Notes under the pieces: model-generated
The model's input: only the letters and a program-made list of their open reading frames with translations
The model's database searches: none
What the model was told of the DNA's origin: nothing
Translations under genes and position numbers: made by a program
Shown here: one piece after another, positions 1 through 64,000 of the stretch
Position numbering within the stretch: the stretch's first letter is position 1
Layout: every line of letters begins with the position of its first letter
Source of the DNA: Candidatus Komeilibacteria bacterium
GTDB taxonomy: Bacteria; Patescibacteriota; Patescibacteriia; UBA1558
NCBI GenBank assembly: GCA_048538275.1
Contig: JBLYPW010000002.1
Location: 2,111-66,110, forward strand
Reading direction: 5' to 3'
Length of the DNA: 64,000 nt

Positions 1-2
1 TA

Positions 3-3000
3 CAAGTTGCTTCCAATGGAGCAACCGGCGGTGATATTTTAACGATCAATTCTACGGGGCAGGTCGGCATCGGAACGACGAGTCCTGGAAGTTATTATAC
101 ATATGCTGACGATTTGGTACTATATAAAGTAGATGGAGTGAGTAATCAAGGAGCAGGATTGTCTTTAATTAGTGGTAGTAATGATATAAGCGTTATAGCG
201 TTTGGAGATGGAATGACGGGTAGCTCATCATACGCAGGGAGTATAATGTATAATCATGCTGATAATTCTATGAGACTTAGTACGAATGCTAATGAAGCCA
301 TACGAATAGATTCTTCCGGTGAGGTCGGCATCGGAACTACAGATCCAGGAGCAAAATTAGATGTTTATACTAGTGCTGGGGTTAATGGTGTAAGTCAAGC
401 TCAATTGGTATGGAGTAATGGTGCGCAGGAAGCAGCATTTTTAGGTAATTCGGACGGTGTAGGTACAATTGGATTGGCTTATTATGATGATGACTCTGGT
501 AATGTGTTTAGCGTTTACAGTAGTGATGTTAACGCAGAAGCATATTTTGCCGGTAATGTCGGCATCGGGACGACGGCGCCTTCTGCTCAGCTTGATGTGA
601 TTGGGACAACTGGTGCAACATCTTCTGCTGGGAGTAAAGGATTAGAAGTTTTTGGTGGCACTGGTGGTGTTGGTTCGGCTGGTGTCGGTGGCGCCGGTGG
701 AGGAAATAGTATCCAGGGTGGCACTGGTGGAGTTGGCAATGGCACTTCTGGCGGTGAAGGTTATGCTGGTGGCGCCGGTGGCACAAATATTATACAAGGA
801 GGTACTGGAGGTGTTGGCGCAACTGGCACCATCGGCGATATAGGTGGCGCCGGTGGTGCTGGCGGGGTCGTGTATTTGGTTGGTGGCGCCGGTGGCGCTG
901 GCGGAGCATCGGGCGGCGCAGGGGCTGGTACTAGTGGAGATGGTGGCAATGTTTATATATATGGCGGCGCAGGCAATACAAATGGCGATGTTATCTTGGC
1001 TCACACAGGATCAGCCGCACAGGGTAAGGTTGGTATCGGTACAACGGCGCCAGGCTATTTATTAGATGTGAATGGGAGTTTGAATGCGGGCGCTGCTACG
1101 GTTACATCTTTAACCAGTAGTGGAGCGGTGTCCGGTACAACCGGGACTTTTTCCTCTGTTATTAATGTTGGTGGTACCAGCGGCAGAGCTTATAATTCTT
1201 TTTCAACTTCTGCGGCTAAAAGTAGAAGCAATATAGCTAATGCCGATGATTTATATGTAGCTGGTGATATCGAAGTTGATACATATTTATTTGTCGATGG
1301 TAACGTGGCTATGGCTGAGGATGCTACAATAGGAATTAGCCCTAGCACGGAGAGAATCGTTTTCAATGGGGGGTCCGATGTTATTCAGGTACTTTCTTCA
1401 GATTTTTCTGTAGGTACATCAGATTTTTATGTAGATGATTCCGCAGGTCAGATCGGCATCGGCACAACTTCTCCATCGGCAGATCTTGATGTAGCTGGTA
1501 CATTTAAGACAAGTGGCGTCGGTGATGTTACTATTGCTAATGATATATATATGTCAAATGGTGTAGCTTCTGAGATTCAGAGTAAATCATCTTTGACTAT
1601 CCAAGCAGGAGATGCCGGGACTAATAGTAATATTGTTTTAGATCCACAGGGTACCGGAGGTGTAGTGATAGATATGCCGGCGGGCACTAGTACTCAGGGA
1701 GTTTGTCATAGTGGTGCCAGTGCAGGATCTGGTGGGGCTAGTGCAAGAACGCTTCTCGCGTGTAATGGTGCTCCGGCTGATTATGCTGAGTGGTATAGAG
1801 TCAAGCTGAATGAGAACGTAGAAGCTGGAGACATTGTTTTGCCAGAATATGAGGAAGATAACGTCAAGGGTAAAAATTTTGCACTAGTTAAAAGTGGTGA
1901 GGCATATGCTCGTCCTATAGTAGGTGTTATTTCGACTGAGCCATACCGAGTTATTGGTGAAAATATATTTCCCGAGGGTGCTGAAATTAGCGAGGGCACA
2001 GTAATAGAAATAGAGGGCGTTCATTATGCAGCAGTGGCATTAAATGGTCGCGTGTCTGTTAAAGTATCCGCCGAAAACGGTTCCATTGGAGTTGGGGATA
2101 TGATTACAACCTCTACTATACCAGGCTATGGTATGAAATTAAACGAATGGGAATCAGGACCAATTGTAGGAAAAGCACTCGAATCTTTGGAGAGCGGCGT
2201 TGGTTTAATTGAGGTTTTTATGAGTATTGGATATTATAGCGGTAATTATGCAAAGTTGATTCAAAATAATTTATTGCTGAATGATTATCATTTACAGTTT
2301 GGTACCAGTAATGCATGGACAGTAAATTATGATTCTAGTAATACTGGTAATTTGCTAGTCACATCAAATCAAGCTAATTCTAATTTTGTGGTAAGCTTAG
2401 CTGATCAAAGTGATAGTTTGTTGGTTAATAATGGTAATTTGCAAGTAGGCGACGGTTCTCCAGATTTGAGTTTGGCTGGTAATAGTTTATATGTGCAGGG
2501 TAGTCTAGAAGCTGATGGCGATGCTAGATTGGATGGCGCACTGACAGTAGCCGGTAGTACGACATTAAACGGTCCGCTAGATATTATATATGATGGCGAT
2601 ACGACCATTGGTGGTGACTTGGTATTAGATAAAACTGGTGGTAGTAATATTACTTCTAGTGACCAATTAACTTTAAGTTCTACTTCTGGCCAAGTCCAAA
2701 TAGACGACGAATTAGTGATCGGCAATGATAATGTCGGTATCGGATCTATTACATCAGACAGTGCTGGTGTTACTGTTAAAGCTGATGCTGGAAATTCTGG
2801 ACAGGTGCGGGGTATTAGCCTAGAGTTGGATGATAATGCCGGGCAGTCGGCCTTGACCATTATGAATAGTGACAGTTCGGCCGTGGGCACAGTTGATTCT
2901 CTCGGTAATCTGGCCTTGGCCGGCTCGGTCAATAGCGACTTATCAGTGGTGGCGCAGATGTTCCCGGTCACGACGGATGTCGGCGGCCAATTACCAGATA

Positions 3001-6000
3001 CCGGTGATATTGTTATCACCGCCAATGATAGCTCGGATAATTTAATTCGCTCGCAAAGTGAATATCAGAATAATGTTATTGGTGTAGTTACCGCTAAAGC
3101 GGCCGTTACTTTGGACAATGATGTTATGGGTAGAGCGATCGCTCTGGCTGGCACAGTTGATATTAAAGTTAATGATAGTAATGGCGCAATCGCGGCCGGT
3201 GATTATTTGACCACGTCGGCAACACCGGGTGTTGCCATGAAAGCCACCCAGGCCGGCCCGGTAGTAGCCAAAGCGCTTGAGAGCTTTTCTGGGAGTTCCG
3301 AAGGATCTTCCGGAGTTAGCGAAATTAAAGCCTTTATCCACGTTTCTTGGTATGACCCGCTTTCTGATAATTTGTTGGTTAGTGGAACTTTGACCGTGGG
3401 TGGCGATACTGATTTACAAGGTGGTGTGATCTTAGGTAATGCCAGCGACGATTTGATAGAAGTGAAGGGTAAATTCAAATCTGCTCTCTTGGCTGATAGT
3501 GATAATATTTATAATTTAGGTGACGATACCAATCGTTGGGCGAGCGGTTACTTTGGCACGGAGGTGAAAGTAGACAATTTGAGTTTGACCAATAATCAAA
3601 TCAGCACCACCAATGATTTGGCGATCAAGTCGGTGGAAGGAAATATGACTTTGCAGACTACTGCTCTTGATTCTACTATTACTTTGAAACCGGCTGACGG
3701 CACGGCTGCGCTAGAAGTGAACAGTGATAATAATTTGGCTACTTTGGTGGGACGCGGCGGTTATTTACGCGTGGGTATGGGTAGTACCGCCGATCATGTC
3801 ACTAATGAAAATGATTTATATGTGGCCGGCAGTATGGAAGTAAATGGTGATTTGTATATTGCCGGTGATGTTTTGGCGCCGCGGTTGACTGATAGTATTC
3901 AGCAGCAGATCCAGGAGAATTTAGTATTAAAAACACAGAGCGTTTATGCTCAGGATGATCGTCGCTTTACATGGCAATCTGGTAATTTTCATGATGTGGC
4001 CACTGTTACCACCAGCGATGATAAGTGGGTAGTGGTATATAGCGACGCGGATGATAATGATAGCGGTCATTATATCATATTTGACCGTGATGGCAGTGAA
4101 CAGACGCGAGGTATATTTAATAGCGGCGCCACGAACAATACGCAAGTTGTTGCTATGTCCGGTGGTCAGGTGATGATTGTCTATACCGATGCCGGCAATT
4201 CAAATTATGGCACTTTGGCGGTAGTAAATAGTGCTGGCCAGCTACAAGTGGACGAAACTGTATTCAATAGCGCCGCCACTGATGCTTTGGCAGCGGTTGC
4301 ATTAAACAATGGCAACATTTTCTTGAGTTATAGTGATAATGGCACTGCTAAATATACTATTATTACGCCAAATTATAATATTGTAAAAGGAGAAACCGCT
4401 TTAAGTATTGACAATGTTAGCTCTATCAAAGCAGTACAGTCCGGTCAAGAAATTATCATGACTGTGCTGGGTGGTGTAACCCCAGCATTACAAAGCCTGA
4501 CTATTGATTTGTCTGATTATAGCGTGTTGAGCAATACTGTTACCACTGACACGGTGAATGATATGATATTGCGTTCATCCGGCAAGCAGACAATATTGGC
4601 TTATGTGACAGCGACCGGATTGCATATGGGTGAGATTGATCACAATGCTTTATTTACGGCGTGGTCTTATCAAGTGGCCGGTGTTGAGAAAGTTGATGTA
4701 CAGAGTTTGGCTGGGGAAAGGTGGCTAGTGGTGACTAGCGCCGCTGGTCAGCTGAGTAGAGTGATCTTGGATCAAGCCGGCAATGTTTTATTAGCGCGTG
4801 CTGCTATTGCCGCTAGTGGCAGTGATTGGCAGTTGACAGCTGATCAGCAGGGTAGAGCCTTTTTGGCAACAGCCGCCATTACCGGTTTATCGGGCTTGTC
4901 TTGGGATGAAACGGTTGGTTATGATTTGTTAAATAATCAGGGTCGTTGGCATAGTATCAATGTAAATGTGGGACAGGATGAGAAAGTTGTCTTAGCTATG
5001 CCGTATAATTCAGGTTGGCAGTATTCTGATCCGATTAGTCTGACAGCCGGAGATAATGATATCAATCTTGGTTTTGCCACTTATGAATTTACCAGCCGAG
5101 CGGGTGATAATTATTTCAGTTTGCCGGGCCGGGGATTGGGCGTGGCCGATATTCGCGGCATTAGCGATGAAGAGGGTAGGACATACCAAGCTAAATTTAA
5201 TAATAAGTTCTTTTATATCCCTGACATGGGGGCTGCTCATCAGGTGACAGTGACTTACGCTTTACCCATCAATAGCCAGGCCATGACTATTGTGGGTGGA
5301 ATTGATGATAGTCAAGCTACTATCAATAGCGCTGTCACCTTGAGCGCAGCCCAGGCCAATAGCGTGGCCACCGCTGCTTGGTCAGACGGTACCACTGCGT
5401 TGGCCTTTGTGGATAGCAGCGACCAGTTGGCAAAAATAAATATATATAATGATGCGGATAAGTTAGTGGCTACTAAAGTTTTAAGCTCCACTCCAGCTAG
5501 TGCTATTGCCATGGCGCGCACCGCCAGTGATGATAACTTGGTAGCCTGGCGCAGTGGCCAAGATTTGTACTCTGCTATTGTGAATAAAGGCGGCGCCATT
5601 GCCAACCAACGGCACTTATCCAGCCAAGCAGGGGGTAAATTAGCGATCGTTGGTATTGGTAAAGATAGTGAAGCTTTATTCTATATTGCTAGTGACCAAG
5701 CTTTGCACGCTATCAACTTATCTTATGATAATAATACTGTAACTCCTGATACCACCATAGTGGCGGCGGCAGTGAATGATTTTGCTAGCAGTATTATGCC
5801 GGATGGCAATATTTGGCTGACTTGGAGTGATACGGCCGGTCGCGTGGCAGTGTTAGGAGATGATTTACAAATTATTAGCAGCGCCACTTTCCAATCATTT
5901 GCGCCGGTTAAAGTAGCTACCAGTCGTTTATTAGACAACAATTATTTAATTGGCTTTATTGATAGTAGCGATAATAGCGTTAAATATATGGTCTTCAATG

Positions 6001-8258
6001 ATAATGTTGAATCCGTAGTGGGTACTACTATGATAGGGAATAATGCCAGTAAATTGATATCTAGCCGTCTGCTGGGCGGTCAATCCTGGTTATTATGGCA
6101 GGAAGGTGTTAATTTGCTGGGCGCCTTGGTGGCAGCCGACGGGACTGTACAAATTGACAGCACGACGATAGCTACTGGTAGCTTATTGAACACGCTGGGC
6201 AATAAAGTTATTTATCAAAATGGTAGTGCTATATTGCGTAGTGAAGTATTGCCTTGGACGGGTACAAATTTGGCAGTGGGTAATATCAGTCAAGCGGATT
6301 TTGTTTTTGAAGATTATAGCCTGTCCGATAATGATCAAGCGATTGATAGTAGCGGTGATAATAATAATAGTGCCAACGGCGACGTGGCGGAAAATATGAC
6401 GGTACGCGTGTTGAATGATCAAGATGTACGTCAAATTACGGGCATGACAGTGGAAGAATTTAATACTTATGAATATACGTACTGTGATGTGAAGAATAAT
6501 ACGAATGTAGTTGATACGAATAATGAGGATGTTATTAATGACTGTGCTTGGGAACAATTACCGGCGGCCGGTGATGTCGTAGTAGCTGATTATGCCGGCA
6601 CTGTCATGGCTGTCAAATCAGTTCAAGCCAATGCTCGCAATATTGTTGGCGTGGTAACAACTGATCCGGCGGTTATTTTGAAGAAGAATTTGGAAGGTCG
6701 TACTATTGTACTGACCGGCACTACGCCAGTGAATGTCAGTTTGGAGAATGGTCCGATTGCCAAGGGTGATCTTTTGACTACCGCTACCGCGGCTGGTTAT
6801 GCCATGAAAGCGACGCAAAGAACCGCCGGAACGATTGGCGTGGCTTTGGAGGCTTTTGATCCGGTTGCCAGTTGTCAGCAGCAGACGCGTGATGATTATC
6901 AAGCACAATTGTTAGTAGAGTATCCGGAGTGGGATGAAGCGCAAGTGCAAGAAGCTATTGACGCTTTGGATATTAGTAGTTGCGCTGATACGGCATCGCA
7001 GTATGGGCAGGTTAAAGTATTATTGAGCATCAATAATCCGGTAGTGACCGCCAGTGGCAGTGTCATAACAATTGTGTCCGGTGATGATGTGGATAGCTCT
7101 ACGATTGATTTATCCATTGTTGAATATGAAGAATTTGGCAATGTAGTGGTCAAAGGCGATGCTATTTTTGGTGGCAAGATAACCGTGGCCAAAGCCGAGT
7201 TTTTGGGCAATGTCGTGGTGGCCGGCAATGTTAAACTGGCGGGAGATTTGGAATTAGCCGGCGCTATTACTCAGGATTATTGGGACGGTTCTGACGGTAA
7301 TTTGACGGTTGGTGACGCGGTTTATATTGCCGGCGCCAATACTGTCAATATCACGTGGGCCGATGATGATAGCTTCCACCCGGCTATTGGCTTGGCAGTG
7401 CAAATATTACCGTTTGACTTGATAAACAAGAGTAAATTAGCTGATTATGTGAAAGCTTTAGGGTATGAAGATGTGGATAGTCTGCCGACTGATGTCCGAT
7501 CCACTATTCGCTTGGTGAAAGTGGCTTCGGCTGGAGTAGTGGGAGGCTTTGCTAATTTGCAACCGGGCAACCGTTATTATCTGGCTACTGCCAGTAATGC
7601 GGTAGCTGATGACAGCTGGTCAGATATTAATGATTTATTAGCTGAATCGGCGGCTTTGACGGCGTCTATTAATGATCAGCAAGTAGCGGTGAATGAATTA
7701 TTGGGTAATTCTGAACCAACGCCGACCAACCAACGATCATTATCCATTATACCGCCTCAGAGCGAACAAGCAGTCAAGCAGATTATGGGTGTGGCCAAGA
7801 GTCAGACAGAGTTGTTGATTATGCCGAGCTTAAATTATCAAGGTGGTAATAGCGATGCGGCTGAAATTGTTGAGCCGGCTAGCAGCGCTCCGGTGGTGAA
7901 TGTTAGCCCGGTCAATACTAGTGATGACACAATAGTGAATGTTGACAATAGCGCCACCGAGACCACGTCGGCTGAGGATGATTCTATCAGCGTTGAACAA
8001 GCAGATGACGCAATTAGTAGCGACCCGACAGAAAGTGATGACACGATTGAGAATAATACTGCTAGTACGACTGATAATATAACAACTGATAGCAGTACAA
8101 CTACTGATACTGCCAGCGGTGATGAGGTAGCCGCTCCATCATCAGATACAGTGGATAATATTGATACGACGGCCAGTCAAGACACGGTTTCACTTGATAG
8201 CTCGGCTAGTGATAGTGCGGCAGCGCCCACTGACGACAGCGTTGTGATAGGGGAATGA
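3..8258 (+). CDS. Giant secreted or surface protein of more than 2,750 aa with VGIGTT-P-x-LDV repeats. It is 5'-partial: the reading frame is open to the window edge, and the ORF-track start at 114 is a TTG codon inside the frame. It contains tail-fibre-like repeat modules, a collagen-like Gly-rich block and an S/T/D-rich acidic C-terminal tail.
   Basis: Frame 3 has no stop from position 3 onward, and the GQVGIGTTSPG motif is already present before 114. At least 8 copies of the x-G-x-VGIGTT-x-P-x-x-x-LDV motif occur at intervals of 80-100 aa. This resembles the tail-fibre-domain repeats that, as I recall, occur in proteins with phage endosialidase-chaperone-type C-termini. A Gly-rich GGTGGVG/GGAGGAGG region spans nt 640-1000. 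Three internal repeats of about 95 aa (nt ~1775-2200, 3050-3300, 6585-6860) share GD-L/Y-LTTS-x-x-PG-Y/V-x-MKAT. nt 7850-8255 is a low-complexity S/T/D/E-rich tail. Confidence 0.8.
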   Translation, partial: QVASNGATGGDILTINSTGQVGIGTTSPGSYYTYADDLVLYKVDGVSNQGAGLSLISGSNDISVIAFGDGMTGSSSYAGSIMYNHADNSMRLSTNANEAIRIDSSGEVGIGTTDPGAKLDVYTSAGVNGVSQAQLVWSNGAQEAAFLGNSDGVGTIGLAYYDDDSGNVFSVYSSDVNAEAYFAGNVGIGTTAPSAQLDVIGTTGATSSAGSKGLEVFGGTGGVGSAGVGGAGGGNSIQGGTGGVGNGTSGGEGYAGGAGGTNIIQGGTGGVGATGTIGDIGGAGGAGGVVYLVGGAGGAGGASGGAGAGTSGDGGNVYIYGGAGNTNGDVILAHTGSAAQGKVGIGTTAPGYLLDVNGSLNAGAATVTSLTSSGAVSGTTGTFSSVINVGGTSGRAYNSFSTSAAKSRSNIANADDLYVAGDIEVDTYLFVDGNVAMAEDATIGISPSTERIVFNGGSDVIQVLSSDFSVGTSDFYVDDSAGQIGIGTTSPSADLDVAGTFKTSGVGDVTIANDIYMSNGVASEIQSKSSLTIQAGDAGTNSNIVLDPQGTGGVVIDMPAGTSTQGVCHSGASAGSGGASARTLLACNGAPADYAEWYRVKLNENVEAGDIVLPEYEEDNVKGKNFALVKSGEAYARPIVGVISTEPYRVIGENIFPEGAEISEGTVIEIEGVHYAAVALNGRVSVKVSAENGSIGVGDMITTSTIPGYGMKLNEWESGPIVGKALESLESGVGLIEVFMSIGYYSGNYAKLIQNNLLLNDYHLQFGTSNAWTVNYDSSNTGNLLVTSNQANSNFVVSLADQSDSLLVNNGNLQVGDGSPDLSLAGNSLYVQGSLEADGDARLDGALTVAGSTTLNGPLDIIYDGDTTIGGDLVLDKTGGSNITSSDQLTLSSTSGQVQIDDELVIGNDNVGIGSITSDSAGVTVKADAGNSGQVRGISLELDDNAGQSALTIMNSDSSAVGTVDSLGNLALAGSVNSDLSVVAQMFPVTTDVGGQLPDTGDIVITANDSSDNLIRSQSEYQNNVIGVVTAKAAVTLDNDVMGRAIALAGTVDIKVNDSNGAIAAGDYLTTSATPGVAMKATQAGPVVAKALESFSGSSEGSSGVSEIKAFIHVSWYDPLSDNLLVSGTLTVGGDTDLQGGVILGNASDDLIEVKGKFKSALLADSDNIYNLGDDTNRWASGYFGTEVKVDNLSLTNNQISTTNDLAIKSVEGNMTLQTTALDSTITLKPADGTAALEVNSDNNLATLVGRGGYLRVGMGSTADHVTNENDLYVAGSMEVNGDLYIAGDVLAPRLTDSIQQQIQENLVLKTQSVYAQDDRRFTWQSGNFHDVATVTTSDDKWVVVYSDADDNDSGHYIIFDRDGSEQTRGIFNSGATNNTQVVAMSGGQVMIVYTDAGNSNYGTLAVVNSAGQLQVDETVFNSAATDALAAVALNNGNIFLSYSDNGTAKYTIITPNYNIVKGETALSIDNVSSIKAVQSGQEIIMTVLGGVTPALQSLTIDLSDYSVLSNTVTTDTVNDMILRSSGKQTILAYVTATGLHMGEIDHNALFTAWSYQVAGVEKVDVQSLAGERWLVVTSAAGQLSRVILDQAGNVLLARAAIAASGSDWQLTADQQGRAFLATAAITGLSGLSWDETVGYDLLNNQGRWHSINVNVGQDEKVVLAMPYNSGWQYSDPISLTAGDNDINLGFATYEFTSRAGDNYFSLPGRGLGVADIRGISDEEGRTYQAKFNNKFFYIPDMGAAHQVTVTYALPINSQAMTIVGGIDDSQATINSAVTLSAAQANSVATAAWSDGTTALAFVDSSDQLAKINIYNDADKLVATKVLSSTPASAIAMARTASDDNLVAWRSGQDLYSAIVNKGGAIANQRHLSSQAGGKLAIVGIGKDSEALFYIASDQALHAINLSYDNNTVTPDTTIVAAAVNDFASSIMPDGNIWLTWSDTAGRVAVLGDDLQIISSATFQSFAPVKVATSRLLDNNYLIGFIDSSDNSVKYMVFNDNVESVVGTTMIGNNASKLISSRLLGGQSWLLWQEGVNLLGALVAADGTVQIDSTTIATGSLLNTLGNKVIYQNGSAILRSEVLPWTGTNLAVGNISQADFVFEDYSLSDNDQAIDSSGDNNNSANGDVAENMTVRVLNDQDVRQITGMTVEEFNTYEYTYCDVKNNTNVVDTNNEDVINDCAWEQLPAAGDVVVADYAGTVMAVKSVQANARNIVGVVTTDPAVILKKNLEGRTIVLTGTTPVNVSLENGPIAKGDLLTTATAAGYAMKATQRTAGTIGVALEAFDPVASCQQQTRDDYQAQLLVEYPEWDEAQVQEAIDALDISSCADTASQYGQVKVLLSINNPVVTASGSVITIVSGDDVDSSTIDLSIVEYEEFGNVVVKGDAIFGGKITVAKAEFLGNVVVAGNVKLAGDLELAGAITQDYWDGSDGNLTVGDAVYIAGANTVNITWADDDSFHPAIGLAVQILPFDLINKSKLADYVKALGYEDVDSLPTDVRSTIRLVKVASAGVVGGFANLQPGNRYYLATASNAVADDSWSDINDLLAESAALTASINDQQVAVNELLGNSEPTPTNQRSLSIIPPQSEQAVKQIMGVAKSQTELLIMPSLNYQGGNSDAAEIVEPASSAPVVNVSPVNTSDDTIVNVDNSATETTSAEDDSISVEQADDAISSDPTESDDTIENNTASTTDNITTDSSTTTDTASGDEVAAPSSDTVDNIDTTASQDTVSLDSSASDSAAAPTDDSVVIGE

Positions 8259-8324
8259 TTTGATTGCGACTTTACCCTTCTCATTATGTAAATAAATTTA
8301 GGTAGAAGCAAAATAATTTAGATC

Positions 8325-10754
8325 ATGATTTATCGCCCGCTAAACAATTTAGTTTTTATGAAATTTTTGCAGAACAGTAGAATATTATTAACCAAGTGGT
8401 GGCCCCATATTTTAGTATTGGTTATTTTATTGGCGCAATTTGGTGGCCTATTGGGCAGTAGCTTGCCGGCTGGGTGGGACACATTGCCGCATTATTATGG
8501 TTTGCAAAAAATGGCCGATTGGTTGCCGCAAGGTAAAATAACCGGTTATGATATGAATTGGTTTAGCGGCTTTCCATTGTTCCAATTTTATGGACCACTG
8601 TTGCCAATGTTGATTGCCGGTTTGTATTTACTAGCCGGTAAATTATTAGCTTTGGCGTTTTGGTATCGTTTGGCAATACTATTGAGCTTATTGGCTTTTG
8701 TTTATAGTTTTGTCTGGTTTGTTATCACCTGGTGGGGTAGAAAGTTACGACCGTGGGCATATTTGGTAGCTTTGTCATTTCTATTTTACCCTAAATTATT
8801 ATCCAATCATGCTTTGGGGGCGGGCGCGTCTATTATTGACGGTATGTTTGTTAATTTGTATGGCATCGCTTTATTTTTATTATTTTTGACATTATTGCGC
8901 CGTTGGGAAAGGTTTAGAAATATGCGGGATTGGTGGTGGTTGGTAGTGATTGGTAGCGCCACGGTATTGACTCACACACTCACTACCATTGCTTTGTTGG
9001 TGACGGTATTATTGTATTGTTTATTGCGTTGGCGGCGTAGATTATGGTTATCTATGGCAAAATTAGCGGGCTTGGTATTTTTATTGACTGCTTGGTGGCT
9101 CATACCATTTGGGAAAGGTTTGCCCTATGCTTCATCCGCCACGGCCATCGCTTTACATGATTATTTATTTTTACTTTTCCCTTGGGATTGGCAGGCTTTA
9201 TTACATGGTCAATGGGGGCAGTTAGAATGGTTGGCGGCGGCGGTATTTGTTTGTGGTATTTTTGGGTTGGTAAAATTGATTCATTCCCGCCAGTATATTT
9301 GGCCAAGCTTTTTATTGATTTGGTTATTGATTTTAGCCAGTCGCTATATTGTCACTTTCGCGCCTAATTTTCCGCTACATTATTACCGACTTTTTCCTTT
9401 TGTATATGTAATTTTTTTGGCGATGGCCGCTTTCGGTTTAAGCAGTTTATGGCAATGGTCACGCGCCTATAAAATATGGCGAGGAGTGGGCTTGGCTTTA
9501 TTGGTGTTTGTATTTATTTATACTATTGCTTGGCATTATCGCTTGGCTGGTGGCTCGGGACAGATTGATTGGCGTTATTTGCGTTGGGACAGCCCTTATT
9601 ATTTTGCTTTGGATAAATATCCGGCCGCCCAAGAGGCTCGCCAACTGACTGATTATCTAGCCACCTTGCCGGACAGGCAAAGAATATTGGTAGAACAGCC
9701 CACGACTGATCAAGGCTGGGTTGGCTCGCCTCACTATTTTAAAACTATATTGCCTTTACAAGGCCAAGCAGTGCCGGGCGGTTTGTATATTGAAGGCGCG
9801 ATTGAGAGTCCACTTTTTAGTCCAACTTGGGCGGTCGTCTCGGACAGTTTTACCTGGGGGGAGATGTCTTTGTACAATGATCCGACTTTTCGTCAGCAAA
9901 GCAGTGATTCTATGTTGGAGCGGTTACAATATTTTGGTGTAGATACGGTGGTGGCTATTAGCGATAAGTTGAAAAACGCTTTATCCGCATTTTCCAGCGC
10001 CAAGTTGATTTATAGCTTGCAAGATTATGATGTTTATGAATTGTCTGGTAGTATGCCGTTTGTTTATAGCGCGCATTATCAGCCGGGCATTTATTTTTCC
10101 AATAATAATTTATCTTTTCGTGATTTAGTAAAAATATGGTATAAATTTCCCTTGTTGCTGGATATGCCGATAGTGGAAGCGCGTACTGATCTAGCTACTA
10201 CCCAGTCAGCGGAATTGGAAAAATTCGCTTATATTATGGTAAACGGTAGCTTAGCAACAGGCGATTTAGAACAATTAGCCAATGCGTCTGGTCTGATAAT
10301 ATGGCTAAACGCCCCCAATCCCGCCAATATTCCGGAAAATATGCGCAGTCATTTGTTATTTATAGATGATTTTAGTGCCAATCCGATTAGTGGAGGGCCG
10401 GTTAAATTAGCCAGAGAATTAAGTAAATATAGAGAGGCTTGGCGTTTATCACCGCAGCCGGTGGAGATGATCAGGCAGGATAATGAAAAATTAGAGTTTA
10501 GTGCTAGCGGACCGACGATAATAAATTTTGGTTATTTTCCTTATTGGCAAGATCAATCAGGACAAGAGGTTTATCAAACCACGCCGGCTAGTCAGATGTT
10601 GGTGTGGGCAAATGGCGACACTAATCTGGTTTATCAGCCGGATAAAGATAAAATATTTAGCCGTTGGGTTAGTATAATGACTTTATTAGTTGTATTATTG
10701 TATTGGTTATTGGGCAGAAGAAAGTTTCAGTTAGTTATTAAGAAGTTGTCATAG
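8325..10754 (+). CDS. Polytopic membrane protein with about 12 Trp-rich TM helices and a soluble C-terminal domain of about 350 aa. It is GT-C-like (ArnT/PMT/YfhO-type architecture), so a candidate glycosyltransferase.
   Basis: Hydrophobicity pattern and W/F/L-rich helices in the first ~450 aa. The C-terminal half is hydrophilic. The start could also be the ATG at 8358. No catalytic motif was verified. Confidence 0.55.
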   Translation: MIYRPLNNLVFMKFLQNSRILLTKWWPHILVLVILLAQFGGLLGSSLPAGWDTLPHYYGLQKMADWLPQGKITGYDMNWFSGFPLFQFYGPLLPMLIAGLYLLAGKLLALAFWYRLAILLSLLAFVYSFVWFVITWWGRKLRPWAYLVALSFLFYPKLLSNHALGAGASIIDGMFVNLYGIALFLLFLTLLRRWERFRNMRDWWWLVVIGSATVLTHTLTTIALLVTVLLYCLLRWRRRLWLSMAKLAGLVFLLTAWWLIPFGKGLPYASSATAIALHDYLFLLFPWDWQALLHGQWGQLEWLAAAVFVCGIFGLVKLIHSRQYIWPSFLLIWLLILASRYIVTFAPNFPLHYYRLFPFVYVIFLAMAAFGLSSLWQWSRAYKIWRGVGLALLVFVFIYTIAWHYRLAGGSGQIDWRYLRWDSPYYFALDKYPAAQEARQLTDYLATLPDRQRILVEQPTTDQGWVGSPHYFKTILPLQGQAVPGGLYIEGAIESPLFSPTWAVVSDSFTWGEMSLYNDPTFRQQSSDSMLERLQYFGVDTVVAISDKLKNALSAFSSAKLIYSLQDYDVYELSGSMPFVYSAHYQPGIYFSNNNLSFRDLVKIWYKFPLLLDMPIVEARTDLATTQSAELEKFAYIMVNGSLATGDLEQLANASGLIIWLNAPNPANIPENMRSHLLFIDDFSANPISGGPVKLARELSKYREAWRLSPQPVEMIRQDNEKLEFSASGPTIINFGYFPYWQDQSGQEVYQTTPASQMLVWANGDTNLVYQPDKDKIFSRWVSIMTLLVVLLYWLLGRRKFQLVIKKLS

Positions 10755-10802
10755 CATATAAGTTTTGTATAATTAGTATTTAATCTTTTAAATGATAAAA
10801 TT

Positions 10803-11312
10803 ATGTCTGATGATATTCGTCGGCCGCTCCGCCAAACAATGGAGCGACCGGTTAGCAAAATGATAGACAAGCCATCACGCCCATGGCAGAGTTTGTTTTT
10901 CTCTAGCGTTTGGTTGGGTAGAATGCTTTTATTGGCGGTGATTATTATTTTATTAGCTTGGTGGTGGCAAGACCAAAGGAGTTCGGTGGATTATTTGGCG
11001 GAGTATAATATTCAGTCAGAATGGCAAGCGGTCTTTTTGGATAATGGTCAGACTTATTTTGGTCAAGTGAAGAATGTTAATAGCCAGACTTTGTGGTTGG
11101 ATAATGTTTATTATCTTCAGTCGCAAACGCCTTTACAATCAGGGCCTCAGCCCAAAGAAGGAGAAATAGCGATTGTCAAACTGGGCAAAGAAATTCATGG
11201 CCCGGAGGCGCAGATGATTATCCCGACCGTTGGTATTAGTTATGTAGAGAATTTGAAGGACACCTCTGCAATCGTGAGGGCGATCAAACAGGCAACCCCC
11301 GGCGTTGAATAA
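10803..11312 (+). CDS. Small membrane-anchored protein of 169 aa, paralog of 45856-46398. Its C-terminus (ATPGVE) is encoded by a REP 15-mer.
   Basis: One N-terminal TM segment. The W-Q-A-V-F-L-x-N-G-Q-x-Y-F-G ... N-x-Y-Y-L-Q ... VKLG-x-E-x-HGP block is shared with the protein at 45856. The last codons overlap caacccccggcgttg at 11293-11307. Confidence 0.6.
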   Translation: MSDDIRRPLRQTMERPVSKMIDKPSRPWQSLFFSSVWLGRMLLLAVIIILLAWWWQDQRSSVDYLAEYNIQSEWQAVFLDNGQTYFGQVKNVNSQTLWLDNVYYLQSQTPLQSGPQPKEGEIAIVKLGKEIHGPEAQMIIPTVGISYVENLKDTSAIVRAIKQATPGVE

Positions 11313-11404
11313 AAAAACATGGTAAAAATCAAGGAAAAATTGAAAAATAAAGCCAACCCCCGGCGTTGGCAACCCCCGGCGTTGAATAAAATGTAATTAT
11401 TTAG
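11296..11404 (+). repeat. Duplicated copy of the 85-bp 5' leader cassette of the gene at 14926. It forms a 25-aa decoy ORF at 11327-11404 (MVKIKEKLKNKANPRRWQPPALNKM) and contains two tandem REP 15-mers at 11354-11385.
   Basis: Near-identical to 14900-14985: ggcgttgaataaaaaaacatggtaaaaatcaaggaaaaattgaaaaataaagccaacccccggcgttggcaacccccggcgttg. Confidence 0.7.
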
Positions 11405-11411
11405 TCAATAA

Positions 11412-14400
11412 ATGAAAAAAAGCACAACCTATTATATATCTATATTATTTACTGCCATTATTATTGTGGCGGGTTTAGTTTATCTTTTTCAGGCATATAA
11501 TGTATGGGCATATTTGAATCCTGGCGCTGATCCAATACATTATTGGAATATGGATGAAATGGACTACAATACTTGTCCTAGTGGTGGCGATGTTTGTGAT
11601 ATGACTGGTGTATATAATGGGACAGCTTATGGCAGTATTGGGTGGGTAGGAGAAGATGAGTGCGTTGCTGGCGGTTGTATGTATTTTGACGGAGTGGATG
11701 ATTATGTCAACTTTGGTGATATACCAAGTGTAGAAGGTGATTTGTCTATATCTTTTTGGATACGACCAACAGATATGACTTATCGTCAAAATCCTTTAGG
11801 TAAGGCATATTATGATGAATTTGATTTTACTTTAGAAATAGATGACGGTCTGCAGTATTATCATGGTGAGACATCAAGCTTTTATTATGGTGTTACAACA
11901 GATCCGGAATATTATTTGAGTAATAATCAATGGCAGCACATTGTTGTTACTAGAGACGTGAGCGCACGTACGGGGGTGTATTATGTTAATGGCGCAGCGA
12001 TTAAAACATTTAATTGGGATGCTAGTCGGGATCCAACTGCGGGGGGTGTAAATTTTCAATTTGGTAAGACTTATATTGCGAATGAGTATAAAGGTTATTT
12101 AGATGAAGTAAAAATTTACAATTATCAGAGAAATGCATCCCAGGTGGCTGCTGATTACAATGCCGGCATAGCCGGCCATACTCCTAAAATTGGGTCAGGA
12201 GTTGCTTTAGGATCAAATAATAATGCTGATCCGGGAGTACCTTATGCTTATTGGCAAATGGATGATAGCGCTGTGCCTGGCATAGCTTATGATAGCAGTG
12301 GTAATGGCTTTACTGGAATACCGGCTAATATTTCTTGGGAGCCGGGAAAGAGAGGTAATGCTGCATTATTTAATTCTTCCTCGGATAAAATTACTTTACC
12401 TTATACGTGGCAAGTTACGGATTCTACAAAGCCTTTTGGGTCTAAGAATAGCGACATGTCAATTAGCATGTGGATCTATCCAACCGTTGATAATGCCACC
12501 TGTTCTAATCATAACATCTGTAATATTATGTTTGCTAATGCCGGCACTGCTATAGATGATAATTTTGAAATGGGTTGGTATCAAGATACTGTAAATTTTT
12601 ATATGGAGTTAAGTGGAACAGATTATGAAGTTTTTGTTTCTTCAAATATGATAATACGTGAAAATGCTGAGTGGAGATATATTACCTTGACTAAGTCTTC
12701 AACCGCTGGCGTGAAAGTATATGTGAATGGTATTTTACAAGCCACCTACCCCACTTTAACAGGTACATTTAATGTTAACGGCGTTCAAGGAAATGATTTG
12801 ATGATCGGCCAAACAAATAATACGGGAGTGTATTATAGTGGCTATATTGATGATCTTAGAATTTATGATTATGCTATTGAGGAAAAGCAAATATTAAATG
12901 ATATGTATGCTGCTAAAGGCACGCATCCAATATTGCACTATGCTTTTGAAGAAAATGGTAATACAGCGGCTTCTGATAGCACTCTATCAGCTTTTCAAGG
13001 CACGATAAATGGTTCTCCAAACAGATCGCAGGATGGCGTTTTGGGCAGGGGGTTATATTTTGATGGGTCTGACGATAGAATTGCTATTAGTAATTGGGGT
13101 TATCCTGCGAGCTGGTCTGATTATTTTTCTATTTCAACATGGATAAATGTTCCGGCTTCAGAAACTTGGACCAATGGCTATAAGAGCGCTATTATGGGCA
13201 GAGGGGATGGTGCCGGTTCTCATGGGTTGATAAGACAAACTACCAATAATCAAGTGGCAATGTATGTTAGAGGCGATAATGGTGAAATATATGCGAGCGG
13301 CACTATAACACGGGACAGCTGGCATCATTTAGTGGGAATATGGGACGGGACACAAGTTGCGCTATATATAGATGGGGTATTAGAAAGTCAGACAGGCACA
13401 GCGAGAACTGGTTCGCCTGCTGCGAACACTTGGTATGTCAATGGTCCGGTGACCTTTGGTGGTAATATTGGCCAATATAATGAAGGTGGGCTAGATGAAT
13501 TAAAATTTTATAACTATGCATTAAGTTCTGATGATATTGCCAATGATTTTAATTATGGTTCGGCAGTTGTTTTGGGTGCCGACAAAACTAGTTCATCTTC
13601 TTGGGTTGATGGTGGGTTTGGTGGGGATCCGCTATTAGCTTATTGGAATTTTGAAGAGGGTAGTGGTAGTATAGCACAAGATATAAGCAGTAACGGTTAT
13701 TTGGGTACTTACGTGGGCTCTCCCCAGTATAGCTTGGGTAAGATAGGCTGGGGTTTAGAGTTTGATGGAGGCGATTATATTAATATCGCTGATAATTTAG
13801 GAGATCCAACTGCGATTACTATAGAGCTGTGGTTTAAAAAGTCCAACATCAATGCAGGATCGCAATACATGATGGATGCTAGAAATGGCGGCACTTGGTG
13901 GTGGTTACAGGATTATGTTGCCGGCGTTTGTACAGATAGCAATGGCAATATTTGTTTTGATGCAAGGGCTGAGATTCCATCTTCAGAACTTTCTAATAAT
14001 ACATGGTACCACGTGGCAGTTACTGACGACGCTAGTGCGGTTAAATTATATCTTGATGGCAGGTTGATAGCTACAGGCACTGGTGAAGATCCTGGTTTAG
14101 GGACAAATTTACGAATAGGCACACGATACACTGATGCTAATAGGTTTGTTGGCAGCATGGATGAAATTAAGATATTTAATTATGTTCGTTCTCAAGCACA
14201 AATAGCTTTTGATATGAATGGGGGTAAGCCAACAGCTCATTGGAATTTTGACGAGAATACTGGAACCTCAGCTTATGATAGATATGGTGGCTATACGGGG
14301 ACTTTAACGGGCGATGGTGTAACGTGGGTAGACGGAAAATTTGGTTATGCGCTTAATTTTGCTGGTTCTTCAGATTATATAAATATTGAACCTCTTGATA

Positions 14401-14876
14401 CTGATTTTAATATTGATGGTAATGCTAATGTGACATTTGCTGCATGGATATATCCTACCAGCTTAGGCGCTACCCGAGGTATAATCGGTATCACAACATC
14501 TAACCGTGACTATGCTTTACAAATTAACTCGTCCAATTATTTGATTTATCATTTTAACGACGGTAGTTTTTATAATTGCACAGATTCAACATCAACCGTC
14601 AGCCTTAATACTTGGACTCACGTTGCGGCTAGTATGGAAGATACAGGTTCTAGTAGTACTAGAGTTAGATTGTATAAAGATGGTATATTGGTAAATACAT
14701 GTGATCATGCGGCTGATCCCGTTGGTACTTCCAGTGTATGGGTTATAGGTGGGCTTACCACTACCGTAGAAGAGTTTATTGGCAGTATTGATGATGTGCA
14801 GTTTTATAATTATGCTTTGTCAGATGATCAAGTTAAGAAAGCAATGTTTGCCAACAGTGCCGTCTATCTTGAATAG
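11412..14876 (+). CDS. Giant paralog 1 (1,154 aa): N-terminal signal-anchor followed by about five LamG-like (Laminin_G_3 / concanavalin-A-like lectin) modules.
   Basis: TM helix YYISILFTAIIIVAGLVYLF. Module-terminal motifs recur: LDEVKIYNYQRNASQV, IDDLRIYDYAIEE, LDELKFYNYALSSDDI, MDEIKIFNYVRSQAQI, IDDVQFYNYALSDDQV. They are typical of the LamG/pentraxin-like superfamily. Confidence 0.8.
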   Translation: MKKSTTYYISILFTAIIIVAGLVYLFQAYNVWAYLNPGADPIHYWNMDEMDYNTCPSGGDVCDMTGVYNGTAYGSIGWVGEDECVAGGCMYFDGVDDYVNFGDIPSVEGDLSISFWIRPTDMTYRQNPLGKAYYDEFDFTLEIDDGLQYYHGETSSFYYGVTTDPEYYLSNNQWQHIVVTRDVSARTGVYYVNGAAIKTFNWDASRDPTAGGVNFQFGKTYIANEYKGYLDEVKIYNYQRNASQVAADYNAGIAGHTPKIGSGVALGSNNNADPGVPYAYWQMDDSAVPGIAYDSSGNGFTGIPANISWEPGKRGNAALFNSSSDKITLPYTWQVTDSTKPFGSKNSDMSISMWIYPTVDNATCSNHNICNIMFANAGTAIDDNFEMGWYQDTVNFYMELSGTDYEVFVSSNMIIRENAEWRYITLTKSSTAGVKVYVNGILQATYPTLTGTFNVNGVQGNDLMIGQTNNTGVYYSGYIDDLRIYDYAIEEKQILNDMYAAKGTHPILHYAFEENGNTAASDSTLSAFQGTINGSPNRSQDGVLGRGLYFDGSDDRIAISNWGYPASWSDYFSISTWINVPASETWTNGYKSAIMGRGDGAGSHGLIRQTTNNQVAMYVRGDNGEIYASGTITRDSWHHLVGIWDGTQVALYIDGVLESQTGTARTGSPAANTWYVNGPVTFGGNIGQYNEGGLDELKFYNYALSSDDIANDFNYGSAVVLGADKTSSSSWVDGGFGGDPLLAYWNFEEGSGSIAQDISSNGYLGTYVGSPQYSLGKIGWGLEFDGGDYINIADNLGDPTAITIELWFKKSNINAGSQYMMDARNGGTWWWLQDYVAGVCTDSNGNICFDARAEIPSSELSNNTWYHVAVTDDASAVKLYLDGRLIATGTGEDPGLGTNLRIGTRYTDANRFVGSMDEIKIFNYVRSQAQIAFDMNGGKPTAHWNFDENTGTSAYDRYGGYTGTLTGDGVTWVDGKFGYALNFAGSSDYINIEPLDTDFNIDGNANVTFAAWIYPTSLGATRGIIGITTSNRDYALQINSSNYLIYHFNDGSFYNCTDSTSTVSLNTWTHVAASMEDTGSSSTRVRLYKDGILVNTCDHAADPVGTSSVWVIGGLTTTVEEFIGSIDDVQFYNYALSDDQVKKAMFANSAVYLE

Positions 14877-14925
14877 CTACTAACAACCCCCGGCGTTGGC
14901 AACCCCCGGCGTTGAATAAAAAAAC

Positions 14926-17900
14926 ATGGTAAAAATCAAGGAAAAATTGAAAAATAAAGCCAACCCCCGGCGTTGGCAACCCCCGGCGTTGGCAACCCCC
15001 GGCGTTGTGGCAAAGGCCGTCATCGCCGCTTTAATAGTGGTTGGTTTTCTTGGTGGTATTACCTGGGCGGCTGGTGGCTGGGGATTTGGTAGTGGCAGCA
15101 GTAGCACGACGGATGTTTCTGTCGGCACCTCAGCCGACAAAGGCTTGATTGGTTATTGGCCATTGGATAGTGCTAGTGAGAAAGTGGGGAGTGAATTGGT
15201 TATGAATGAAGATATGGAGTTAGATAGTAATTGGTCAAGTTATAATTCTCCTACAACTAATGAACAAAGTAATGAACAAGTGTATACTGGAACATATAGT
15301 CGAAAATTTATTGCAGATGCTTTAAACGAAGGTATACGGAGTGAAAATTTTAGTGTTATTGCTGGAAAAAAATATAGAGTGACTGCCTGGATATATTCAG
15401 TGAATAAATCTTGGGCTACTCTACGTGTTAGGCATGGCGACGGCACTGGATTTGCATATAATTATGCTAATACTGTCACTAATGGAGAATGGACTTTAAT
15501 AAAAGCCGATTACACAGAGACTATAAGTGGCTCTAACGCATATATTCATTTTGATAGTGGAGGATATTCTAGTGGCACTTGGTATGTTGACAATGTTAGC
15601 ATTAAAGAAATTAAAACAGCTGACGCAACGCCATACTCTCATCACGGTACTGTTTATGGCGCGACGCAGAATGATGATGATATGACCTTTGATGGTACGG
15701 ATGATTATATTAATGCTGGTACTGCTGATATGAATACTGACGAACTTACAATTTCATTTTGGGTTTATTCTGAAGATGCTGGTGATCAGGATCATCATAT
15801 TATATCAAACGCAGACAATACTGGTTGGTATCAGCCCAATGGTTTTGATATTGGGGATGGCTGGACAGCTGGCTATTATTTTTACTATTCATATATAGGT
15901 AACGCCCATATACAGCAACACCCGTCACATATGATCGGCGTTTGGTCGCATATTACTTTTGTTTATGCTAAAGGAGATTATATGAAGGGTTATATAAATG
16001 GTGATTATTTTGCACAATCAGCTAGCGTGGGCACAGAAACTATTAATGCCGCTAATACTTTATATATCGGCAGAGCTATTCGGTCAGGCAAGTTTAAGGG
16101 AAAGCTCAAGGACGTCCGTATCTACAATCGTGCCTTATCTGACACAGAAGTGGCTAGCTTGTATAATGGTGGTAAAAGTGCCAGTAAAAATTTGGTGATT
16201 GGTAGTAAAAGTAAAGGTTTGGTCGGAGAGTGGAAGCTGGATCAGGCGAGTGAAAAGGTGGGCGATGAAATGCATTCCAATTTTGACATGGAGTCGGGTA
16301 TTACTTCGTGGACATTTGATTCCAAAACAAATGGTTCTAGAGATAGCTATACTGCTGACTTTAAGTTTGGTTTAAAATCAGTTAGAATTAAAAATTCTAC
16401 GGTAGGACCGATTGCTTTTTGGCAAGCTAAGTCCGCTTCGGTGGGTGAGTTGTATAAAGTTGTTGTTTGGGCTAAAAATATAGATTCTCCGACGATTCCG
16501 TATTTTAGTTCCGCCGGCGCTACCTTTGTTAGTGGCGATACTTCTTTTGTTGATATCAGTACGACCGAATGGCAAAAATATGAAGGGATTTTTAAGGCAA
16601 CAGATACAACTATTAATATTTACATCAGAACTGCTGCAAATGCGACCCAGGGTTATTTTTTGGTTGATAATTATTCTTTGAAACAAATATACACTAAAGA
16701 TGCAACACCTTATAGTAATAACGGCGCTATTTACGGCGCTACTTATACTACCGATCGCCAGGGTCAAGCTAATAAGGCGATGAGTTTTGATGGAGTGGAT
16801 GATTATATAAATGCGGGTAATATTTCTCAAACAAATTTTGGTACCGGTGATTTTAGTATCAGCGCTTGGATAAATACTACGGATAGTCAATTTTATATTT
16901 TAGGCAAGCAAACCTGGGGAGTAGCAGAAGGTTTTTTTCTAGGCACAAAAGCTGGATATGATGGTGGGGATGATAATTATTTTTGGTTTGATACTGGTTA
17001 TAGTTCTGCTAATGCTAAAATTTTAACCTCACTAATTAATACTGGACAATGGGTCCATGTAGTTGCGATCAGAAGTAATGGAGTTGGTTATATTTATGTT
17101 AATAATGCTTTGGAAGTTACGGATAGTAGTAATTCCCAGAATGTTGACTCAAATGCTAGTCTGACTATAGGACGCCGGACGGGTAGCGGGTATTATTTGG
17201 ATGGTGATCTAAGCGACGTCCGTATCTACGATCGTGCTTTGTCAGCGGAAGAAATAGCTTCTTTGTATAATTCTTACAATCCAATAATATCTACCGGTAG
17301 TCTGCAAAAGGGTTTGGTTTTGGACATGCCGCTGGATAGTAAGCGGGAAAAGGTGGGTGGTGAAACTATTACTAATGGTGATGCGGAAATAGGCGATGTC
17401 ACGGGTTGGTCTGTCCAAGGGGGCGCGAGTAGAAGTTCTGTTATATCGCAATTACATAGCGGTACATATTCTCTACAGGTTACAAATTCTAATACTTCTG
17501 GGGGCTTACCCTATAATTTCATTTATCAGCAAGTTAATGGATTAACAATTGGAGCTACTTATAGAACTGTGGCTTGGGTTAAGGGAGCTACTAGCTCTGA
17601 CACTGGCTACATTGGTGTGTCGGACGATATTGTACAGGGAGAAGCATCTTATTATGGTTCGGATGGCGGTCCTAATCATTCTGATTGGACAAAATTAAGC
17701 GTTACCTTTGTGCCGGAAGCTACTACAGTTTATGTTCAATTATATTCTAACTCAGGTGCTAATATATCGTATTGGGACGATATTAGTTTAAAAGAAATCC
17801 AAACAGCTGACACTACCACTTATTCAAATCATGGAGTTGTTTATGGCGCAACGCAGAATAGTGATAGCATGAGTTTTGATGGTAGCACTAACTATATTGT

Positions 17901-18378
17901 TACATCTAAGAATAATATTGAAAATACATTTACTTTTTCTGCTTGGATAAATGGTGATACTAGTTTTGATGGGCAAATATTGGGCAGGTTGAATACTACT
18001 TGGTCATCATCATCTGTTGGAGATTTTATTTATTACGCAGGTACTTCAGCATGGGGATTATACGGATTTTTAGGAAGTGGTGTGAATGGTGGAGCCAATT
18101 CTTATTTAATAAGCAATTCATTATCTCCTAATACTTGGTATCATTTAGTTGCAACCTATGATGGAACTACGATTAAATATTATAAGGATGGAGTAGATAT
18201 TAATGATGATAAGGCTATGCTATTCAGTGATGATGCATCGTCATTAAATATTTGGATAGGAGCAAGACAGTATAGTGGTAGTATGGCACATTTTGAAGGA
18301 GATATAGCAAATGTGAAAATCTACAATCGTGCTTTATCGGCAGATGAGGTACAATTGTTGTATAATAAGGGGAGGTAA
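14926..18378 (+). CDS. Giant paralog 2 (1,150 aa): leader containing REP, TM anchor, then alternating CBM4/9-like and LamG-like modules.
   Basis: N-terminus MVKIKEKLKNKANPRRWQPPALATPGVV is encoded by three tandem REP 15-mers at 14961-15007, followed by a TM helix. The repeated K-E-I-K/Q-TADxTPYS-x-HG-x-VYGATQN linker occurs 3 times. DVRIYNRALSDTEV-type LamG ends are present. Segments such as WATLRVRHGDGTGF...WYVDNVSIKEI resemble CBM_4_9. Confidence 0.8.
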   Translation: MVKIKEKLKNKANPRRWQPPALATPGVVAKAVIAALIVVGFLGGITWAAGGWGFGSGSSSTTDVSVGTSADKGLIGYWPLDSASEKVGSELVMNEDMELDSNWSSYNSPTTNEQSNEQVYTGTYSRKFIADALNEGIRSENFSVIAGKKYRVTAWIYSVNKSWATLRVRHGDGTGFAYNYANTVTNGEWTLIKADYTETISGSNAYIHFDSGGYSSGTWYVDNVSIKEIKTADATPYSHHGTVYGATQNDDDMTFDGTDDYINAGTADMNTDELTISFWVYSEDAGDQDHHIISNADNTGWYQPNGFDIGDGWTAGYYFYYSYIGNAHIQQHPSHMIGVWSHITFVYAKGDYMKGYINGDYFAQSASVGTETINAANTLYIGRAIRSGKFKGKLKDVRIYNRALSDTEVASLYNGGKSASKNLVIGSKSKGLVGEWKLDQASEKVGDEMHSNFDMESGITSWTFDSKTNGSRDSYTADFKFGLKSVRIKNSTVGPIAFWQAKSASVGELYKVVVWAKNIDSPTIPYFSSAGATFVSGDTSFVDISTTEWQKYEGIFKATDTTINIYIRTAANATQGYFLVDNYSLKQIYTKDATPYSNNGAIYGATYTTDRQGQANKAMSFDGVDDYINAGNISQTNFGTGDFSISAWINTTDSQFYILGKQTWGVAEGFFLGTKAGYDGGDDNYFWFDTGYSSANAKILTSLINTGQWVHVVAIRSNGVGYIYVNNALEVTDSSNSQNVDSNASLTIGRRTGSGYYLDGDLSDVRIYDRALSAEEIASLYNSYNPIISTGSLQKGLVLDMPLDSKREKVGGETITNGDAEIGDVTGWSVQGGASRSSVISQLHSGTYSLQVTNSNTSGGLPYNFIYQQVNGLTIGATYRTVAWVKGATSSDTGYIGVSDDIVQGEASYYGSDGGPNHSDWTKLSVTFVPEATTVYVQLYSNSGANISYWDDISLKEIQTADTTTYSNHGVVYGATQNSDSMSFDGSTNYIVTSKNNIENTFTFSAWINGDTSFDGQILGRLNTTWSSSSVGDFIYYAGTSAWGLYGFLGSGVNGGANSYLISNSLSPNTWYHLVATYDGTTIKYYKDGVDINDDKAMLFSDDASSLNIWIGARQYSGSMAHFEGDIANVKIYNRALSADEVQLLYNKGR

Positions 18379-18600
18379 TTGTCTCATTCCCAGTTTCTCT
18401 TGATTCCGCCGTGGGGCGGACGAAGTGGAGAAATCTGTATTTGCCACTATAAAATATGTTCTTTTAATATACCCTTTATTGCTATTAGACTTCTCCGCTC
18501 GTCCGCACTTCGTTTGGACATCGGTCGAAGTGACTGTGAGAATATAGAAGATTGCTTCGTCCGCTTGCAGAGGCGGATCAGAGTATAATTCGTATGGTCC
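18379..18600. repeat. MITE-like palindromic element, family 3, copy 1.
   Basis: The core cttctccgctcgtccgcacttcgtttggacatcggtcgaagtgac and its partial inverse ggcggacgaagtggagaa are related to the copies at 33463-33600, 39345-39540 and 46590-46860. The 69-aa ORF at 18379-18588 lies inside it and is probably spurious. Confidence 0.6.
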
Positions 18601-18675
18601 GTTGTATTCGTATCTATATTATTCGTATTGTAGCATCATTAGCATTTTTTCGTATCATTCGTATTAAATTTTCGT

Positions 18676-21600
18676 ATGTTAAATAAGATAAAAAATTTCA
18701 TAATTCATAATTTGCTGACCTCTGTCGTCGTAGCTTTAATAGTAGTTGGTTTTATCGTTAGCATTGGCTTGGCTGTTGGTGGCGGTGGTGGTGGCGGCAC
18801 CATTACTGCTGGTGATATAAATAAAGGCCTTGTTTTTCACGCACCACTTAATAGCGAGAGTGAGAAGGTTGGGAGTGAGTTAGTTACTAATGGCGGCTTT
18901 GATAGTTCTACGGGTTGGGGCGCAGGTACTGCGTGGAGTATAGCTAATGGAGTTGCTAGTTATGATGATAGTGGGACAAGTATTTTATCTCAAAATAATG
19001 TATTTACTGTTGGAAAAAGTTATATAATAAAATTTACTATTTCTAATTCTTCTGGCAATGGGGGGTATATAGCTATTTATAGTGATGCCTCGGGGGTTGT
19101 TGGATATACTTATTATACTGATGGAACTTATGTTGTTCAGGGTACTGCTAATGGTACTCAGTTAAGAATTTATGGTTCTTCTGGTGGTAGCAGTTTTGAC
19201 ATTGATGATGTATCAGTTAAAGAAATTCAAACTGCAGACACTACACCGAATGCGAACCATGGTACTGTTTATGGTGCTACTCAGAATACTGATGATATGA
19301 GTTTTGATGGAACTGATGATTATGTTGATGTTGAAGACAGTAATATTCTTGACATACAGGTTATTGATGGAATTAGTATTAGTGCATGGATAAAACCTGT
19401 TAATACTACAGCTTCTGATACATATTCAAGTACTAATCCACAATATATAGTAATAAAAGGTGCAGCTCCATTAAATTCTAATTATTGGTTTAGAATTTTA
19501 GGACAAAAGTTAAACTTTGGGTGGAGAAATAGTGCCAATGATGGCTATAATACCAAGGATATGGATTCTCATAATTTAACTAATAATGAATGGCAACATG
19601 TTTTAGTTATCCATGATGGTTCTGATATAATATTTTATATTGATGGAGTAGAACAGGCTAGTTCTGTTTCTAGTGGTTCAATGACTGATGAGTCTATTAG
19701 TAATTCAGATTTATTGTATATTGGTGTAGAGTTTGGAAACAGTCAAAGATATTTTAATGGCTCAATCAAAGATTTTCGCATATACAACCGAGCATTAAGT
19801 GCTACTGAAGTTAAAAGTCTTTATGACTTGGGTGGGCGACAAAATCAAATCTCAACAGGTTCTTTATACAAAGGTCTTGTCTTAGATATGCCACTTAATA
19901 GTGAGAGTGAGAAAGTTGGGAGTAATATATTTACCTCCAACAATCCAAATTTTGAGAGTGATACAAATTCCCCTCCTGTATACTGGTATAACACAGGAAC
20001 ACATGTGGCTACAGCAGTAGTTGATGCCACATCCCCCAATGGTTCAAATGTAATGGAAATTGTAGCTAGTGGAACAGGTAGTTTTTCAAGTAATGCTGTA
20101 TGGAATGGTTTCTTTAAATATGGTCGTTTAGTTAGTGGAAAATCATACAGATTAATATTTTATGCCAAGTCTATTTCTGGGTCTACTATTATTAGTGGAA
20201 GGTTCCAAAGCATTTCTATTCCTAATTGGACTATAACTACAGATTGGGAAAGATATGAATATGATTTTATTGGAAATGGTGGCACATATAATGAATTATA
20301 TTTTTTGTCTGCTAGTGGAGCGGCAACTTTTAGAATTGATAATATCTTAGTCAAAGAACTCCAAACAGCTGATACAACACCTAATGCTAACCACGGCACA
20401 GTTTATGGTGCTACACAAAATGCTGATACTATGAGCTTTGATGGTGACGATTATGTAAAGATTGATAATATATTACTAGCAGATAACTTCTCAATAAGTT
20501 TTAATTACACACCTGACACAATTGGCTCTAGTAGGGAAATTATTGATATTGGAAAGAATGCATTTACTTATGAGAATTTTAGATTAGGATTATTGTCAAA
20601 CGGTGGAACAGAAACAGTAATTTCTGATACGTCTTCAACAAGAGCATTTCCAACTTCATTTCCTGCTGGAACTTTTACTTCTGGAATAAAGAAATATATT
20701 GCTGTTACTTATGACGGAACAAATTTTAGAAATTATGCTGACGGAACATTAATCTCAACATCTGCTAATGTATCATTTGCAAGTGAATTGGTTTCTACTT
20801 ATTTATTTACAAGAAATGGGGCTACCAATTTTAATGACGGTAGTCTTCAAGACGTCCGTATCTACAACCGAGCATTATCAGCTGATGAGGTTAAACAACT
20901 TTATGATTTGGGTGGACGACAAAATCAAGTCTCTACTGGTAGTTTGTATAAAGGATTGGTTTTGGATATGCCACTCAATAGTGAGAGTGAGAAGGTTGGG
21001 AGTGAGTTAGTTACTAATGGGGATATTGCAAGTAGTGGAGTTACTGACAACTGGACTGCGGTAAATTCAACATTAACAGCTGAAAATAATGGTTTAAAGG
21101 TTTCTGATAATGGTTCATATTCTTCAGCTTATCAGTTAATAAATACTGTTGTTGGAAAGAAATATAGGTTAACCTTTGATGCTGAAGAAGTTTCTGGTGG
21201 TTTTTTTGTTGTTTATACTAGTAGTACAGCACCAGACGGAACATCTTATGGGGATACAGGTAGATATGTTAGTTCTTCTACAGGAAGACAAGTAATTGAT
21301 TTTATTTCTACAACCACAACTCTTCATATAATTTTTGCTTCACAATCAACAGATTATGCTATTTATAATAATATTTCATTTAGAGAAATCCAAACAGCCG
21401 ATACAACACCAAATGCTAATCACGGCATAGTACATGGGGCTACTGTTGGAAGTGATAGTACAAGTTTTGATGGGACGGATGATTATATACAAATACCCTC
21501 TAATTCTAATTTAGACTTACAATATGTTTCAGTTTCAGCTTGGGTAAAATATGCAACTGGTGGGATTATCATTGTAAATAAATATAATACTCAACCTGGA

Positions 21601-21957
21601 ACTTACACTTTATACAAAGACTCAATCACTAATAAATTCAGTTTTCATGTTAGATTAGATGGAAGTGAAGAAACTCAAAGAAAAGCAGAAGCAAACGATG
21701 TAGTGGATACTGAATGGCACCATGTAGTAGGAACTTATGATGGTTCAATAGTTAAACTATATGTTGATTATATTTTGCAAGATACAATTGATTCTACTAG
21801 TGGAGTTATAGATATTGATAATTCTAATATTTTAGGTATAGGATATAGACCAGTTAATGATGACCAGTTTTGGAATGGTCAAATTAAAGACGTCCGTATC
21901 TACAACCGAGCATTATCTGCCGATGAAGTTAAATTATTATATGATAAAGGGCGTTAA
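18676..21957 (+). CDS. Giant paralog 3 (1,093 aa): TM anchor, Gly-run, CBM4/9-like and LamG-like modules.
   Basis: TM helix LLTSVVVALIVVGFIVSIGLAVGGGGGGG. There are 3 copies of KEIQTADTTPNANHG-T/I-VYGAT linkers. Two near-identical DVRIYNRALSA-x-EVK-x-LYDLGGRQNQ-x-STGSLYKGLVLDMPLNSESEKVGS blocks lie at 19770-19920 and 20851-21000. Confidence 0.8.
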   Translation: MLNKIKNFIIHNLLTSVVVALIVVGFIVSIGLAVGGGGGGGTITAGDINKGLVFHAPLNSESEKVGSELVTNGGFDSSTGWGAGTAWSIANGVASYDDSGTSILSQNNVFTVGKSYIIKFTISNSSGNGGYIAIYSDASGVVGYTYYTDGTYVVQGTANGTQLRIYGSSGGSSFDIDDVSVKEIQTADTTPNANHGTVYGATQNTDDMSFDGTDDYVDVEDSNILDIQVIDGISISAWIKPVNTTASDTYSSTNPQYIVIKGAAPLNSNYWFRILGQKLNFGWRNSANDGYNTKDMDSHNLTNNEWQHVLVIHDGSDIIFYIDGVEQASSVSSGSMTDESISNSDLLYIGVEFGNSQRYFNGSIKDFRIYNRALSATEVKSLYDLGGRQNQISTGSLYKGLVLDMPLNSESEKVGSNIFTSNNPNFESDTNSPPVYWYNTGTHVATAVVDATSPNGSNVMEIVASGTGSFSSNAVWNGFFKYGRLVSGKSYRLIFYAKSISGSTIISGRFQSISIPNWTITTDWERYEYDFIGNGGTYNELYFLSASGAATFRIDNILVKELQTADTTPNANHGTVYGATQNADTMSFDGDDYVKIDNILLADNFSISFNYTPDTIGSSREIIDIGKNAFTYENFRLGLLSNGGTETVISDTSSTRAFPTSFPAGTFTSGIKKYIAVTYDGTNFRNYADGTLISTSANVSFASELVSTYLFTRNGATNFNDGSLQDVRIYNRALSADEVKQLYDLGGRQNQVSTGSLYKGLVLDMPLNSESEKVGSELVTNGDIASSGVTDNWTAVNSTLTAENNGLKVSDNGSYSSAYQLINTVVGKKYRLTFDAEEVSGGFFVVYTSSTAPDGTSYGDTGRYVSSSTGRQVIDFISTTTTLHIIFASQSTDYAIYNNISFREIQTADTTPNANHGIVHGATVGSDSTSFDGTDDYIQIPSNSNLDLQYVSVSAWVKYATGGIIIVNKYNTQPGTYTLYKDSITNKFSFHVRLDGSEETQRKAEANDVVDTEWHHVVGTYDGSIVKLYVDYILQDTIDSTSGVIDIDNSNILGIGYRPVNDDQFWNGQIKDVRIYNRALSADEVKLLYDKGR

Positions 21958-24900
21958 ATTAAATAAAATCAACCCCCGGCGTTGGCAACCCCCGGCGTTG
22001 ATTATAATAACAGCGATTATTATTGTAATTGGCCTTATTTATATCTTTAATAAACCAGAACCAGCCACTGCTTGGTTCAATGACGGCTGGCATTATCGGC
22101 AGACAGTAGCTGTTACTAATGCTGGTACTGAACAAACAGACTTTCAGATTAAGATAACTTTAGATACAGCCGCATTGGTTACGGCAGGCAAAATGCAATC
22201 AGATTGTGATGATATAAGACTTACAGACATTAATGGTAATGTATTATCTCATTGGATAGAAGATACCACTTGCAACACCGCGGCAACAGAGATTTGGACA
22301 AAGCTAGCATCAATTCCCACAACAGCAATTAATTTATATTTATATTATGGTAATCCTAGTGTTAATAGTGTTGAGGTGGGACAGTGTGATATGTTTGTAT
22401 GTTGTGGCTCAGATGTAGGTGGATCTTATCATAACAATCCAGGTTATGGATTAACATATAATACAACCGAAGATTATACTTTACAATTCGTTACATTGGA
22501 TTCAGAAATAGCTCAGGATATTGATGTTTATGTTCACGATGGGCCGGCGCCTACAGATACAATTTTATATACAAAATCTATATCTTTATCTTCTGGATTA
22601 AATACAGATGTTAATATTGAGATACCATTAGGTATAGGCACTAATTATTTATTAAGACCAGATAATACTAGGGATAATTTAAAAAGAACGCCTGACGACT
22701 CAAATTTACCATACGTTTGTGAAGGAATTACCATTAATGGTGGTAATCAAGGGTATTCTACATATTATTATTATTTTTATAATTGGAAATTAAGAAAACA
22801 TACTACCACCGAGCCAGTTGTTGGTGATCCATCTTCTGAAGAAAAAGGCCCGGGACCAATTGCTTATTGGAAATTTGATGAGGGTTATGGAATAACCGCA
22901 CAAGATTCTACCACGGGTAATAATGACGGCACCATAACCGGTGCCACTTGGCAAGCAGAAGACATGTGCGTGAGTGGGAAGTGCTTGAGTTTCAACGGCA
23001 GTAGTTATTTTGTTAAGGTTTCCGATAATAGTATTTTAAAACCCACAGATGTTATCACCGTAGGGGCGTGGTTTAATAGTAATGACATTACTACGTCCGG
23101 TCAACGCATAGTTTCTAAAACCGAAGGCAGCGGGTATCAATTAAGTTTAAACGAAAATAGCGCCTGTCCTACCAATACATTGTGTTTTTTAGCCCATGTT
23201 GCTGGAGGATATAGATCAGCTAGTTACGCCTCTTCTAATATAGAAAGCAATAAATGGTATTATCTCGTAGGCACATTTGATGGCACCAATGGTTATCTTT
23301 ATTTGAATGGTGAACAGGTTGGTAGTTTTTCTCAGTCTGGAACAATAGCTACCAGTACAGCTCCCGTATGTTTAGGAGCAGAGGCAACATCAACCTCTTG
23401 TAGTACGGGTTATTTTAATGGTCGGATGGATGGTGTAGGAATTTATAATTACGCTCGCACCGCCGCTCAAATAAAAGCAGATTATCTAGCTGGACAATCA
23501 GGCGCACCATCTGGTGCCAGCGCGTCTTTGGGTAGTAGGCAACAAGATCAGAGTGAAGGTTTGGTAGGTTATTGGAAGATGGATGATGCGGGTGTAGATG
23601 CTGAAGGTGAAACCATCAGTGACAGTTCCGGTAACGGTAATAGCGGCACGCTTTATGGTGATAATGCTACCGGTGATAATGGTACTGGCATGGATTGCAC
23701 AGCTAGCGGTAAATATGGCACGGGTTGTAGTTTTGATGGAGTGGATGATTATGTTTCAATCATAGATAATGGTGATTTGGATTTAGAAACAGCATGGACT
23801 GTCGCGACTTGGGTAAAACGAGAAGGCACTTGCGATAGTGGCGGTTATTCTAAAATAGTTTCAAAATGGGAAAATTATTTTTTAGCTATAGATTGTAATT
23901 TAGGTGATAATGTTTTGTATGGCTGTGTGGGTGATGGCTCTGGTCATACTTGTAATAATTCAAGGGATACGACTTTACCTCTTAATGAATGGCATTTTTT
24001 GACTTTTACATACAGCGAAGCCTTAGGTAAAGCCGATCTTTATATGGATACTCAATTAATACATAGCGTTGATGCTACTAGTACTGCTAGTAGCAATTAT
24101 GATTTAAATTTTGGTACGCCACATTCTGGTGTTACCAATCAGTATTTTCAAGGCAAAATAGATAATGTAAAAATATACAATACCGCCCGTACAGCCGAGC
24201 AGATCATGCGCGATTATAAAACCGGACCACCGCCGGTGGCTTACTATGATTTTGAGGAAAAATCTACATCTATAGCATATGACAAATCAACCTATGGTTA
24301 TAACCTTACAGCCGTTGGACTGGACAGTACAAATATAGTTTTAGGAAAAATTGGCAGTGCCTATAAATATGGGACGTGGACTGAAAGACACACTGGTTCA
24401 AGTTTTAATATTTGTAATAACATAACAATGGAAGCGTGGGTTTATCCTTTATCCACTCCATCAAATATGTATACGATTGTGTTAAATAATGGGGCAAATG
24501 CTGCTTATTTGAGCTATGATCCGTCCAATGGCGTAAGTACATATTGGTACAATAAATCTTCTGTAGGTTATCATTCATCTGGATCGTCCACAGTACCTTT
24601 AAATACATGGTCGCATGTAGCAGCTGTTTGGGATAATACTGGGGCTAATCTTTATGTAAATGGGATATTGAAAAATTTTGTATCATCTACAGGAACTTCG
24701 TCGTGTACTGGTGATGGTTTGGTTGTGGGAGCTGAAAATGACGTTAGACAAATGGATGGTTATATTGACGAGGTGAAAATCTACAACTACGCTCGCACCC
24801 CAGAGCAAATTTTACAAGACATGTATGGGGATGAGGACGCGCATCCGATTGCATATTACAAATTTGATGAGGGGTATGGAACATCTCTCAAAGATTCTAT

Positions 24901-26860
24901 AAATAATAATGATTTAACTAATAGTGGGGCTGATTGGACGCCAAATGGTAGGTTTAATAAGGCTCTAAGTTTTAATGGGTCTAGTGATTACTTAACTCGT
25001 AATATATTTTCTGATGATTGGACAAATTCATCATCTGGAAGTATTTCTATGTGGTTTAATTGGGATAGTACTGACACGGATGGAGTGGCGGGGCTTTTAG
25101 CTATTCAAGACACAAGTACAAACAACAATCTTTTTCGTTTATCTTTGGGTAATACTACCGGAAGCTGGGACGATGAAAGTATAAGAGTAGAATTTTATGA
25201 TAACTCCATTTGGGTTTATAATTATGTTTATAGAGGTGGTGAAGTTTTGTATAGGGATAGTCAGTGGCACAATGTTGTGTTTACTATAAATGAGAATGGT
25301 AATAATTTGTATGTTGATGGTGAAAAATTATCTGTGTCACAATGGGGAAGTTCTTTAGAGGGACAATCATCAACGCGTTGGTTAGATGATATACCAGAAG
25401 TGAATAATATTTTCGTTGGGTCTACGTATAGTAGCGGCGCTCCATATATTAATATTAAGGGTAAAATTGATGAATTAAAAATATTCAACTTTGCCTTGTC
25501 TCCAGAACAGATTAGGAAAGAATATAATCAAAGCGCGGGCTTGCAAATTAGAACACAAAAAAATGATTCATCCACTTGGGATGATGGTGGCTTTGGTGGT
25601 GCCGCGCCAATAGCGTATTGGGATTTTGAAGAGGGTAGTGGTAGTACGGCTTATGACAAGTCGGGCAATGGTTATAATGGTAGCATAGTAGGCGCTGCTT
25701 ATGATTTGGGCAAGAATGGTTGGGGTTTGGATTTTAATGGCACTAGTGATTATGTGAGTACGGGATTTACCGGATCATTTGCTGATATGACACAAGAATT
25801 TTGGATATATTTGCCCAGCGATTTTGATAATACGGTGCGTAATGAGGTGATTGGTGTAGATTGGACAGCTGGCGATAGAGCCACGCATTTTGCTATTGGT
25901 TGGGATAGTACTGCTAATACGCATTGGAATACAGGTAATGACTGGACCAATATACCAAATGACAATTTGAAAACCGGCTGGAACCATGTAGCCTTGGTTA
26001 TGGACAGCTCATCATCAAAGAAAATAGTTTATTTTAATGGCGCGGTAGCTTTGAGTAATAGTAATTATTCGGCGATAAACATATCAACTGATTTACAAAT
26101 CGGATATTTACGCGACTATGCTGGTTCTTATTTAGAATATCCATTAGACGAAATGAAAATATTTAACTACGCGCGCACTCCGGCGCAGATTGCTTATGAT
26201 TACAATGGTGGCAAGCCAATCGGCTGGTGGAAATTTGATGATGGTGAGGGAATTACTGCCAACGACGCTTCGGGTAATGGTAATAATGGAACATTGACCA
26301 ATATGGATCCGGCCACCGATTGGCTGGAAAGTAGCAATTGCCAATTTAATGGTTGTTTGGATTTTGATGGGACGGATGATAGAATTATAATCAATGAAAG
26401 TTCAGTTCTTAAGCTGACCAAAGCCGTTTCAATAGCAGTTTGGGTTAAGCCAAGCGCAATGGGTGTAAATCACTGGGGTTTGGTTAGTCAGGGTGATGCT
26501 TTCGGAGAATCATATTCTTTATATATAAGATACAACACCAACAACATGATAAGGATGGTTATTAATAATAATGGTTCTACGGCAGGAAATTTAGATATAG
26601 GTCAATGGAATCATATTGTGGGAACTTTTGATGTTACAGATGGTATTAAATTATATAAGAATGGAGAGTTGATTACTACAACTGCTTATTCGTCAGATAT
26701 AGTGCCGGTAGCAGAGGGTTTGTATATTGGCTGGCAATCTGGTTTATCAGGTTCAGATTATTTTCAGGGAAATATGGATGACGTCCGTATTTATAACTAC
26801 GCTTTAACAGCAGATCAAGTCAAAGAGGTGATGAATTATGGTTTGATCAGGTTTAAATAG
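21941..26860 (+). CDS. Giant paralog 4 (about 1,640 aa): REP-encoded leader, TM anchor, DUF2341-like domain, then multiple LamG-like modules. It ends in the conserved motif VMNYGLIRFK.
   Basis: The ORF is open from 21857, but the ATG at 21941 gives MIKGVKLNKINPRRWQPPALIIITAIIIV, matching the leader of the other paralogs, and overlaps the previous stop by 17 nt. The REP dimer is at 21970-22000. AWFNDGWHYRQTVAVTN...GKMQSDCDDIRLTD...LYLYYGNPS matches DUF2341 as I recall it. Many DEVKIYNYART-type LamG ends follow. Confidence 0.8.
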   Translation: MIKGVKLNKINPRRWQPPALIIITAIIIVIGLIYIFNKPEPATAWFNDGWHYRQTVAVTNAGTEQTDFQIKITLDTAALVTAGKMQSDCDDIRLTDINGNVLSHWIEDTTCNTAATEIWTKLASIPTTAINLYLYYGNPSVNSVEVGQCDMFVCCGSDVGGSYHNNPGYGLTYNTTEDYTLQFVTLDSEIAQDIDVYVHDGPAPTDTILYTKSISLSSGLNTDVNIEIPLGIGTNYLLRPDNTRDNLKRTPDDSNLPYVCEGITINGGNQGYSTYYYYFYNWKLRKHTTTEPVVGDPSSEEKGPGPIAYWKFDEGYGITAQDSTTGNNDGTITGATWQAEDMCVSGKCLSFNGSSYFVKVSDNSILKPTDVITVGAWFNSNDITTSGQRIVSKTEGSGYQLSLNENSACPTNTLCFLAHVAGGYRSASYASSNIESNKWYYLVGTFDGTNGYLYLNGEQVGSFSQSGTIATSTAPVCLGAEATSTSCSTGYFNGRMDGVGIYNYARTAAQIKADYLAGQSGAPSGASASLGSRQQDQSEGLVGYWKMDDAGVDAEGETISDSSGNGNSGTLYGDNATGDNGTGMDCTASGKYGTGCSFDGVDDYVSIIDNGDLDLETAWTVATWVKREGTCDSGGYSKIVSKWENYFLAIDCNLGDNVLYGCVGDGSGHTCNNSRDTTLPLNEWHFLTFTYSEALGKADLYMDTQLIHSVDATSTASSNYDLNFGTPHSGVTNQYFQGKIDNVKIYNTARTAEQIMRDYKTGPPPVAYYDFEEKSTSIAYDKSTYGYNLTAVGLDSTNIVLGKIGSAYKYGTWTERHTGSSFNICNNITMEAWVYPLSTPSNMYTIVLNNGANAAYLSYDPSNGVSTYWYNKSSVGYHSSGSSTVPLNTWSHVAAVWDNTGANLYVNGILKNFVSSTGTSSCTGDGLVVGAENDVRQMDGYIDEVKIYNYARTPEQILQDMYGDEDAHPIAYYKFDEGYGTSLKDSINNNDLTNSGADWTPNGRFNKALSFNGSSDYLTRNIFSDDWTNSSSGSISMWFNWDSTDTDGVAGLLAIQDTSTNNNLFRLSLGNTTGSWDDESIRVEFYDNSIWVYNYVYRGGEVLYRDSQWHNVVFTINENGNNLYVDGEKLSVSQWGSSLEGQSSTRWLDDIPEVNNIFVGSTYSSGAPYINIKGKIDELKIFNFALSPEQIRKEYNQSAGLQIRTQKNDSSTWDDGGFGGAAPIAYWDFEEGSGSTAYDKSGNGYNGSIVGAAYDLGKNGWGLDFNGTSDYVSTGFTGSFADMTQEFWIYLPSDFDNTVRNEVIGVDWTAGDRATHFAIGWDSTANTHWNTGNDWTNIPNDNLKTGWNHVALVMDSSSSKKIVYFNGAVALSNSNYSAINISTDLQIGYLRDYAGSYLEYPLDEMKIFNYARTPAQIAYDYNGGKPIGWWKFDDGEGITANDASGNGNNGTLTNMDPATDWLESSNCQFNGCLDFDGTDDRIIINESSVLKLTKAVSIAVWVKPSAMGVNHWGLVSQGDAFGESYSLYIRYNTNNMIRMVINNNGSTAGNLDIGQWNHIVGTFDVTDGIKLYKNGELITTTAYSSDIVPVAEGLYIGWQSGLSGSDYFQGNMDDVRIYNYALTADQVKEVMNYGLIRFK

Positions 26861-26864
26861 AATC

Positions 26865-26912
26865 CAACCCCCGGCGTTGCCAACGCCGGGGGTTGACAAC
26901 ACCCGGTGTTGG
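26865..26912. repeat. REP family 1 hairpin (caacccccggcgttg CCAACGCCGGGGGTTG inverted pair) plus the palindrome acaacacccggtgttgg, between paralog 4 and RAYT-A.
   Basis: Perfect inverted repeat of the 15-mer. Second palindrome at 26896-26912. Confidence 0.85.
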
Positions 26913-26962
26913 CGGTAAATTATAGAAAACAGGGTCTATCTAACGATTAACCCTGTATTTTT

Positions 26963-27538
26963 ATGCCTAAAATTGAGCGAAATATTGAACCCGGCTCTAT
27001 TCATCATGTCTATAATCGGTCGGTAGAGAAAAGAACCATATTTTTTATTGACAGAGATTATCAATGGTTTTTAGAAAAAATAGCGTTTTATAAAGTTAAA
27101 TATAAGGTAAAAATCTTAGCTTTTGCGCTTTTGCCTAACCATTGGCATTTGTTAGTGCAGGAACAGGAAGTAGTCCAACCCCCGGCGTTGGCAACGCCGG
27201 GGGTTGTTAGAATGATTGGAGATTTATGCAATGCCTATGTCAAGCGCTTCAACATAGCTCATGATCGCTCTGGACCCTTATTCCAGGGCAGATTTAAGTC
27301 AAAAGTGGTTGAAGATGAGCATTATTTGCAGAATCTTATTAATTATATCAATCTCAATCCAGTAAAACATAAAATAGTAAAGAATATTAAAGACTGGGAT
27401 TATACGTCACATTGGCACTACTTGGAGAAAGGGAAATTTGCTTTGGTTGATAAGAGTGAGTTTATAGATTTTGCGGTTTATAAGGCTGGCGTGGTTGATT
27501 ATTTACGAAAATTTGAGAATATTGAGGAAGAATTTTAA
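26963..27538 (+). CDS. IS200-like HuH tyrosine transposase, REP-associated (RAYT-A, 191 aa). It carries an in-frame REP hairpin insertion.
   Basis: N-terminus MPKIERNIEPGSIHHVYNR. HuH motif LLPNHWHLLV. C-terminal Y motif HYLQNLINYINLNPVKHKIV. REP caacccccggcgttggcaacgccgggggttg at 27177-27207 is translated as QPPALATPGVV. REP hairpins flank the gene at 26865-26895 and 27542-27572. Confidence 0.8.
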   Translation: MPKIERNIEPGSIHHVYNRSVEKRTIFFIDRDYQWFLEKIAFYKVKYKVKILAFALLPNHWHLLVQEQEVVQPPALATPGVVRMIGDLCNAYVKRFNIAHDRSGPLFQGRFKSKVVEDEHYLQNLINYINLNPVKHKIVKNIKDWDYTSHWHYLEKGKFALVDKSEFIDFAVYKAGVVDYLRKFENIEEEF

Positions 27539-27541
27539 ATC

Positions 27542-27572
27542 CAACCCCCGGCGTTGCCAACGCCGGGGGTTG
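27542..27572. repeat. REP family 1 hairpin immediately 3' of RAYT-A.
   Basis: caacccccggcgttgccaacgccgggggttg, a perfect inverted pair. Confidence 0.85.
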
Positions 27573-27673
27573 GATTACACAAAATCGTATTTTTCTGTTA
27601 TAATTTAATCGTAAAATTACAAAAAAAGAGGGCCATGTTAAAAGGTTTTTTGACGTGGCTTTTTATAATATAG

Positions 27674-30600
27674 ATGTTGAATATAAAGGAAAAATTTAAA
27701 ATCAACCCCCGGCGTTGGCAACGCCGGGGGTTGGCAACACCCGGTGTTGGAATCCGCATCGCTTCTATTCTTTTTATTGCTATCATTATAGTAGCTGGTT
27801 TAATTTATATATTCAATAAACCTCAATCAGTAGAAGCAACTTGGTGGAACCCCACCTGGAGTTATAGACAAAGCATTGCTGTCACCAATGGCTCAGGCGG
27901 TACTTTAACAGATTTTCAAGTTGAGATATTGCAGAATGTTGATTTGAGTAGCCTTAATACAGCCGGCAAGCTGCAAGCAGATTTGGCTGATTTACGTTTT
28001 ACCGATATAAATCATAGAGTTCTGCCTTATTGGATAGAAGATAATACTATCTCTTCTGTAAATGCTTGGATTAAAATACCATCTATTCCTACAACCGGTA
28101 CTACTATTTATATGTATTATGGGAATTCATCGGCTAGTGATGCGCAGGATGGATTTAATACATTTTTGGCTTTTGATGATTTTGAAGACGGGGATATGAG
28201 TACATGGGAGCATATAGATGCTTGGGGAGATAATCTTGGCACATGGACAGAGTCTGGTGGCGTTATGCGTGCTGATTGTAATACTTTATGGTGCCATGAA
28301 ACTGCCTGGCAACATGTAAATTTTCAAACCGATAATGTTGCTTTAGCTGCCAAACATCGTTGTTTGGGTAATAATTCTGACGGTGAAGGTGGGATAGGTA
28401 TTTCTTTTACAGGCGGATGGGAAAATTATAGCACACAACAAACAATGCTTATCCGTAATGATAATCAAGATATCTGGGCAAGTGGAGGCACCCCTAGTAC
28501 CACCGTGTCGTTTACTAATACATGTAATACATGGTATAAAACCGAAATTAGAGATATTGCTGGCTCTAATGCAACTTTATGGGTGGATGATGTACAAAAA
28601 CATGCCACCACTAATAGTGTTACTACTGTAAACGGTAGGCCAGCTTTATCCCAGTATAAGGGTGATATTGAATACGACTGGGTATATTATAGAAAATTAG
28701 CATCCACTCAGCCTACAGCCGGCAGTCCAGCCACTGAAGAAAACGCCCCCGGCCCAGTGGGTTATTGGAATTTTAATGAGGGATTTGGCACAACAGCTTA
28801 TGATAGTACAGGTTATGGTAATGATGGGACAATTTCAGGGGCAACCTGGGTGCAGAATGGTAAAAGTGGTAGAGCTTTGAGTTTTAACGGGAGTAGTGAT
28901 TATATTATAACTAATAATGATATTGGAATATCAGGAACAGATGAAAGGACAGTTAGTTTATGGGTAAAAACTACATCAGCAAATGTTACTACAAATTCTA
29001 TTATTTTTGGAATGGGCACCGCTGCTGCTAATAATTTATTTGCCATGAGAACTGATTCTACTACTGATACTTGGAGATTTACAGATGCATCAGTTGCAAG
29101 AGAAACAAATGTCTCAACAACTGGTCAGTGGCAACACATAGTAACTATACTTGATTCTAGTCAACAATTAAGCGTTTATATTGATGGAATTATAACAGAT
29201 GTAAATAATATTGATTTGTCATCACAAGATACTACTAATGCTCCTTTCTATATTGGTTCAAGTGTTAATAATACTTTGTATTTTGATGGTCTCATAGACG
29301 AAGTACGCATCTACGACCGTGCCTTGTCAGCCAATGAAGTGAAACAGCTTTATAATCAAAATGCCGGCAGCTTTAATGTCGGGCAGTCTGGTATATCCAC
29401 TTCTTGCGCTGATCAATTGGCAAAAAATCCCGGCTCTAAGTCTGGTGTTTATACTATTGATCCTGGCTATGGAGTTGATCCTTTTGATGTTTATTGTGAT
29501 ATGGAGACTGACGGTGGGGGGTGGACTATGGTGGCATCAAATCATTCTAGTAGTACTTTAATACCCTCTGGCACTGGCAGAAATTCTGCTGAGTATGAGT
29601 TGGATAGGAATGGCAGTTATACTGCGTTAGGGACACCTTCTCCAAATACGGATTATATTATTGGCGCAGCTATTAATATATTGGAATGGGATGAAGCAAG
29701 GATTACTATGTTTGGGTTTGATTCAACTAGTTCATCGTATGTTTATCCCACAAATTTGGGAGATTATGCAGATGTTAAATGGGATGTTCCTGGTTCTGAT
29801 GCCGGACGGTTGGATCAGGCCGTTGCGGCAGCTAGTGTGTCCATATTTAGGAATAATAATTTTGCAAGTTTTCATCCAAGTGTTGCTTATTTCTATGTAG
29901 ATGGAGTACATCATGACTATATGCCAGATAGTGTATATGGCGCTAATGCAAATCAGGCAACAGTTGGAGGTGTTGGTAGAAGTGGCACGACTGTTACCGG
30001 TACATACTTTGGGCATGGTGTAACTGAGGGAAGTTTTGAGGGTTCATATGGCCCAGGAAACACGGCGAGTAAAAATGCCTCTGGGTATGTTACGTGGGTT
30101 AGAAGTAATACTGTGACTAGTTCATCTGGCGTTGCTCTAGACCTCCCCTTTGAAGCCGTATCCGGCTCTACGACTTATGATATTTCTGGTAATGAAAATA
30201 ATGGCACCATTACCGGCGCTACTCACAAAACTTCAGCCAATTGTAAGGTGGGGCGGTGTTTTGAGTTTGATGGGAGTGGTGATACTATAACCATAAGTGA
30301 TAGCACCAGTATTAATGCTATAGGGCAAGCTATGACGCTATCTGCCTGGGTTAAACCATCAGCATTTACAACTAGTTATAGGTCGGGGATTATCACAAGA
30401 CGTAATGGCAATGCAGGTATTGGATTTTATTTGGCCGGTGATTTAGATCCTGCTACATCAGGAACAATGGAGGCTATGATTGGGGGCGGGGCAAATGTTG
30501 CAGCTAATACAGCCTTACCACTAGATGAGTGGTCTTATACAACTATGGTCGCAAGCGGCGACAGTATTTCTTTTTATTTGAATGGAGTAGATGATGGTGG

Positions 30601-33412
30601 CGGCGTTTTGACCGGTTGGACCTGGGATGATGGTGTGGCTGTTCAGATTGGTGGAGTTACTGGTACAGCTGGTTATACAATATTTGGATTTATTGATGAG
30701 CCTAAAATATTCAACCGCGCTCTTACGCAAAGAGAAATTATGATGGAAATGAACGCTGGTAAACATCAGCCAGTATTAGATTTAGGTTTTGATGAAGGTG
30801 GAGGCAGTACAGCTTATGATAAGTCAGTTTTAACTAATAATGGTAGTATTTCTGGAGCTGATTATAAAACTCCGGAAAATTGTGTAAGTGGAAGTTGTTT
30901 GGATTTTAATGGTAGTAGTGATCATGTACGGATTACAGATAGCAGTTCTGGTGATGATTTGGATTTTGGTAGTGACAGCTTTACCGTTTCAGCTTGGGCT
31001 AATATTGATGAAGGAACAACTGCGCGTGGCACAGTACTATCCAAATCTAATGATGTGACTATGCCGGATACAGTTGGCTATTGGTTGATGGGACCCTATA
31101 CTGGTTGGTCTAGCACCTTTGCTTTTGCTACCAACGATGGTTCAGGTAGCACATTTTATGTTAGTGATGGTGATACTAGCTTGATAGATGGTAAGTGGCA
31201 TCACGTTGGTTTGATTTTAAATAGAGATACGGGCATTATGACGCTTTATGAAGATGGTCAGTCAGTTGACACGGCTGATATTAGTTCTTTGGGTAGTATT
31301 TCTAATAGTTATAATTTTGGTGTAGGTAGTTATCAAGGTGGTGGCAGTAATGTGATCAATGGCAAAATAGATGAAGTTAAAATGTATAATTATGCTTTAA
31401 CAGAAGCAGAATTAAAACAAGAATACACTCAATCCAAAGGTCAGTTTGGGCGGACTAGTGCGGTGGGAGAAAAAACCACGCCCGGAGCTTCTTGCGCGGA
31501 TATTTTAGCGAAAAATTCTCAGGTCGCAGATGGATATTATTGGATAGATCCTAATGGCGGATCACAATCAGACGCTTTTAAGGTTTATTGTGATATGACC
31601 ACTAATGGCGGGGGCTGGACATTGATTGAGTCATTTTCTTTAGCTAATAAAGCAAGTTTTACATCATTTTTGGGCAACGTGTCTATAAATGAGGATGATC
31701 CGACTCAAATAGATAATTATAGATTATCTAAGACTAGAATGGATAATTTAAATGGCGTTTCAACACAATGGCGCTCAACCTGTCAAATGAATCAGGATCC
31801 TACTAGAGATTATGCAATATCTAATAAATCAGATACAGATATAATGACATTTGCAATTACTGATAGTTGCCGGGTTATGGTTGATGTAAATGTCCGTGGT
31901 TATAATTGTCAAAATTGTCAGGCTAAGTGGTGGGGTTATGCCGCAGGTAGTAAGCATACCCACTTAGATTCAAGCATTAATAATGCTGTGTGTGGTGTAG
32001 GATCGCTTGACTCAGACGCTGGCTCTGTAAGTTCAGAAGATAATTGGGGTTATTATGCTTATACAAATCCTGAATTTCAATGTACTGCTTCTAGCGATTC
32101 AACAACAAATTGGTGGATGGGAGGTCTTGGCAGTAGTATTTCTACCGGCCCTGTTCTTGACATGACTTTTGATAAATATGTTGGTGGAGTTTATTTGGAT
32201 GAGAGTGGCAACGGACATAATACTACTACTATTAGCAGTGATCCTGAATGGAAAACAACAGTCAATTGTAAGTCGGGCAGATGTGTAGATTTTGATGATA
32301 GTTCGGATTGGGTTAGGATTGCAGCAAATTCAGTATTTGATTTTACAGGCGACTATACTTTAGAGGCGTGGATTAAGCCAAATTCTGTCGTGGGTTATCG
32401 TCACGGCATTATGGGTAAATATTCTAGCGATGGTTGGGGTTTGAATTTGCATGAAGATAAGGTGAATTTTGGTAGTCATACTTGTAGTAACTTTAGTGGT
32501 TCAACTAGTTTGCAAGCAGGTGCTTGGTATCATGTGGTGGGTATTTATAAAGAAACAGGTGATGATGAACTTTATGTGAATAGTCGTTTAGATGGAACTG
32601 GTAATTTAACCGACGGGAATTGTAATGCTGATACTAGCGATGTTGTTATTGGTACTTATAGAACTTCAACAACAGAAGAGTTTAATGGGATCATTGATCA
32701 GGTAAAAATATACGATAGAGCTTTAACACAGAGAGAAATATCTATGAACTATAATGGCGGTCAACCGATTGGTTGGTGGCGACTGGATGAGGGGGCGGAT
32801 AATTTATGTTCTGACGGCAAAGACGCTTGTGATAGTTCCGGTGAAGGGAATAATGGGACAGAAAGTGGAAATATTACTTGGATAACAGATACTTCTTTGT
32901 GTAAACAGGGTGGTTGTGCTAGTTTTGACGGGAGCGGGGATTATATACAAACTAGTTTATCCCAAACTTTTAATTCAACGACTATATCTTTCTGGATGGA
33001 TTGGGATAATTATGGAACAGATACTATCGATTTTATAGGAGAAAGTGAGGATAGTAGTAAAGTAATGGTTCACACCGGCGGTGGATCAGGGATAAATGGT
33101 ATAAGGTTTCATTTTGCTTCAAGCGCTTCAGGGTTTGATACAATAGGTATAATCGGCTCTGGTTGGAATCATTATTTAGTCACTTATGATAATGGGAGTA
33201 TAAAAATTTATAAAAACGGAGTTTTGGAAAATTCCGCAACGGTGACAGATGAGTCTGCTACTATAAGTTCTTGGGATATTGGCAGAAGAAGTAATAGTGA
33301 TGGTTATCATTTTAATGGTTCTTTAGATGATATCCGCATCTACAACTACGCCCTCACCGATAAACAGGTTAAAGAAGTATATAATCAAGGGTTGATTCAT
33401 TTTACCCCGTAA
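27674..33412 (+). CDS. Giant paralog 5 (1,912 aa): REP-encoded leader, TM anchor, DUF2341-like domain, LamG-like modules and two fibrinogen-C-terminal-like domains.
   Basis: Leader MLNIKEKFKINPRRWQRRGLATPGVG is encoded by the REP inverted pair plus palindrome at 27705-27752. TM helix IASILFIAIIIVAGLIYIF. DUF2341-like block TWWNPTWSYRQSIAVTN...GKLQADLADLRFTD...IYMYYGNSSA. Fibrinogen-like motifs CADQLAKNPGSKSGVYTIDPGYGVDPFDVYCDMETDGGGWTMVA at ~29395-29560 and CADILAKNSQVADGYYWIDPNGG..FKVYCDMTTNGGGWTLIE at ~31480-31640. LamG ends DEVRIYDRALSANEV, DEVKMYNYALTEAEL, DDIRIYNYALTDKQV. Confidence 0.8.
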   Translation: MLNIKEKFKINPRRWQRRGLATPGVGIRIASILFIAIIIVAGLIYIFNKPQSVEATWWNPTWSYRQSIAVTNGSGGTLTDFQVEILQNVDLSSLNTAGKLQADLADLRFTDINHRVLPYWIEDNTISSVNAWIKIPSIPTTGTTIYMYYGNSSASDAQDGFNTFLAFDDFEDGDMSTWEHIDAWGDNLGTWTESGGVMRADCNTLWCHETAWQHVNFQTDNVALAAKHRCLGNNSDGEGGIGISFTGGWENYSTQQTMLIRNDNQDIWASGGTPSTTVSFTNTCNTWYKTEIRDIAGSNATLWVDDVQKHATTNSVTTVNGRPALSQYKGDIEYDWVYYRKLASTQPTAGSPATEENAPGPVGYWNFNEGFGTTAYDSTGYGNDGTISGATWVQNGKSGRALSFNGSSDYIITNNDIGISGTDERTVSLWVKTTSANVTTNSIIFGMGTAAANNLFAMRTDSTTDTWRFTDASVARETNVSTTGQWQHIVTILDSSQQLSVYIDGIITDVNNIDLSSQDTTNAPFYIGSSVNNTLYFDGLIDEVRIYDRALSANEVKQLYNQNAGSFNVGQSGISTSCADQLAKNPGSKSGVYTIDPGYGVDPFDVYCDMETDGGGWTMVASNHSSSTLIPSGTGRNSAEYELDRNGSYTALGTPSPNTDYIIGAAINILEWDEARITMFGFDSTSSSYVYPTNLGDYADVKWDVPGSDAGRLDQAVAAASVSIFRNNNFASFHPSVAYFYVDGVHHDYMPDSVYGANANQATVGGVGRSGTTVTGTYFGHGVTEGSFEGSYGPGNTASKNASGYVTWVRSNTVTSSSGVALDLPFEAVSGSTTYDISGNENNGTITGATHKTSANCKVGRCFEFDGSGDTITISDSTSINAIGQAMTLSAWVKPSAFTTSYRSGIITRRNGNAGIGFYLAGDLDPATSGTMEAMIGGGANVAANTALPLDEWSYTTMVASGDSISFYLNGVDDGGGVLTGWTWDDGVAVQIGGVTGTAGYTIFGFIDEPKIFNRALTQREIMMEMNAGKHQPVLDLGFDEGGGSTAYDKSVLTNNGSISGADYKTPENCVSGSCLDFNGSSDHVRITDSSSGDDLDFGSDSFTVSAWANIDEGTTARGTVLSKSNDVTMPDTVGYWLMGPYTGWSSTFAFATNDGSGSTFYVSDGDTSLIDGKWHHVGLILNRDTGIMTLYEDGQSVDTADISSLGSISNSYNFGVGSYQGGGSNVINGKIDEVKMYNYALTEAELKQEYTQSKGQFGRTSAVGEKTTPGASCADILAKNSQVADGYYWIDPNGGSQSDAFKVYCDMTTNGGGWTLIESFSLANKASFTSFLGNVSINEDDPTQIDNYRLSKTRMDNLNGVSTQWRSTCQMNQDPTRDYAISNKSDTDIMTFAITDSCRVMVDVNVRGYNCQNCQAKWWGYAAGSKHTHLDSSINNAVCGVGSLDSDAGSVSSEDNWGYYAYTNPEFQCTASSDSTTNWWMGGLGSSISTGPVLDMTFDKYVGGVYLDESGNGHNTTTISSDPEWKTTVNCKSGRCVDFDDSSDWVRIAANSVFDFTGDYTLEAWIKPNSVVGYRHGIMGKYSSDGWGLNLHEDKVNFGSHTCSNFSGSTSLQAGAWYHVVGIYKETGDDELYVNSRLDGTGNLTDGNCNADTSDVVIGTYRTSTTEEFNGIIDQVKIYDRALTQREISMNYNGGQPIGWWRLDEGADNLCSDGKDACDSSGEGNNGTESGNITWITDTSLCKQGGCASFDGSGDYIQTSLSQTFNSTTISFWMDWDNYGTDTIDFIGESEDSSKVMVHTGGGSGINGIRFHFASSASGFDTIGIIGSGWNHYLVTYDNGSIKIYKNGVLENSATVTDESATISSWDIGRRSNSDGYHFNGSLDDIRIYNYALTDKQVKEVYNQGLIHFTP

Positions 33413-33434
33413 AGTAACGAAGTTACTAACGGGG
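33405..33434. repeat. Palindrome family 2 (ccccgtaaagtaacgaagttactaacgggg), overlapping the stop codon of paralog 5.
   Basis: Nested inverted repeat with inner stem gtaacgaagttac. Related copies at 39306-39336 and 44821-44935. Confidence 0.75.
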
Positions 33435-33462
33435 TGAGGGATAATGGTTATAACATATCAAT

Positions 33463-33600
33463 ATACAATACCCCGTCACTTCGACCGATGTCCAAACGCA
33501 GTGCGGACGAGTGGAGAAGTCTATAGAGCAGCCGTGTGATGAGAGACTTCTCCGCTCGCTTTCGCTCGGTCGAAGTGAAGAGGAGTATGGTTACTAGGGG
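33463..33600. repeat. MITE-like palindromic element, family 3, copy 2.
   Basis: ccccgtcacttcgaccgatgtccaaacgcagtgcggacgagtggagaagtctatagagcagccgtgtgatgagagacttctccgctcgctttcgctcggtcgaagtga is a long imperfect palindrome. Confidence 0.7.
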
Positions 33601-33686
33601 CGGTAGAATTAAAAAGCCGTTCGGAGGAAGCTCCAGACACGTCTGACGTGTCCAGCTTCCGACGAACGTGTGGATGAGGCAAAATT

Positions 33687-33806
33687 ATGCTAAAAATATT
33701 AAAAAACTTAATAAAAACGAGCCGGTGGCGCCACCGGCCTCCGGCTCCCGGCCTCCGGCTCCCAGCCTCCGGCCTTAGGCTCGGAGAGCGTTGGAATTAG
33801 TAAATC
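33687..33806. repeat. About 120-bp GC-rich insertion, relative to the paralogous leader at 39540-39590. It has 9-bp direct repeats ATGCTAAAA at both ends and internal cctccggctcc tandem units.
   Basis: Upstream regions 33586-33686 and 39516-39587 align. The second copy runs straight into ATGCTAAAATTAGCC. The first copy duplicates ATGCTAAAA at 33687 and 33807, with ...gccggtggcgccaccggcctccggctcccggcctccggctcccagcctccggcc... in between. Confidence 0.6.
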
Positions 33807-36800
33807 ATGCTAAAATTAGCCAAAAAATTTAAAATCAACCCCCAGCGTTGGCAACCCCCGGCGTTGGGAATATTAATAACAGCGATTATTATTGTATTTG
33901 CCGTGGTTTATTTTCTTCGAACACCCGGTGTTGTACAGGCAGAATGGTGGAATGAGGGCTGGCATTATAGAGATTCATATCCTATTACATACTCATCATC
34001 TGGTTCGGAATTAACAGAATATCAAGTCTTGGTGGAGGATCTGGATACTGCTACTCTAATAGCGGCTGGCAAGATGCAGTCTGATTGCGCGGATATTAGG
34101 TTTACAGATGTTAATAGTACAGTATTGAATTATTCTATTGTCGGCGCTACTTGTAATACCAGCAATACTAAAATATGGGTGAAGATGGAAAGCATCCCGG
34201 CAGGAGGAACAACTTTGTATTTATATTATGGCAATCCAAGTGCTAGTTTTTATCAAAGTGAAGAGAACACATTTAGTTATAGTACAGAAAAAACAGTGGG
34301 ATATGTTTTAAATGACGGGAGTACAGCTTTTGATTTAATTAGTTTGGCAGATGGTAATTCTATAACACACAATAGTACGACTTTAACTTTGAATAAAGGT
34401 GAAAGTAGCGCCCTTACTACCTCTACTTATTTACCAGTAACTGCCAAAAAATTATTTAATATGTCCACTGAGGAGTATGATACTATTGTACCGATTGGTT
34501 GGGCTGGCACGGAGTTTGTTTACCAGAATCGCAACGGGACTTATGAAACAGATTTTGTTATGGTCAGTCCGTGGGGTACGGCTACCGTACAAATATATAT
34601 TGATGGTGTGCAATGTGGTGCTGATAGAACAGTAACTAGCTCTGGTTTAAAGGTGACAGACTGTGGCGGCGCTGCTTCTGATGTGTTTAGGATAGTAAGT
34701 GATATACCTATCATTGTAAATAGGTCTAGCAGTGTAAATGATCCCCACCCTATGCATCCGGCTGATTTAGGACCTTGGTATGGTTGGGATTCAAGCGGCG
34801 ATTATATTGCCGCTGGCCCTAGTGGAGCCAGTTATCAGTGGATAGATAGTGGCATGAGCTCTGTTTCCTCAAGTAGTTTAGGTGCAAATGCGGGGACTAC
34901 TTTAGAAGCTGGTGGTGGCAGTTATTATTCTGGTGATACTATTAAGGTTTGGTCAACAGATTATGTTATGGGCGCGTCTACAGCTGGTGATGCTGACGGA
35001 GGGGATGCTACTACTTATTTGCCAAACTGGGAATTTGGCACCATAACCGGGTCGCCTTATGCAACGGATTTTGTGGCAGTACTATCTGATCAGGCAGTCA
35101 CTTGTACAACTTATAATAATAGCGGTGCCACCGTAAATACACAGCAATTATCTAGTACCAATACACAGGTTTATGAACTGGGTGGAACAAACTTTGGTAT
35201 AGGAAGTACTAGTGAATATATTAGTGGTGCTTGGTATGTAGAATGTGATGGGCCAGCTATGTTTGTATCACAAAATGTTGATGATGAACAAAATATGTGG
35301 TCTTGGCCTATGATGCGGCAGTTTTCTTATCCTACACCAGCGGTTGGTTCGGCTAGTGGTGAGGAAAAAGGAGAAGCACCAATATTGTATTGGAAGTTTG
35401 ATGAAGGTGTAGATAATTCTTGTTCTGGTGGCGGCGATGTGTGTGATTCCACAACCACCGGCGATCACAGGAACTTAGTGGGAGAACCAGATTGGCAGAG
35501 TGAAGACATGTGCGTGTCTGGTAAATGTTTATACTTTGACGGTACTAATGATTATATAGATTTAGGTTTTGGCAGCGGTCGTAATTTAGCTACCGATCCA
35601 TTATCAATAAGTATGTGGGTTAGACCAACTAGTTCTAGTGAAGATAATATGTACATAGCAACAGTGAATGGTACCAATCAGAGATTTTATTTTGCTATAC
35701 AAAATGGTTTATGGGATATGGGAATTCAAAATTCAACTTGGAGTCAAGGGGGTGCTGTTACTAGTGCAGACCTTAACGAATGGACGCATATAGCTATTGT
35801 CGCTAATGGTTCAGCAGTTAGGTTATATGTTAATGGTAATTATAGTTTTCAGAAAACATATACTTCGTATGCATTAGCTGGTAATATTGCCATTGCCAGC
35901 CAAGGCCCTGCAGGTGGTTATAAATGGCGAGGCTCCATAGATGATGTTAAAATTTATAATTATGCTCGTACAGACGATCAGATTAAAGCCGACTACTTAG
36001 CCGGCTTATCTGGCTCTTCGTCTGGTGTTGGCGCGTCTTTGGGCAGTAGGCAACAAGATCAGAGTGAAGGGCTGGTTGGTTATTGGCAGATGGATGATGC
36101 GGGTGTAGATGCTGAAGGTGAAACCATCAGTGATAGTTCCGGTAACGGCAACAGCGGCACGCTTTATGGTGATAATGCTACCGGTGATAATGGTACTGGT
36201 ATGGATTGTACCGTTACCGGTAAATATGGTACGGGTTGTAGTTTTGACGGGGTGGATGATTATGTTCTGAGTAGTTCCAATATCCCCGCTATGTCAAATT
36301 TTACGATATCAGTATGGCTACAGTGGGATGATTATGGCACTTCAAATACTCAATTTGTCACTGGAGGTGCTCAGGAGCAGTTTGAAATTCAAACCGGTGG
36401 AGGCAGCGGAACAAACGGTTTACGTTTTATACCCAATACTCACGACGCATCTACGTTAGATGTTGCTAATGCAATTCCAGATGCAAACTGGCATCATTAT
36501 GCAGTTGTATATACCAACAATGATCAAGTACTTGCATATAGAGACGGAGACGAAATTGGAAATAAGAGTCACTCGGTAAGTAGTAGTACTACAGCAAGTC
36601 AATTCAATATTGGAAGAAGAAGCAATAATAGTTATTTTTTTGATGGCAAAATAGATAATGTAAAAATATACAATACCGCCCGTACAGCCGAGCAGATAAT
36701 GAGGGATTATAAAACTGGACCATCGCCGGTGGCTTATTATGATTTTGAAGAACAATCCACTAGCATAGCCTATGACAGATCAGGCACTGGTGTTAATTTA

Positions 36801-39272
36801 ACGGCTACTGGTCTTGATAGTACAAATATTGGTTTAGGTAAATATGGCAGTGCATATAAATATACTACATGGGAAGAAAATCATATAGGAACGGCTAGTA
36901 GTATTTGTAATACTATCACCATGGAAGCCTGGATCTACCCATTATCTGATCCTGCTGAAAGATATACCATAGTATTTTATTCAGGTTCTCAAGCCGCTTA
37001 TTTAAGCTATGCTAATGGGCAAGCCCTTAATACTTATTGGGCCAGCAAATCTTCTCCTGGTTATCATACGTCTGGTGCAAGCACTGTACCAATTAATCAG
37101 TGGTCTCATGTAGCCGCAGTTTGGGATGATGCTGGTGTCAGCCTTTATGTTAATGGCATTGAAAAAAATAGAGTGTCAACAACGGGTGGCTCTTGTACGG
37201 GAACAAGTTTAACTTTAGCTGCGCAAAATAGTGGACGACAAATGAATGGCTATATTGATGATGTTCGGATTTATGATTATCCCCGTACCCAGGAACAAAT
37301 TCTTTGGGACATGTATGGTGATGAATCGCCACACCCCATTGCTTATTGGAATTTTGATGAGGGATATGGCAGTACAGTTAATGATAGTGGGCCCTTGGGG
37401 GCTGATGGTACCATTACGGGTGGAACTTGGACAACGGATGGTAAATTAGCTAATGGTGTATCTATCAATAGTACGGACTCTATTAGTTGTGGCACTCATT
37501 CAGGTTTAATATTCGGTAGCGCAGATCATTCTTTTAGTGCTTGGGTAAAGCCAAGCGCTTTAACTAATTCTAATAATTATATTGTTGCCATTGGTAATAA
37601 TGCAACTGGCGAGCAATCCGGATTTGGTGTGAAAAGTGATGGAGATTTATTTCACTCAGCCTATTCTTCTCCTTTGGTAAGTTTTGATACGTCAGTTTCT
37701 ACGGGCAATTGGTATCATTTAGCTTTGGTACACGATAGTGGCACGAGTTATGCTTATGTGAACGGTGAACAAGTTAGCGGTCAAGCTATAGCTATGAATA
37801 TTACTACTGGCAAATGTTATATAGGCGCTCATACAGCCGCTGGTTCAACATTTAATGACGGCATCTTGGATGAAGTAAAAATATTCAATTTTGCTTTATC
37901 CCCAGAACAAGTCCGTCAAGAATATAATCAAGGTAGTCAGGTATCATTAGGTAAGCAAAAAAATGATTCATCCACTTGGGATGATGGTGGTTTTGGTGGT
38001 GCGGCGCCAGTAGCATATTGGAATTTTGAAGAGGGTAGTGGTTCTACGGTTTATGACCGGTCTGTTAATAGTAATAATGGTACGATTACCAATGCCACTT
38101 ATACGCTGGGTAAGCCTGGTTGGGGTATGCAGTTTGATCCTACTAATGAATATGTTTCTATTCCAGACCATACTGCATTAAAGCCAACAGAGATTACAGT
38201 TGAGGCTTGGGTAAAGCCTGGCACTACCATGTCTAATAATAGGATTATTTCTAAAACAGAGGTTAGTGGTTATACAATGGGCATGGCGATAGATGGTACA
38301 GCTGATAGTAACTTTTATGTATATAGAGATGGTGGATATATTAATGCTGGTTGGGATGTTTCTAATTTTAGTTCAGGTACTTGGTATCATATGGTTGGTA
38401 CTTATGATGGACAATATATTAAATTTTATGTAAATGGAGATCTTAAAGAATCTGTGGATGCGATTGGTAATTATCCCATAACATATATTGCTAATAATCT
38501 TTGTATTGGAATTGAAGCTGGCGGTACTACTTGTACAGATACTCGTGATTTTGACGGTGTTATAGACGAAGTAAAAATATTTGACTACGCTCGTACCCAA
38601 GCACAAATTGCTTATGATTATAATGGTGGTAAGCCGGTCGGTTGGTGGCCACTTGATAACAATGAGGGCATAACCGCTATGGATATTTCCGGAAATGGTA
38701 ATCATGGAACATTGACCGATATGGATCCGGCCACTGATTGGCTGGATGGTACAAGTTGTCAATACGAAGGCTGTCTGGATTTTGATGGGATGGATGATTA
38801 TGTTGATATCTCTTCATACGATATTTCTACCCCAAGTTTTACAGCTTCCTTATGGTTTAATATGACTACGTTAGAGGATAGTGATTATAATATACTTTTA
38901 CAGCAAACTGATAGTGGTTCAGGAACGGGTAGAACATTCCTTGGGATACACACAACCACTAATGACATATTTACAAATATTGGTAATTCACAATTAACTT
39001 CAGGAATCATTCCAGATACAGGAACTTGGTATCACGCTGTAGTATCTTTTGACGGTTCTAATCTCAAATTATATGTTAATGGAAAGTTAGAAAATTCCAC
39101 TACTGATGTGTTGGAAAGCGCTAACGCTTCAATATTAATTGGGGCTGGCAAATCGTTTTCTGCTACTCAATTCTTTGATGGTAAACTAGACGATGTTAGA
39201 ATATATAATTATGATCTAACCGCTGATCAAGTAAAAGAAGTTATGAACCACGGAGCTGTTTATTTTAAATAA
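33807..39272 (+). CDS. Giant paralog 6 (1,821 aa): REP-encoded leader, TM anchor, DUF2341-like domain, many LamG-like modules. It ends in VMNHGAVYFK.
   Basis: Leader MLKLAKKFKINPQRWQPPAL, with the REP dimer at 33836-33867. DUF2341-like block EWWNEGWHYRDSYPITY...GKMQSDCADIRFTD...LYLYYGNPSA. Several blocks are about 93 percent identical at nucleotide level to paralog 4 (for example 36033-36270 versus 23521-23760). Confidence 0.8.
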   Translation: MLKLAKKFKINPQRWQPPALGILITAIIIVFAVVYFLRTPGVVQAEWWNEGWHYRDSYPITYSSSGSELTEYQVLVEDLDTATLIAAGKMQSDCADIRFTDVNSTVLNYSIVGATCNTSNTKIWVKMESIPAGGTTLYLYYGNPSASFYQSEENTFSYSTEKTVGYVLNDGSTAFDLISLADGNSITHNSTTLTLNKGESSALTTSTYLPVTAKKLFNMSTEEYDTIVPIGWAGTEFVYQNRNGTYETDFVMVSPWGTATVQIYIDGVQCGADRTVTSSGLKVTDCGGAASDVFRIVSDIPIIVNRSSSVNDPHPMHPADLGPWYGWDSSGDYIAAGPSGASYQWIDSGMSSVSSSSLGANAGTTLEAGGGSYYSGDTIKVWSTDYVMGASTAGDADGGDATTYLPNWEFGTITGSPYATDFVAVLSDQAVTCTTYNNSGATVNTQQLSSTNTQVYELGGTNFGIGSTSEYISGAWYVECDGPAMFVSQNVDDEQNMWSWPMMRQFSYPTPAVGSASGEEKGEAPILYWKFDEGVDNSCSGGGDVCDSTTTGDHRNLVGEPDWQSEDMCVSGKCLYFDGTNDYIDLGFGSGRNLATDPLSISMWVRPTSSSEDNMYIATVNGTNQRFYFAIQNGLWDMGIQNSTWSQGGAVTSADLNEWTHIAIVANGSAVRLYVNGNYSFQKTYTSYALAGNIAIASQGPAGGYKWRGSIDDVKIYNYARTDDQIKADYLAGLSGSSSGVGASLGSRQQDQSEGLVGYWQMDDAGVDAEGETISDSSGNGNSGTLYGDNATGDNGTGMDCTVTGKYGTGCSFDGVDDYVLSSSNIPAMSNFTISVWLQWDDYGTSNTQFVTGGAQEQFEIQTGGGSGTNGLRFIPNTHDASTLDVANAIPDANWHHYAVVYTNNDQVLAYRDGDEIGNKSHSVSSSTTASQFNIGRRSNNSYFFDGKIDNVKIYNTARTAEQIMRDYKTGPSPVAYYDFEEQSTSIAYDRSGTGVNLTATGLDSTNIGLGKYGSAYKYTTWEENHIGTASSICNTITMEAWIYPLSDPAERYTIVFYSGSQAAYLSYANGQALNTYWASKSSPGYHTSGASTVPINQWSHVAAVWDDAGVSLYVNGIEKNRVSTTGGSCTGTSLTLAAQNSGRQMNGYIDDVRIYDYPRTQEQILWDMYGDESPHPIAYWNFDEGYGSTVNDSGPLGADGTITGGTWTTDGKLANGVSINSTDSISCGTHSGLIFGSADHSFSAWVKPSALTNSNNYIVAIGNNATGEQSGFGVKSDGDLFHSAYSSPLVSFDTSVSTGNWYHLALVHDSGTSYAYVNGEQVSGQAIAMNITTGKCYIGAHTAAGSTFNDGILDEVKIFNFALSPEQVRQEYNQGSQVSLGKQKNDSSTWDDGGFGGAAPVAYWNFEEGSGSTVYDRSVNSNNGTITNATYTLGKPGWGMQFDPTNEYVSIPDHTALKPTEITVEAWVKPGTTMSNNRIISKTEVSGYTMGMAIDGTADSNFYVYRDGGYINAGWDVSNFSSGTWYHMVGTYDGQYIKFYVNGDLKESVDAIGNYPITYIANNLCIGIEAGGTTCTDTRDFDGVIDEVKIFDYARTQAQIAYDYNGGKPVGWWPLDNNEGITAMDISGNGNHGTLTDMDPATDWLDGTSCQYEGCLDFDGMDDYVDISSYDISTPSFTASLWFNMTTLEDSDYNILLQQTDSGSGTGRTFLGIHTTTNDIFTNIGNSQLTSGIIPDTGTWYHAVVSFDGSNLKLYVNGKLENSTTDVLESANASILIGAGKSFSATQFFDGKLDDVRIYNYDLTADQVKEVMNHGAVYFK

Positions 39273-39305
39273 TTATTTAATAAGCAGGTGATGAACCCCG
39301 TAAAG

Positions 39306-39540
39306 TAACGAAGTTACTAATGGGGGTGAGGGATAATGGTCATAACAAATCAATATACAATACTCCGTCACTTCGACCGATGTCCAAACGCAGTGCGGAC
39401 GAGTGGAGAAGTCTATAGAGTAGCCGTGTGATGAGAGACTTCTCCACTCGCTTTCGCTCGATCGAAGTGACGGATGGGTTATGATGACTCGGTCGAAGTG
39501 ACGAGGAGTATGGTTACTAGGGGTGGTAGAATTAAAAAGC
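39306..39540. repeat. Palindrome family 2 copy (39306-39336) followed by MITE-like family 3 copy 3 (39345-39540).
   Basis: ccccgtaaagtaacgaagttactaatggggg, then ccgtcacttcgaccgatgtccaaacgcagtgcggacgagtggagaagtctatagagtagccgtgtgatgagagacttctccactcgctttcgctcgatcgaagtgac. Confidence 0.7.
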
Positions 39541-39587
39541 CGTTCGGAGGAAGCTGCTTCCGACGAACGTGTTGATGAGGTAAAATT

Positions 39588-42500
39588 ATGCTAAAATTAG
39601 CCAAAAAATTTAAAATCAACCCCCGGCGTTGGCAACCCCCGGCGTTGATTATAATAACAGCGATTATTATTGTATTTGCTGTGGTTTATTTTCTCCGAAC
39701 ACCCGGTGTTGTACAGGCAGAATGGTGGAATGATGGGTGGCATTATCGGCAGACAATTTCTTTAACAAATTCAGGTGCGGCACAAACCAATACGCAGGTA
39801 AAAATACTTAGTGCAGAAGACTTAAGTTCTTTAGTAACAGCTGGCAAGCTGCAATCCGACCTTGACGACCTTAGGTTTACTGATGTTAATGGTAATATTC
39901 TTAAACATTGGATAGAAGATTCTACTAATTCAAGTGTAGATATTTGGGCCTTTATAGATTCTGTATCAGCATCTGGCGCTACTATCTATATGTATTATGG
40001 CAATCCTTCTGCTAGTGCTGATATAGTTGCTTTAGGCACGGCTGCATATCCGGGGATATCTTGTAAATCTGTATTACTGAGTGGTATTACTGCGGATGGT
40101 ATATATTATATTGATCCTACCGGACAAGAAACTACAGATAAGCTTCAAGCTTACTGTGATATGAACACTAGTAGTGGTGGCTGGACTTTGATTTTTCAAA
40201 GAAGAGGTGGTGAGAGTTATAATAATGCAGAATCTTGTGGCTCAAATCTTAATTCTTTTTTAAGAGCTAGCTGCGGGTCATTAACCTCTTTAAACTATGG
40301 AGATTCATATAGTATGGATATAGATTATGCGCCGATTGCTAATGAATACATGTTTAGACAATATGATTCCAACATGACTTTTGATAGTGGCGATGCTTTT
40401 ATTATTAATTCTGACAATTTATTATTTCCTAATATTACCACTAGTTTAAGTAATATTGCTGTGAACGCAATTTGTGATTATAATAATGCGAACTGCGATA
40501 CTACGGATACTTATTTTAAATATACTGGCGCCGGATATTTTAGCAGTACGTATTGTAATAATGGTTATACTACAGGGTATGGAGGTAATTATGGATATTG
40601 TCAGAATGGCATTTCAACAACTTACTACTCAAATGGACTTTTTGGTAATAGATTGGCGTATGATGAAACAAAACTATGGGCACACAATAATGGATCTGAT
40701 GAGTATATGGAAAGGGTTTTTGTGCGTGAATCTACTATTTCAACCACTGGCCACACAGTTACAGCAAGCACCCCCTCCTCCGAAGAAAAAGGTCCTGGCC
40801 CGATAGCCTATTGGAAATTTGATGAAGGTTATGGAACTACTGCCTATGATAGTAGTAGCAATAATAACAACGGTTCTATTTCTGGTGCTGCATGGCAGAC
40901 GGAAGATATGTGTGTGACTGGAAAATGTTTATTATATAACGGTACAGAATATGTAGGTTCTTTTAGTGATAATTTAAGTATGGGGTCAGAAGATTTTACA
41001 GTTTCAGCTTGGTTTAAAACAAATAGTGTTGTCACTTATGGTCAGTGGATTGTTGGTAATAAAGGTACTAGCACTAGTAATGATACAGGCTTTGAGTTAA
41101 TAATGGAGGGTGGTAGGCCTGGTATTTTTATTGCAGATGGTTCTAATAATATTAAATATCAGACTGCCAATTCATATGCGGATAATACTTGGCATTTTAT
41201 AACTGCTACGGTTAGTAGGGGTAGTAGCATTAAGCTTTATGTGGATGGCAAATTTATTTCAGAAAGGAGTGAAACGTTAGCGGGTAGTATTAATGTAAGT
41301 TATGGTTTATCTGTTGGTTTAAGACCTGGCGGAGGAAGTGAATTTAATGGTTTCATCGACGAAGTTAAAATTTACCCCTACGCCCGCACCGCTACTCAAA
41401 TCAAAGCCGATTATTTAGCGGGCCAAGTTGGCGTTGCTGAGGGCACAACCGCTGGTTTTGGTTCAGCAACCACTGGCAAGTCTTTATCAGATGGTCTGGT
41501 TGGTTATTGGAAGATGGATGAGGCAAGTTGGAATGGAACATCTGGAGAAGTTATAGACAGCTCTGGTAGTGGTAATAATGGTACGGCAGGAAACGAAGCA
41601 TCAATAACAGGTGGAAAGTTTGGTAATGGAGGTACTTTTGATGGAAGTAATGATTATATATCAATACCTGACAGCTCAGCTGATTTGAGTGGTGATTTTT
41701 CTGTTTCTATGTGGGTTCATCCCAATGACAATAGTCAAAATCCAAGATGGTTTGGTCTTGTGGATGGGTCAAATACTTTAGCAGTGGGGTACATGGATGA
41801 TGATACAGTCTATTTTAGATTTGGTGGTGATTCTATAATAACTGATTCAACTCTAACTTACGGAAACTGGTATTATGTGACTTTTGTTTATCAATCCAAC
41901 GCAAAGCAAATATATATAAACGGAGAAATAATGAATACAAGTTCAGGAGGCATTACTGGTGATTCAACATTATCTGCTATAGGTGCAGGTTATGCAACAA
42001 CAAGCTACACTGCTGATGGAGAAATTGACGAAGTAAGATTATATGAACGTGCCCTATCAGCCAAAGAAGTTCGTGATTTATACAATTGGGCGCCCGGGCC
42101 AGTTGCCTATTATAATTTTGATGAAAAAACAGGCACCACGGCTTATGATAAATCAGGCAATGGAAATAATGGCACTTTAACCAATATGGATGCAGCAACG
42201 GACTGGGTATCTGGTAAATATGGCAGTGCTTTAGATTTTGATGGAGTTAATGATTATGTCAACATACCCGATCCTGGAGCAAATTCTGTATTTGATGTTA
42301 CGCAAAATCTTACAATTTCCATGTGGATGAATAAAGCGGTGGATAGCGCCCACGGTAATTTGATAGAAAAGGGAGGTTCTTGGTGGATTCATCACGATTC
42401 TGCTTTTGAAGGGTATGCTGGCAATGGCATTCAGGGCGATGCTTTTCATGGTATTCCAGAATGGAATTATGATTTAGCTGAGAATACTTGGTATTATGTG

Positions 42501-44798
42501 AGTTATACTTATAATGGTGTTATAGAGAGGGGGTATATTAATGGATTTCAGGTGTGGCAAAATAGTAGAACAGGCAGTATTACTTTGAATGATAACCCAA
42601 TACAATTAGGGTCGCGGAGCGGATCGGCTGAAAAATATCAAGGTAAATTAGATGAAGTTAAAATCTACAACTACGCTCGTACTCATAAGCAAATTGTTGA
42701 AGATATGAATGCTGGACATCCAGCTGGTGGTAGTCCAGTGGCTTCTCAGTTGGGATATTGGAAATTTGATGAAGGTTATGGTGACACAGCGTATGATAGT
42801 GGTTTTGGTGGGAATGATGGAACTATAACAGGGGCTAGTTGGAGTGATGAAGGTAAAAATAATAAAGGTATTTTAATTAACAGCACAGACAGTATTAATT
42901 GTGGCACTGATTCAGCATTTGCCTTTGGTGATAATGCGCATTCGTTTACGGCCTGGGTAAAGCCCTCAGCCCTAACTAGTGCCTATAATTATATTGTTGC
43001 GGTAGGTAATAATACTGATGGTAATCAATCCGGATTTGGTATTAGGAGCAATGGTAATTTATTTCATTCAGCTTATAGCGCGCCATTAGTTAATTTTAAC
43101 ACTACAATTAGTATAGGCGATTGGTCTCATTTAGCCTTAATTTATGAGAATGGTATAAGTTATGTTTATGTTGATGGTGTTTTAGCTGATAGTCAAAATA
43201 TAATTATGAATGTAACCACGGGTAAGTGCTATATTGGTACTCATACTGGCGGCACTTCTACGTTTAATGATGGAATTTTAGACGAAGTTAAAATATATAA
43301 TTACGCCCTGACAGCTGATGAAGTATTAATAGACATGAACCAAGGTGCAAGCTCTGTGATGGGTAATTTAGGCACAGACAGTTCTGGTAATCCGGATAAT
43401 TCAGCTAGTCGGGCTTATTGTGTACCGGGTGATACTAGTACTTGTGATCCGCCGGTGGCTGAATGGAAATTTGATGAAAAAACAGGTACTAGTACTTATG
43501 ATACATCTGAAAATAATTACACTGGTACTATAACCAATGCTACTTGGACTAGTGGTAAATTAGGAGGAGGATTAGGTTTTAATGGAACGAATGCATATGT
43601 GGATTGTTCAGATATTAATTCGCCTTCAAGTAGTTCAAAGATTTCTATAGGTGCTTGGGTTAAGTGGGATACATTGACTGGCCATAGGGCTATATTTACA
43701 GATGGAGGAGTCACACGAGGTATTGAATTTGGTTTGTATAATGATGAGCTTCACTTAGGTGTAGAGAATAATGATAGCCATAGAAGTATTGGCTATGCTA
43801 CCTCAAATTTAACTACTGATCGTTGGTATAATGTTGCAGCGGTTGCTGATGGACCGAATGGTGATATGTTTATTTACGTTGATGGAGTTTTAGTTGCATC
43901 AGATACAGCGCTAACTACTTTTACTGATTATAATGGAAGTAATGGCACTACTGTTGGAAATGCTGGGACGCAGTCTCCATCGGCAAATAATAATTCTGGA
44001 GTTCAGTCATATTTTCATTCAGGAGATATTGATAATGTTCGTATTTATGACTATGCTCGTACGCCCGCTCAAATTGCTTGGGATTTTAATAGAGGCGCGC
44101 CGGTGGGCTGGTGGAAATTTGATGAATGTGAAGGCTCTACAGTTTATGATTGGGCGCCATCTGGCGATGGTTATCGCGGAAATGACGGTACGATTACTAT
44201 TGGTGGCACCGGTACACAAACAGCCGTTGGTACTTGCGAAACATCAGGCACAGCTTGGTATAATGGCGCGAGCGGCCAGATTAATTCATCTTTAAATTTT
44301 GATGGGACGGATGATTATGTTGATGTGCCAGCCAGCGCTATAGTTCCAGGAAACGAAATAGCAATTGCTTTTTGGGAAAAGACACCAGCGGAGAAACAAA
44401 GCAGTATGATTTGGTTTGAGGATGCTAATGGAAGAGTGGTTAATATACATTTATTTTACAGTAATGGTAATACTTACTGGGATGCCGGCGTAGATAGCGG
44501 GGGCTATGATAGAATATACAAAAGTAACCCCAGTTTAGTATTGGGTCAGTGGAATCACTGGGTATTTACTAAAAATGCTGCTACGGGAATAATGAAGATA
44601 TACTTAAATGGAAAGGAATGGCATAGCGACACTGGTAAAAATAAACCTATTACAACACCCAATAGTTCTGGCAAAATTGGTTCTAGTAATACACTTTTTT
44701 ATGAAGGTAAATTAGATGATATGCGTATCTATAATTATGCTTTGACTGCCGAACAGATCCAGCAAGTCATGAACCACGGAGCTGTGTATTTTAAATAA
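39588..44798 (+). CDS. Giant paralog 7 (1,736 aa): REP-encoded leader, TM anchor, DUF2341-like domain, fibrinogen-like domain and LamG-like modules. It ends in VMNHGAVYFK.
   Basis: Leader MLKLAKKFKINPRRWQPPALIIITAIIIVFAVVYFL, with the REP dimer at 39617-39647. Fibrinogen-like CKSVLLSGITADGIYYIDPTGQETTDKLQAYCDMNTSSGGWTLIFQRRGGESYNN at ~40050-40230. LamG ends DEVKIYPYARTATQI, DEVRLYERALSAKEV, DEVKIYNYARTHKQI, DDMRIYNYALTAEQI. Confidence 0.8.
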   Translation: MLKLAKKFKINPRRWQPPALIIITAIIIVFAVVYFLRTPGVVQAEWWNDGWHYRQTISLTNSGAAQTNTQVKILSAEDLSSLVTAGKLQSDLDDLRFTDVNGNILKHWIEDSTNSSVDIWAFIDSVSASGATIYMYYGNPSASADIVALGTAAYPGISCKSVLLSGITADGIYYIDPTGQETTDKLQAYCDMNTSSGGWTLIFQRRGGESYNNAESCGSNLNSFLRASCGSLTSLNYGDSYSMDIDYAPIANEYMFRQYDSNMTFDSGDAFIINSDNLLFPNITTSLSNIAVNAICDYNNANCDTTDTYFKYTGAGYFSSTYCNNGYTTGYGGNYGYCQNGISTTYYSNGLFGNRLAYDETKLWAHNNGSDEYMERVFVRESTISTTGHTVTASTPSSEEKGPGPIAYWKFDEGYGTTAYDSSSNNNNGSISGAAWQTEDMCVTGKCLLYNGTEYVGSFSDNLSMGSEDFTVSAWFKTNSVVTYGQWIVGNKGTSTSNDTGFELIMEGGRPGIFIADGSNNIKYQTANSYADNTWHFITATVSRGSSIKLYVDGKFISERSETLAGSINVSYGLSVGLRPGGGSEFNGFIDEVKIYPYARTATQIKADYLAGQVGVAEGTTAGFGSATTGKSLSDGLVGYWKMDEASWNGTSGEVIDSSGSGNNGTAGNEASITGGKFGNGGTFDGSNDYISIPDSSADLSGDFSVSMWVHPNDNSQNPRWFGLVDGSNTLAVGYMDDDTVYFRFGGDSIITDSTLTYGNWYYVTFVYQSNAKQIYINGEIMNTSSGGITGDSTLSAIGAGYATTSYTADGEIDEVRLYERALSAKEVRDLYNWAPGPVAYYNFDEKTGTTAYDKSGNGNNGTLTNMDAATDWVSGKYGSALDFDGVNDYVNIPDPGANSVFDVTQNLTISMWMNKAVDSAHGNLIEKGGSWWIHHDSAFEGYAGNGIQGDAFHGIPEWNYDLAENTWYYVSYTYNGVIERGYINGFQVWQNSRTGSITLNDNPIQLGSRSGSAEKYQGKLDEVKIYNYARTHKQIVEDMNAGHPAGGSPVASQLGYWKFDEGYGDTAYDSGFGGNDGTITGASWSDEGKNNKGILINSTDSINCGTDSAFAFGDNAHSFTAWVKPSALTSAYNYIVAVGNNTDGNQSGFGIRSNGNLFHSAYSAPLVNFNTTISIGDWSHLALIYENGISYVYVDGVLADSQNIIMNVTTGKCYIGTHTGGTSTFNDGILDEVKIYNYALTADEVLIDMNQGASSVMGNLGTDSSGNPDNSASRAYCVPGDTSTCDPPVAEWKFDEKTGTSTYDTSENNYTGTITNATWTSGKLGGGLGFNGTNAYVDCSDINSPSSSSKISIGAWVKWDTLTGHRAIFTDGGVTRGIEFGLYNDELHLGVENNDSHRSIGYATSNLTTDRWYNVAAVADGPNGDMFIYVDGVLVASDTALTTFTDYNGSNGTTVGNAGTQSPSANNNSGVQSYFHSGDIDNVRIYDYARTPAQIAWDFNRGAPVGWWKFDECEGSTVYDWAPSGDGYRGNDGTITIGGTGTQTAVGTCETSGTAWYNGASGQINSSLNFDGTDDYVDVPASAIVPGNEIAIAFWEKTPAEKQSSMIWFEDANGRVVNIHLFYSNGNTYWDAGVDSGGYDRIYKSNPSLVLGQWNHWVFTKNAATGIMKIYLNGKEWHSDTGKNKPITTPNSSGKIGSSNTLFYEGKLDDMRIYNYALTAEQIQQVMNHGAVYFK

Positions 44799-44820
44799 TT
44801 ATTTAATAAGTAGGTGATGA

Positions 44821-44935
44821 ATCCTGTAAAGTAGCGAAGCTACTAACGGGATGAACCCTGTAAAGCAGTGAAGCTACTAACGGGGTGAACCCTGTAAAGT
44901 AGTGAAGCTACTAACAGGGTGAACCACGGCGCGGT
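44821..44935. repeat. Three tandem copies of a ~36-bp unit from palindrome family 2 (ccctgtaaagtagtgaagctactaacggggtgaa), immediately 3' of the minus-strand RAYT-B.
   Basis: Visible direct repeats. Each carries the inner hairpin gtagYgaagctac. Confidence 0.8.
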
Positions 44936-44941
44936 TTCTTT

Positions 44942-45619
44942 TTAAAATTTATTATTAATATTATTTCTATCTTGCGCCCAATTTGCAGGATTATTTTTGA
45001 TATATTCCCTGATTCTATCTAAATCATTATCATCTCTAATAATGTGTTCGTAATAATTGGATTGCCAGGCAAACCCCTGTAAACCAATATCATGAATGCG
45101 TTTGGTACATGCCGATTTGAATGAACGAACAATATTACCCAACGACGTTTTATTTAACATGGGATTGTATTTTCCGGTAATGCCACCCGCCATTTTGGCA
45201 CCCACCGCCATTTTGGCACCCACCGCCGTTTTGGCACCCACCGCCATTTTGGCACCCACCGCCATTTTGGTACCCACCGCCGTAGAGACGCGATTAATCG
45301 CGTCTCTACGGCGGTGGGTTGGTTCATTCAAATCGGCATTAATGACAAATATGACATGAATATGGTTAGGCATGACCATATATTCATCCAATGAAATATT
45401 ATTAAAATGTTTATTCATATTTGATAAATTTTGTTTTATTATCTCACCGTATTTATTTAATATCATTTGATCATGAATTACCTGACCAAAATACTCAATT
45501 CTATTTTTAGTACAAATGGTCACAAAATAATTTCCCGGTTGAGAATAATCATAATCTAATATCCTATTGGATGTGAGCCTATATTTTTCTTGGTATAATT
45601 TTGGGTTATATTGGGGCAT
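44942..45619 (-). CDS. RAYT-B (225 aa), an IS200-like/RAYT-type Y1 HuH transposase on the minus strand. An 18-bp microsatellite (AVGAKM x5) and a 44-bp perfect palindrome are inserted in frame.
   Basis: HuH motif MVMPNHIHVIF. C-terminal block GFAWQSNYYEHIIRDDNDLDRIREYIKNNPANW, which I recall as typical of TnpA_REP. Tandem ggcacccaccgccatttt units at ~45183-45290. Palindrome ccaccgccgtagagacgcgattaatcgcgtctctacggcggtgg at ~45282-45328. Confidence 0.8.
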   Translation of the reverse strand: MPQYNPKLYQEKYRLTSNRILDYDYSQPGNYFVTICTKNRIEYFGQVIHDQMILNKYGEIIKQNLSNMNKHFNNISLDEYMVMPNHIHVIFVINADLNEPTHRRRDAINRVSTAVGTKMAVGAKMAVGAKTAVGAKMAVGAKMAGGITGKYNPMLNKTSLGNIVRSFKSACTKRIHDIGLQGFAWQSNYYEHIIRDDNDLDRIREYIKNNPANWAQDRNNINNKF

Positions 45620-45855
45620 AATAAAAAAGGGTTAGTATTGAAACCGACCCTGTTTACCCCGTTTAACGTGGTTTGCCACATTTGATGAGGTTTGTCTATT
45701 GTGATTTATAGGTTTAGTTTATACTTTCAGTTATTTTTGTCAAAGCTTTTACTCGCCGGGGGTTGGAACATTATCCCCAGTTGAAGGTTTTATAAAATTG
45801 TTGTATAATACAGCTACAAATTGAGGGCTCAATTTATTATTAAAAAATTGTTAAT

Positions 45856-46398
45856 ATGACAGAAGATATCAAAAAACCGGATATGGCCGCTGCTTCTGGG
45901 CAGATGGAAAAGCCTAAGAAGAAAGCCGCCAAAGGTGGTATTGTAGCCAAGATTATAATGATCTTGATAGTGGTTGTTATTATTTTAGGCGGACTCTATT
46001 TTGTAGATAAATATACCAGTATTAATATCTTTGGTGTGCAATCAGCCGATGATAAAGTTACGGTAACCGATTGGCAGGCAGTATTTTTGAGCAATGGCCA
46101 AGTTTATTTTGGTAAAATAGTTAAACAAAATGATGATACATTAATATTACGTAATATTTATTATCTTCAGGTAGTACAACAGCCATTGCAAGCCACTCAA
46201 ACCGGCGAAGCTGTTGACACGCAAAATCAGCAACAGCAGAACCAATTATCTTTGGTAAAGCTAGGTAATGAATTGCACGGACCGCAAGATGAAATGCATA
46301 TTAATCCCAGTCAGGTTTTATTTACAGAACAGTTAAAGTCTGATTCCAAAGTAGTTGACGCTATCAATCGTTATTTGCAAGATCAGCAGAGCCAATAA
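45856..46398 (+). CDS. Small membrane-anchored protein (180 aa), paralog of 10803-11312.
   Basis: TM helix IIMILIVVVIILGGLYFV. Shared block WQAVFLSNGQVYFGK...LILRNIYYLQ...VKLGNELHGPQDEM. A candidate promoter TTGAAG-17-TATAAT lies at 45781-45809. Confidence 0.6.
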   Translation: MTEDIKKPDMAAASGQMEKPKKKAAKGGIVAKIIMILIVVVIILGGLYFVDKYTSINIFGVQSADDKVTVTDWQAVFLSNGQVYFGKIVKQNDDTLILRNIYYLQVVQQPLQATQTGEAVDTQNQQQQNQLSLVKLGNELHGPQDEMHINPSQVLFTEQLKSDSKVVDAINRYLQDQQSQ

Positions 46399-46416
46399 TA
46401 CGAATTTATAGATTTT

Positions 46417-46452
46417 TAAAACAACTCCTGCATAGGAGTTGTTTTAATTTTA
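46417..46452 (+). terminator. Rho-independent terminator.
   Basis: aaaacaactcctgcataggagttgtttt is a perfect 10-bp stem with a 4-nt loop, followed by a T-rich tract, 20 nt after the stop at 46398. Confidence 0.7.
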
Positions 46453-46589
46453 GGAAAGTTTATCACGAATATAGCAAATAATACCAATTATAGAAATAGA
46501 TAAAACTTATAATCTCTGATCACGGCGATTTCACGTATCATAATCATTGTGATTCGCACTATTTATAATCCTTATTAACCCCGTATGAC

Positions 46590-46860
46590 GGGGTTCCATC
46601 CGCTCACCATAACCCCTCTGTCACTTCGACTGAGTCATCATAACCACTCTGTCACTTTGACTAAGTCATCATAACTCATCTATCCCTTCGACCGAGTCAT
46701 CACACCCCCTCCGTCATCTCGACCGAGTCATCATACCCCCTCCGTCACTTCGACCGAGCGAAAGCGAGCGGAGAAGTCTCTCATCACGCGGCTACACTAT
46801 AGACTTCTCCGCTCGTCCGCACTGCGTTTGGACATCGGTCGAAGTGACGGGTAAGTATAT
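46590..46860. repeat. MITE-like family 3 copy 4, preceded by about five tandem ~30-bp units (ctctgtcacttcgacYgagtcatcataacc).
   Basis: Tandem units at 46598-46760. The palindromic core cgagcggagaagtctctcatcacgcggctacactatagacttctccgctcgtccgcactgcgtttggacatcggtcgaagtgac is at 46760-46853. Confidence 0.7.
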
Positions 46861-47055
46861 AATTAGTTTATTATTTGTGTATCATTAGTATTTTTTTTTA
46901 GTATAAAGTATAAAGTGCCACTTTACACTTTACACTTCTTAATATATAATATTCATAGGGTAGAGGACTGTGCATAAGTCTTAAACAAGGCTTTCTAAGC
47001 CTTTTCCCGAGAACTATATCTTTCCCCCAGCCGCTCGCGAGCGGCTGGGGCCCCC

Positions 47056-47289
47056 ATGCTTATGGCGAAAATAAAAATTGGACAATTAGCCAAAAGGGTT
47101 GGTTGCTTGCCGTCCACTATTCATTTTTATACGCAAGAGGGCCTACTAACAGTAGCTGGCACAACTCGTGGCGGCTATCGTTTGTATGAGGAGAAATATG
47201 CTTTAGATAGGATAGAGAGAATTCATAAGTTGAAAACCAAGCAGCGTTTAACATTAGCCGAGATAAAAAAAGTATTAAGGGTCAAATAA
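47056..47289 (+). CDS. Short MerR-family HTH DNA-binding protein (77 aa).
   Basis: IGQLAKRVGCLPSTIHFYTQEGLL...GGYRLYEEKYALDRIERIHKLKTKQRLTLAEIKKVL resembles the MerR N-terminal HTH plus the start of the dimerisation helix. No effector domain. Confidence 0.5.
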   Translation: MLMAKIKIGQLAKRVGCLPSTIHFYTQEGLLTVAGTTRGGYRLYEEKYALDRIERIHKLKTKQRLTLAEIKKVLRVK

Positions 47290-47537
47290 ATATGGTAAAT
47301 TATCGTAAATCATGGATAAGTCGCAATGGTACGGTGCGCCCGGACCGTCAAACTTTTCTTGCTCAGCGGCCTTCCCGAGTGGTCAATTATCCCTCTGATC
47401 ATCGTACAACTACGCCACCAAAGTTTGTTAAATTCATCCATAACTTATTGTTTTAATAAAGCATTGATTAATTTGCCAAATTCGTACTTTTTGGCTAATA
47501 TATAAATTATCGTTTAAGATTTATTATTACCTTATAT

Positions 47538-50393
47538 ATGAAGAGTTTTGCCGAGCAAGAAGTCAAAATATTGGCTCATTGGGAAAAAGACAATACCTTT
47601 CAAAAAAGTTTAGACAAACCGTCCCCGCGGGGCGATTTTGTTTTTTATGATGGACCGCCTTTTGCTACCGGTGAGCCGCATTATGGTCACATTGTAGCCA
47701 GCGTGATGAAGGATGTTGTGCCGCGTTATCAGACAATGCGCGGTTATCATGTGGAGCGAAAGTGGGGTTGGGATTGTCATGGCCTGCCGGTAGAAAATTT
47801 GGTGGAACAAGAATTGGATCTGAAAGAAAAGAGTGATATTGAAGCGATGGGTGTGGCTCAGTTTAACGACGCTTGTCGCGTTTCGGTTTTGCGCTATGCT
47901 GATAGCTGGCGCCAAGTTATACCGCGCATTGGCCGCTGGGTGGATATGGAACATGATTATAAGACCATGGATAGTGACTATATGGAATCAATTTGGTGGG
48001 TATTTAAGAATCTTTATGATCAGAGCTTGATTTATGAAGGCTATAAGTCTATGCATATTTGTCCGCGCTGTCAGACGACTTTGTCCAACTTTGAGGTGAC
48101 GCAGAATTATAAGGATATTAAGGACCTTTCTGTGACGGCTAAGTTTGCATTGCAGGACGAGCCCGGTACTTATTTATTGGCTTGGACTACCACGCCTTGG
48201 ACTTTGCCCGGCAATGTAGCTTTGGCAGTGAATCCTAAAATAAAATATGTCAAAGTTAAGATAGGTGAGGATAATTATATTGTGGCAAAAGATAGTCTAG
48301 ACAGGGTTATGATGGACAAGGACTATAAGGTAGTTAGTGATGTTGATATTAACTCATTATTAGAAAAAAAATATCAACCGTTATTTGATTATTATGTTCA
48401 ATCTGATTTGGACAATAAAGATAATATTTATACCATTCAATTAGCAGATTTTGTTACAGCAGAAGATGGTACTGGGATTGTTCATATTGCACCGGCTTTT
48501 GGTGAAGATGATTTGCAGTTGGGTCAGGCCAAAGATTTGCCTTTTATCCAACACGTTGATGAATCTGGTAAGTTTAAAGACGAGGTAAGAGAGTGGGCCG
48601 GTCAGTCGGTCAAACCTAAAGACAATCCGCAACAAGCCGACATTGAAATTATCAAATATTTAGCGGCTCAGGATTTATTATTCTCCAAATTAAAATATGA
48701 GCACAGTTATCCGCATTGTTGGCGTTGCGATACGCCATTATTAAACTACGCAACCTCATCTTGGTTTGTGAAAGTGACGGCGATCAAAGACAAAATGTTG
48801 AAGAATAATGAGGAAATTAATTGGCAGCCAGAACATATTAAAAACGGACGCTTTGGCAAGTGGCTGGAGGGAGCGCGTGATTGGGCAATTTCTCGCCAGC
48901 GCTATTGGGGTGCCGGTTTACCAATTTGGAAACACAATGTTACCGGCGAGATTAAATGTATTGCCAGTGTAGCTGAGTTGGAAAAATTGACCGGTCAGCC
49001 GATCAAAGACCTGCACCGCCCTTATATTGATGATATTGCTTGGTCAGATGAGCAGGGTAAGTGGCAACGCATTCCTGATGTGCTGGATTGTTGGTTTGAA
49101 TCAGGCTCCATGCCTTATGCCCAGAATCATTACACCGGTGAAGCGCAACCGAAATTTGATCCGACTCAGGGTAAAAATTTTCCGGCTCAGTTTATTGCTG
49201 AGGGGCAAGATCAGACCCGGGGTTGGTTTTATACTTTGATTGTATTGTCCACCGCATTATTTGACCAGCCGGCTTTTACTAATGTGATCGTCAATGGCAT
49301 AGTATTGGCGGAGGATGGTGCGAAAATGTCAAAGCGCCTACGCAATTATCCTGATCCGATGACAGTGATTGATAAATACGGCGCTGATGCTTTGCGGTAT
49401 TATTTATTAACTTCACCAGTGATCAAAGCCATGGATTTGCGTTTTTCGGAGAAAGATGTTGCCGAAGTTTATCGTAATGTTATTATGACTACTGTGAATA
49501 TCGTATCTTTTTATAAAATGTATGCCAATAGTGCCAGCGATGATAAAGAGTCCAGTGTATTGGATGATTGGCTAACGGCGCGTTGGCAGCAAATTGCACG
49601 CACAGTGACCAAGCATATGGAGACTTATCGTTTGGTAGAAGCCGCGCGTCCATTGGCTGAGTTTATCAATGATTTTTCTACTTGGTATATTCGTCGTAGC
49701 CGTGATCGCTTTAAGGCTGGTTCTAGCGCGGCTATTCAGACAACCCGGACCGTTTTATTGGACTTGGCTAAAATAAGCGCTCCTTTTATGCCGTTTTTGG
49801 CAGAGTGGATTTATCAAGAGCTGGGCAGTACAGCATCGGTTCATTTGGAAGATTGGCCGTCGGCAGGCAAATTGTCTGATGATCAGGAAAAAGTTTTGGC
49901 CAAAATGTCAGCCGTGCGCAGCTTGGTGGAGCGAGGTCATGCTTTGCGCGATGAAGCTGGTATTAAGGTGCGTCAGCCCCTGTCCAGTTTTACTGTGTAT
50001 AATGATGTTTTGCAAAACAATGATGCTGAGTATTTAGAAATTTTGGCGGCGGAATTAAATGTTAGGAAAATTGTATTAGCTGACACCTTATTAGACGATG
50101 CTATTTTGGATACTAAAATAACTCCCGCATTGCAGCGGGCTGGTGATTTGCGGGAGCTGATTCGTCATGTTAATAATTTACGTAAGCAAGCTGGTTTAAC
50201 GATTGCAGATCGGATTATTTTATATTGGCAAAGTAGGGATAAAGATTTGCAAGAACTATTTAGCACAGCCGATACCGAAATTAAGCAGCAAGTATTAGCG
50301 GATAATATTGTGAATGATAATAAACCTGGTTTGATTACAGATGAGGTAAAAATCAATGGCAAAGATTTGCGATTGAGTTTAACAAAAGAATAA
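47538..50393 (+). CDS. ileS: Isoleucine--tRNA ligase, type 2 (eukaryote/archaeal-like).
   Basis: FYDGPPFATGEPHYGHIVASVMKDVVPRYQTMRGYHVERKWGWDCHGLPVE contains the HIGH-class HYGH motif. KMSKRLRNYPDP is the KMSKS motif. WAISRQRYWG is conserved. 951 aa. Confidence 0.85.
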   Translation: MKSFAEQEVKILAHWEKDNTFQKSLDKPSPRGDFVFYDGPPFATGEPHYGHIVASVMKDVVPRYQTMRGYHVERKWGWDCHGLPVENLVEQELDLKEKSDIEAMGVAQFNDACRVSVLRYADSWRQVIPRIGRWVDMEHDYKTMDSDYMESIWWVFKNLYDQSLIYEGYKSMHICPRCQTTLSNFEVTQNYKDIKDLSVTAKFALQDEPGTYLLAWTTTPWTLPGNVALAVNPKIKYVKVKIGEDNYIVAKDSLDRVMMDKDYKVVSDVDINSLLEKKYQPLFDYYVQSDLDNKDNIYTIQLADFVTAEDGTGIVHIAPAFGEDDLQLGQAKDLPFIQHVDESGKFKDEVREWAGQSVKPKDNPQQADIEIIKYLAAQDLLFSKLKYEHSYPHCWRCDTPLLNYATSSWFVKVTAIKDKMLKNNEEINWQPEHIKNGRFGKWLEGARDWAISRQRYWGAGLPIWKHNVTGEIKCIASVAELEKLTGQPIKDLHRPYIDDIAWSDEQGKWQRIPDVLDCWFESGSMPYAQNHYTGEAQPKFDPTQGKNFPAQFIAEGQDQTRGWFYTLIVLSTALFDQPAFTNVIVNGIVLAEDGAKMSKRLRNYPDPMTVIDKYGADALRYYLLTSPVIKAMDLRFSEKDVAEVYRNVIMTTVNIVSFYKMYANSASDDKESSVLDDWLTARWQQIARTVTKHMETYRLVEAARPLAEFINDFSTWYIRRSRDRFKAGSSAAIQTTRTVLLDLAKISAPFMPFLAEWIYQELGSTASVHLEDWPSAGKLSDDQEKVLAKMSAVRSLVERGHALRDEAGIKVRQPLSSFTVYNDVLQNNDAEYLEILAAELNVRKIVLADTLLDDAILDTKITPALQRAGDLRELIRHVNNLRKQAGLTIADRIILYWQSRDKDLQELFSTADTEIKQQVLADNIVNDNKPGLITDEVKINGKDLRLSLTKE

Positions 50394-50503
50394 TCTTAAG
50401 TTTATCAGTTTGGCAGGTTTTAAGTTGTGTGTATTATTATCAAAATCAAAAAATAATAATGTCCAATTTATAAACTTAACACTTACCAATTCATTCACTA
50501 TTC

Positions 50504-51190
50504 ATGGGTTATCTCAAAGAAAACGCCATTGTATTACGCCAAACCACCGTGAGAAGAGGAGACCGGTGGTATACTTTATTATGTTCCGTAGCCGGCAAGC
50601 TGGATGTATTGGTGCGTAGTGCAGCCAGCAGTAAAAGTAAGCTGGCGGGGCATTTGTCAGTAGGCAGTAAGGTGGCGGTAATGTTAGCGCCGGGTAAGAG
50701 TATTATTCATTTAGCTGGTGTGAAACGTTTGCATAATTATCACCGGCCAGATCAAGAATTAGCCAGTTTATTACTGCGTTGGTCGTTGTTACACAGGACG
50801 GATCGTTTGTTATTTGGCAATGAAAATATTAATGACATATACCCGGTTTTAGATGATGTGTTATCTGTTTTATCAGATATGTCAGTTAGTAAACAATGGC
50901 AATTGGCTGATATTTATTTAGCGCATTTATTGGGCGCGGTGGGATTGGCGCCGGATTTTAAAACAGCCGGTCATTATTTTAGCTTAGGGCAAGCTCGTTC
51001 TAGCAGGCAGGTAGACGATTGGCCACAATTATTATCGTCAGAAACAATGACAGCCGCCGCTTATTGGTTTAGCCCGGCACACAATTGGCCAGACAAAATA
51101 GTATATTGGCAAAAAATTAGTAAGCCAAAAGGTTTATTTGCGCAATTTCACAGTTTGGTAGATAATTATTATAGATATCAAACCAGTTAA
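50504..51190 (+). CDS. recO: Possible DNA repair protein RecO, with an N-terminal OB-fold-like region.
   Basis: ENAIVLRQTTVRRGDRWYTLLCSVAGKLDVLVRSAASSKSKLAGHLSVGSKVAV resembles the RecO N-terminal pattern (ivLr..d.gE.d.i..llT.e.G.l.lvarGar.sks.l.g.l.pf). There is no Cys4 zinc finger, so this is tentative. Confidence 0.4.
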   Translation: MGYLKENAIVLRQTTVRRGDRWYTLLCSVAGKLDVLVRSAASSKSKLAGHLSVGSKVAVMLAPGKSIIHLAGVKRLHNYHRPDQELASLLLRWSLLHRTDRLLFGNENINDIYPVLDDVLSVLSDMSVSKQWQLADIYLAHLLGAVGLAPDFKTAGHYFSLGQARSSRQVDDWPQLLSSETMTAAAYWFSPAHNWPDKIVYWQKISKPKGLFAQFHSLVDNYYRYQTS

Positions 51191-51193
51191 TTT

Positions 51194-53005
51194 ATGTCCG
51201 ACACTAATAAAGAAAAAGAATTAGACATGATACGTCAGGCTTTTGGTAATAGCGATTATCGTATGACCAAGCCGGTGGCTAATAAACCGATTTTAGATAA
51301 GCGGCGTCGTTTATTACCATGGTTGGCGGCAGCTTTGGTAGTCAGCTTGGCTTTGACTATTTATTTTGGCATCAATACTATTCAAGGGACTGATCAGTCA
51401 ATTTTACTCAATATTGATTCTAGCTCAGAAGTGGTTGCCGGCAAACAAGTAAGTTATACTATTCATTATCAAAATGAAGATAAGGTGCCCATGACTCAGT
51501 TGTCTTTGAGTATTATTTATCCGGACGGCTTTACTTTCCAATCCGCTTCAACGGTACCAGCTAATGATGGTAAAAATTATTGGGAATTGCCGGATTTGCC
51601 GGCTCGTACAGCTAGTGCTATACAGGTGAACGGTTATTTAATAGGAGAGCAGGGTGAAAATAAAAATATTAAGGTGGAACTAGCTTATGAACCGGCTAAT
51701 TTTTCTTCCACTTTTGTGGCAGCGGCAGAATTTTCTCAAACTATTACTGATTTGGCTGTAGATATGTGGGCAGATGCGCCCAGCGAAGCCTTGCCGGGAG
51801 AATCTATTGGTTTGAAAATACATATTTTGAATCATCAGACTGACAATTGGCAACCATTGGCCGTAGAACTCACTTTGCCGGATCAAATTATGCTTTTGGA
51901 TGCTGACCCGGCCATTGAGTCAGATAATTTAATTCCTACTTGGCATATAGATAGTTTAGACCCCGAGCAAGAGAAAATTATTATGTTGCGGGCTGAAATA
52001 ATAGATGGGATCACTTTGGATAGATTGATTTGGCATTTACAGCTTTGGTCCGGTCTTGATAAGGATAAAAGAATATTATTGGATGATGATAGCGCCCAGA
52101 TTGATATTGCTAAACCTCAGGTGGTCGCTAGCTTAGCTTTGGCTGATGATAAAAATTTGATAAATTGGGGGGATATTATAAATTATCAATTAAAAATAAC
52201 TAATACGGGAGAATATACATTACATGATGCTACGCTTAGTTTATTATTGGATAGTGATTTTATAAATTGGCAAAACTGGCAAGCCAGCACTGGTATGCGT
52301 CGGGAAGATAATAAGGTGATTTGGACGACAGACCATCCCAAAGTTGGAGATAAGTTAAAGAATTTTGCGCCTGGCGATGAAATCAATATAAAGATTGGTG
52401 CCAAGTTACAAAATAAACCGATTGACGCGAATACTTTAACCTCAGCTGATTTATTAGTGCGCAGTGTGGCAAAATTGTCGGTACCGATTGGTCAGGGTGA
52501 ATATGTATCGGCCAGTGATACCATAACCGTGCAAATCGGGCAATTGCTTAGTTTGACCATGCGGCCATATTATTATGATGGTAGTGGTCAGGCGGTGGGT
52601 AGTGGGGCCATGCCACCGCAAGTAGGTTTGCCTACTGTTTATATCATTGATTGGCAATTAGCAGTCGGTCCTCAAGATTTGCAGTCTATTAGCTTATCCT
52701 CTTCCTTGCCCCCAGGAGTTGATTGGGTGGGTAGCAGCGGTGACGCGTCGGTAGAAATTAATAATTTGACGAAAGAAATTTCTTTATCTTTTGATAATTT
52801 ATCAGCCAGTAGTGTTTTAGCGGGAAGCTGGCAAGTACAGCTAAAACCCGAGGCCGATGATGTGGGGCAGTGGCCAATATTATTAAATCCTTGGCATATG
52901 CAAGCTAATGCTGGCGAGGTAGTTTGGCAAGGACAGACAGATGCTATCAATAGTCGTTTATTGACAGATAGCAAGGCCGCCAATAATGATAAAGTTATAA
53001 AGTAA
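51194..53005 (+). CDS. Hypothetical membrane-anchored extracytoplasmic protein (603 aa).
   Basis: Single N-terminal TM helix LLPWLAAALVVSLALTIYFGI, then a hydrophilic beta-rich sequence. No motif recognised. Confidence 0.6.
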   Translation: MSDTNKEKELDMIRQAFGNSDYRMTKPVANKPILDKRRRLLPWLAAALVVSLALTIYFGINTIQGTDQSILLNIDSSSEVVAGKQVSYTIHYQNEDKVPMTQLSLSIIYPDGFTFQSASTVPANDGKNYWELPDLPARTASAIQVNGYLIGEQGENKNIKVELAYEPANFSSTFVAAAEFSQTITDLAVDMWADAPSEALPGESIGLKIHILNHQTDNWQPLAVELTLPDQIMLLDADPAIESDNLIPTWHIDSLDPEQEKIIMLRAEIIDGITLDRLIWHLQLWSGLDKDKRILLDDDSAQIDIAKPQVVASLALADDKNLINWGDIINYQLKITNTGEYTLHDATLSLLLDSDFINWQNWQASTGMRREDNKVIWTTDHPKVGDKLKNFAPGDEINIKIGAKLQNKPIDANTLTSADLLVRSVAKLSVPIGQGEYVSASDTITVQIGQLLSLTMRPYYYDGSGQAVGSGAMPPQVGLPTVYIIDWQLAVGPQDLQSISLSSSLPPGVDWVGSSGDASVEINNLTKEISLSFDNLSASSVLAGSWQVQLKPEADDVGQWPILLNPWHMQANAGEVVWQGQTDAINSRLLTDSKAANNDKVIK

Positions 53006-53012
53006 TAATTTT

Positions 53013-54212
53013 ATGATTGGTGACTGGCGAGTATTAAAAAAATCAACCATTTCATCCGCGCGCAGAGGGCGTTTGGTCACGGGGCATGGTATTATCCAAA
53101 CCCCATTTTTTATGCCTATTGCCACCAAGGGCACGGTTAAAAGTTTAAGTGGTGATGATATGTCAGCTTTAGGTGCGCAGATTGTTTTGGCTAATACTTA
53201 TCATCTATATTTGCGTCCGGGATTAGAAGTATTGCGTCGGGTCGGCGGTTTGCACAATTTTATGAATTGGTCTGGGCCGATATTGACTGATTCAGGCGGT
53301 TTTCAGGTTTTTTCCTTGGCTGCCAGCGTGCAGCGAGTAGGCGTAAATAAAACCGGCCAAGCAGTTAAGGTAGATAGAAAAATCAGTCAACGCGGAGTAG
53401 AATTTCGTTCTTTCTGGGATGGATCAAAGCACTTATTTACCCCAGCCAAAGTTTTACATATTCAAAAAATAATTGGCTCGGATATAGCGATGGTGCTTGA
53501 CGAATGCGTGGGCAATCCCGCCACGCGCGAGCAAGCAGAGCAAGCTCTGCGCCGCACCACGCAGTGGGCGGGCCAGTCCCTGGCCGCTCGCGCTAAGTAT
53601 TTGGACTCTGCCCAATTATTATTTGCCATTGTGCAGGGATCAACTTATCAAGATTTACGTTTAACTTCCGCGCAAGAGTTGATTGCTTTGCAAGGGAGCG
53701 GTAAAAAAGTTTGGGATGGCTTTGCTATTGGCGGATTAGCAGTGGGTGAGAGTAATAAACAAATGTATCAAGTGCTTGATTATACGGTGCCGGCCTTACC
53801 AAGTGATAAACCGCGGTATTTGATGGGAGTTGGTTATCCTGATAATATCATTGAGGCTGTCAGACGAGGAGTTGATATGTTTGATTGTGTTATTCCAACT
53901 CGCGAGGCACGGCACGGACGATTGTATAAGTGGCTTTATTCAGATATAGCCAGTACTATCAAGGCTATTGTTGGAGGAAAACAATTTTATACCACTATCA
54001 ATATAAACAATGCTAGCTTTGCTCAGTCTTCAGTGATTTTACGACCAAACTTTTCTGCCAGTTGGTTGGATAATTATTCTTTAGCCTATTGGCATCATTT
54101 GTTTAAAGTAGGTGAGCCGCTAGCGCTACGTCTGGCTACTTGGAATAATGTTGCCTTTTACTTACAGTTAATGGCGCTATTGCGGCGAGCCATAAAGGAG
54201 GATCGTTTATGA
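53013..54212 (+). CDS. tgt: Queuine tRNA-ribosyltransferase.
   Basis: ARRGRLVTGHGIIQTPFFMPIATKGTVKSL...IVLANTYHLYLRPG...GGLHNFMNWSGPILTDSGGFQVFSL...MVLDEC...GFAIGGLAVGE...VIPTREARHG is the classic Tgt signature. Confidence 0.85.
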   Translation: MIGDWRVLKKSTISSARRGRLVTGHGIIQTPFFMPIATKGTVKSLSGDDMSALGAQIVLANTYHLYLRPGLEVLRRVGGLHNFMNWSGPILTDSGGFQVFSLAASVQRVGVNKTGQAVKVDRKISQRGVEFRSFWDGSKHLFTPAKVLHIQKIIGSDIAMVLDECVGNPATREQAEQALRRTTQWAGQSLAARAKYLDSAQLLFAIVQGSTYQDLRLTSAQELIALQGSGKKVWDGFAIGGLAVGESNKQMYQVLDYTVPALPSDKPRYLMGVGYPDNIIEAVRRGVDMFDCVIPTREARHGRLYKWLYSDIASTIKAIVGGKQFYTTININNASFAQSSVILRPNFSASWLDNYSLAYWHHLFKVGEPLALRLATWNNVAFYLQLMALLRRAIKEDRL

Positions 54213-54487
54213 ATATAATTATTTTTGCAGTTGCTTTACTTTTACTTTGGGTTGGTTTTTTATTGCGCGGCCGGCAAGTGGTTTGGCAGGTAGCGGAATT
54301 AAACCCCCGTCAACAAGCTTGGTGGCGTGGCCAACTAGCTTTGGCTAATTATTGTTTATGGGCAGCAGCGTTTTCCTTTGTCTGCGGTATTATTTGGTGG
54401 TGGTGGCCGGTTGTCGTATGGCTTTGGTTGGGCGTATTGCTGATTGGATTGTGGTATATTACTTATATTAGTTATTCCAAAAAATAA
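54209..54487 (+). CDS. Small integral membrane protein (92 aa).
   Basis: Two or three hydrophobic W-rich helices. Its start overlaps the tgt stop (ATGA). Confidence 0.5.
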   Translation: MNIIIFAVALLLLWVGFLLRGRQVVWQVAELNPRQQAWWRGQLALANYCLWAAAFSFVCGIIWWWWPVVVWLWLGVLLIGLWYITYISYSKK

Positions 54488-54509
54488 GTAAAAATGGTAT
54501 AATTTTTAC

Positions 54510-54872
54510 ATGATAACAAAAGCCGAAGCAATTTACGCTACCCGTTATTTATTGTGGGATTTTGTACGCGATATAATATATTTTCCTATTTGGTGGTATA
54601 GTGCGGGCCTGATTTTGGCTGGACGTTGGTTTAGCCGCGGCTTGCGTGCTGGTACGCAACGTTTAGCGCTGGTAATTTTGTTCCGTTATTGGTTTAAGCC
54701 GATGTATGGCCAAACTGATTGGCAGGGCAAGATTATCAGTTTTTTTATGCGCACCGTTACTTTGCTTTGGAAATTTTTCTTGTGGATGATTTGGCTAGCT
54801 ATTATGTTGGCATTATTGGCGGCCTATATTATTATTTTGCCAGCCATTCTTTATGAATTGTTTTTTGTTTAA
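54510..54872 (+). CDS. Small integral membrane protein (120 aa).
   Basis: Hydrophobic helices. A candidate extended -10 TGGTATAAT lies at 54495-54503, just upstream. Confidence 0.5.
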   Translation: MITKAEAIYATRYLLWDFVRDIIYFPIWWYSAGLILAGRWFSRGLRAGTQRLALVILFRYWFKPMYGQTDWQGKIISFFMRTVTLLWKFFLWMIWLAIMLALLAAYIIILPAILYELFFV

Positions 54873-54875
54873 ATT

Positions 54876-57497
54876 ATGAATAAACAGCCAGCACAAACTA
54901 TAAATTTGGAAGGTTATGATATTTATTGGGGCAAAAGCTATTCTACTCTATCTGTTTTGGTAGATCGTATTCATCATGGTATCCGGCTGGTATGGCTAGG
55001 AATATTATGGTTATTGGTAGCGGCCGGTTGGGTGGTCTTTATTTGGCATATATATAAACTGATTGACGCGCATTATGACTTTTTCTTAGTCAGTAGCTGG
55101 CAGGGCGATCATTTGCATTGGTGGTGGTTTGGTATTTTAGTGATGTTATATATTTTTTATTATCATCAAAAAGATAAAGGTGGTCGTTATACGGTTCTTC
55201 AGCCGGGAGATATTGATAAACATAAAAAGCGAGAGTCTTTGGATATTAGTTTTGCTTTTAGTCGGGCTAGTCATAAGGCAATGGAGCGGGCTTATGAAAT
55301 CGCTCACCAAGATAGTGGCAGCGCTATTCAATCTTTACATATTTTTGCCTCTTTATTACATGATGAGCGGGTTGGTTTGATTTTGCATCGTCTTGGTGTT
55401 GCTAGTGTAGATATACAGCAAACCACAGATCGTCTCATAAAAAATGACGGACTGATTTCGCCGACCAGTAGTTTGAATTTGGATGACAATGCTAGCCATG
55501 TAGTTTTATCCGCTTATTTAACCGCTTATCAACGTGGTGATAGCCAAGTAGAGATTCCTGATTTATTGTCAGCGGTGGTAGAAAGGGATGTTAAAGTCAA
55601 GGAGATTCTATTTGCTTATAAATTAACTGAAGATCAAATTAATAATGTCATAGCTTGGCTGCGTATTCAGCAGGCTTTGGCGGATCGTTATCGTCGCTAT
55701 CAGTATAAAGCCGGGTTTCGCCCCAAAGGAACAATGGACAAGGCTATGACCGCGGTAGCCACCCCCACCCTAGATCAATATAGTGATGATTTTACTGCTT
55801 TGGCTAAGGCTGGTTATTTTGGCCTGTGCGTGGCACGCGAAAAAGAATTTAATGAGCTATATAATATTTTAGAAGGTGGTGGAGCGCCATTATTGGTCGG
55901 TAATCCTGGCGTGGGGGTGGATAGTATAATTGAAGGTTTGGCTAATCGGATGGCGGCAGATGAAGTGCCGGCAGTTTTACAAGACAAACGCTTAGTGTCT
56001 TTGCATATATCAAAATTAGTAGCCGGCGCCACTACGGCCGGTGAATTGGAAGAGCGGGTAATGCGCCTGGTGTTTGAAATTAGTCGGGCTGGCAATATTG
56101 CATTATATATCAATAATTTACATAATTTGGTGGGCATTGGTGCGGCTGGTGCCAGTAATGTTGATTTGGCTGATGTACTGACGGAAAGTTTGATGAAACG
56201 CGGTATGTTGGTGCTAGGATCTACGACACCAAATGATTTCCGTAAATATATAGAGCATAGTGCTTTTAATAATTATTTTGATAAATTAGAAATAAATGAA
56301 CCTGATATAAATCAAGCCATTCAAATGCTAGAGGCCAATATTGGCAGTATAGAACATAAACAGGAAGTATTTTTTTCTTATGAAGCTTTAGATCGGGCGG
56401 TGGTATTGTCACAGCGTTATATTCCGGATCATTTTTTGCCCAGCAAAGCGATAAATATAGTAGAAGAAGTAGCCGCTCGTGTACGCAGTCAGCGAGGTAA
56501 GGATCAGTTGGTTAGCGGTCAGGATGTAGCCGAGCTTATTTCTAGTAAGACAGACATACCGCTGACTGCAGTGACCAGTGATGAATCGGCCAAATTATTA
56601 AATCTAGAGGAATTAATTCATCAAAGTATCGTCAATCAAAGTGAAGCCGTGAAGGTAGTATCTGCTGCCTTGCGGCGAGCGCGGGCTGAACTGCGCGATA
56701 CTAAGCGACCGATTGCCAGTTTCCTTTTTTTGGGTCCGACGGGCGTTGGTAAATCAGAGTTAGCCAAGACATTGGCAGCGGTTTATTTTGGCGGTAGCGA
56801 ACGTATGATCCGTTTGGATATGTCAGAGTATCAAGAAAAAAATAGTTTACAGCGCATGTTAGGTACTCCCGGAAGCAATGAGGGCGGTATTTTAACCGAA
56901 GCAGTGCGTGAATCTCCTTATTCTATTTTATTATTAGATGAAATAGAAAAAGCCCATCCTGATATTTTAAATATTTTTTTACAGGTAATGGAGGATGGAA
57001 GATTGACGGATGTGACTGGCCGGACGGTTGATTTTACCAATCTAATTATTATTGCTACTTCCAATGCGGGCACCAATTATATTCAAGATCAGACTAAGGC
57101 CGGTGCTACGGCAGAACAAATAAAAAATGCCTTATTAGAATCAGAATTACGTCCTTATTTTCGTCCTGAGTTTTTGAATCGTTTTGATAATATTGTTGTG
57201 TTCAAGCCATTAACCCAGGATCACATTGAACAGATCGCTGTTTTATTATTAAACGGTCAAAAAAAGCGCTTGGCTACCAAGGGAATATTTTTGGAAGCTA
57301 CACCGGCGGCAATTAAAGAGTTGGCGATTGCTGGCTATGATCCAAAATTTGGCGCTCGTCCTTTGCGTCGCGTTATTCAAGAGCAGGTGGAGAACGCCTT
57401 GGCCAACTTTTTATTAAAAGGCAAAATAGATCGTCGCGATAAGGTGATATTAGAAGCTGGTGGACAGATTCGCGTGGAAAAAGCCCAAAAATTGTAA
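54876..57497 (+). CDS. Clp/Hsp100-family AAA+ ATPase (ClpA/B/C-like, 873 aa). It has N-terminal hydrophobic segments and a degenerate first Walker A.
   Basis: The first ~130 aa contain two hydrophobic helices (LVWLGILWLLVAAGWVVFIW, WWWFGILVMLYIFYY). Clp-N-like AIQSLHIFASLLHDERVGLILHRLGV. D1 Walker A reads GNPGVGVDSIIEGLANR instead of GxPGVGKTAIVEGLA, so the lysine is missing. D2 is intact: GPTGVGKSELAKTLA, LLDEIEKAHPDILNIFLQVMEDGRLTD, IIIATSNAG. Confidence 0.75.
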   Translation: MNKQPAQTINLEGYDIYWGKSYSTLSVLVDRIHHGIRLVWLGILWLLVAAGWVVFIWHIYKLIDAHYDFFLVSSWQGDHLHWWWFGILVMLYIFYYHQKDKGGRYTVLQPGDIDKHKKRESLDISFAFSRASHKAMERAYEIAHQDSGSAIQSLHIFASLLHDERVGLILHRLGVASVDIQQTTDRLIKNDGLISPTSSLNLDDNASHVVLSAYLTAYQRGDSQVEIPDLLSAVVERDVKVKEILFAYKLTEDQINNVIAWLRIQQALADRYRRYQYKAGFRPKGTMDKAMTAVATPTLDQYSDDFTALAKAGYFGLCVAREKEFNELYNILEGGGAPLLVGNPGVGVDSIIEGLANRMAADEVPAVLQDKRLVSLHISKLVAGATTAGELEERVMRLVFEISRAGNIALYINNLHNLVGIGAAGASNVDLADVLTESLMKRGMLVLGSTTPNDFRKYIEHSAFNNYFDKLEINEPDINQAIQMLEANIGSIEHKQEVFFSYEALDRAVVLSQRYIPDHFLPSKAINIVEEVAARVRSQRGKDQLVSGQDVAELISSKTDIPLTAVTSDESAKLLNLEELIHQSIVNQSEAVKVVSAALRRARAELRDTKRPIASFLFLGPTGVGKSELAKTLAAVYFGGSERMIRLDMSEYQEKNSLQRMLGTPGSNEGGILTEAVRESPYSILLLDEIEKAHPDILNIFLQVMEDGRLTDVTGRTVDFTNLIIIATSNAGTNYIQDQTKAGATAEQIKNALLESELRPYFRPEFLNRFDNIVVFKPLTQDHIEQIAVLLLNGQKKRLATKGIFLEATPAAIKELAIAGYDPKFGARPLRRVIQEQVENALANFLLKGKIDRRDKVILEAGGQIRVEKAQKL

Positions 57498-57501
57498 TTC
57501 A

Positions 57502-57537
57502 ATTCAACCTTCAAGGTTTAGACCTTGAAGGTTGAAT
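57502..57537. repeat. Palindrome family 4 (caaccttcaaggtttagaccttgaaggttg), 5' flank of RAYT-C.
   Basis: Near-perfect inverted repeat. A second copy lies at 58011-58048. Confidence 0.85.
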
Positions 57538-57606
57538 TTGACCAATACGCAGCGGTGTGTTAAGTTCCAAATAACAGGGTTGATTTAATTATTGACCCGT
57601 TTTTTT

Positions 57607-58023
57607 ATGCCTAATGTAGCACGTAATTTTTTTCCTGGTAGCATTCACCATGTTTATAATAGGGCTAATGCAGGATTGATTATTTTTAGAAATGACAGGG
57701 ATTATGCTTATTTTTTGCATAGAATTAGTGTTTATAGGAAAAGAACCAGAGTTCATATCATCACTCAAGCCGTGTTACCAAACCATTGGCATTTTCTTTT
57801 GCAAGAGCCTAATGATGTGATAGGCAATAATAAATTACCCGCTATTTCAAAATTTGTGTCCTTATTATCTAATTCTTATACTAGATATTTTCAGTTAAAA
57901 TATGGTTATTTGGGGAGAATATTCCAGGGGCAGTTTAAGTCTAAGTGGGTTGAAGATGATGATTATTATGCTTATTTAATTGATTATATAACTCATAATA
58001 AGTTGCATCACCGCCAACCTTGA
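57607..58023 (+). CDS. RAYT-C, an IS200-like HuH transposase (about 138 aa from the ATG at 57607; the ORF track begins at the TTG at 57592). The 3' palindrome possibly truncates its C-terminus.
   Basis: MPNVARNFFPGSIHHVYNRA parallels the RAYT-A N-terminus. HuH motif VLPNHWHFLLQE. C-terminal YAYLIDYITHN. The stop is created inside the family 4 palindrome. Confidence 0.75.
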   Translation: MPNVARNFFPGSIHHVYNRANAGLIIFRNDRDYAYFLHRISVYRKRTRVHIITQAVLPNHWHFLLQEPNDVIGNNKLPAISKFVSLLSNSYTRYFQLKYGYLGRIFQGQFKSKWVEDDDYYAYLIDYITHNKLHHRQP

Positions 58024-58048
58024 AGGTCTAGACCTTCAAGGTTGGCGG
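58011..58048. repeat. Palindrome family 4 copy (ccgccaaccttgaaggtctagaccttcaaggttggcgg), 3' flank of RAYT-C.
   Basis: Perfect 38-bp palindrome overlapping the last codons of RAYT-C. Confidence 0.85.
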
Positions 58049-58129
58049 CTAGCTTGACCAGCTTGTTTTAATTTGTTAGTTTATAGTCTTATCGGACTTT
58101 AATAATTACATAGTATAAAAGGAGGAAGT

Positions 58130-59338
58130 ATGAGCTTTTTAGGTGGGAGGATTCGCCGTCTTCGTTTTAAGCATGAAGAAAAGATGGTTTATTGTTTAGT
58201 CAGAGCTGATATTTGGCAGAGTGACGCGGCTGTGATTCGGCAACCAGCTGCGCTAGCGGGAAAGATTTTAGTCGGCACTTGGCAGCGCTTGGATAATATT
58301 TATGATAATTTAGCCAGCGCTAAAAAACATGCATTTAGTCGTCAAGACAGGCGCTATATGCTACTTGATAATATCTGGGCTGCTCATCGTCAAGCTAATT
58401 ATATTTTGATTGGCATTGGCAAAAATAAATTTCAGGGCGAAAGAAAAGTCTTGCGCGAGTTAAGACGTCTCACCAGAGTTTATCACAACCGCACGGCAAA
58501 TTTGAGTAAAGAAAATGTCGCGGCCATATTCAGTGATTATCAAAAAGATATTGATAGAGTACGTAAAGAACTCATCAATAGCAAAGCTTTGCTCAAGCAA
58601 GACGCCTTACAAAAATGGGAAAGTATTGCTGGCGGTCAAGACATTCTTGGTCGGCTAAATAAACAGGCAACGGGCGCTAAGTTATGGAAGGCGGGAGATG
58701 ATTTGTCAGCGCGCTTGGCGGATTTAAGAGCTGTTTACAGCAAAGCCGTTGTTCATGCTGCTACCTTTGCGGGTCAAATTGATCTGGTAGTAGAGCTGCT
58801 TTGGGCCGTTGAAAACTGGGCTAAAATAATTCTTTTGGATGTGCAGAATCTTCGCTCTGAAGGTATTCATACAGCCTTAAGAACAGAGCTTGTTTGGCAT
58901 CAGCAGCAATTGCGAGAAATTGATTTTTCTCCCTATGTAGTCAGTAATGTTTATTGGGGTGAATTATTAACCACTGCAAATTCATTATTAAGCAATGAGT
59001 TGGTGCTAAGCAATATTAAGCGTTTGTGGCGCCTGTGTCGTATCAAGCGGATTCAATTGATAGTGGAAGAGATGATCGGTTTAATCAGCTATCATGATGC
59101 TGGTGATGCATATACTCAGTGGAGCGCTGAGTTGTCTAGAAAAAATCAGTTGATCAGCCGAATGTTTCGTGCTTATCGCGCATTGGCTTATGATCGTAAT
59201 TTGACCAGATATAAAAGGCTGCAATTGCGCTGGGATAATTTATCGGTTGTATTGGCTGATAATAAAGGTCATCGTTCGCACGCATTTTGGCAAGAGCACA
59301 AAGCCCAATTAAAGGAATTTTCGCAAAAATTGAATTAA
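58130..59338 (+). CDS. Hypothetical protein (402 aa), predicted helical or coiled-coil.
   Basis: Long ORF with an AGGAGG-like aaggaggaag RBS 6 nt upstream. No motif recognised. Confidence 0.55.
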   Translation: MSFLGGRIRRLRFKHEEKMVYCLVRADIWQSDAAVIRQPAALAGKILVGTWQRLDNIYDNLASAKKHAFSRQDRRYMLLDNIWAAHRQANYILIGIGKNKFQGERKVLRELRRLTRVYHNRTANLSKENVAAIFSDYQKDIDRVRKELINSKALLKQDALQKWESIAGGQDILGRLNKQATGAKLWKAGDDLSARLADLRAVYSKAVVHAATFAGQIDLVVELLWAVENWAKIILLDVQNLRSEGIHTALRTELVWHQQQLREIDFSPYVVSNVYWGELLTTANSLLSNELVLSNIKRLWRLCRIKRIQLIVEEMIGLISYHDAGDAYTQWSAELSRKNQLISRMFRAYRALAYDRNLTRYKRLQLRWDNLSVVLADNKGHRSHAFWQEHKAQLKEFSQKLN

Positions 59339-59352
59339 CCAAAAAAAGCTTA

Positions 59353-59392
59353 AACCCCGTTGTTTGAAATATAATCGGCGGGGTTTTTTAGT
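59353..59392 (+). terminator. Candidate intrinsic terminator.
   Basis: aaaccccg...cggggtttttt: an 8-bp stem with a long ~20-nt loop, then a T6 run, 15 nt after the stop at 59338. Confidence 0.4.
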
Positions 59393-59449
59393 TGACTTGT
59401 GATTAGTTTTTTGGTAATAAGTATGGTTTTTTTGTATTATTGGGTTAAT

Positions 59450-59478
59450 TTGCTAAATTGACTAAAATCCCCTATAAT
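59450..59478 (+). promoter_or_regulatory. Sigma70-like promoter TTGCTA-17 nt-TATAAT upstream of the GlyRS gene.
   Basis: -35 ttgcta at 59450-59455. A 17-nt spacer. -10 tataat at 59473-59478. Confidence 0.5.
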
Positions 59479-59500
59479 TTAGGGGTTAATTGTTATAAAT

Positions 59501-60913
59501 TTGCTAAAATACATGGCCCGACAAAAACAGTCAACAGACAATGGTTTGATGGAAAAAGTGGTGGCTTTGGCCAAGCGTCGCGGTTTTATTTTTCCTTCTT
59601 CAGAAATTTATGGAGGACTTGCTGCTACTTATGATTATGGTCCTTTGGGCGTGGAGTTAAAAAATAATATTAAACAGGCTTGGTGGAAAATGTTTGTTAC
59701 CGATAGACCAGACATGGTGGGCATTGATGCTGCCATTATTATGCATCCGAAAGTTTGGGAAGCGTCTGGCCATATTCAGAATTTTTCTGACCCTTTAGTG
59801 GATTGTAAACAATGTAAACGACGCTATCGGGCTGATCATTTATTGTCAGCAGACTCTTTAAGTCCGCAGTATGATAAAGCGCAGGCCCCTGAATTAGACA
59901 ATATTAAATGTCCAGAATGTGGCGGAGAATTGACGGCAGCGCGTAATTTTAATTTAATGTTTAAGACTCACATGGGTCCGGTGGAGGATGAAGGTGCGGA
60001 AGTATACTTGCGTCCGGAGACCGCTGGCGGCATGTTTGTTAATTTTAAAAATATTGTAGATACGATGCGCATGCGTATACCTTTTGGCATGGGGCAAGTT
60101 GGTAAAGCTTTTAGAAACGAGATAACCACGGAAAATTTTATTTTTCGGACAAGAGAATTTGAACAATTAGAAGTAGAATATTTTATTCACCCCCAAGATT
60201 GGCAGAAACATTTTGCCGATTGGTTGAAGATTATGGATGATTGGTGTGAGTTTATTGGTGTGCCCAAAGAAAATTATGTAAAGGTTGAAATAGATGAAAA
60301 GGATAGAGCTTTTTATTCAAAGCGGACAGTAGATTTTGAGTATAAATATCCATTTGGCCAAAAAGAATTATATGGCCTAGCGTACCGGACAGATTATGAT
60401 TTGACACAACACGCCAAGTTTTCTAAGCAAGATTTAACATATACAGACCCTATTACAAAAGAAAAATATATTCCTCATGTGATTGAGCCATCGCTAGGAC
60501 TTGATCGCTCGGTATTGGCTTGTTTATTGTCAGCTTATACAGAAATAGCCGGTGGCAGGTCAACCACTACAGATGCTATCAAAGATATAGAAGTGGTATT
60601 ACGCTTACCCTATGTTTTAGCGCCTATTAAAGTAGCTATTCTGCCCTTATCAAAGAAAGAACCATTAGCCAATTTGGCTAAAGAAATTGATGAGTTGTTA
60701 CGTCCGCATTGGCGAACGATGTATGATGAAACAGCTTCTATTGGTAAACGTTATCGTCGTCAGGATGAAATTGGTACACCATATTGCGTGACCGTGGATT
60801 TTGATAGTTTGGCAGATGGACAAGTGACTGTACGTGATCGTGATACCATGGAGCAAGTGAGAATAGCTATTACCGAGTTGCCTGATTATTTCAAAAATAA
60901 ATTAAATTTTTAA
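59501..60913 (+). CDS. glyQS: Glycine--tRNA ligase, alpha2 (GlyQS) type.
   Basis: MEKVVALAKRRGFIFPSSEIYGGLAATYDYGPLGVELKNNIKQAWW is the hallmark GlyRS N-terminus. The true start may be the internal ATG at 59549 (MEKVV...). Confidence 0.85.
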   Translation: MLKYMARQKQSTDNGLMEKVVALAKRRGFIFPSSEIYGGLAATYDYGPLGVELKNNIKQAWWKMFVTDRPDMVGIDAAIIMHPKVWEASGHIQNFSDPLVDCKQCKRRYRADHLLSADSLSPQYDKAQAPELDNIKCPECGGELTAARNFNLMFKTHMGPVEDEGAEVYLRPETAGGMFVNFKNIVDTMRMRIPFGMGQVGKAFRNEITTENFIFRTREFEQLEVEYFIHPQDWQKHFADWLKIMDDWCEFIGVPKENYVKVEIDEKDRAFYSKRTVDFEYKYPFGQKELYGLAYRTDYDLTQHAKFSKQDLTYTDPITKEKYIPHVIEPSLGLDRSVLACLLSAYTEIAGGRSTTTDAIKDIEVVLRLPYVLAPIKVAILPLSKKEPLANLAKEIDELLRPHWRTMYDETASIGKRYRRQDEIGTPYCVTVDFDSLADGQVTVRDRDTMEQVRIAITELPDYFKNKLNF

Positions 60914-60928
60914 GTTCATTTATATACA

Positions 60929-62221
60929 ATGTTAAAAAAGAAAATTCATGAACAGTTATTGGCTAATGGCGCGCGTGTTATTTTAGCGCCTCGCCAAGAA
61001 ACGGAAGCGGTTACTTTATTGGTAATGTTTGGCGTGGGTTCACGTCAGGAAAATGCCGACAACAATGGCGTTTCACATTTTATTGAGCATTTATTTTTTA
61101 AAGGAACGACCCATCGTCCATCCACTTTATTGATCAGCCAAGAATTGGATAAAATCGGTGCCAGTTATAATGCTTTTACCAGTAAAGATTATACCGGGTA
61201 TTATGTCAAAGTAGCTAAAAAACATTTACCCATAGCATTTGATATTTTATCCGATATGTTATTACATCCTTTATTTAAAGGAGTGGAAATAAATCGGGAG
61301 CGGGGAGTGATAATTGAAGAAATCAGAATGTATCAGGACAATCCCGCTTGGCATATTGGCGATATTTTGGAACAATCGGTTTATCGTGGTCATCCTTTAG
61401 GACAAGACATTGCCGGACCGGAAGAAATAATAGCCGGTATCAAGCGAAGTGACATTATCGGATATAGAGATAGTTTTTATGCGCCTGCTAATATGGTAAT
61501 TGCTCTGGCTGGTAACTTTAGCAAAACAACTGCTCATCATTATTTGCACCAATATTTTGACAAACCTTTTGGGCCCAATCAGGTAGCGAGTGGGGATCAT
61601 TTATTAGTACCAGCGCAAACGCAGCCACGTTTACAATTGGAGTATAAGGATACAGCCCAAGCGCAACTGGCTTTGGGGTGGGTAGCACCGGGTAAAATTA
61701 GCTCGGATTATTGGCCGTTATTGGTCATGGCTACAATTTTGGGGGGTAATATGAGTTCGCGTTTGTTTATCAATGTACGTGAACGTAATGGCTTGGCTTA
61801 TACCGTGAAGGCGGGTGTGGATGATCATCCTGATGTCAGCACTTTTTATGTACAGGCCGGTGTGGCTAAAGATAAGCTGGATAAAACTTTATCATTGATT
61901 TGGCGAGAGCTGAGGCAGGTTAAAAATAAACTGGTTACTAAAACAGAATTAGACAAGGCAAAAGATTATTTGCAGGGCAAATTAGTATTATCTTTAGAGG
62001 ATAGTTTTACAGAAGCATATCGTTTGGCCGAACAAACTTTATGGCAAGGCAAGGTGCAGAATATTGCGCGCACCAAGCGGGCGATCGCCGCAGTCACTCC
62101 TGCTCAAGTGCGTCAAATAGCTCGTCATATTTTAAATTCTGTAAATACAAATTTGGCCATTATCGGCCCTTATAAAAGTAAAACAAAATTTAAACAATGG
62201 TTAAATAAACAAACTATATGA
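60929..62221 (+). CDS. M16-family zinc metallopeptidase (insulinase/pitrilysin-like).
   Basis: Inverted zinc motif HFIEHLFFKGT (HxxEH). The overall M16 N-terminal domain pattern continues through NRERGVIIEEIRMYQDNP. Confidence 0.8.
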   Translation: MLKKKIHEQLLANGARVILAPRQETEAVTLLVMFGVGSRQENADNNGVSHFIEHLFFKGTTHRPSTLLISQELDKIGASYNAFTSKDYTGYYVKVAKKHLPIAFDILSDMLLHPLFKGVEINRERGVIIEEIRMYQDNPAWHIGDILEQSVYRGHPLGQDIAGPEEIIAGIKRSDIIGYRDSFYAPANMVIALAGNFSKTTAHHYLHQYFDKPFGPNQVASGDHLLVPAQTQPRLQLEYKDTAQAQLALGWVAPGKISSDYWPLLVMATILGGNMSSRLFINVRERNGLAYTVKAGVDDHPDVSTFYVQAGVAKDKLDKTLSLIWRELRQVKNKLVTKTELDKAKDYLQGKLVLSLEDSFTEAYRLAEQTLWQGKVQNIARTKRAIAAVTPAQVRQIARHILNSVNTNLAIIGPYKSKTKFKQWLNKQTI

Positions 62222-63261
62222 GTACAGACAACTTGACCATCAATATTTCCACACAGACTTTTATAAAAATATTGATTTTTATCATTGCTGTCGGTTTTAT
62301 TTATTTGGTGCGGGAAGCGGTAGCTTTGATTTTCATTGCTTTGATTTTAGCATCTGCTCTAGATCCTTTGGTGGATTGGTTGCGCAAATTTAAGATCCCA
62401 CGTGGTTTGGGCATTATTATTATTTATCTTGTATTGTTTGCTATTATTAGTGGTGTGATTATTTTAATAATTCCGCCCATAACTTCTGAATTAAAATTAA
62501 TAGCCAATGACTTTCCGGCTTATTATGAAAAGGTAATTTCCGGATTCAATTATTTGACGACCAATCGTAGTGAAATGGAGGTAGCTGATCAGATTCAAGG
62601 CAGCTTAGACTCTATTACCAGTAATCTTAGTCGAGCAGCGAGTGGTGCTTTTTCTACTTTGATGGATATTTTTGGCGGTATTATTTCCTTTTTCTTGGTA
62701 CTGGTCATTACTTTTTATTTTACCGTAGAGGAAGAGGGGATGAAGCGTTTTGTTCGTTCTATTAGCCCGGCCCATTATCAGCCATATTTAATGCAGTTGA
62801 TGGCGCGCATTCAACGTCGTTTAGGTTATTGGTTACGTGGGCAGCTGATTTTATCTTTAATAATATTTATTCTCACTTTTATTGGCTTGACTTTGCTCGG
62901 TGTAGAATATGCTTTATTATTAGCTTTGTTGGCCGGAGTGTTTGAAGTCATTCCTTATTTAGGACCGTTTTTAGGTGCAGTACCAGCTGTATTTTTAGCT
63001 TTTGCGCAATCGCCGGTCAAAGCTATGCTGGTTGCTATTTTATATGTGATTGTTCAGCAATTAGAAAATAATGTCATCGTGCCTAAAGTGATGAGCAAGT
63101 CTGTCGGTATCAATCCCTTGGTAGTCATAATTGTATTATTGATCGGTGGTAAATTGGGTGGAGTTGTTGGCATGGTATTGGCCGTACCGGTAGCAACCGC
63201 TATCTCTGTCTTTTTGGAAGATTTTATGGATAGAAGAATAAAACAAGCCGCCGATGCCTAA
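62218..63261 (+). CDS. AI-2E family transporter (PerM/UPF0118-type permease).
   Basis: Eight-TM pattern. The N-terminal LILASALDPLVDWLRKFKIPRGLGIIIIYLVLF and C-terminal LGPFLGAVPAVFLAF...VIVPKVMSKSVGINPLVVI blocks are characteristic. Confidence 0.7.
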   Translation: MSTDNLTINISTQTFIKILIFIIAVGFIYLVREAVALIFIALILASALDPLVDWLRKFKIPRGLGIIIIYLVLFAIISGVIILIIPPITSELKLIANDFPAYYEKVISGFNYLTTNRSEMEVADQIQGSLDSITSNLSRAASGAFSTLMDIFGGIISFFLVLVITFYFTVEEEGMKRFVRSISPAHYQPYLMQLMARIQRRLGYWLRGQLILSLIIFILTFIGLTLLGVEYALLLALLAGVFEVIPYLGPFLGAVPAVFLAFAQSPVKAMLVAILYVIVQQLENNVIVPKVMSKSVGINPLVVIIVLLIGGKLGGVVGMVLAVPVATAISVFLEDFMDRRIKQAADA

Positions 63262-63934
63262 TGTGAGCACCCTATTTATTGTAGCTACGCCTCTAGGTAA
63301 TTTAAATGATATTAGCTTGCGAGCTTTGGATACTTTACGCAATGTTGATGTTATAGCTTGTGAAGATACCCGTGTTTCTAGTAAGTTGCTGGCGCATTAT
63401 GACATCAGCAAACCTTTATTGTCATATTGGCAACACAGTAAATCAGTACAAACAGAGAAAGTATTGGCTTTATTGGGTCAAGGTAAAACGGTAGCTTTGT
63501 TGACTGATGCCGGGACGCCAGGCATAGCGGATCCAGGAGGACGATTGGTGGCCGCTGTTAGTTTGGCGGGTTATAATGTCATACCAGTGCCGGGACCGAG
63601 CGCTATTGTCACTGCGCTTAGTATTTCTGGTTTTGCGGCAGATGAATTTATGTTTTTTGGTTTTCTACCTCATAAAAAAGGACGACAAACAAAATTGCAA
63701 GAGGTGGTAACTACGACTACAACCGCTGTTTTATATGAGTCGGTTCACCGTATAGAAAAATTATTACAACAGTTGATTGAATATGGGATTGGCGACCGAC
63801 GCATTGTATTAGCTAGAGAATTAACAAAAAAATTTGAAACTATTTATCGGGGCACAGCAAAAGAAGTATTAGCACAATTATCTGCTGATACTATCAAAGG
63901 GGAGTTTGTATTAGTGATGGATAGAAAGAATTAA
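63254..63934 (+). CDS. rsmI: 16S rRNA (cytidine1402-2'-O)-methyltransferase RsmI (tetrapyrrole-methylase fold).
   Basis: LFIVATPLGNLNDISLRALDTLRNVDVIACEDTRVSSKLL...LLTDAGTPGIADPGGRLVAAV...IPVPGPSAIVTAL matches RsmI. Confidence 0.8.
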   Translation: MPNVSTLFIVATPLGNLNDISLRALDTLRNVDVIACEDTRVSSKLLAHYDISKPLLSYWQHSKSVQTEKVLALLGQGKTVALLTDAGTPGIADPGGRLVAAVSLAGYNVIPVPGPSAIVTALSISGFAADEFMFFGFLPHKKGRQTKLQEVVTTTTTAVLYESVHRIEKLLQQLIEYGIGDRRIVLARELTKKFETIYRGTAKEVLAQLSADTIKGEFVLVMDRKN

Positions 63935-64000
63935 ATTATGGAAAAGTTTTATATCACAACGCCTATATATTATGTCAACGACCCCGCCACGGACTCACTA

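What the first reader, a model, noticed from the sequence alone, without database searches (positions are those of the whole stretch)
29395..40230. Fibrinogen C-terminal-like globular domains inside bacterial LamG giants
Three segments match the fibrinogen-related-domain core as I recall it (C-x-D/E-I/L-L...G-x-Y-x-I-D/P...VYCDM-x-T-x-GGGWT-x-I/V). They are GISTSCADQLAKNPGSKSGVYTIDPGYGVDPFDVYCDMETDGGGWTMVA (~29395-29560), GASCADILAKNSQVADGYYWIDPNGGSQSDAFKVYCDMTTNGGGWTLIE (~31480-31640) and GISCKSVLLSGITADGIYYIDPTGQETTDKLQAYCDMNTSSGGWTLIFQRRGG (~40050-40230). FReDs are mainly eukaryotic, in ficolins, tenascins and angiopoietins, and they bind acetylated sugars. They are uncommon in bacteria. 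Their presence here supports a glycan-recognition role, and possibly horizontal acquisition.
Basis: partly seen in the sequence, partly recalled or inferred. Interest (0 to 1): 0.55.

Follow-up and report, generated by a model that had tools for sequence, protein, structure and literature searches.

The report
Divergent fibrinogen-like modules in CPR giants
Two giant surface proteins of a tiny, probably host-attached bacterium (Candidatus Komeilibacteria) carry three real but highly divergent fibrinogen-like modules of an already catalogued bacterial type, and they lack the sugar-binding pocket of animal fibrinogen-related lectins.

Summary
The three quoted peptides are in the window at 29390-29536, 31484-31630 and 40053-40211, in two ORFs of 1912 and 1736 aa. 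All three pass Pfam Fibrinogen_C (30-36 bits, cut-off 22) and NCBIfam NF040941 'fibrinogen-like YCDxxxxGGGW domain' (GGGWT_bact).

- Homology to fibrinogen-related domains (FReDs), COLFI and intelectins covers only the first 50-100 residues of each 220-245 aa module.
- The other 170-190 residues belong to three mutually unrelated subfamilies with no Pfam or PDB sequence match.
- All three lack the canonical Ca2+/acetyl-pocket motif, which two positive controls keep.
- AlphaFold models retrieve only FReD-superfamily folds, but weakly (TM 0.3-0.55).
- The module is not rare in prokaryotes: at least 579 confirmed copies in species-representative genomes.
- Recent horizontal acquisition is not supported. 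GC3 matches the host genes, and module B falls in a prokaryote-only clade separate from its cnidarian and sponge relatives.

Most likely these are interchangeable ligand-recognition heads on membrane-anchored DUF2341/LamG adhesins of a CPR bacterium. This is a new member of a known kind, of modest interest.

The parts
27674..33412 (+). Gene P1 (1912 aa). Order of parts: N-terminal membrane anchor, DUF2341, LamG, module A, 2 LamG, module B, 2 LamG.
   Evidence: ORF. Pfam Laminin_G_3 in 5 stretches (358 bits) and DUF2341 (69.9 bits). 100% identical to NCBI MFW0837853.1 'DUF2341 domain-containing protein [Candidatus Komeilibacteria bacterium]'.
27752..27814 (+). Hydrophobic segment (aa ~27-47, IRIASILFIAIIIVAGLIYIF) preceded by basic KINPRRWQRRG. 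Inferred signal-anchor that places the rest of the protein outside the cell.
   Evidence: Read from the translation. The motif is conserved at the N-termini of the paralogs. Topology is inferred, not tested.
27980..28210 (+). DUF2341 domain of P1 (aa 103-179)
   Evidence: Pfam PF10102, 69.9 bits, profile positions 1-82 of 84.
29387..30124 (+). Module A (P1 aa 572-817, 246 aa). The FReD-like N-terminal core is aa 575-624 (nt 29396-29545). The rest is a subfamily-A-specific region that ends in the strand GYVTWVR. The module has only 2 Cys.
   Evidence: Fibrinogen_C 36.0 bits over profile positions 4-49 of 221. Full-length homologues P0048-P0052 at 46-51% identity and 96% coverage. No P-domain motif. 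C-part has no PDB sequence match.
31478..32143 (+). Module B (P1 aa 1269-1490, 222 aa). The core is aa 1271-1322 (nt 31484-31639). Subfamily-B motifs are VRG, KWW, SEDNWGYY and C..STTNWW. The module has 8 Cys.
   Evidence: COLFI 52.5 bits and Fibrinogen_C 29.9 bits, N-terminal part only. Full-length homologues at 38-42% identity in archaeal contigs and cnidarians. AF2 model pLDDT 58.7. Foldseek returns only FReDs, TM 0.30-0.39.
33807..39272 (+). Paralog P3 (1821 aa) without a fibrinogen-like module. It serves as the comparison case for module swapping.
   Evidence: Pfam shows DUF2341 and 6 LamG stretches but no Fibrinogen_C. It shares the first 143 aa with P2 at 60% identity, then diverges exactly where P2 carries module C.
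39588..44798 (+). Gene P2 (1736 aa). Order of parts: N-terminal anchor, truncated DUF2341 (aa 91-144, nt 39858-40019), module C, 6 LamG.
   Evidence: ORF. Pfam: Laminin_G_3 in 6 stretches, DUF2341 over profile positions 1-57 of 84, Fibrinogen_C 31.5 bits.
40047..40742 (+). Module C (P2 aa 154-385, 232 aa). The core is aa 159-209 (nt 40062-40214), written SSGGW rather than GGGW. The Cys-rich subfamily-C region carries DDAFII, CD.NNANCD, GNYGYCQNG and ETKLW, and ends in ERVFVR.
   Evidence: Fibrinogen_C 30.9 bits over profile positions 4-54 of 221. Homologues at 48-56% identity in Paceibacterota, Aenigmarchaeota and Bdellovibrionales. AF2 model pLDDT 72.7, pTM 0.78. Foldseek returns only FReD-superfamily chains, E 1e-5, best TMq 0.55 to intelectin-1.

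Best explanation
The three segments are the N-terminal cores of three complete globular modules of 220-245 aa. They belong to the prokaryotic branch of the fibrinogen-related-domain superfamily, which NCBIfam catalogues as GGGWT_bact (NF040941).

Each module keeps three features:
- the A-subdomain disulfide pair (C...YCDM);
- the GGGWT strand;
- a terminal 'hydrophobic-x-hydrophobic-R' strand.

Between these elements each module carries a different, mutually unrelated region, so there are three subfamilies (A, B, C). None has the canonical P-subdomain Ca2+/acetyl pocket.

The modules sit between LamG modules (A, B) or directly after DUF2341 (C). The carriers are two membrane-anchored, presumably extracellular giant proteins in a tandem array of seven LamG-rich giant paralogs (four of them with DUF2341). 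The organism is a Candidatus Komeilibacteria bacterium (CPR/Patescibacteria).

Most likely mechanism (inferred): the giants are cell-surface adhesins. The fibrinogen-like modules act as interchangeable ligand-recognition heads, with the conserved N-terminal part as scaffold and the variable part setting specificity for a glycan or protein on a partner or host cell surface. Modules have been gained, lost and swapped between paralogs and orthologs.

Shown: the homology, the module boundaries, the subfamily structure, the absence of the canonical pocket and the module swapping. Inferred: surface exposure, ligand binding and the nature of the ligand.

The confidence of 0.6 is for the whole statement including the inferred adhesin/recognition role. 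The homology and anatomy parts alone I would put at about 0.9.
For: Homology:
- Pfam and NCBIfam hits are above their cut-offs.
- hhalign between the three subfamily profiles gives 98-99% probability over the first ~50 residues, and against a canonical FReD profile over 50-100 residues.

Complete modules:
- Each has full-length homologues that exist as stand-alone proteins of 200-350 aa.
- The terminal strand motif (VTWVR, RVFVR, NWYLR) parallels the MKVRP / IWIR ends of canonical FReDs (alignments).

Fold:
- Module C model: pLDDT 72.7, pTM 0.78. All of the top 50 listed PDB matches, of 89 at E <= 1e-3, are FReD-superfamily chains, including ficolins, tachylectin 5A, FIBCD1 and intelectin-1 (TMq 0.55).
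- Module B model retrieves only FReDs.

Divergent specificity parts:
- The C-terminal parts are unrelated to each other, to canonical FReDs and to any PDB sequence.

Swapping:
- The ortholog P0102 keeps module B at 84% identity but has only one GGGWT module.
- P2 and P3 diverge exactly at module C.

Adhesin context:
- N-terminal anchor, DUF2341 and 5-6 LamG repeats.
- DUF2341 proteins have been proposed as type IV pilus tip adhesins (PMC4858521). Giant DUF2341 proteins of Patescibacteria have been proposed to mediate adhesion or host interaction (PMC11809585).
- In the cultured parasite Minisyncoccus archaeiphilus a pilin-like protein (N_methyl) combines DUF2341 with a GGGWT module.
Against: - No binding data exist for any GGGWT_bact protein. 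No paper containing the family's name was found.
- The models are of low to moderate confidence. TM-scores of 0.3-0.55 are at or below the usual same-fold threshold, and Foldseek's 3Di+AA score is helped by the conserved N-terminal sequence.
- Module A has no model at all.
- The canonical ligand pocket is absent, so a lectin role rests on analogy and context alone.
- The window proteins have no prepilin (N_methyl) signal, so a link to pili is indirect.
- Surface topology is inferred from sequence only.
Confidence: 0.6

Rival explanations
1. Canonical FReD lectins: the modules are ficolin/tachylectin-like domains that bind acetylated sugars through a Ca2+-stabilised pocket in the P subdomain.
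For: Pfam Fibrinogen_C hits are above the cut-off. Foldseek hits for module C include ficolins and FIBCD1 with bound GlcNAc or ManNAc. A true full-length FReD does occur in another CPR protein: Nealsonbacteria L064 matches profile positions 2-208 of 221 and has the motif DADHDVYSANCASSYGNTAWWYGAC.
Against: Profile coverage is at most 54 of 221 positions. hhalign to a canonical FReD profile ends after 50-100 residues, and the C-terminal parts alone give probability below 1%. The D.D..C..GGWWY..C motif is absent in all three modules while the positive controls have it. Module A has no Cys beyond the A-subdomain pair. The weak look-alike in module C (CDTTDTYFKYTGAGYFSSTYC) has no statistical support.
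Confidence: 0.07
2. Assembly or oligomerisation modules. Like the fibrillar-collagen C-propeptide (COLFI) or the trimeric heads of ficolins, the modules would mainly drive multimerisation or register of the giant proteins rather than bind a foreign ligand.
For: Module B scores higher on COLFI (52.5 bits) than on Fibrinogen_C (29.9 bits). COLFI chains are among the best PDB sequence matches. A Peribacteria protein matches COLFI over nearly its full length, positions 19-225 of 233.
Against: The COLFI matches of the window modules cover only profile positions 29-75 of 233, the stretch COLFI shares with FReDs. Modules A and C fall below the COLFI cut-off. Three unrelated variable regions, with swapping between paralogs, fit diversified recognition better than a conserved assembly interface. 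Stand-alone secreted homologues are common.
Confidence: 0.15
3. Intelectin-like (X-type) lectin heads. The modules would bind exocyclic diols of microbial glycans through a Ca2+ site in a divergent C-terminal part, as intelectins do.
For: XEEL, lamprey serum lectin and intelectin-1 are among the best PDB sequence matches for all three subfamilies. The best TM-score of the module C model is to intelectin-1 (6usc_A, TMq 0.55) and XEEL (0.49). Intelectins set a precedent for a FReD N-terminal part joined to a diverged remainder.
Against: The sequence matches are again confined to the first ~50-100 residues. The C-terminal profiles find no intelectin at E <= 10. The modules are 220-245 aa, against ~280 aa for the intelectin chains. 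The intelectin Ca2+/ligand residues could not be checked because no coordinates were available.
Confidence: 0.1
4. Recently acquired eukaryotic domains: the modules entered this genome by recent horizontal transfer from an animal.
For: Subfamily B is abundant in Cnidaria and Porifera (Actinia, Nematostella, Oculina, Pocillopora, Oscarella). The Actinia gene has introns, spanning 3441 bp for 243 aa. The best non-orthologous BLAST hit of the module B variable part is an Actinia protein at 41.7% identity.
Against: GC3 of the modules (0.27, 0.26, 0.23) equals that of the rest of the genes (0.27, 0.26). Identity to animal proteins is only ~40%, the same as to archaeal ones. In an NJ tree module B falls in a prokaryote-only clade (CPR giants, archaeal, Pseudomonadota; bootstrap 83), separate from the metazoan clade (bootstrap 98). 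Orthologs exist in other Komeilibacteria. An ancient inter-domain transfer, in either direction, remains possible.
Confidence: 0.05

Closest known systems
NCBIfam NF040941 GGGWT_bact ('fibrinogen-like YCDxxxxGGGW domain-containing protein')
   Same: All three modules match this 46-position bacterial model end to end and above its cut-off. Homologues of module C are already named this way by NCBI, for example P0080 from Candidatus Paceibacterota.
   Different: The model describes only the N-terminal core. It says nothing about the 170-190 residue remainder, which here falls into three unrelated subfamilies. NCBI names P1 itself only 'DUF2341 domain-containing protein'.
Animal fibrinogen-related domains (Pfam PF00147: ficolins, tachylectin 5A, FIBCD1, angiopoietins, tenascins)
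   Same: A-subdomain disulfide, the YCDM.T.GGGWT strand, similar overall size, a terminal strand ending in R, and predicted folds that retrieve only this superfamily.
   Different: No detectable P subdomain, no D.D Ca2+ site and no C..GGWWY..C disulfide. Profile homology ends after 50-100 residues. The modules are embedded inside a 1700-1900 aa LamG protein rather than sitting at the C-terminus behind a coiled coil or collagen stalk.
Intelectins / X-type lectins (XEEL, human intelectin-1, lamprey serum lectin)
   Same: Same design: a FReD-like N-terminal part fused to a strongly diverged remainder. They are the top PDB sequence hits and give the best TM-score for module C (0.55).
   Different: No sequence similarity beyond the N-terminal part. 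The modules are shorter. The Ca2+/diol-binding residues could not be tested.
Fibrillar collagen C-propeptide (COLFI, PF01410)
   Same: Shares the same N-terminal core. Module B exceeds the COLFI cut-off (52.5 bits).
   Different: Only profile positions 29-75 of 233 match. There is no collagen triple helix upstream. Modules A and C fall below the cut-off.
Giant DUF2341/LamG surface proteins of Patescibacteria and DUF2341 pilus-associated proteins
   Same: The carrier proteins have the DUF2341 plus concanavalin-A-like (LamG) architecture discussed as adhesion or host-interaction proteins (PMC11809585) and as putative type IV pilus tip adhesins (PMC4858521). DUF2341 combined with a GGGWT module recurs in Minisyncoccus and Nealsonbacteria.
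   Different: The window proteins have no prepilin N_methyl signal. The fibrinogen-like inserts are accessory: five of the seven LamG-giant paralogs in the array lack them.

Membership tests
NCBIfam NF040941 GGGWT_bact | Score above the curated cut-off (30 bits) with a full-length match to the 46-position model | tested here: met
   P1 scores 128.2 bits in two stretches, and its best stretch (module B) matches model positions 1-46 of 46. P2 scores 51.3 bits, also over 1-46 of 46.
Canonical FReD (Pfam PF00147 Fibrinogen_C) | Profile score above the gathering cut-off (22 bits) | tested here: met
   36.0, 29.9 and 30.9 bits for modules A, B and C scanned separately.
Canonical FReD (Pfam PF00147 Fibrinogen_C) | Match across the A, B and P subdomains (most of the 221 profile positions) | tested here: not met
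   Matches cover positions 4-49, 4-47 and 4-54 only. hhalign to a canonical FReD profile covers 50, 90 and 100 residues. The C-terminal parts alone give probability below 1%. Positive control: Nealsonbacteria L064 covers positions 2-208 of 221.
Canonical FReD (Pfam PF00147 Fibrinogen_C) | A-subdomain disulfide pair and the YCDM...GGGWT strand | tested here: met
   The pattern C-x(20-40)-[YFW]CDM-x(2-5)-GGW is found once in each module. These columns are invariant in alignment A6.
Canonical FReD (Pfam PF00147 Fibrinogen_C) | P-subdomain Ca2+ site and disulfide-walled pocket (D.D...C...GGWWY..C) | tested here: not met
   The regex finds the motif in three sponge FReDs and in the Nealsonbacteria FReD, but in none of modules A, B or C. 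Module A has only 2 Cys.
Canonical FReD (Pfam PF00147 Fibrinogen_C) | FReD three-dimensional fold | tested here: inconclusive
Canonical FReD (Pfam PF00147 Fibrinogen_C) | Binding of acetylated ligands | not testable with these tools
   This needs recombinant protein with glycan arrays or ITC.
COLFI (Pfam PF01410) | Score above the cut-off (26.2 bits) with near full-length coverage | tested here: not met
   Only module B exceeds the cut-off (52.5 bits), and it covers positions 29-70 of 233. Modules A (20.8) and C (18.6) are below it. A Peribacteria protein covers positions 19-225, showing what a full match looks like.
Intelectin / X-type lectin | Sequence similarity beyond the FReD-like N-terminal part, and the intelectin Ca2+/diol site | tested here: inconclusive
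   Sequence similarity is confined to the N-terminal part. The best structural TM-score is 0.55. The Ca2+ site residues could not be examined.
DUF2341/LamG giant surface proteins of CPR bacteria | N-terminal anchor, DUF2341, multiple Laminin_G_3 repeats, and a CPR genome | tested here: met
   Pfam results. P1 is 100% identical to a Candidatus Komeilibacteria protein. Seven LamG-giant paralogs lie in tandem; the four from 21857 to 44798 carry DUF2341.

The most novel reading that the evidence does not exclude
The prokaryotic GGGWT domain may be a modular recognition system: a constant fibrinogen-like scaffold (N-terminal core plus terminal strand) carrying interchangeable, unrelated specificity inserts. 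At least three uncharacterised insert families are seen here. On this reading the system is deployed preferentially by bacteria and archaea that live by attaching to other cells. In the biased top-80 sample these were Myxococcota, Bdellovibrio and Bradymonadia (predators) and CPR and DPANN (episymbionts). One insert family (B) would also have been exchanged anciently between prokaryotes and early-branching animals (Cnidaria, Porifera), where it is an unstudied lectin-like family.
Probability: 0.2. Interest if true: 0.6.

Novelty: new member of a known kind. Interest (0 to 1): 0.3.

Why it matters
CPR bacteria depend on attaching to other cells, and their giant LamG/DUF2341 proteins are leading but untested adhesin candidates. 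It is useful to know that some of them carry swappable fibrinogen-like heads without the classical acetyl pocket. That points to concrete, expressible 220-245 aa modules for ligand screening.

It also warns against transferring 'binds acetylated sugars' from a partial Pfam hit.

The side result may interest people who study FReD evolution. One such module family is shared by CPR bacteria, DPANN-like archaea, Proteobacteria, cnidarians and sponges. The domain type itself, however, is already catalogued.

Tried and rejected
1. One AlphaFold job over P1 aa 560-1500, meant to cover modules A and B together, was abandoned. MAFFT aligned the module-B homologues onto module A (alignment A2). Module A therefore has no model.
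3. An exact look-up of P1 in the contig index found nothing. The source was identified later through the representative search.
4. Literature: no paper contains 'YCDxxxxGGGW' and no paper combines fibrinogen-related, prokaryotes, intelectin and evolution. Doolittle et al. 2012 (PMC3575912) is not held. My memory that it mentions a few bacterial FReDs is unverified.
5. A visual resemblance in module C, 'CD.NNANCD...G.GYFSS..C' against the canonical 'D.D..NCA..GGWWY..C', was checked with hhalign and a strict regex. It has no statistical support and is rejected as evidence.
6. The two IS200-like Y1 transposase ORFs that flank P1-P3-P2 were tested as ends of a possible composite element. They are unrelated to each other (E 0.07), so this is rejected.
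7. The NCBIfam TafC hits (haloarchaeal Tat-fimbria subunit, PMC11821415) are far below the cut-off (162-204 against 410 bits). They fall in multiple stretches over the LamG-repeat regions. They are not membership.
8. A recent-HGT signal was looked for in GC and GC3, and none was found.

Full report
**Observation**

The window is bacterial. It encodes IleRS, RecO, TGT, ClpB and ProRS downstream, has about 40% GC, and carries nearly all its genes on the + strand.

Between 11412 and 44798 lie seven tandem genes for proteins of 1093-1912 aa. They are built from Laminin_G_3 (concanavalin-A-like) repeats. The four from 21857 to 44798 also have an N-terminal hydrophobic anchor and a DUF2341 domain.

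- aa 573-621 of ORF 27674-33412 (P1), nt 29390-29536;
- aa 1271-1319 of P1, nt 31484-31630;
- aa 156-208 of ORF 39588-44798 (P2), nt 40053-40211.

They are statistically solid.
- Pfam Fibrinogen_C scores 36.0, 29.9 and 30.9 bits per module, against a cut-off of 22.
- NCBIfam NF040941 'GGGWT_bact, fibrinogen-like YCDxxxxGGGW domain' scores 128.2 bits (two stretches) and 51.3 bits, against a cut-off of 30.
- A profile of the core finds exactly three copies in the six-frame translation.

**Source organism**

P1 is 100% identical to NCBI MFW0837853.1, 'MAG: DUF2341 domain-containing protein [Candidatus Komeilibacteria bacterium]'. The window therefore comes from a CPR/Patescibacteria genome.

**What the modules are**

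LamG boundaries delimit three modules: A (P1 572-817), B (P1 1269-1490) and C (P2 154-385), of 222-246 aa. That is the size of a whole fibrinogen-related domain (FReD).

After the GGGWT strand the three sequences are unalignable with each other. Each nevertheless has its own full-length homologues elsewhere.
- Module A: 46-51% identity over 96% of its length to ~285-350 aa proteins from marine metagenomes.
- Module B: 38-42% identity over 95% of its length. The matches include small proteins on two archaeal contigs, whose neighbours are S6e, NMD3, XPD, HerA and GyrB, and a sea-anemone protein.
- Module C: 48-56% identity to proteins from Candidatus Paceibacterota, an Aenigmarchaeota archaeon and a Bdellovibrionales bacterium.

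Profile-profile comparison shows that the three subfamilies share only the first ~50 residues, at 98-99% probability. Their C-terminal 170-190 residues are unrelated to one another.

**Relation to canonical FReDs**

Every Pfam match covers only positions ~4-54 of the 221 in Fibrinogen_C, or 23-75 of the 233 in COLFI.

I built a canonical FReD profile (A10) from sponge FReDs, two other proteins (P0076, P0079) and a Nealsonbacteria FReD. Against it, homology extends over 50 (A), 90 (B) and 100 (C) residues. The C-terminal parts alone give probability below 1%. They also match no PDB sequence at E <= 10 other than chance hits.

The hallmark of the ligand-binding P subdomain is a D.D Ca2+ site followed by C...GGWWY..C. 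This motif is found in three sponge FReDs and in the Nealsonbacteria protein, but in none of the three window modules. Module A has only the two A-subdomain cysteines.

What is conserved is the following:
- the A-subdomain cysteine pair;
- the YCDM.T.GGGWT strand;
- a terminal strand of the type VTWVR / RVFVR / NWYLR, which parallels MKVRP / IWIR at the end of canonical FReDs (alignments).

**Structure predictions**

- Module C, with 8 homologues: pLDDT 72.7, pTM 0.78. Foldseek against the PDB returns 89 matches at E <= 1e-3. The top 50 are all FReD-superfamily chains: angiopoietin-2, tachylectin 5A, ficolins, FIBCD1, tenascins and intelectins. TM-scores are only 0.36-0.55, the best being intelectin-1 at 0.55.
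- Module B: pLDDT 58.7, pTM 0.59. It also retrieves only FReDs, with TM 0.27-0.39 over 115-150 well-aligned columns, which corresponds to the A and B subdomains.
- Module A could not be modelled.

The models are compatible with a FReD-like globule whose third part is remodelled. They do not prove it.

**How common, and where**

One scan of species-representative prokaryotic genomes with CDMx[TSL]xGGGW hit the 600-stretch limit. Of these, 579 were confirmed by tblastn.

The 80 best are dominated by Myxococcota and 'Deltaproteobacteria' (about 38), followed by:
- Bradymonadia, Bdellovibrio and Planctomycetota;
- some Gammaproteobacteria and Bacteroidota;
- three CPR genomes (Minisyncoccus archaeiphilus, Peribacteria, Nealsonbacteria);
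- two Woesearchaeota.

This sample is ranked by similarity to module B, so it is biased.

In the CPR examples the association with DUF2341 recurs.
- Minisyncoccus has a 1106 aa pilin-like protein with N_methyl, DUF2341 and a C-terminal GGGWT module.
- Nealsonbacteria has a near-canonical FReD inserted inside DUF2341.
- A Peribacteria protein matches COLFI over nearly its full length.

**Subfamily B and the transfer question**

A subfamily-B profile finds 14,763 representatives at E <= 1e-3 and 339 at E <= 1e-30 among 1.84 billion.

Named members include Actinia tenebrosa, Nematostella vectensis, Oculina patagonica, Pocillopora and the sponge Oscarella. The Actinia gene spans 3441 bp for a 243 aa product, so it is spliced and is not contamination.

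The window's module B does not look recently acquired.
- Its GC3 (0.26) equals that of the rest of P1 (0.27). The same holds for modules A and C.
- Its identity to animal and archaeal members is the same, about 40%.
- In a bootstrapped NJ tree it sits with orthologs from other LamG giants (bootstrap 100) inside a prokaryote-only clade with the archaeal and Pseudomonadota sequences (bootstrap 83). The cnidarian and sponge sequences form a separate clade (bootstrap 98) that also holds a Deltaproteobacteria pair.

An ancient inter-domain transfer is likely somewhere in this family. Its direction is open, and it is not a property of this locus.

**Module swapping**

The Komeilibacteria ortholog P0102 (2054 aa) keeps module B at 84% identity but contains only one GGGWT module.

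P2 and its neighbour P3 share their first 143 residues at 60% identity. They then diverge exactly where P2 carries module C and P3 carries a different ~360 aa block, and they realign in the LamG region.

Five of the seven LamG-giant paralogs have no fibrinogen-like module.

**Interpretation**

The best reading is that these are accessory, interchangeable recognition heads of the GGGWT_bact branch of the FReD superfamily, mounted on membrane-anchored DUF2341/LamG adhesins of an episymbiotic-type bacterium.

DUF2341 proteins have been proposed as pilus-tip adhesins in archaea, by analogy with PilY (PMC4858521). Giant DUF2341 proteins in Patescibacteria have been proposed to mediate adhesion or host interaction (PMC11809585).

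Ligand binding, ligand identity and surface exposure are inferences. The classical acetyl-sugar specificity is not supported. An assembly role of the COLFI type and an intelectin-like Ca2+/diol lectin role remain open at lower probability.

**Verdict**

- The domain type is already catalogued by NCBI, and the protein is in GenBank.
- The less-known aspects are the three uncharacterised variable regions and the shared cnidarian/sponge/CPR/archaeal subfamily.
- Interest is 0.3.

Noticed in passing
window 114-8258 (+), 8325-10754 (+), 10803-11312 (+): Three consecutive ORFs of 2714, 809 and 169 aa lie upstream of the LamG array and have no Pfam or NCBIfam match at all. The region has higher GC (0.43-0.46) than the rest of the window (~0.39).
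   Followed up: partly
window 11412-44798: A tandem array of seven LamG-rich giant paralogs of 1093-1912 aa. The four from 21857 to 44798 have near-identical N-termini (KINPRRWQ followed by a hydrophobic anchor). One paralog (14926-18378) also carries CBM_4_9 carbohydrate-binding domains.
   Followed up: partly
window 26963-27538 (+) and 44942-45619 (-): Two IS200-like Y1 transposase (RAYT-like, HxH motif) ORFs bracket the three genes P1-P3-P2. They are not related to each other (BLASTP E 0.07), so they are not the ends of a composite element.
   Followed up: yes
L064:1762-4410 (Candidatus Nealsonbacteria): A near-canonical FReD (Pfam positions 2-208 of 221, with the motif DADHDVYSANCASSYGNTAWWYGAC) is inserted inside a DUF2341 domain, between 'NYWIE' and 'VWTKIPSIP'. 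Some CPR bacteria therefore do carry complete FReDs.
   Followed up: partly
L010:298-3618 (Minisyncoccus archaeiphilus, cultured archaeon-parasitising CPR bacterium): A 1106 aa protein with a prepilin N-methylation motif, FN3-like repeats as read by eye from the translation, DUF2341 and a C-terminal GGGWT module. It is a candidate pilus-associated adhesin in a culturable organism.
   Followed up: partly
L001:8001-8627 and L002:8001-8888, also L002:3909-4793: Small stand-alone subfamily-B proteins sit in a conserved archaeal neighbourhood (XPD-like helicase, NMD3, GyrB, ribosomal protein S6e). One contig has a second Fibrinogen_C-hit gene 4 kb upstream, and the other has an rve integrase right after the gene.
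   Followed up: no
L004-L006 (marine metagenome contigs with subfamily-A proteins): The contigs carry two Fibrinogen_C-weak genes about 3.5 kb apart among mostly unannotated genes (weak Omp85, Peptidase_M28, DUF5131, ankyrin). One member comes from a Tara 0.22-0.45 micrometre size fraction. The organism is unknown.
   Followed up: no
window P1, P2, P3 and P4 (LamG regions): NCBIfam TafC (haloarchaeal Tat-fimbria subunit) hits of 162-204 bits in 5-6 stretches per protein, far below the 410-bit cut-off, falling over the LamG-repeat regions.
   Followed up: partly
window 21857-21957: ORF 18676-21957 and ORF 21857-26860 overlap by about 100 nt as listed. The N-terminus of the 21857 ORF has about 35 extra residues before the conserved KINPRRWQ motif, so its true start is probably further downstream.
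   Followed up: no

What the first reader, a model, noticed from the sequence alone, without database searches (positions are those of the whole stretch)
57502..58048. A minimal REP-RAYT-REP module with its own palindrome family
RAYT-C is exactly bracketed by two copies of caaccttcaaggtYtagaccttgaaggttg (57502-57537 and 58011-58048). These are unrelated in sequence to REP family 1. The 3' copy supplies the gene's stop codon and may have truncated the C-terminal catalytic-Tyr helix, since the protein ends YITHNKLHHRQP. At least three palindrome families sit beside different RAYT paralogs in 31 kb. This suggests several co-resident REP/RAYT lineages.
Basis: seen in the sequence. Interest (0 to 1): 0.55.

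Follow-up and report, generated by a model that had tools for sequence, protein, structure and literature searches.

The report
Truncated RAYT gene between cognate hairpins
A small REP-associated tyrosine transposase (RAYT) gene in a Candidatus Komeilibacteria genome sits between two copies of its own perfect DNA hairpin, and the downstream hairpin supplies a stop codon that removes the protein's conserved tail; this is an ordinary "REPtron" in an unusual host, with a few instructive twists.

Summary
Two perfect palindromes (57501-57538 and 58011-58048) bracket a 138-aa HUH/Y1 ORF (57607-58023), and the stop codon lies inside the second palindrome.

The ORF is a RAYT-like nuclease. Its best fold match is E. 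coli TnpA_REP (4ER8). The HUH motif, the catalytic Tyr127 and the metal ligands N131 and H135 are all intact, so the Tyr helix is not truncated. What is missing is the roughly 50-aa tail that follows it, including a (D/E)W-x-Y/F-S/T motif kept by nearly all homologs checked.

A second strain carries the same truncated ORF.

Family 4 is not wholly unrelated to family 1. Both are inverted pairs of 15-nt units with CAACC/GGTTG feet.

The core ACCTTSAAGGT recurs as a dispersed palindrome in Bacteroidota, Parabeggiatoa, Chloroflexota and other groups. There it flanks distantly related RAYT genes and is inserted in frame within them. In one of these genes it sits at the same codon position as here.

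The closest Patescibacteria homologs each carry a private ACCT-N3-AGGT unit upstream, inside the gene and at the stop codon.

No other family 4 copy exists in the 64-kb window. I could not reach the rest of the genome, so the copy number is unresolved.

Verdict: a new member of a known kind (REPtron), of modest interest.

The parts
57501..57538 (.). Palindrome 1 (family 4). It has 17-bp arms and a 4-nt loop, with core 57505-57534. It consists of two inverted 15-nt units, CAACCTTCAAGGTTt and aGACCTTGAAGGTTG, and starts 4 nt after the clpC-like stop codon.
57577..57606 (+). Leader hairpin (GGGTTGATTTAATTATTGACCC) followed by a T-run, directly before the ATG. It is terminator-like. The same AACAGGGT-N15-AACCC(T)GT + T-run + ATGCC leader precedes RAYT-A and RAYT-B.
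57607..58023 (+). RAYT-C CDS, 138 aa. It encodes an HUH/Y1 nuclease core running from strand beta1 to helix alphaD, and it lacks the C-terminal extension.
57784..57792 (+). HUH motif codons H60-W61-H62.
57985..58011 (+). Catalytic Tyr motif Y127-I-T-H-N131-K-L-H-H135. It aligns to Y115, N119 and H123 of E. coli TnpA_REP.
58011..58048 (.). Palindrome 2 (family 4). It has 19-bp arms with no gap, and its units are in the opposite C/G arrangement to palindrome 1. It begins at Tyr+9 and encodes R-Q-P-stop (TGA at 58021-58023).
54876..57497 (+). Upstream conserved neighbour, a ClpC/ClpB-like AAA+ ATPase. The interval from clpC to the class II aaRS gene (glycyl-tRNA-synthetase-like) is a variable spot among Komeilibacteria and lacks a RAYT in two other species.
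58130..59338 (+). Downstream 402-aa orphan ORF with no homolog other than itself. It is the second occupant of the variable interval. The 81 nt between palindrome 2 and its ATG hold no remnant of the RAYT tail.

Best explanation
This is a REPtron: a RAYT-type single-strand DNA nuclease gene (HUH + Tyr) flanked by the hairpins it presumably recognises. It lies in a Candidatus Komeilibacteria (Patescibacteria) chromosome, in a variable interval between clpC and a class II aminoacyl-tRNA synthetase gene.

The hairpins are inverted pairs of a 15-nt mini-palindrome of the form (C)AACC-N5-GGTT(G). Each RAYT of this lineage keeps its own version of this unit upstream of the gene, often in frame inside it, and at or over its stop codon.

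In RAYT-C the downstream pair sits inside the coding frame at Tyr+9. A relative tolerates an in-frame copy of the same palindrome at that position. Here the G-type unit reads CCT-TGA in frame, so translation stops and the conserved tail of about 50 aa is missing.

I infer that the tail DNA was lost by deletion between a hairpin inside the CDS and the usual 3'-flanking hairpin, leaving a single copy.

The catalytic core is intact, and the same short ORF persists in a second strain. The product could therefore still bind and cut hairpin DNA. However, it lacks a motif that almost every homolog keeps, and its hairpin has not spread locally. The module is most likely a weakly active or inactive, non-proliferating copy.

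Shown: anatomy, homology, the truncation, and the equivalent layouts in relatives. Inferred: hairpin recognition by this protein, the deletion route, and the activity state.
For: Identity as a RAYT-like nuclease:
- It matches NCBIfam REP_Tyr_transpos at profile positions 4-134 of 146.
- It matches Pfam Y1_Tnp to profile position 120 of 121.
- The family profile hits only 4ER8 TnpA_REP among solved structures.
- The AF2 model has pLDDT 86.7, and its best Foldseek match is 4er8_A with TM 0.72.
- The organism is identified from a 100% identical protein annotated 'MAG: transposase [Candidatus Komeilibacteria bacterium]', accession MFW0837866.1.

Truncation:
- Most close homologs are 177-202 aa and continue ...KHKIVKxxxDWxYTSHHNY....
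- Of 165 homologs with an identifiable Tyr motif, only one (123 aa, not checked for completeness) has a shorter tail after the Tyr. Most of the short-tailed proteins examined keep a (D/E)W-x-(Y/F/W)-(S/T)-type motif.
- The core is not decayed. RAYT-C matches 47 of 67 clade-conserved positions, the same as full-length RAYT-A.

Cognate-hairpin layout in relatives:
- L122/P0002, unit ACCTCGAAGGT: a single unit and an inverted pair upstream, an in-frame unit after HUH, and a unit supplying the stop codon.
- L124/P0003, unit ACCTCGCAGGT: the same layout.
- L157/P0021, unit GACCTCGGAGGTC: the 3' unit overlaps the W-T-S motif and the protein ends at 150 aa.
- RAYT-A in this window: family 1 pairs on both flanks and in frame at 27176-27206.
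- The identical core ACCTTSAAGGT flanks, and in five of the six loci also lies in frame inside, RAYT genes sharing only 24-31% identity (L065, L113, L097, L063, L100, L143). In L143 a pair is in frame at Tyr+9.

Other support:
- A second strain (L156) has the same 138-aa ORF, the same stop codon and an identical palindrome 1.
- Two other Komeilibacteria species have the same clpC...aaRS synteny without a RAYT.
- In-gene REP insertions, REPs overlapping the 3' end of the gene, and REPtrons without a genomic REP family are all described (PMC6006769; PMC3733652).
Against: - No biochemical or genome-wide evidence links this protein to these hairpins. The link rests on adjacency and on analogy with relatives.
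- Scores fall below both curated cut-offs: Pfam 19.4 against 23, and NCBIfam 36.4 against 80.
- The hairpins lack the canonical GT[AG]G foot of REPs.
- Only two copies are known, so 'family' status is unproven.
- The proposed REP-REP deletion left no trace that can be checked.
- In E. coli, removing the last 13 residues raises activity (PMC3479197), so truncation need not mean inactivation.
- The dN/dS of about 0.3-0.4 between strains hints at constraint, but it rests on 9 changed codons and is not significant.
Confidence: 0.65

Rival explanations
1. The tail-less RAYT-C is a fully active, perhaps deregulated, nuclease. Loss of the C-terminal extension removes an autoinhibitory element, as in E. 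coli TnpA_REP delta152, and the short form is maintained by selection.
For: - All catalytic and metal-binding residues are present.
- The core model is confident.
- Core conservation equals that of the full-length paralog RAYT-A.
- The same ORF is kept in two strains, with 4 synonymous against 5 non-synonymous codon changes.
- The E. coli tail is autoinhibitory, and its removal increases cleavage (PMC3479197).
Against: - The cut here is far deeper than delta152. It corresponds to about E. coli residue 126 and also removes the DW-x-F/Y-S/T segment. All but one of 165 homologs have a tail long enough to carry that segment, and most short-tailed ones examined do carry it.
- No extra family 4 copies lie within 64 kb, although family 1 has 25 units in the same window.
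- The dN/dS estimate is not significant.
- The AF2 model of a full-length relative gives no usable picture of the tail, with pLDDT below 50.
Confidence: 0.25
2. The two palindromes are host-function hairpins, acting as transcription terminators or mRNA 3'-end stabilisers for clpC and for the small ORF. They have no functional tie to the nuclease, and their similarity comes from a local duplication.
For: - Palindrome 1 sits 4 nt after the clpC stop codon.
- At the same place one related species has a small hairpin plus T-run, and another has a 44-nt palindrome plus T-run.
- Only two copies are known.
Against: - Neither palindrome is followed by a T-run, and the terminator scan does not call either one.
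- The same core flanks, and in most cases is inserted in frame in, RAYT genes in unrelated phyla.
- Closest relatives show the same gene-hairpin layout with co-varying unit sequences.
- A local duplication would not explain the compensatory C/G swap together with the different outer arms, AATT/AATT against CCGC/GCGG.
Confidence: 0.07
3. The 548-bp unit is an autonomous IS200/IS605-like cassette, with a left-end hairpin, a transposase gene and a right-end hairpin. It moves or is exchanged as a whole.
For: - It lies in a variable interval that is absent from two sister species.
- All 11 differences between the two strains fall between the two palindromes, against 0 of 500 nt in the adjoining clpC (Fisher p = 1.6e-4). 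This would fit replacement of the cassette.
Against: - There is a single copy in the window, and the paralogs are only about 44% identical or barely alignable.
- The Tyr motif is of the class 2 type (Y-x3-N), not the Y-x3-Q of IS200 transposases.
- Orthologs in other Patescibacteria keep a fixed position next to recG, which points to vertical inheritance.
- The two ends are the same palindrome, not distinct left and right ends.
- There is no tnpB.
Confidence: 0.05

Closest known systems
REPtron: RAYT / TnpA_REP gene with flanking REPs (E. coli TnpA_REP, PDB 4ER8; Nunvar 2010, Ton-Hoang 2012, Messing 2012)
   Same: - HUH + Tyr single-domain nuclease fold (TM 0.72 to 4ER8).
- Tyr, Asn and His spacing identical to the E. 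coli enzyme.
- Gene bracketed by palindromes that form hairpins as single strands.
- Apparently single copy.
   Different: - No GT[AG]G foot on the hairpins.
- The hairpins are perfect and built from two 15-nt mini-palindromes.
- Scores are below the NCBIfam and Pfam cut-offs.
- The C-terminal extension is absent.
- No dispersed copies have been shown.
- The host is a Patescibacteria (CPR) genome.
Subclass 2.4 TnpA_REP (= RAYT group 4), known for in-frame REP insertions inside the gene (Quentin et al. 2018, PMC6006769)
   Same: - Cognate palindromes occur inside RAYT reading frames without breaking them. This is seen here in RAYT-A, RAYT-B, P0002, P0003, P0021 and the Bacteroidota-type genes.
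- RAYT-B of this window fits the 2.4 motifs (NHIH, WQ, YIKNNP).
   Different: - RAYT-C has the motifs NHWH, FQ and YITHNK, which do not fit 2.4.
- It has no insertion between HUH and Tyr.
- Its in-CDS palindrome lies after the Tyr and ends the frame instead of being read through.
Subclass 2.1 / RAYT group 1, including TIRYT 'TIRtrons' (Di Nocera 2013, PMC3733652; Quentin 2018)
   Same: - Motifs come closest: NH[YF]H-like HUH, FQ instead of WQ, Y[IV]xLNP-like Tyr motif, and an S/T-S motif in the extension of full-length relatives.
- The gene is flanked by private inverted repeats that may not form a genomic family.
   Different: - Subclass 2.1 was reported to have no REP-like hairpins nearby, and TIRs with a GGGGWSAS consensus. 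Here the flanks are true hairpins with ACCT-N3-AGGT cores.
- There is no C-terminal HTH domain.
- Subclass membership was not tested with the authors' profiles.
IS200/IS605 insertion sequences
   Same: Y1 HUH enzyme gene between subterminal hairpins; single-strand DNA chemistry is expected.
   Different: - Class 2 Tyr motif.
- No multiple identical copies.
- Identical rather than distinct end hairpins.
- No tnpB.
- Orthologs are syntenic rather than mobile.

Membership tests
RAYT / TnpA_REP (class 2 Y1 HUH nucleases) | HUH motif on a central beta strand | tested here: met
   H60-W61-H62 is invariant in the alignment and lies on predicted strand 60-66.
RAYT / TnpA_REP (class 2 Y1 HUH nucleases) | Catalytic Tyr in a Y-x3-N-P motif on the last core helix | tested here: inconclusive
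   Y127 and N131 are present and align to Y115 and N119 of 4ER8, and H135 aligns to H123. The Pro is replaced by Lys (YITHNK). Several full-length relatives also lack the Pro.
RAYT / TnpA_REP (class 2 Y1 HUH nucleases) | Fold like TnpA_REP | tested here: met
   Foldseek top hit is 4er8_A with E 3.4e-07 and TM 0.72. The family profile hits only 4ER8 in the PDB.
RAYT / TnpA_REP (class 2 Y1 HUH nucleases) | Reaches curated family score (NCBIfam NF047646 REP_Tyr_transpos; Pfam PF01797) | tested here: not met
   36.4 bits against a cut-off of 80, and 19.4 bits against 23. Paralogs A and B pass the Pfam cut-off but not the NCBIfam one.
RAYT / TnpA_REP (class 2 Y1 HUH nucleases) | C-terminal extension after the Tyr helix with a conserved W-x-aromatic-S/T motif | tested here: not met
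   The protein ends 11 aa after the Tyr. The median tail of 165 homologs is 69 aa, and only one (123 aa, possibly a fragment) is shorter.
RAYT / TnpA_REP (class 2 Y1 HUH nucleases) | Gene flanked by cognate palindromes | tested here: met
   The palindromes lie 68 nt upstream of the ATG and over the stop codon.
RAYT / TnpA_REP (class 2 Y1 HUH nucleases) | Sequence-specific binding and cleavage of the hairpin as single-stranded DNA | not testable with these tools
   This needs purified protein and oligonucleotides.
REP / REPIN repeat family | Short palindrome (about 20-40 nt) forming a stable hairpin | tested here: met
   38-nt perfect palindromes; -18 to -22 kcal/mol; z about -8 to -9.
REP / REPIN repeat family | Many dispersed copies in the same genome | tested here: inconclusive
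   There are no further copies or single units in the 64-kb window at up to 3 mismatches. The same core is a dispersed multi-copy repeat in other genomes, for example in many Parabeggiatoa contigs.
REP / REPIN repeat family | Conserved 5' GT[AG]G tetranucleotide at the foot of the hairpin | tested here: not met
   The feet are CAAC...GTTG, extended by AATT/AATT or CCGC/GCGG.
Subclass 2.4 TnpA_REP (in-gene REP) | Motifs NH[IFV]H, WQ, YIxNNP, with a REP inserted in frame between HUH and Tyr | tested here: not met
   RAYT-C has NHWH, FQ and YITHNK, and no palindrome between HUH and Tyr. RAYT-B of the window does fit these motifs.
IS200/IS605 | Y-x3-Q Tyr motif, several near-identical copies, distinct left and right end hairpins | tested here: not met
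   The Tyr motif is of the Y-x3-N type. There is one copy in the window, and the paralogs are only about 44% identical or barely alignable. The same palindrome sits at both ends.

The most novel reading that the evidence does not exclude
RAYT-C and its relatives may represent a broad RAYT lineage whose motifs are nearest to subclass 2.1 / group 1, which was reported to lack REPs. This lineage spans Patescibacteria, Bacteroidota and other phyla. Its cognate element would be a 13-15-nt ACCT-N3-AGGT mini-hairpin kept in register at three or four fixed places: upstream, in frame after HUH or after the Tyr helix, and over the stop codon. Within each gene all copies carry the same N3, while orthologs differ. 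That would be a footprint of enzyme-driven concerted rewriting of its own hairpins. The identical 11-nt core ACCTTSAAGGT shared across phyla would then be a REP family far older or more mobile than any described. RAYT-C would be a natural tail-less variant produced by this process.
Probability: 0.2. Interest if true: 0.6.

Novelty: new member of a known kind. Interest (0 to 1): 0.33.

Why it matters
REP/RAYT systems have been studied almost entirely in Proteobacteria, with surveys reaching Cyanobacteria and Bacteroidetes. This locus shows the same gene-plus-hairpin unit in a small Patescibacteria genome, next to two further RAYT paralogs that each have a different palindrome.

It also gives a clear natural example of a cognate hairpin shortening its own nuclease gene, at a site where a relative reads through the same hairpin in frame.

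If the co-variation of the upstream, in-gene and stop-codon units holds up across many genomes, it would give a sequence-only handle on RAYT specificity: which bases of the hairpin change together with the protein. The shared ACCTTSAAGGT core would then be a candidate for a cross-phylum REP family.

None of this changes the basic picture of REPtrons.

Tried and rejected
1. Reaching the rest of the source genome failed. Exact-protein look-ups for four window proteins found nothing on record. The metagenome scan returned 31 loci, none of the Komeilibacteria type. No genome-wide count of family 4 was therefore possible.
2. I considered the terminator reading of the palindromes. There is no T-run after either one, and neither is called by the scan. 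I kept it only as a minor rival.
3. I looked for promoters after each palindrome (TTGACC-N17-TAAGTT and TAGTTT, seen by eye). The consensus scan does not call them, so I make no claim.
4. Rfam gave only sub-threshold chance hits, to snoRNA and miRNA models.
5. I checked read-through of the TGA. The following frame (GRSRPSRLAASLTSLF*) does not resemble the conserved tail, and the 81 nt before the next gene cannot hold it. Rejected.
6. I tested whether the RAYT-C core is a decaying pseudogene. It matches 47 of 67 conserved positions, the same as full-length RAYT-A. Not supported.
7. I modelled a full-length relative to see what the tail does. The tail has pLDDT below 50, so the model is uninformative.
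8. A literature search for the core sequence found only unrelated primer hits.
9. The downstream 402-aa ORF has no homologs, so it gives no empty-site comparison at strain level. The species-level comparison was made through clpC.
Full report
**1. Observation**

- Palindrome 1 has 17-bp arms (57501-57517 and 57522-57538) with a 4-nt loop. Palindrome 2 has 19-bp arms (58011-58029 and 58030-58048) with no gap. Both are 100% complementary.
- The shared 30-nt core CAACCTT[C/G]AAGGT-NTAG-ACCTT[G/C]AAGGTTG occurs only at these two places. No match appeared in 100 dinucleotide shuffles.
- Relaxing the search to single 15-nt units with up to 3 mismatches adds nothing elsewhere in the 64 kb.
- As single-stranded DNA, both strands of both copies fold at -18 to -22 kcal/mol, with z between -7.8 and -9.1.
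- The copies differ by one compensatory C/G exchange in the stem, one loop base, and their outer arms: AATT/AATT against CCGC/GCGG.
- Between them lies a 138-aa ORF (ATG 57607, TGA 58021-58023). Its last three codons and its stop codon are encoded by palindrome 2.

**2. What the ORF is**

- Pfam gives Y1_Tnp just below threshold (19.4 against 23 bits), matched to profile position 120 of 121.
- NCBIfam gives REP_Tyr_transpos at positions 4-134 of 146, at 36 bits against a cut-off of 80.
- A profile of the ORF with 13 homologs hits a single solved structure, E. coli TnpA_REP (4ER8).
- The AlphaFold model (pLDDT 86.7) shows the full core from beta1 to alphaD. Its best PDB match is 4er8_A with TM 0.72, ahead of the IS200/IS605 transposases.
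- H60-W-H62, Y127, N131 and H135 are all present. The Tyr/Asn/His spacing equals that of Y115, N119 and H123, which form the E. coli active site with the HUH histidines (PMC3479197).
- An identical protein is recorded as 'MAG: transposase [Candidatus Komeilibacteria bacterium]', MFW0837866.1, on a 200,731-bp contig.
- The window has the look of a Patescibacteria chromosome, with nearly all genes on one strand and strong GC skew.

**3. Truncation**

- Most of the 24 closest homologs are 177-202 aa. They continue after the Tyr helix with ...KHKIVKxxxDWxYTSHHNY... and about 40 further residues.
- I examined 165 homologs with an identifiable Tyr motif, drawn from the word-index search and the exhaustive search (9,792 cluster representatives at E up to 0.001). 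The tail after the Tyr has a median of 69 aa.
- Only one protein, 123 aa long and not checked for completeness, is shorter than RAYT-C's 11 aa. The next shortest tails (21-31 aa) mostly keep a (D/E)W-x-(Y/F/W)-(S/T)-type motif.
- That motif is also present in E. coli TnpA_REP as SDWPFST.
- So the Tyr helix is intact and the extension after it is gone.
- The core itself is not decayed. RAYT-C matches 47 of 67 positions that are at least 90% conserved in 19 full-length relatives, exactly the same as the full-length paralog RAYT-A.
- The 81 nt between palindrome 2 and the next gene hold no remnant of the tail.

**4. A second strain**

- A Logan contig (SRR32315888, 1,043 bp) carries the same locus and ends inside palindrome 2.
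- The ORF is again 138 aa with the same stop codon, and 96% identical in protein sequence.
- All 11 nucleotide differences lie between the two palindromes (57554-57951).
- The 500 nt of clpC and palindrome 1 are identical. Fisher p = 1.6e-4 for all sites and 0.03 for synonymous sites only.
- Within the ORF there are 4 synonymous and 5 non-synonymous codon changes, giving dN/dS of roughly 0.3-0.4. That is too few changes to be significant.

**5. What the palindromes are**

They are not simple long hairpins. Each is an inverted pair of 15-nt units, each nearly self-complementary, of the form CAACCTT-S-AAGGTTG.

Family 1 of the same window has the same build (CAACCCCCGGCGTTG / CAACGCCGGGGGTTG, and also CAACACCCGGTGTTG). 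It has 25 units in the window, and a pair of units lies in frame inside RAYT-A at 27176-27206. 'Unrelated to family 1' is therefore too strong: the cores differ, but the feet and the architecture are shared.

The closest homologs for which I could fetch DNA show a consistent layout with a private unit each:
- P0002 (another Komeilibacteria) uses ACCTCGAAGGT. It has one unit and one inverted pair upstream, one unit in frame after the HUH motif (LTSKV), and one unit that supplies the stop codon (IDLEG*).
- P0003 uses ACCTCGCAGGT in the same layout.
- P0021 uses GACCTCGGAGGTC. Its last unit overlaps the W-T-S motif and the protein ends at 150 aa.

In all three, no further copies occur within 7-20 kb. 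P0003, P0009 and P0018 sit in the same place, between a type IV secretion-like cluster and recG. This argues for vertical inheritance.

**6. The same core in other phyla**

My own estimate of the chance expectation is only a few hits.
- The hits are in Bacteroidota, Candidatus Parabeggiatoa (many contigs), Chloroflexota, Ignavibacteria, Cloacimonadota and others. The consensus is rACCTTCAAGGTTTTnnAAAACCTTGAAGGTy.
- Five of the 120 loci, and one of 31 metagenome loci, contain a RAYT-like ORF. In every one the palindrome abuts the gene.
- In L097 and L100 it lies on both flanks. In L065, L113, L063 and L100 a full pair is also read in frame after the HUH motif (NLQGFQNLEGL).
- In L143 there are four pairs, one of them in frame beginning at Tyr+9. 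That is the same codon position at which palindrome 2 begins in RAYT-C.
- These proteins share only 24-31% identity with RAYT-C.
- In L143 the first unit reads CCT-TCA (Pro-Ser). In RAYT-C the unit in that frame is the G-type and reads CCT-TGA.

**7. Mechanism proposed**

Shown:
- The gene is a RAYT-type nuclease gene.
- Relatives carry their cognate unit upstream, in frame, and at the stop codon.
- RAYT-C has a pair at a site that tolerates one elsewhere, and here it terminates the frame.
- The tail DNA is absent.

Inferred:
- The protein recognises these hairpins as single-stranded DNA, as TnpA_REP does.
- The tail was lost by deletion between a pair inside the CDS and the usual 3' pair.
- The module is now weakly active or inactive. 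I infer this because it lacks a motif that nearly all homologs retain, and because its hairpin has not spread in 64 kb where family 1 has 25 units.

The counter-view is that a tail-less enzyme is more active, as for E. coli delta152. This cannot be excluded and is listed as the main rival.

**8. Context**

The gene order IleRS - RecO - ... - TGT - ClpC - [variable] - class II aaRS - peptidase M16 - AI-2E transporter is conserved in two other Komeilibacteria species whose ClpC is 62-63% identical. The variable interval there holds unrelated ORFs and no RAYT. In one of them a 44-nt palindrome with a GTAGAGACG core follows the clpC stop codon, and in the other a small terminator does.

**9. Comparison with the literature**

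- In-frame REP insertions inside tnpA_REP genes, between HUH and Tyr, are described as a hallmark of subclass 2.4 / RAYT group 4 (PMC6006769).
- REPs overlapping the 5' or 3' end of the gene, and REPtrons in species without a REP family, are described in PMC3733652.
- RAYT-B of this window fits the 2.4 motifs.
- RAYT-A, RAYT-C and the Bacteroidota-type proteins come nearest by motif to subclass 2.1 (NH[YF]H, FQ, Y[IV]xLNP, S/T-S), which that survey reported as lacking REP-like structures. I could not test subclass membership with the authors' profiles.
- The hairpins lack the GT[AG]G foot of canonical REPs.

**10. Verdict**

The locus is a REPtron with a hairpin-truncated RAYT in a Patescibacteria genome. 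It is a new member of a known kind. Two modestly interesting side results deserve a systematic follow-up: co-varying private mini-hairpins at fixed positions, and a core shared across phyla.

Noticed in passing
window 11293-11384, 14884-15007, 21970-22000, 26865-26911, 27176-27206, 27542-27572, 27703-27749, 33836-33866, 39617-39647: The family 1 unit CAACCCCCGGCGTTG, repeated with a 16-nt period, occurs 25 times in the window against 0.9 expected. Pairs lie in frame inside RAYT-A. Pairs also lie exactly 29 nt after the ATG of three giant ORFs that start at 27674, 33807 and 39588. This suggests either that the unit is translated in these N-termini or that the true start codons lie downstream.
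   Followed up: partly
window 44942-45619 (- strand); 45187-45281; 45272-45319; 44816-44925: RAYT-B fits subclass 2.4 motifs (NHIH, WQ, YIKNNP). Its CDS contains a perfect 48-nt palindrome with a GTAGAGACG core and 5.3 copies of an 18-nt tandem repeat encoding (AVGAKM)n. Three 34-nt tandem units containing the GTAG hairpin GTAGYGAAGCTAC lie just past its 3' end.
   Followed up: partly
window 57572-57612, 26928-26968, 45614-45660 (- strand): All three RAYT paralogs share a leader, AACAGGGT-N15-AACCC(T)GT followed by a T-run and ATGCC. This holds even though RAYT-B shows almost no alignable similarity to the other two. It is a terminator-like hairpin directly before the start codon, and there is no Shine-Dalgarno sequence. 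It may insulate or attenuate expression. Relatives L124 and L157 have a hairpin plus T-run in the same place with a different sequence.
   Followed up: partly
window 57554-57951 compared with L156 (Logan SRR32315888): All 11 differences between the two strains fall between the two palindromes. None falls in the 500 nt of clpC or in palindrome 1. Either the segment between the hairpins evolves faster or it has been exchanged as a block.
   Followed up: partly
L001-L120 (genome contigs) and L125-L155 (metagenome contigs): The palindrome rACCTTCAAGGTTTTnnAAAACCTTGAAGGTy is a dispersed repeat in very different phyla: many Bacteroidota, Candidatus Parabeggiatoa with dozens of copies, Chloroflexota, Ignavibacteria and Cloacimonadota. 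The core sequence was not found in the searchable literature.
   Followed up: partly
L159 8650-8693; L158 8630-8660: In another Komeilibacteria species a 44-nt perfect palindrome (ATAGCCTTGTAGAGACGTTATG / reverse complement) plus a T-run follows the clpC stop codon. Its outer arms resemble the small terminator found at the same place in a third species. It looks as if a GTAG-type REP had inserted into the loop of that terminator.
   Followed up: no
L124, and the gene tables: RAYT orthologs P0003, P0009 and P0018 (46-55% identical to RAYT-C) all lie between a PrgI/TraC/TraG-like cluster and a convergent recG. This conserved synteny across genomes fits domesticated, vertically inherited RAYTs.
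   Followed up: no
window 33508-33558, 39400-39450, 46765-46815; 46604-46758: A further palindrome family, CGAGYGGAGAAGTCT-N21-AGACTTCTCCRCTCG, follows two of the giant ORFs and also occurs at 46765. There it is preceded by five 31-nt tandem repeats.
   Followed up: no
L159 9818-10072 and 11152-11406: The variable clpC-aaRS interval of one sister species holds an 84-aa fragment with a ClpB_D2-small domain and an 84-aa GIY-YIG protein. The interval therefore collects mobile or duplicated material.
   Followed up: no
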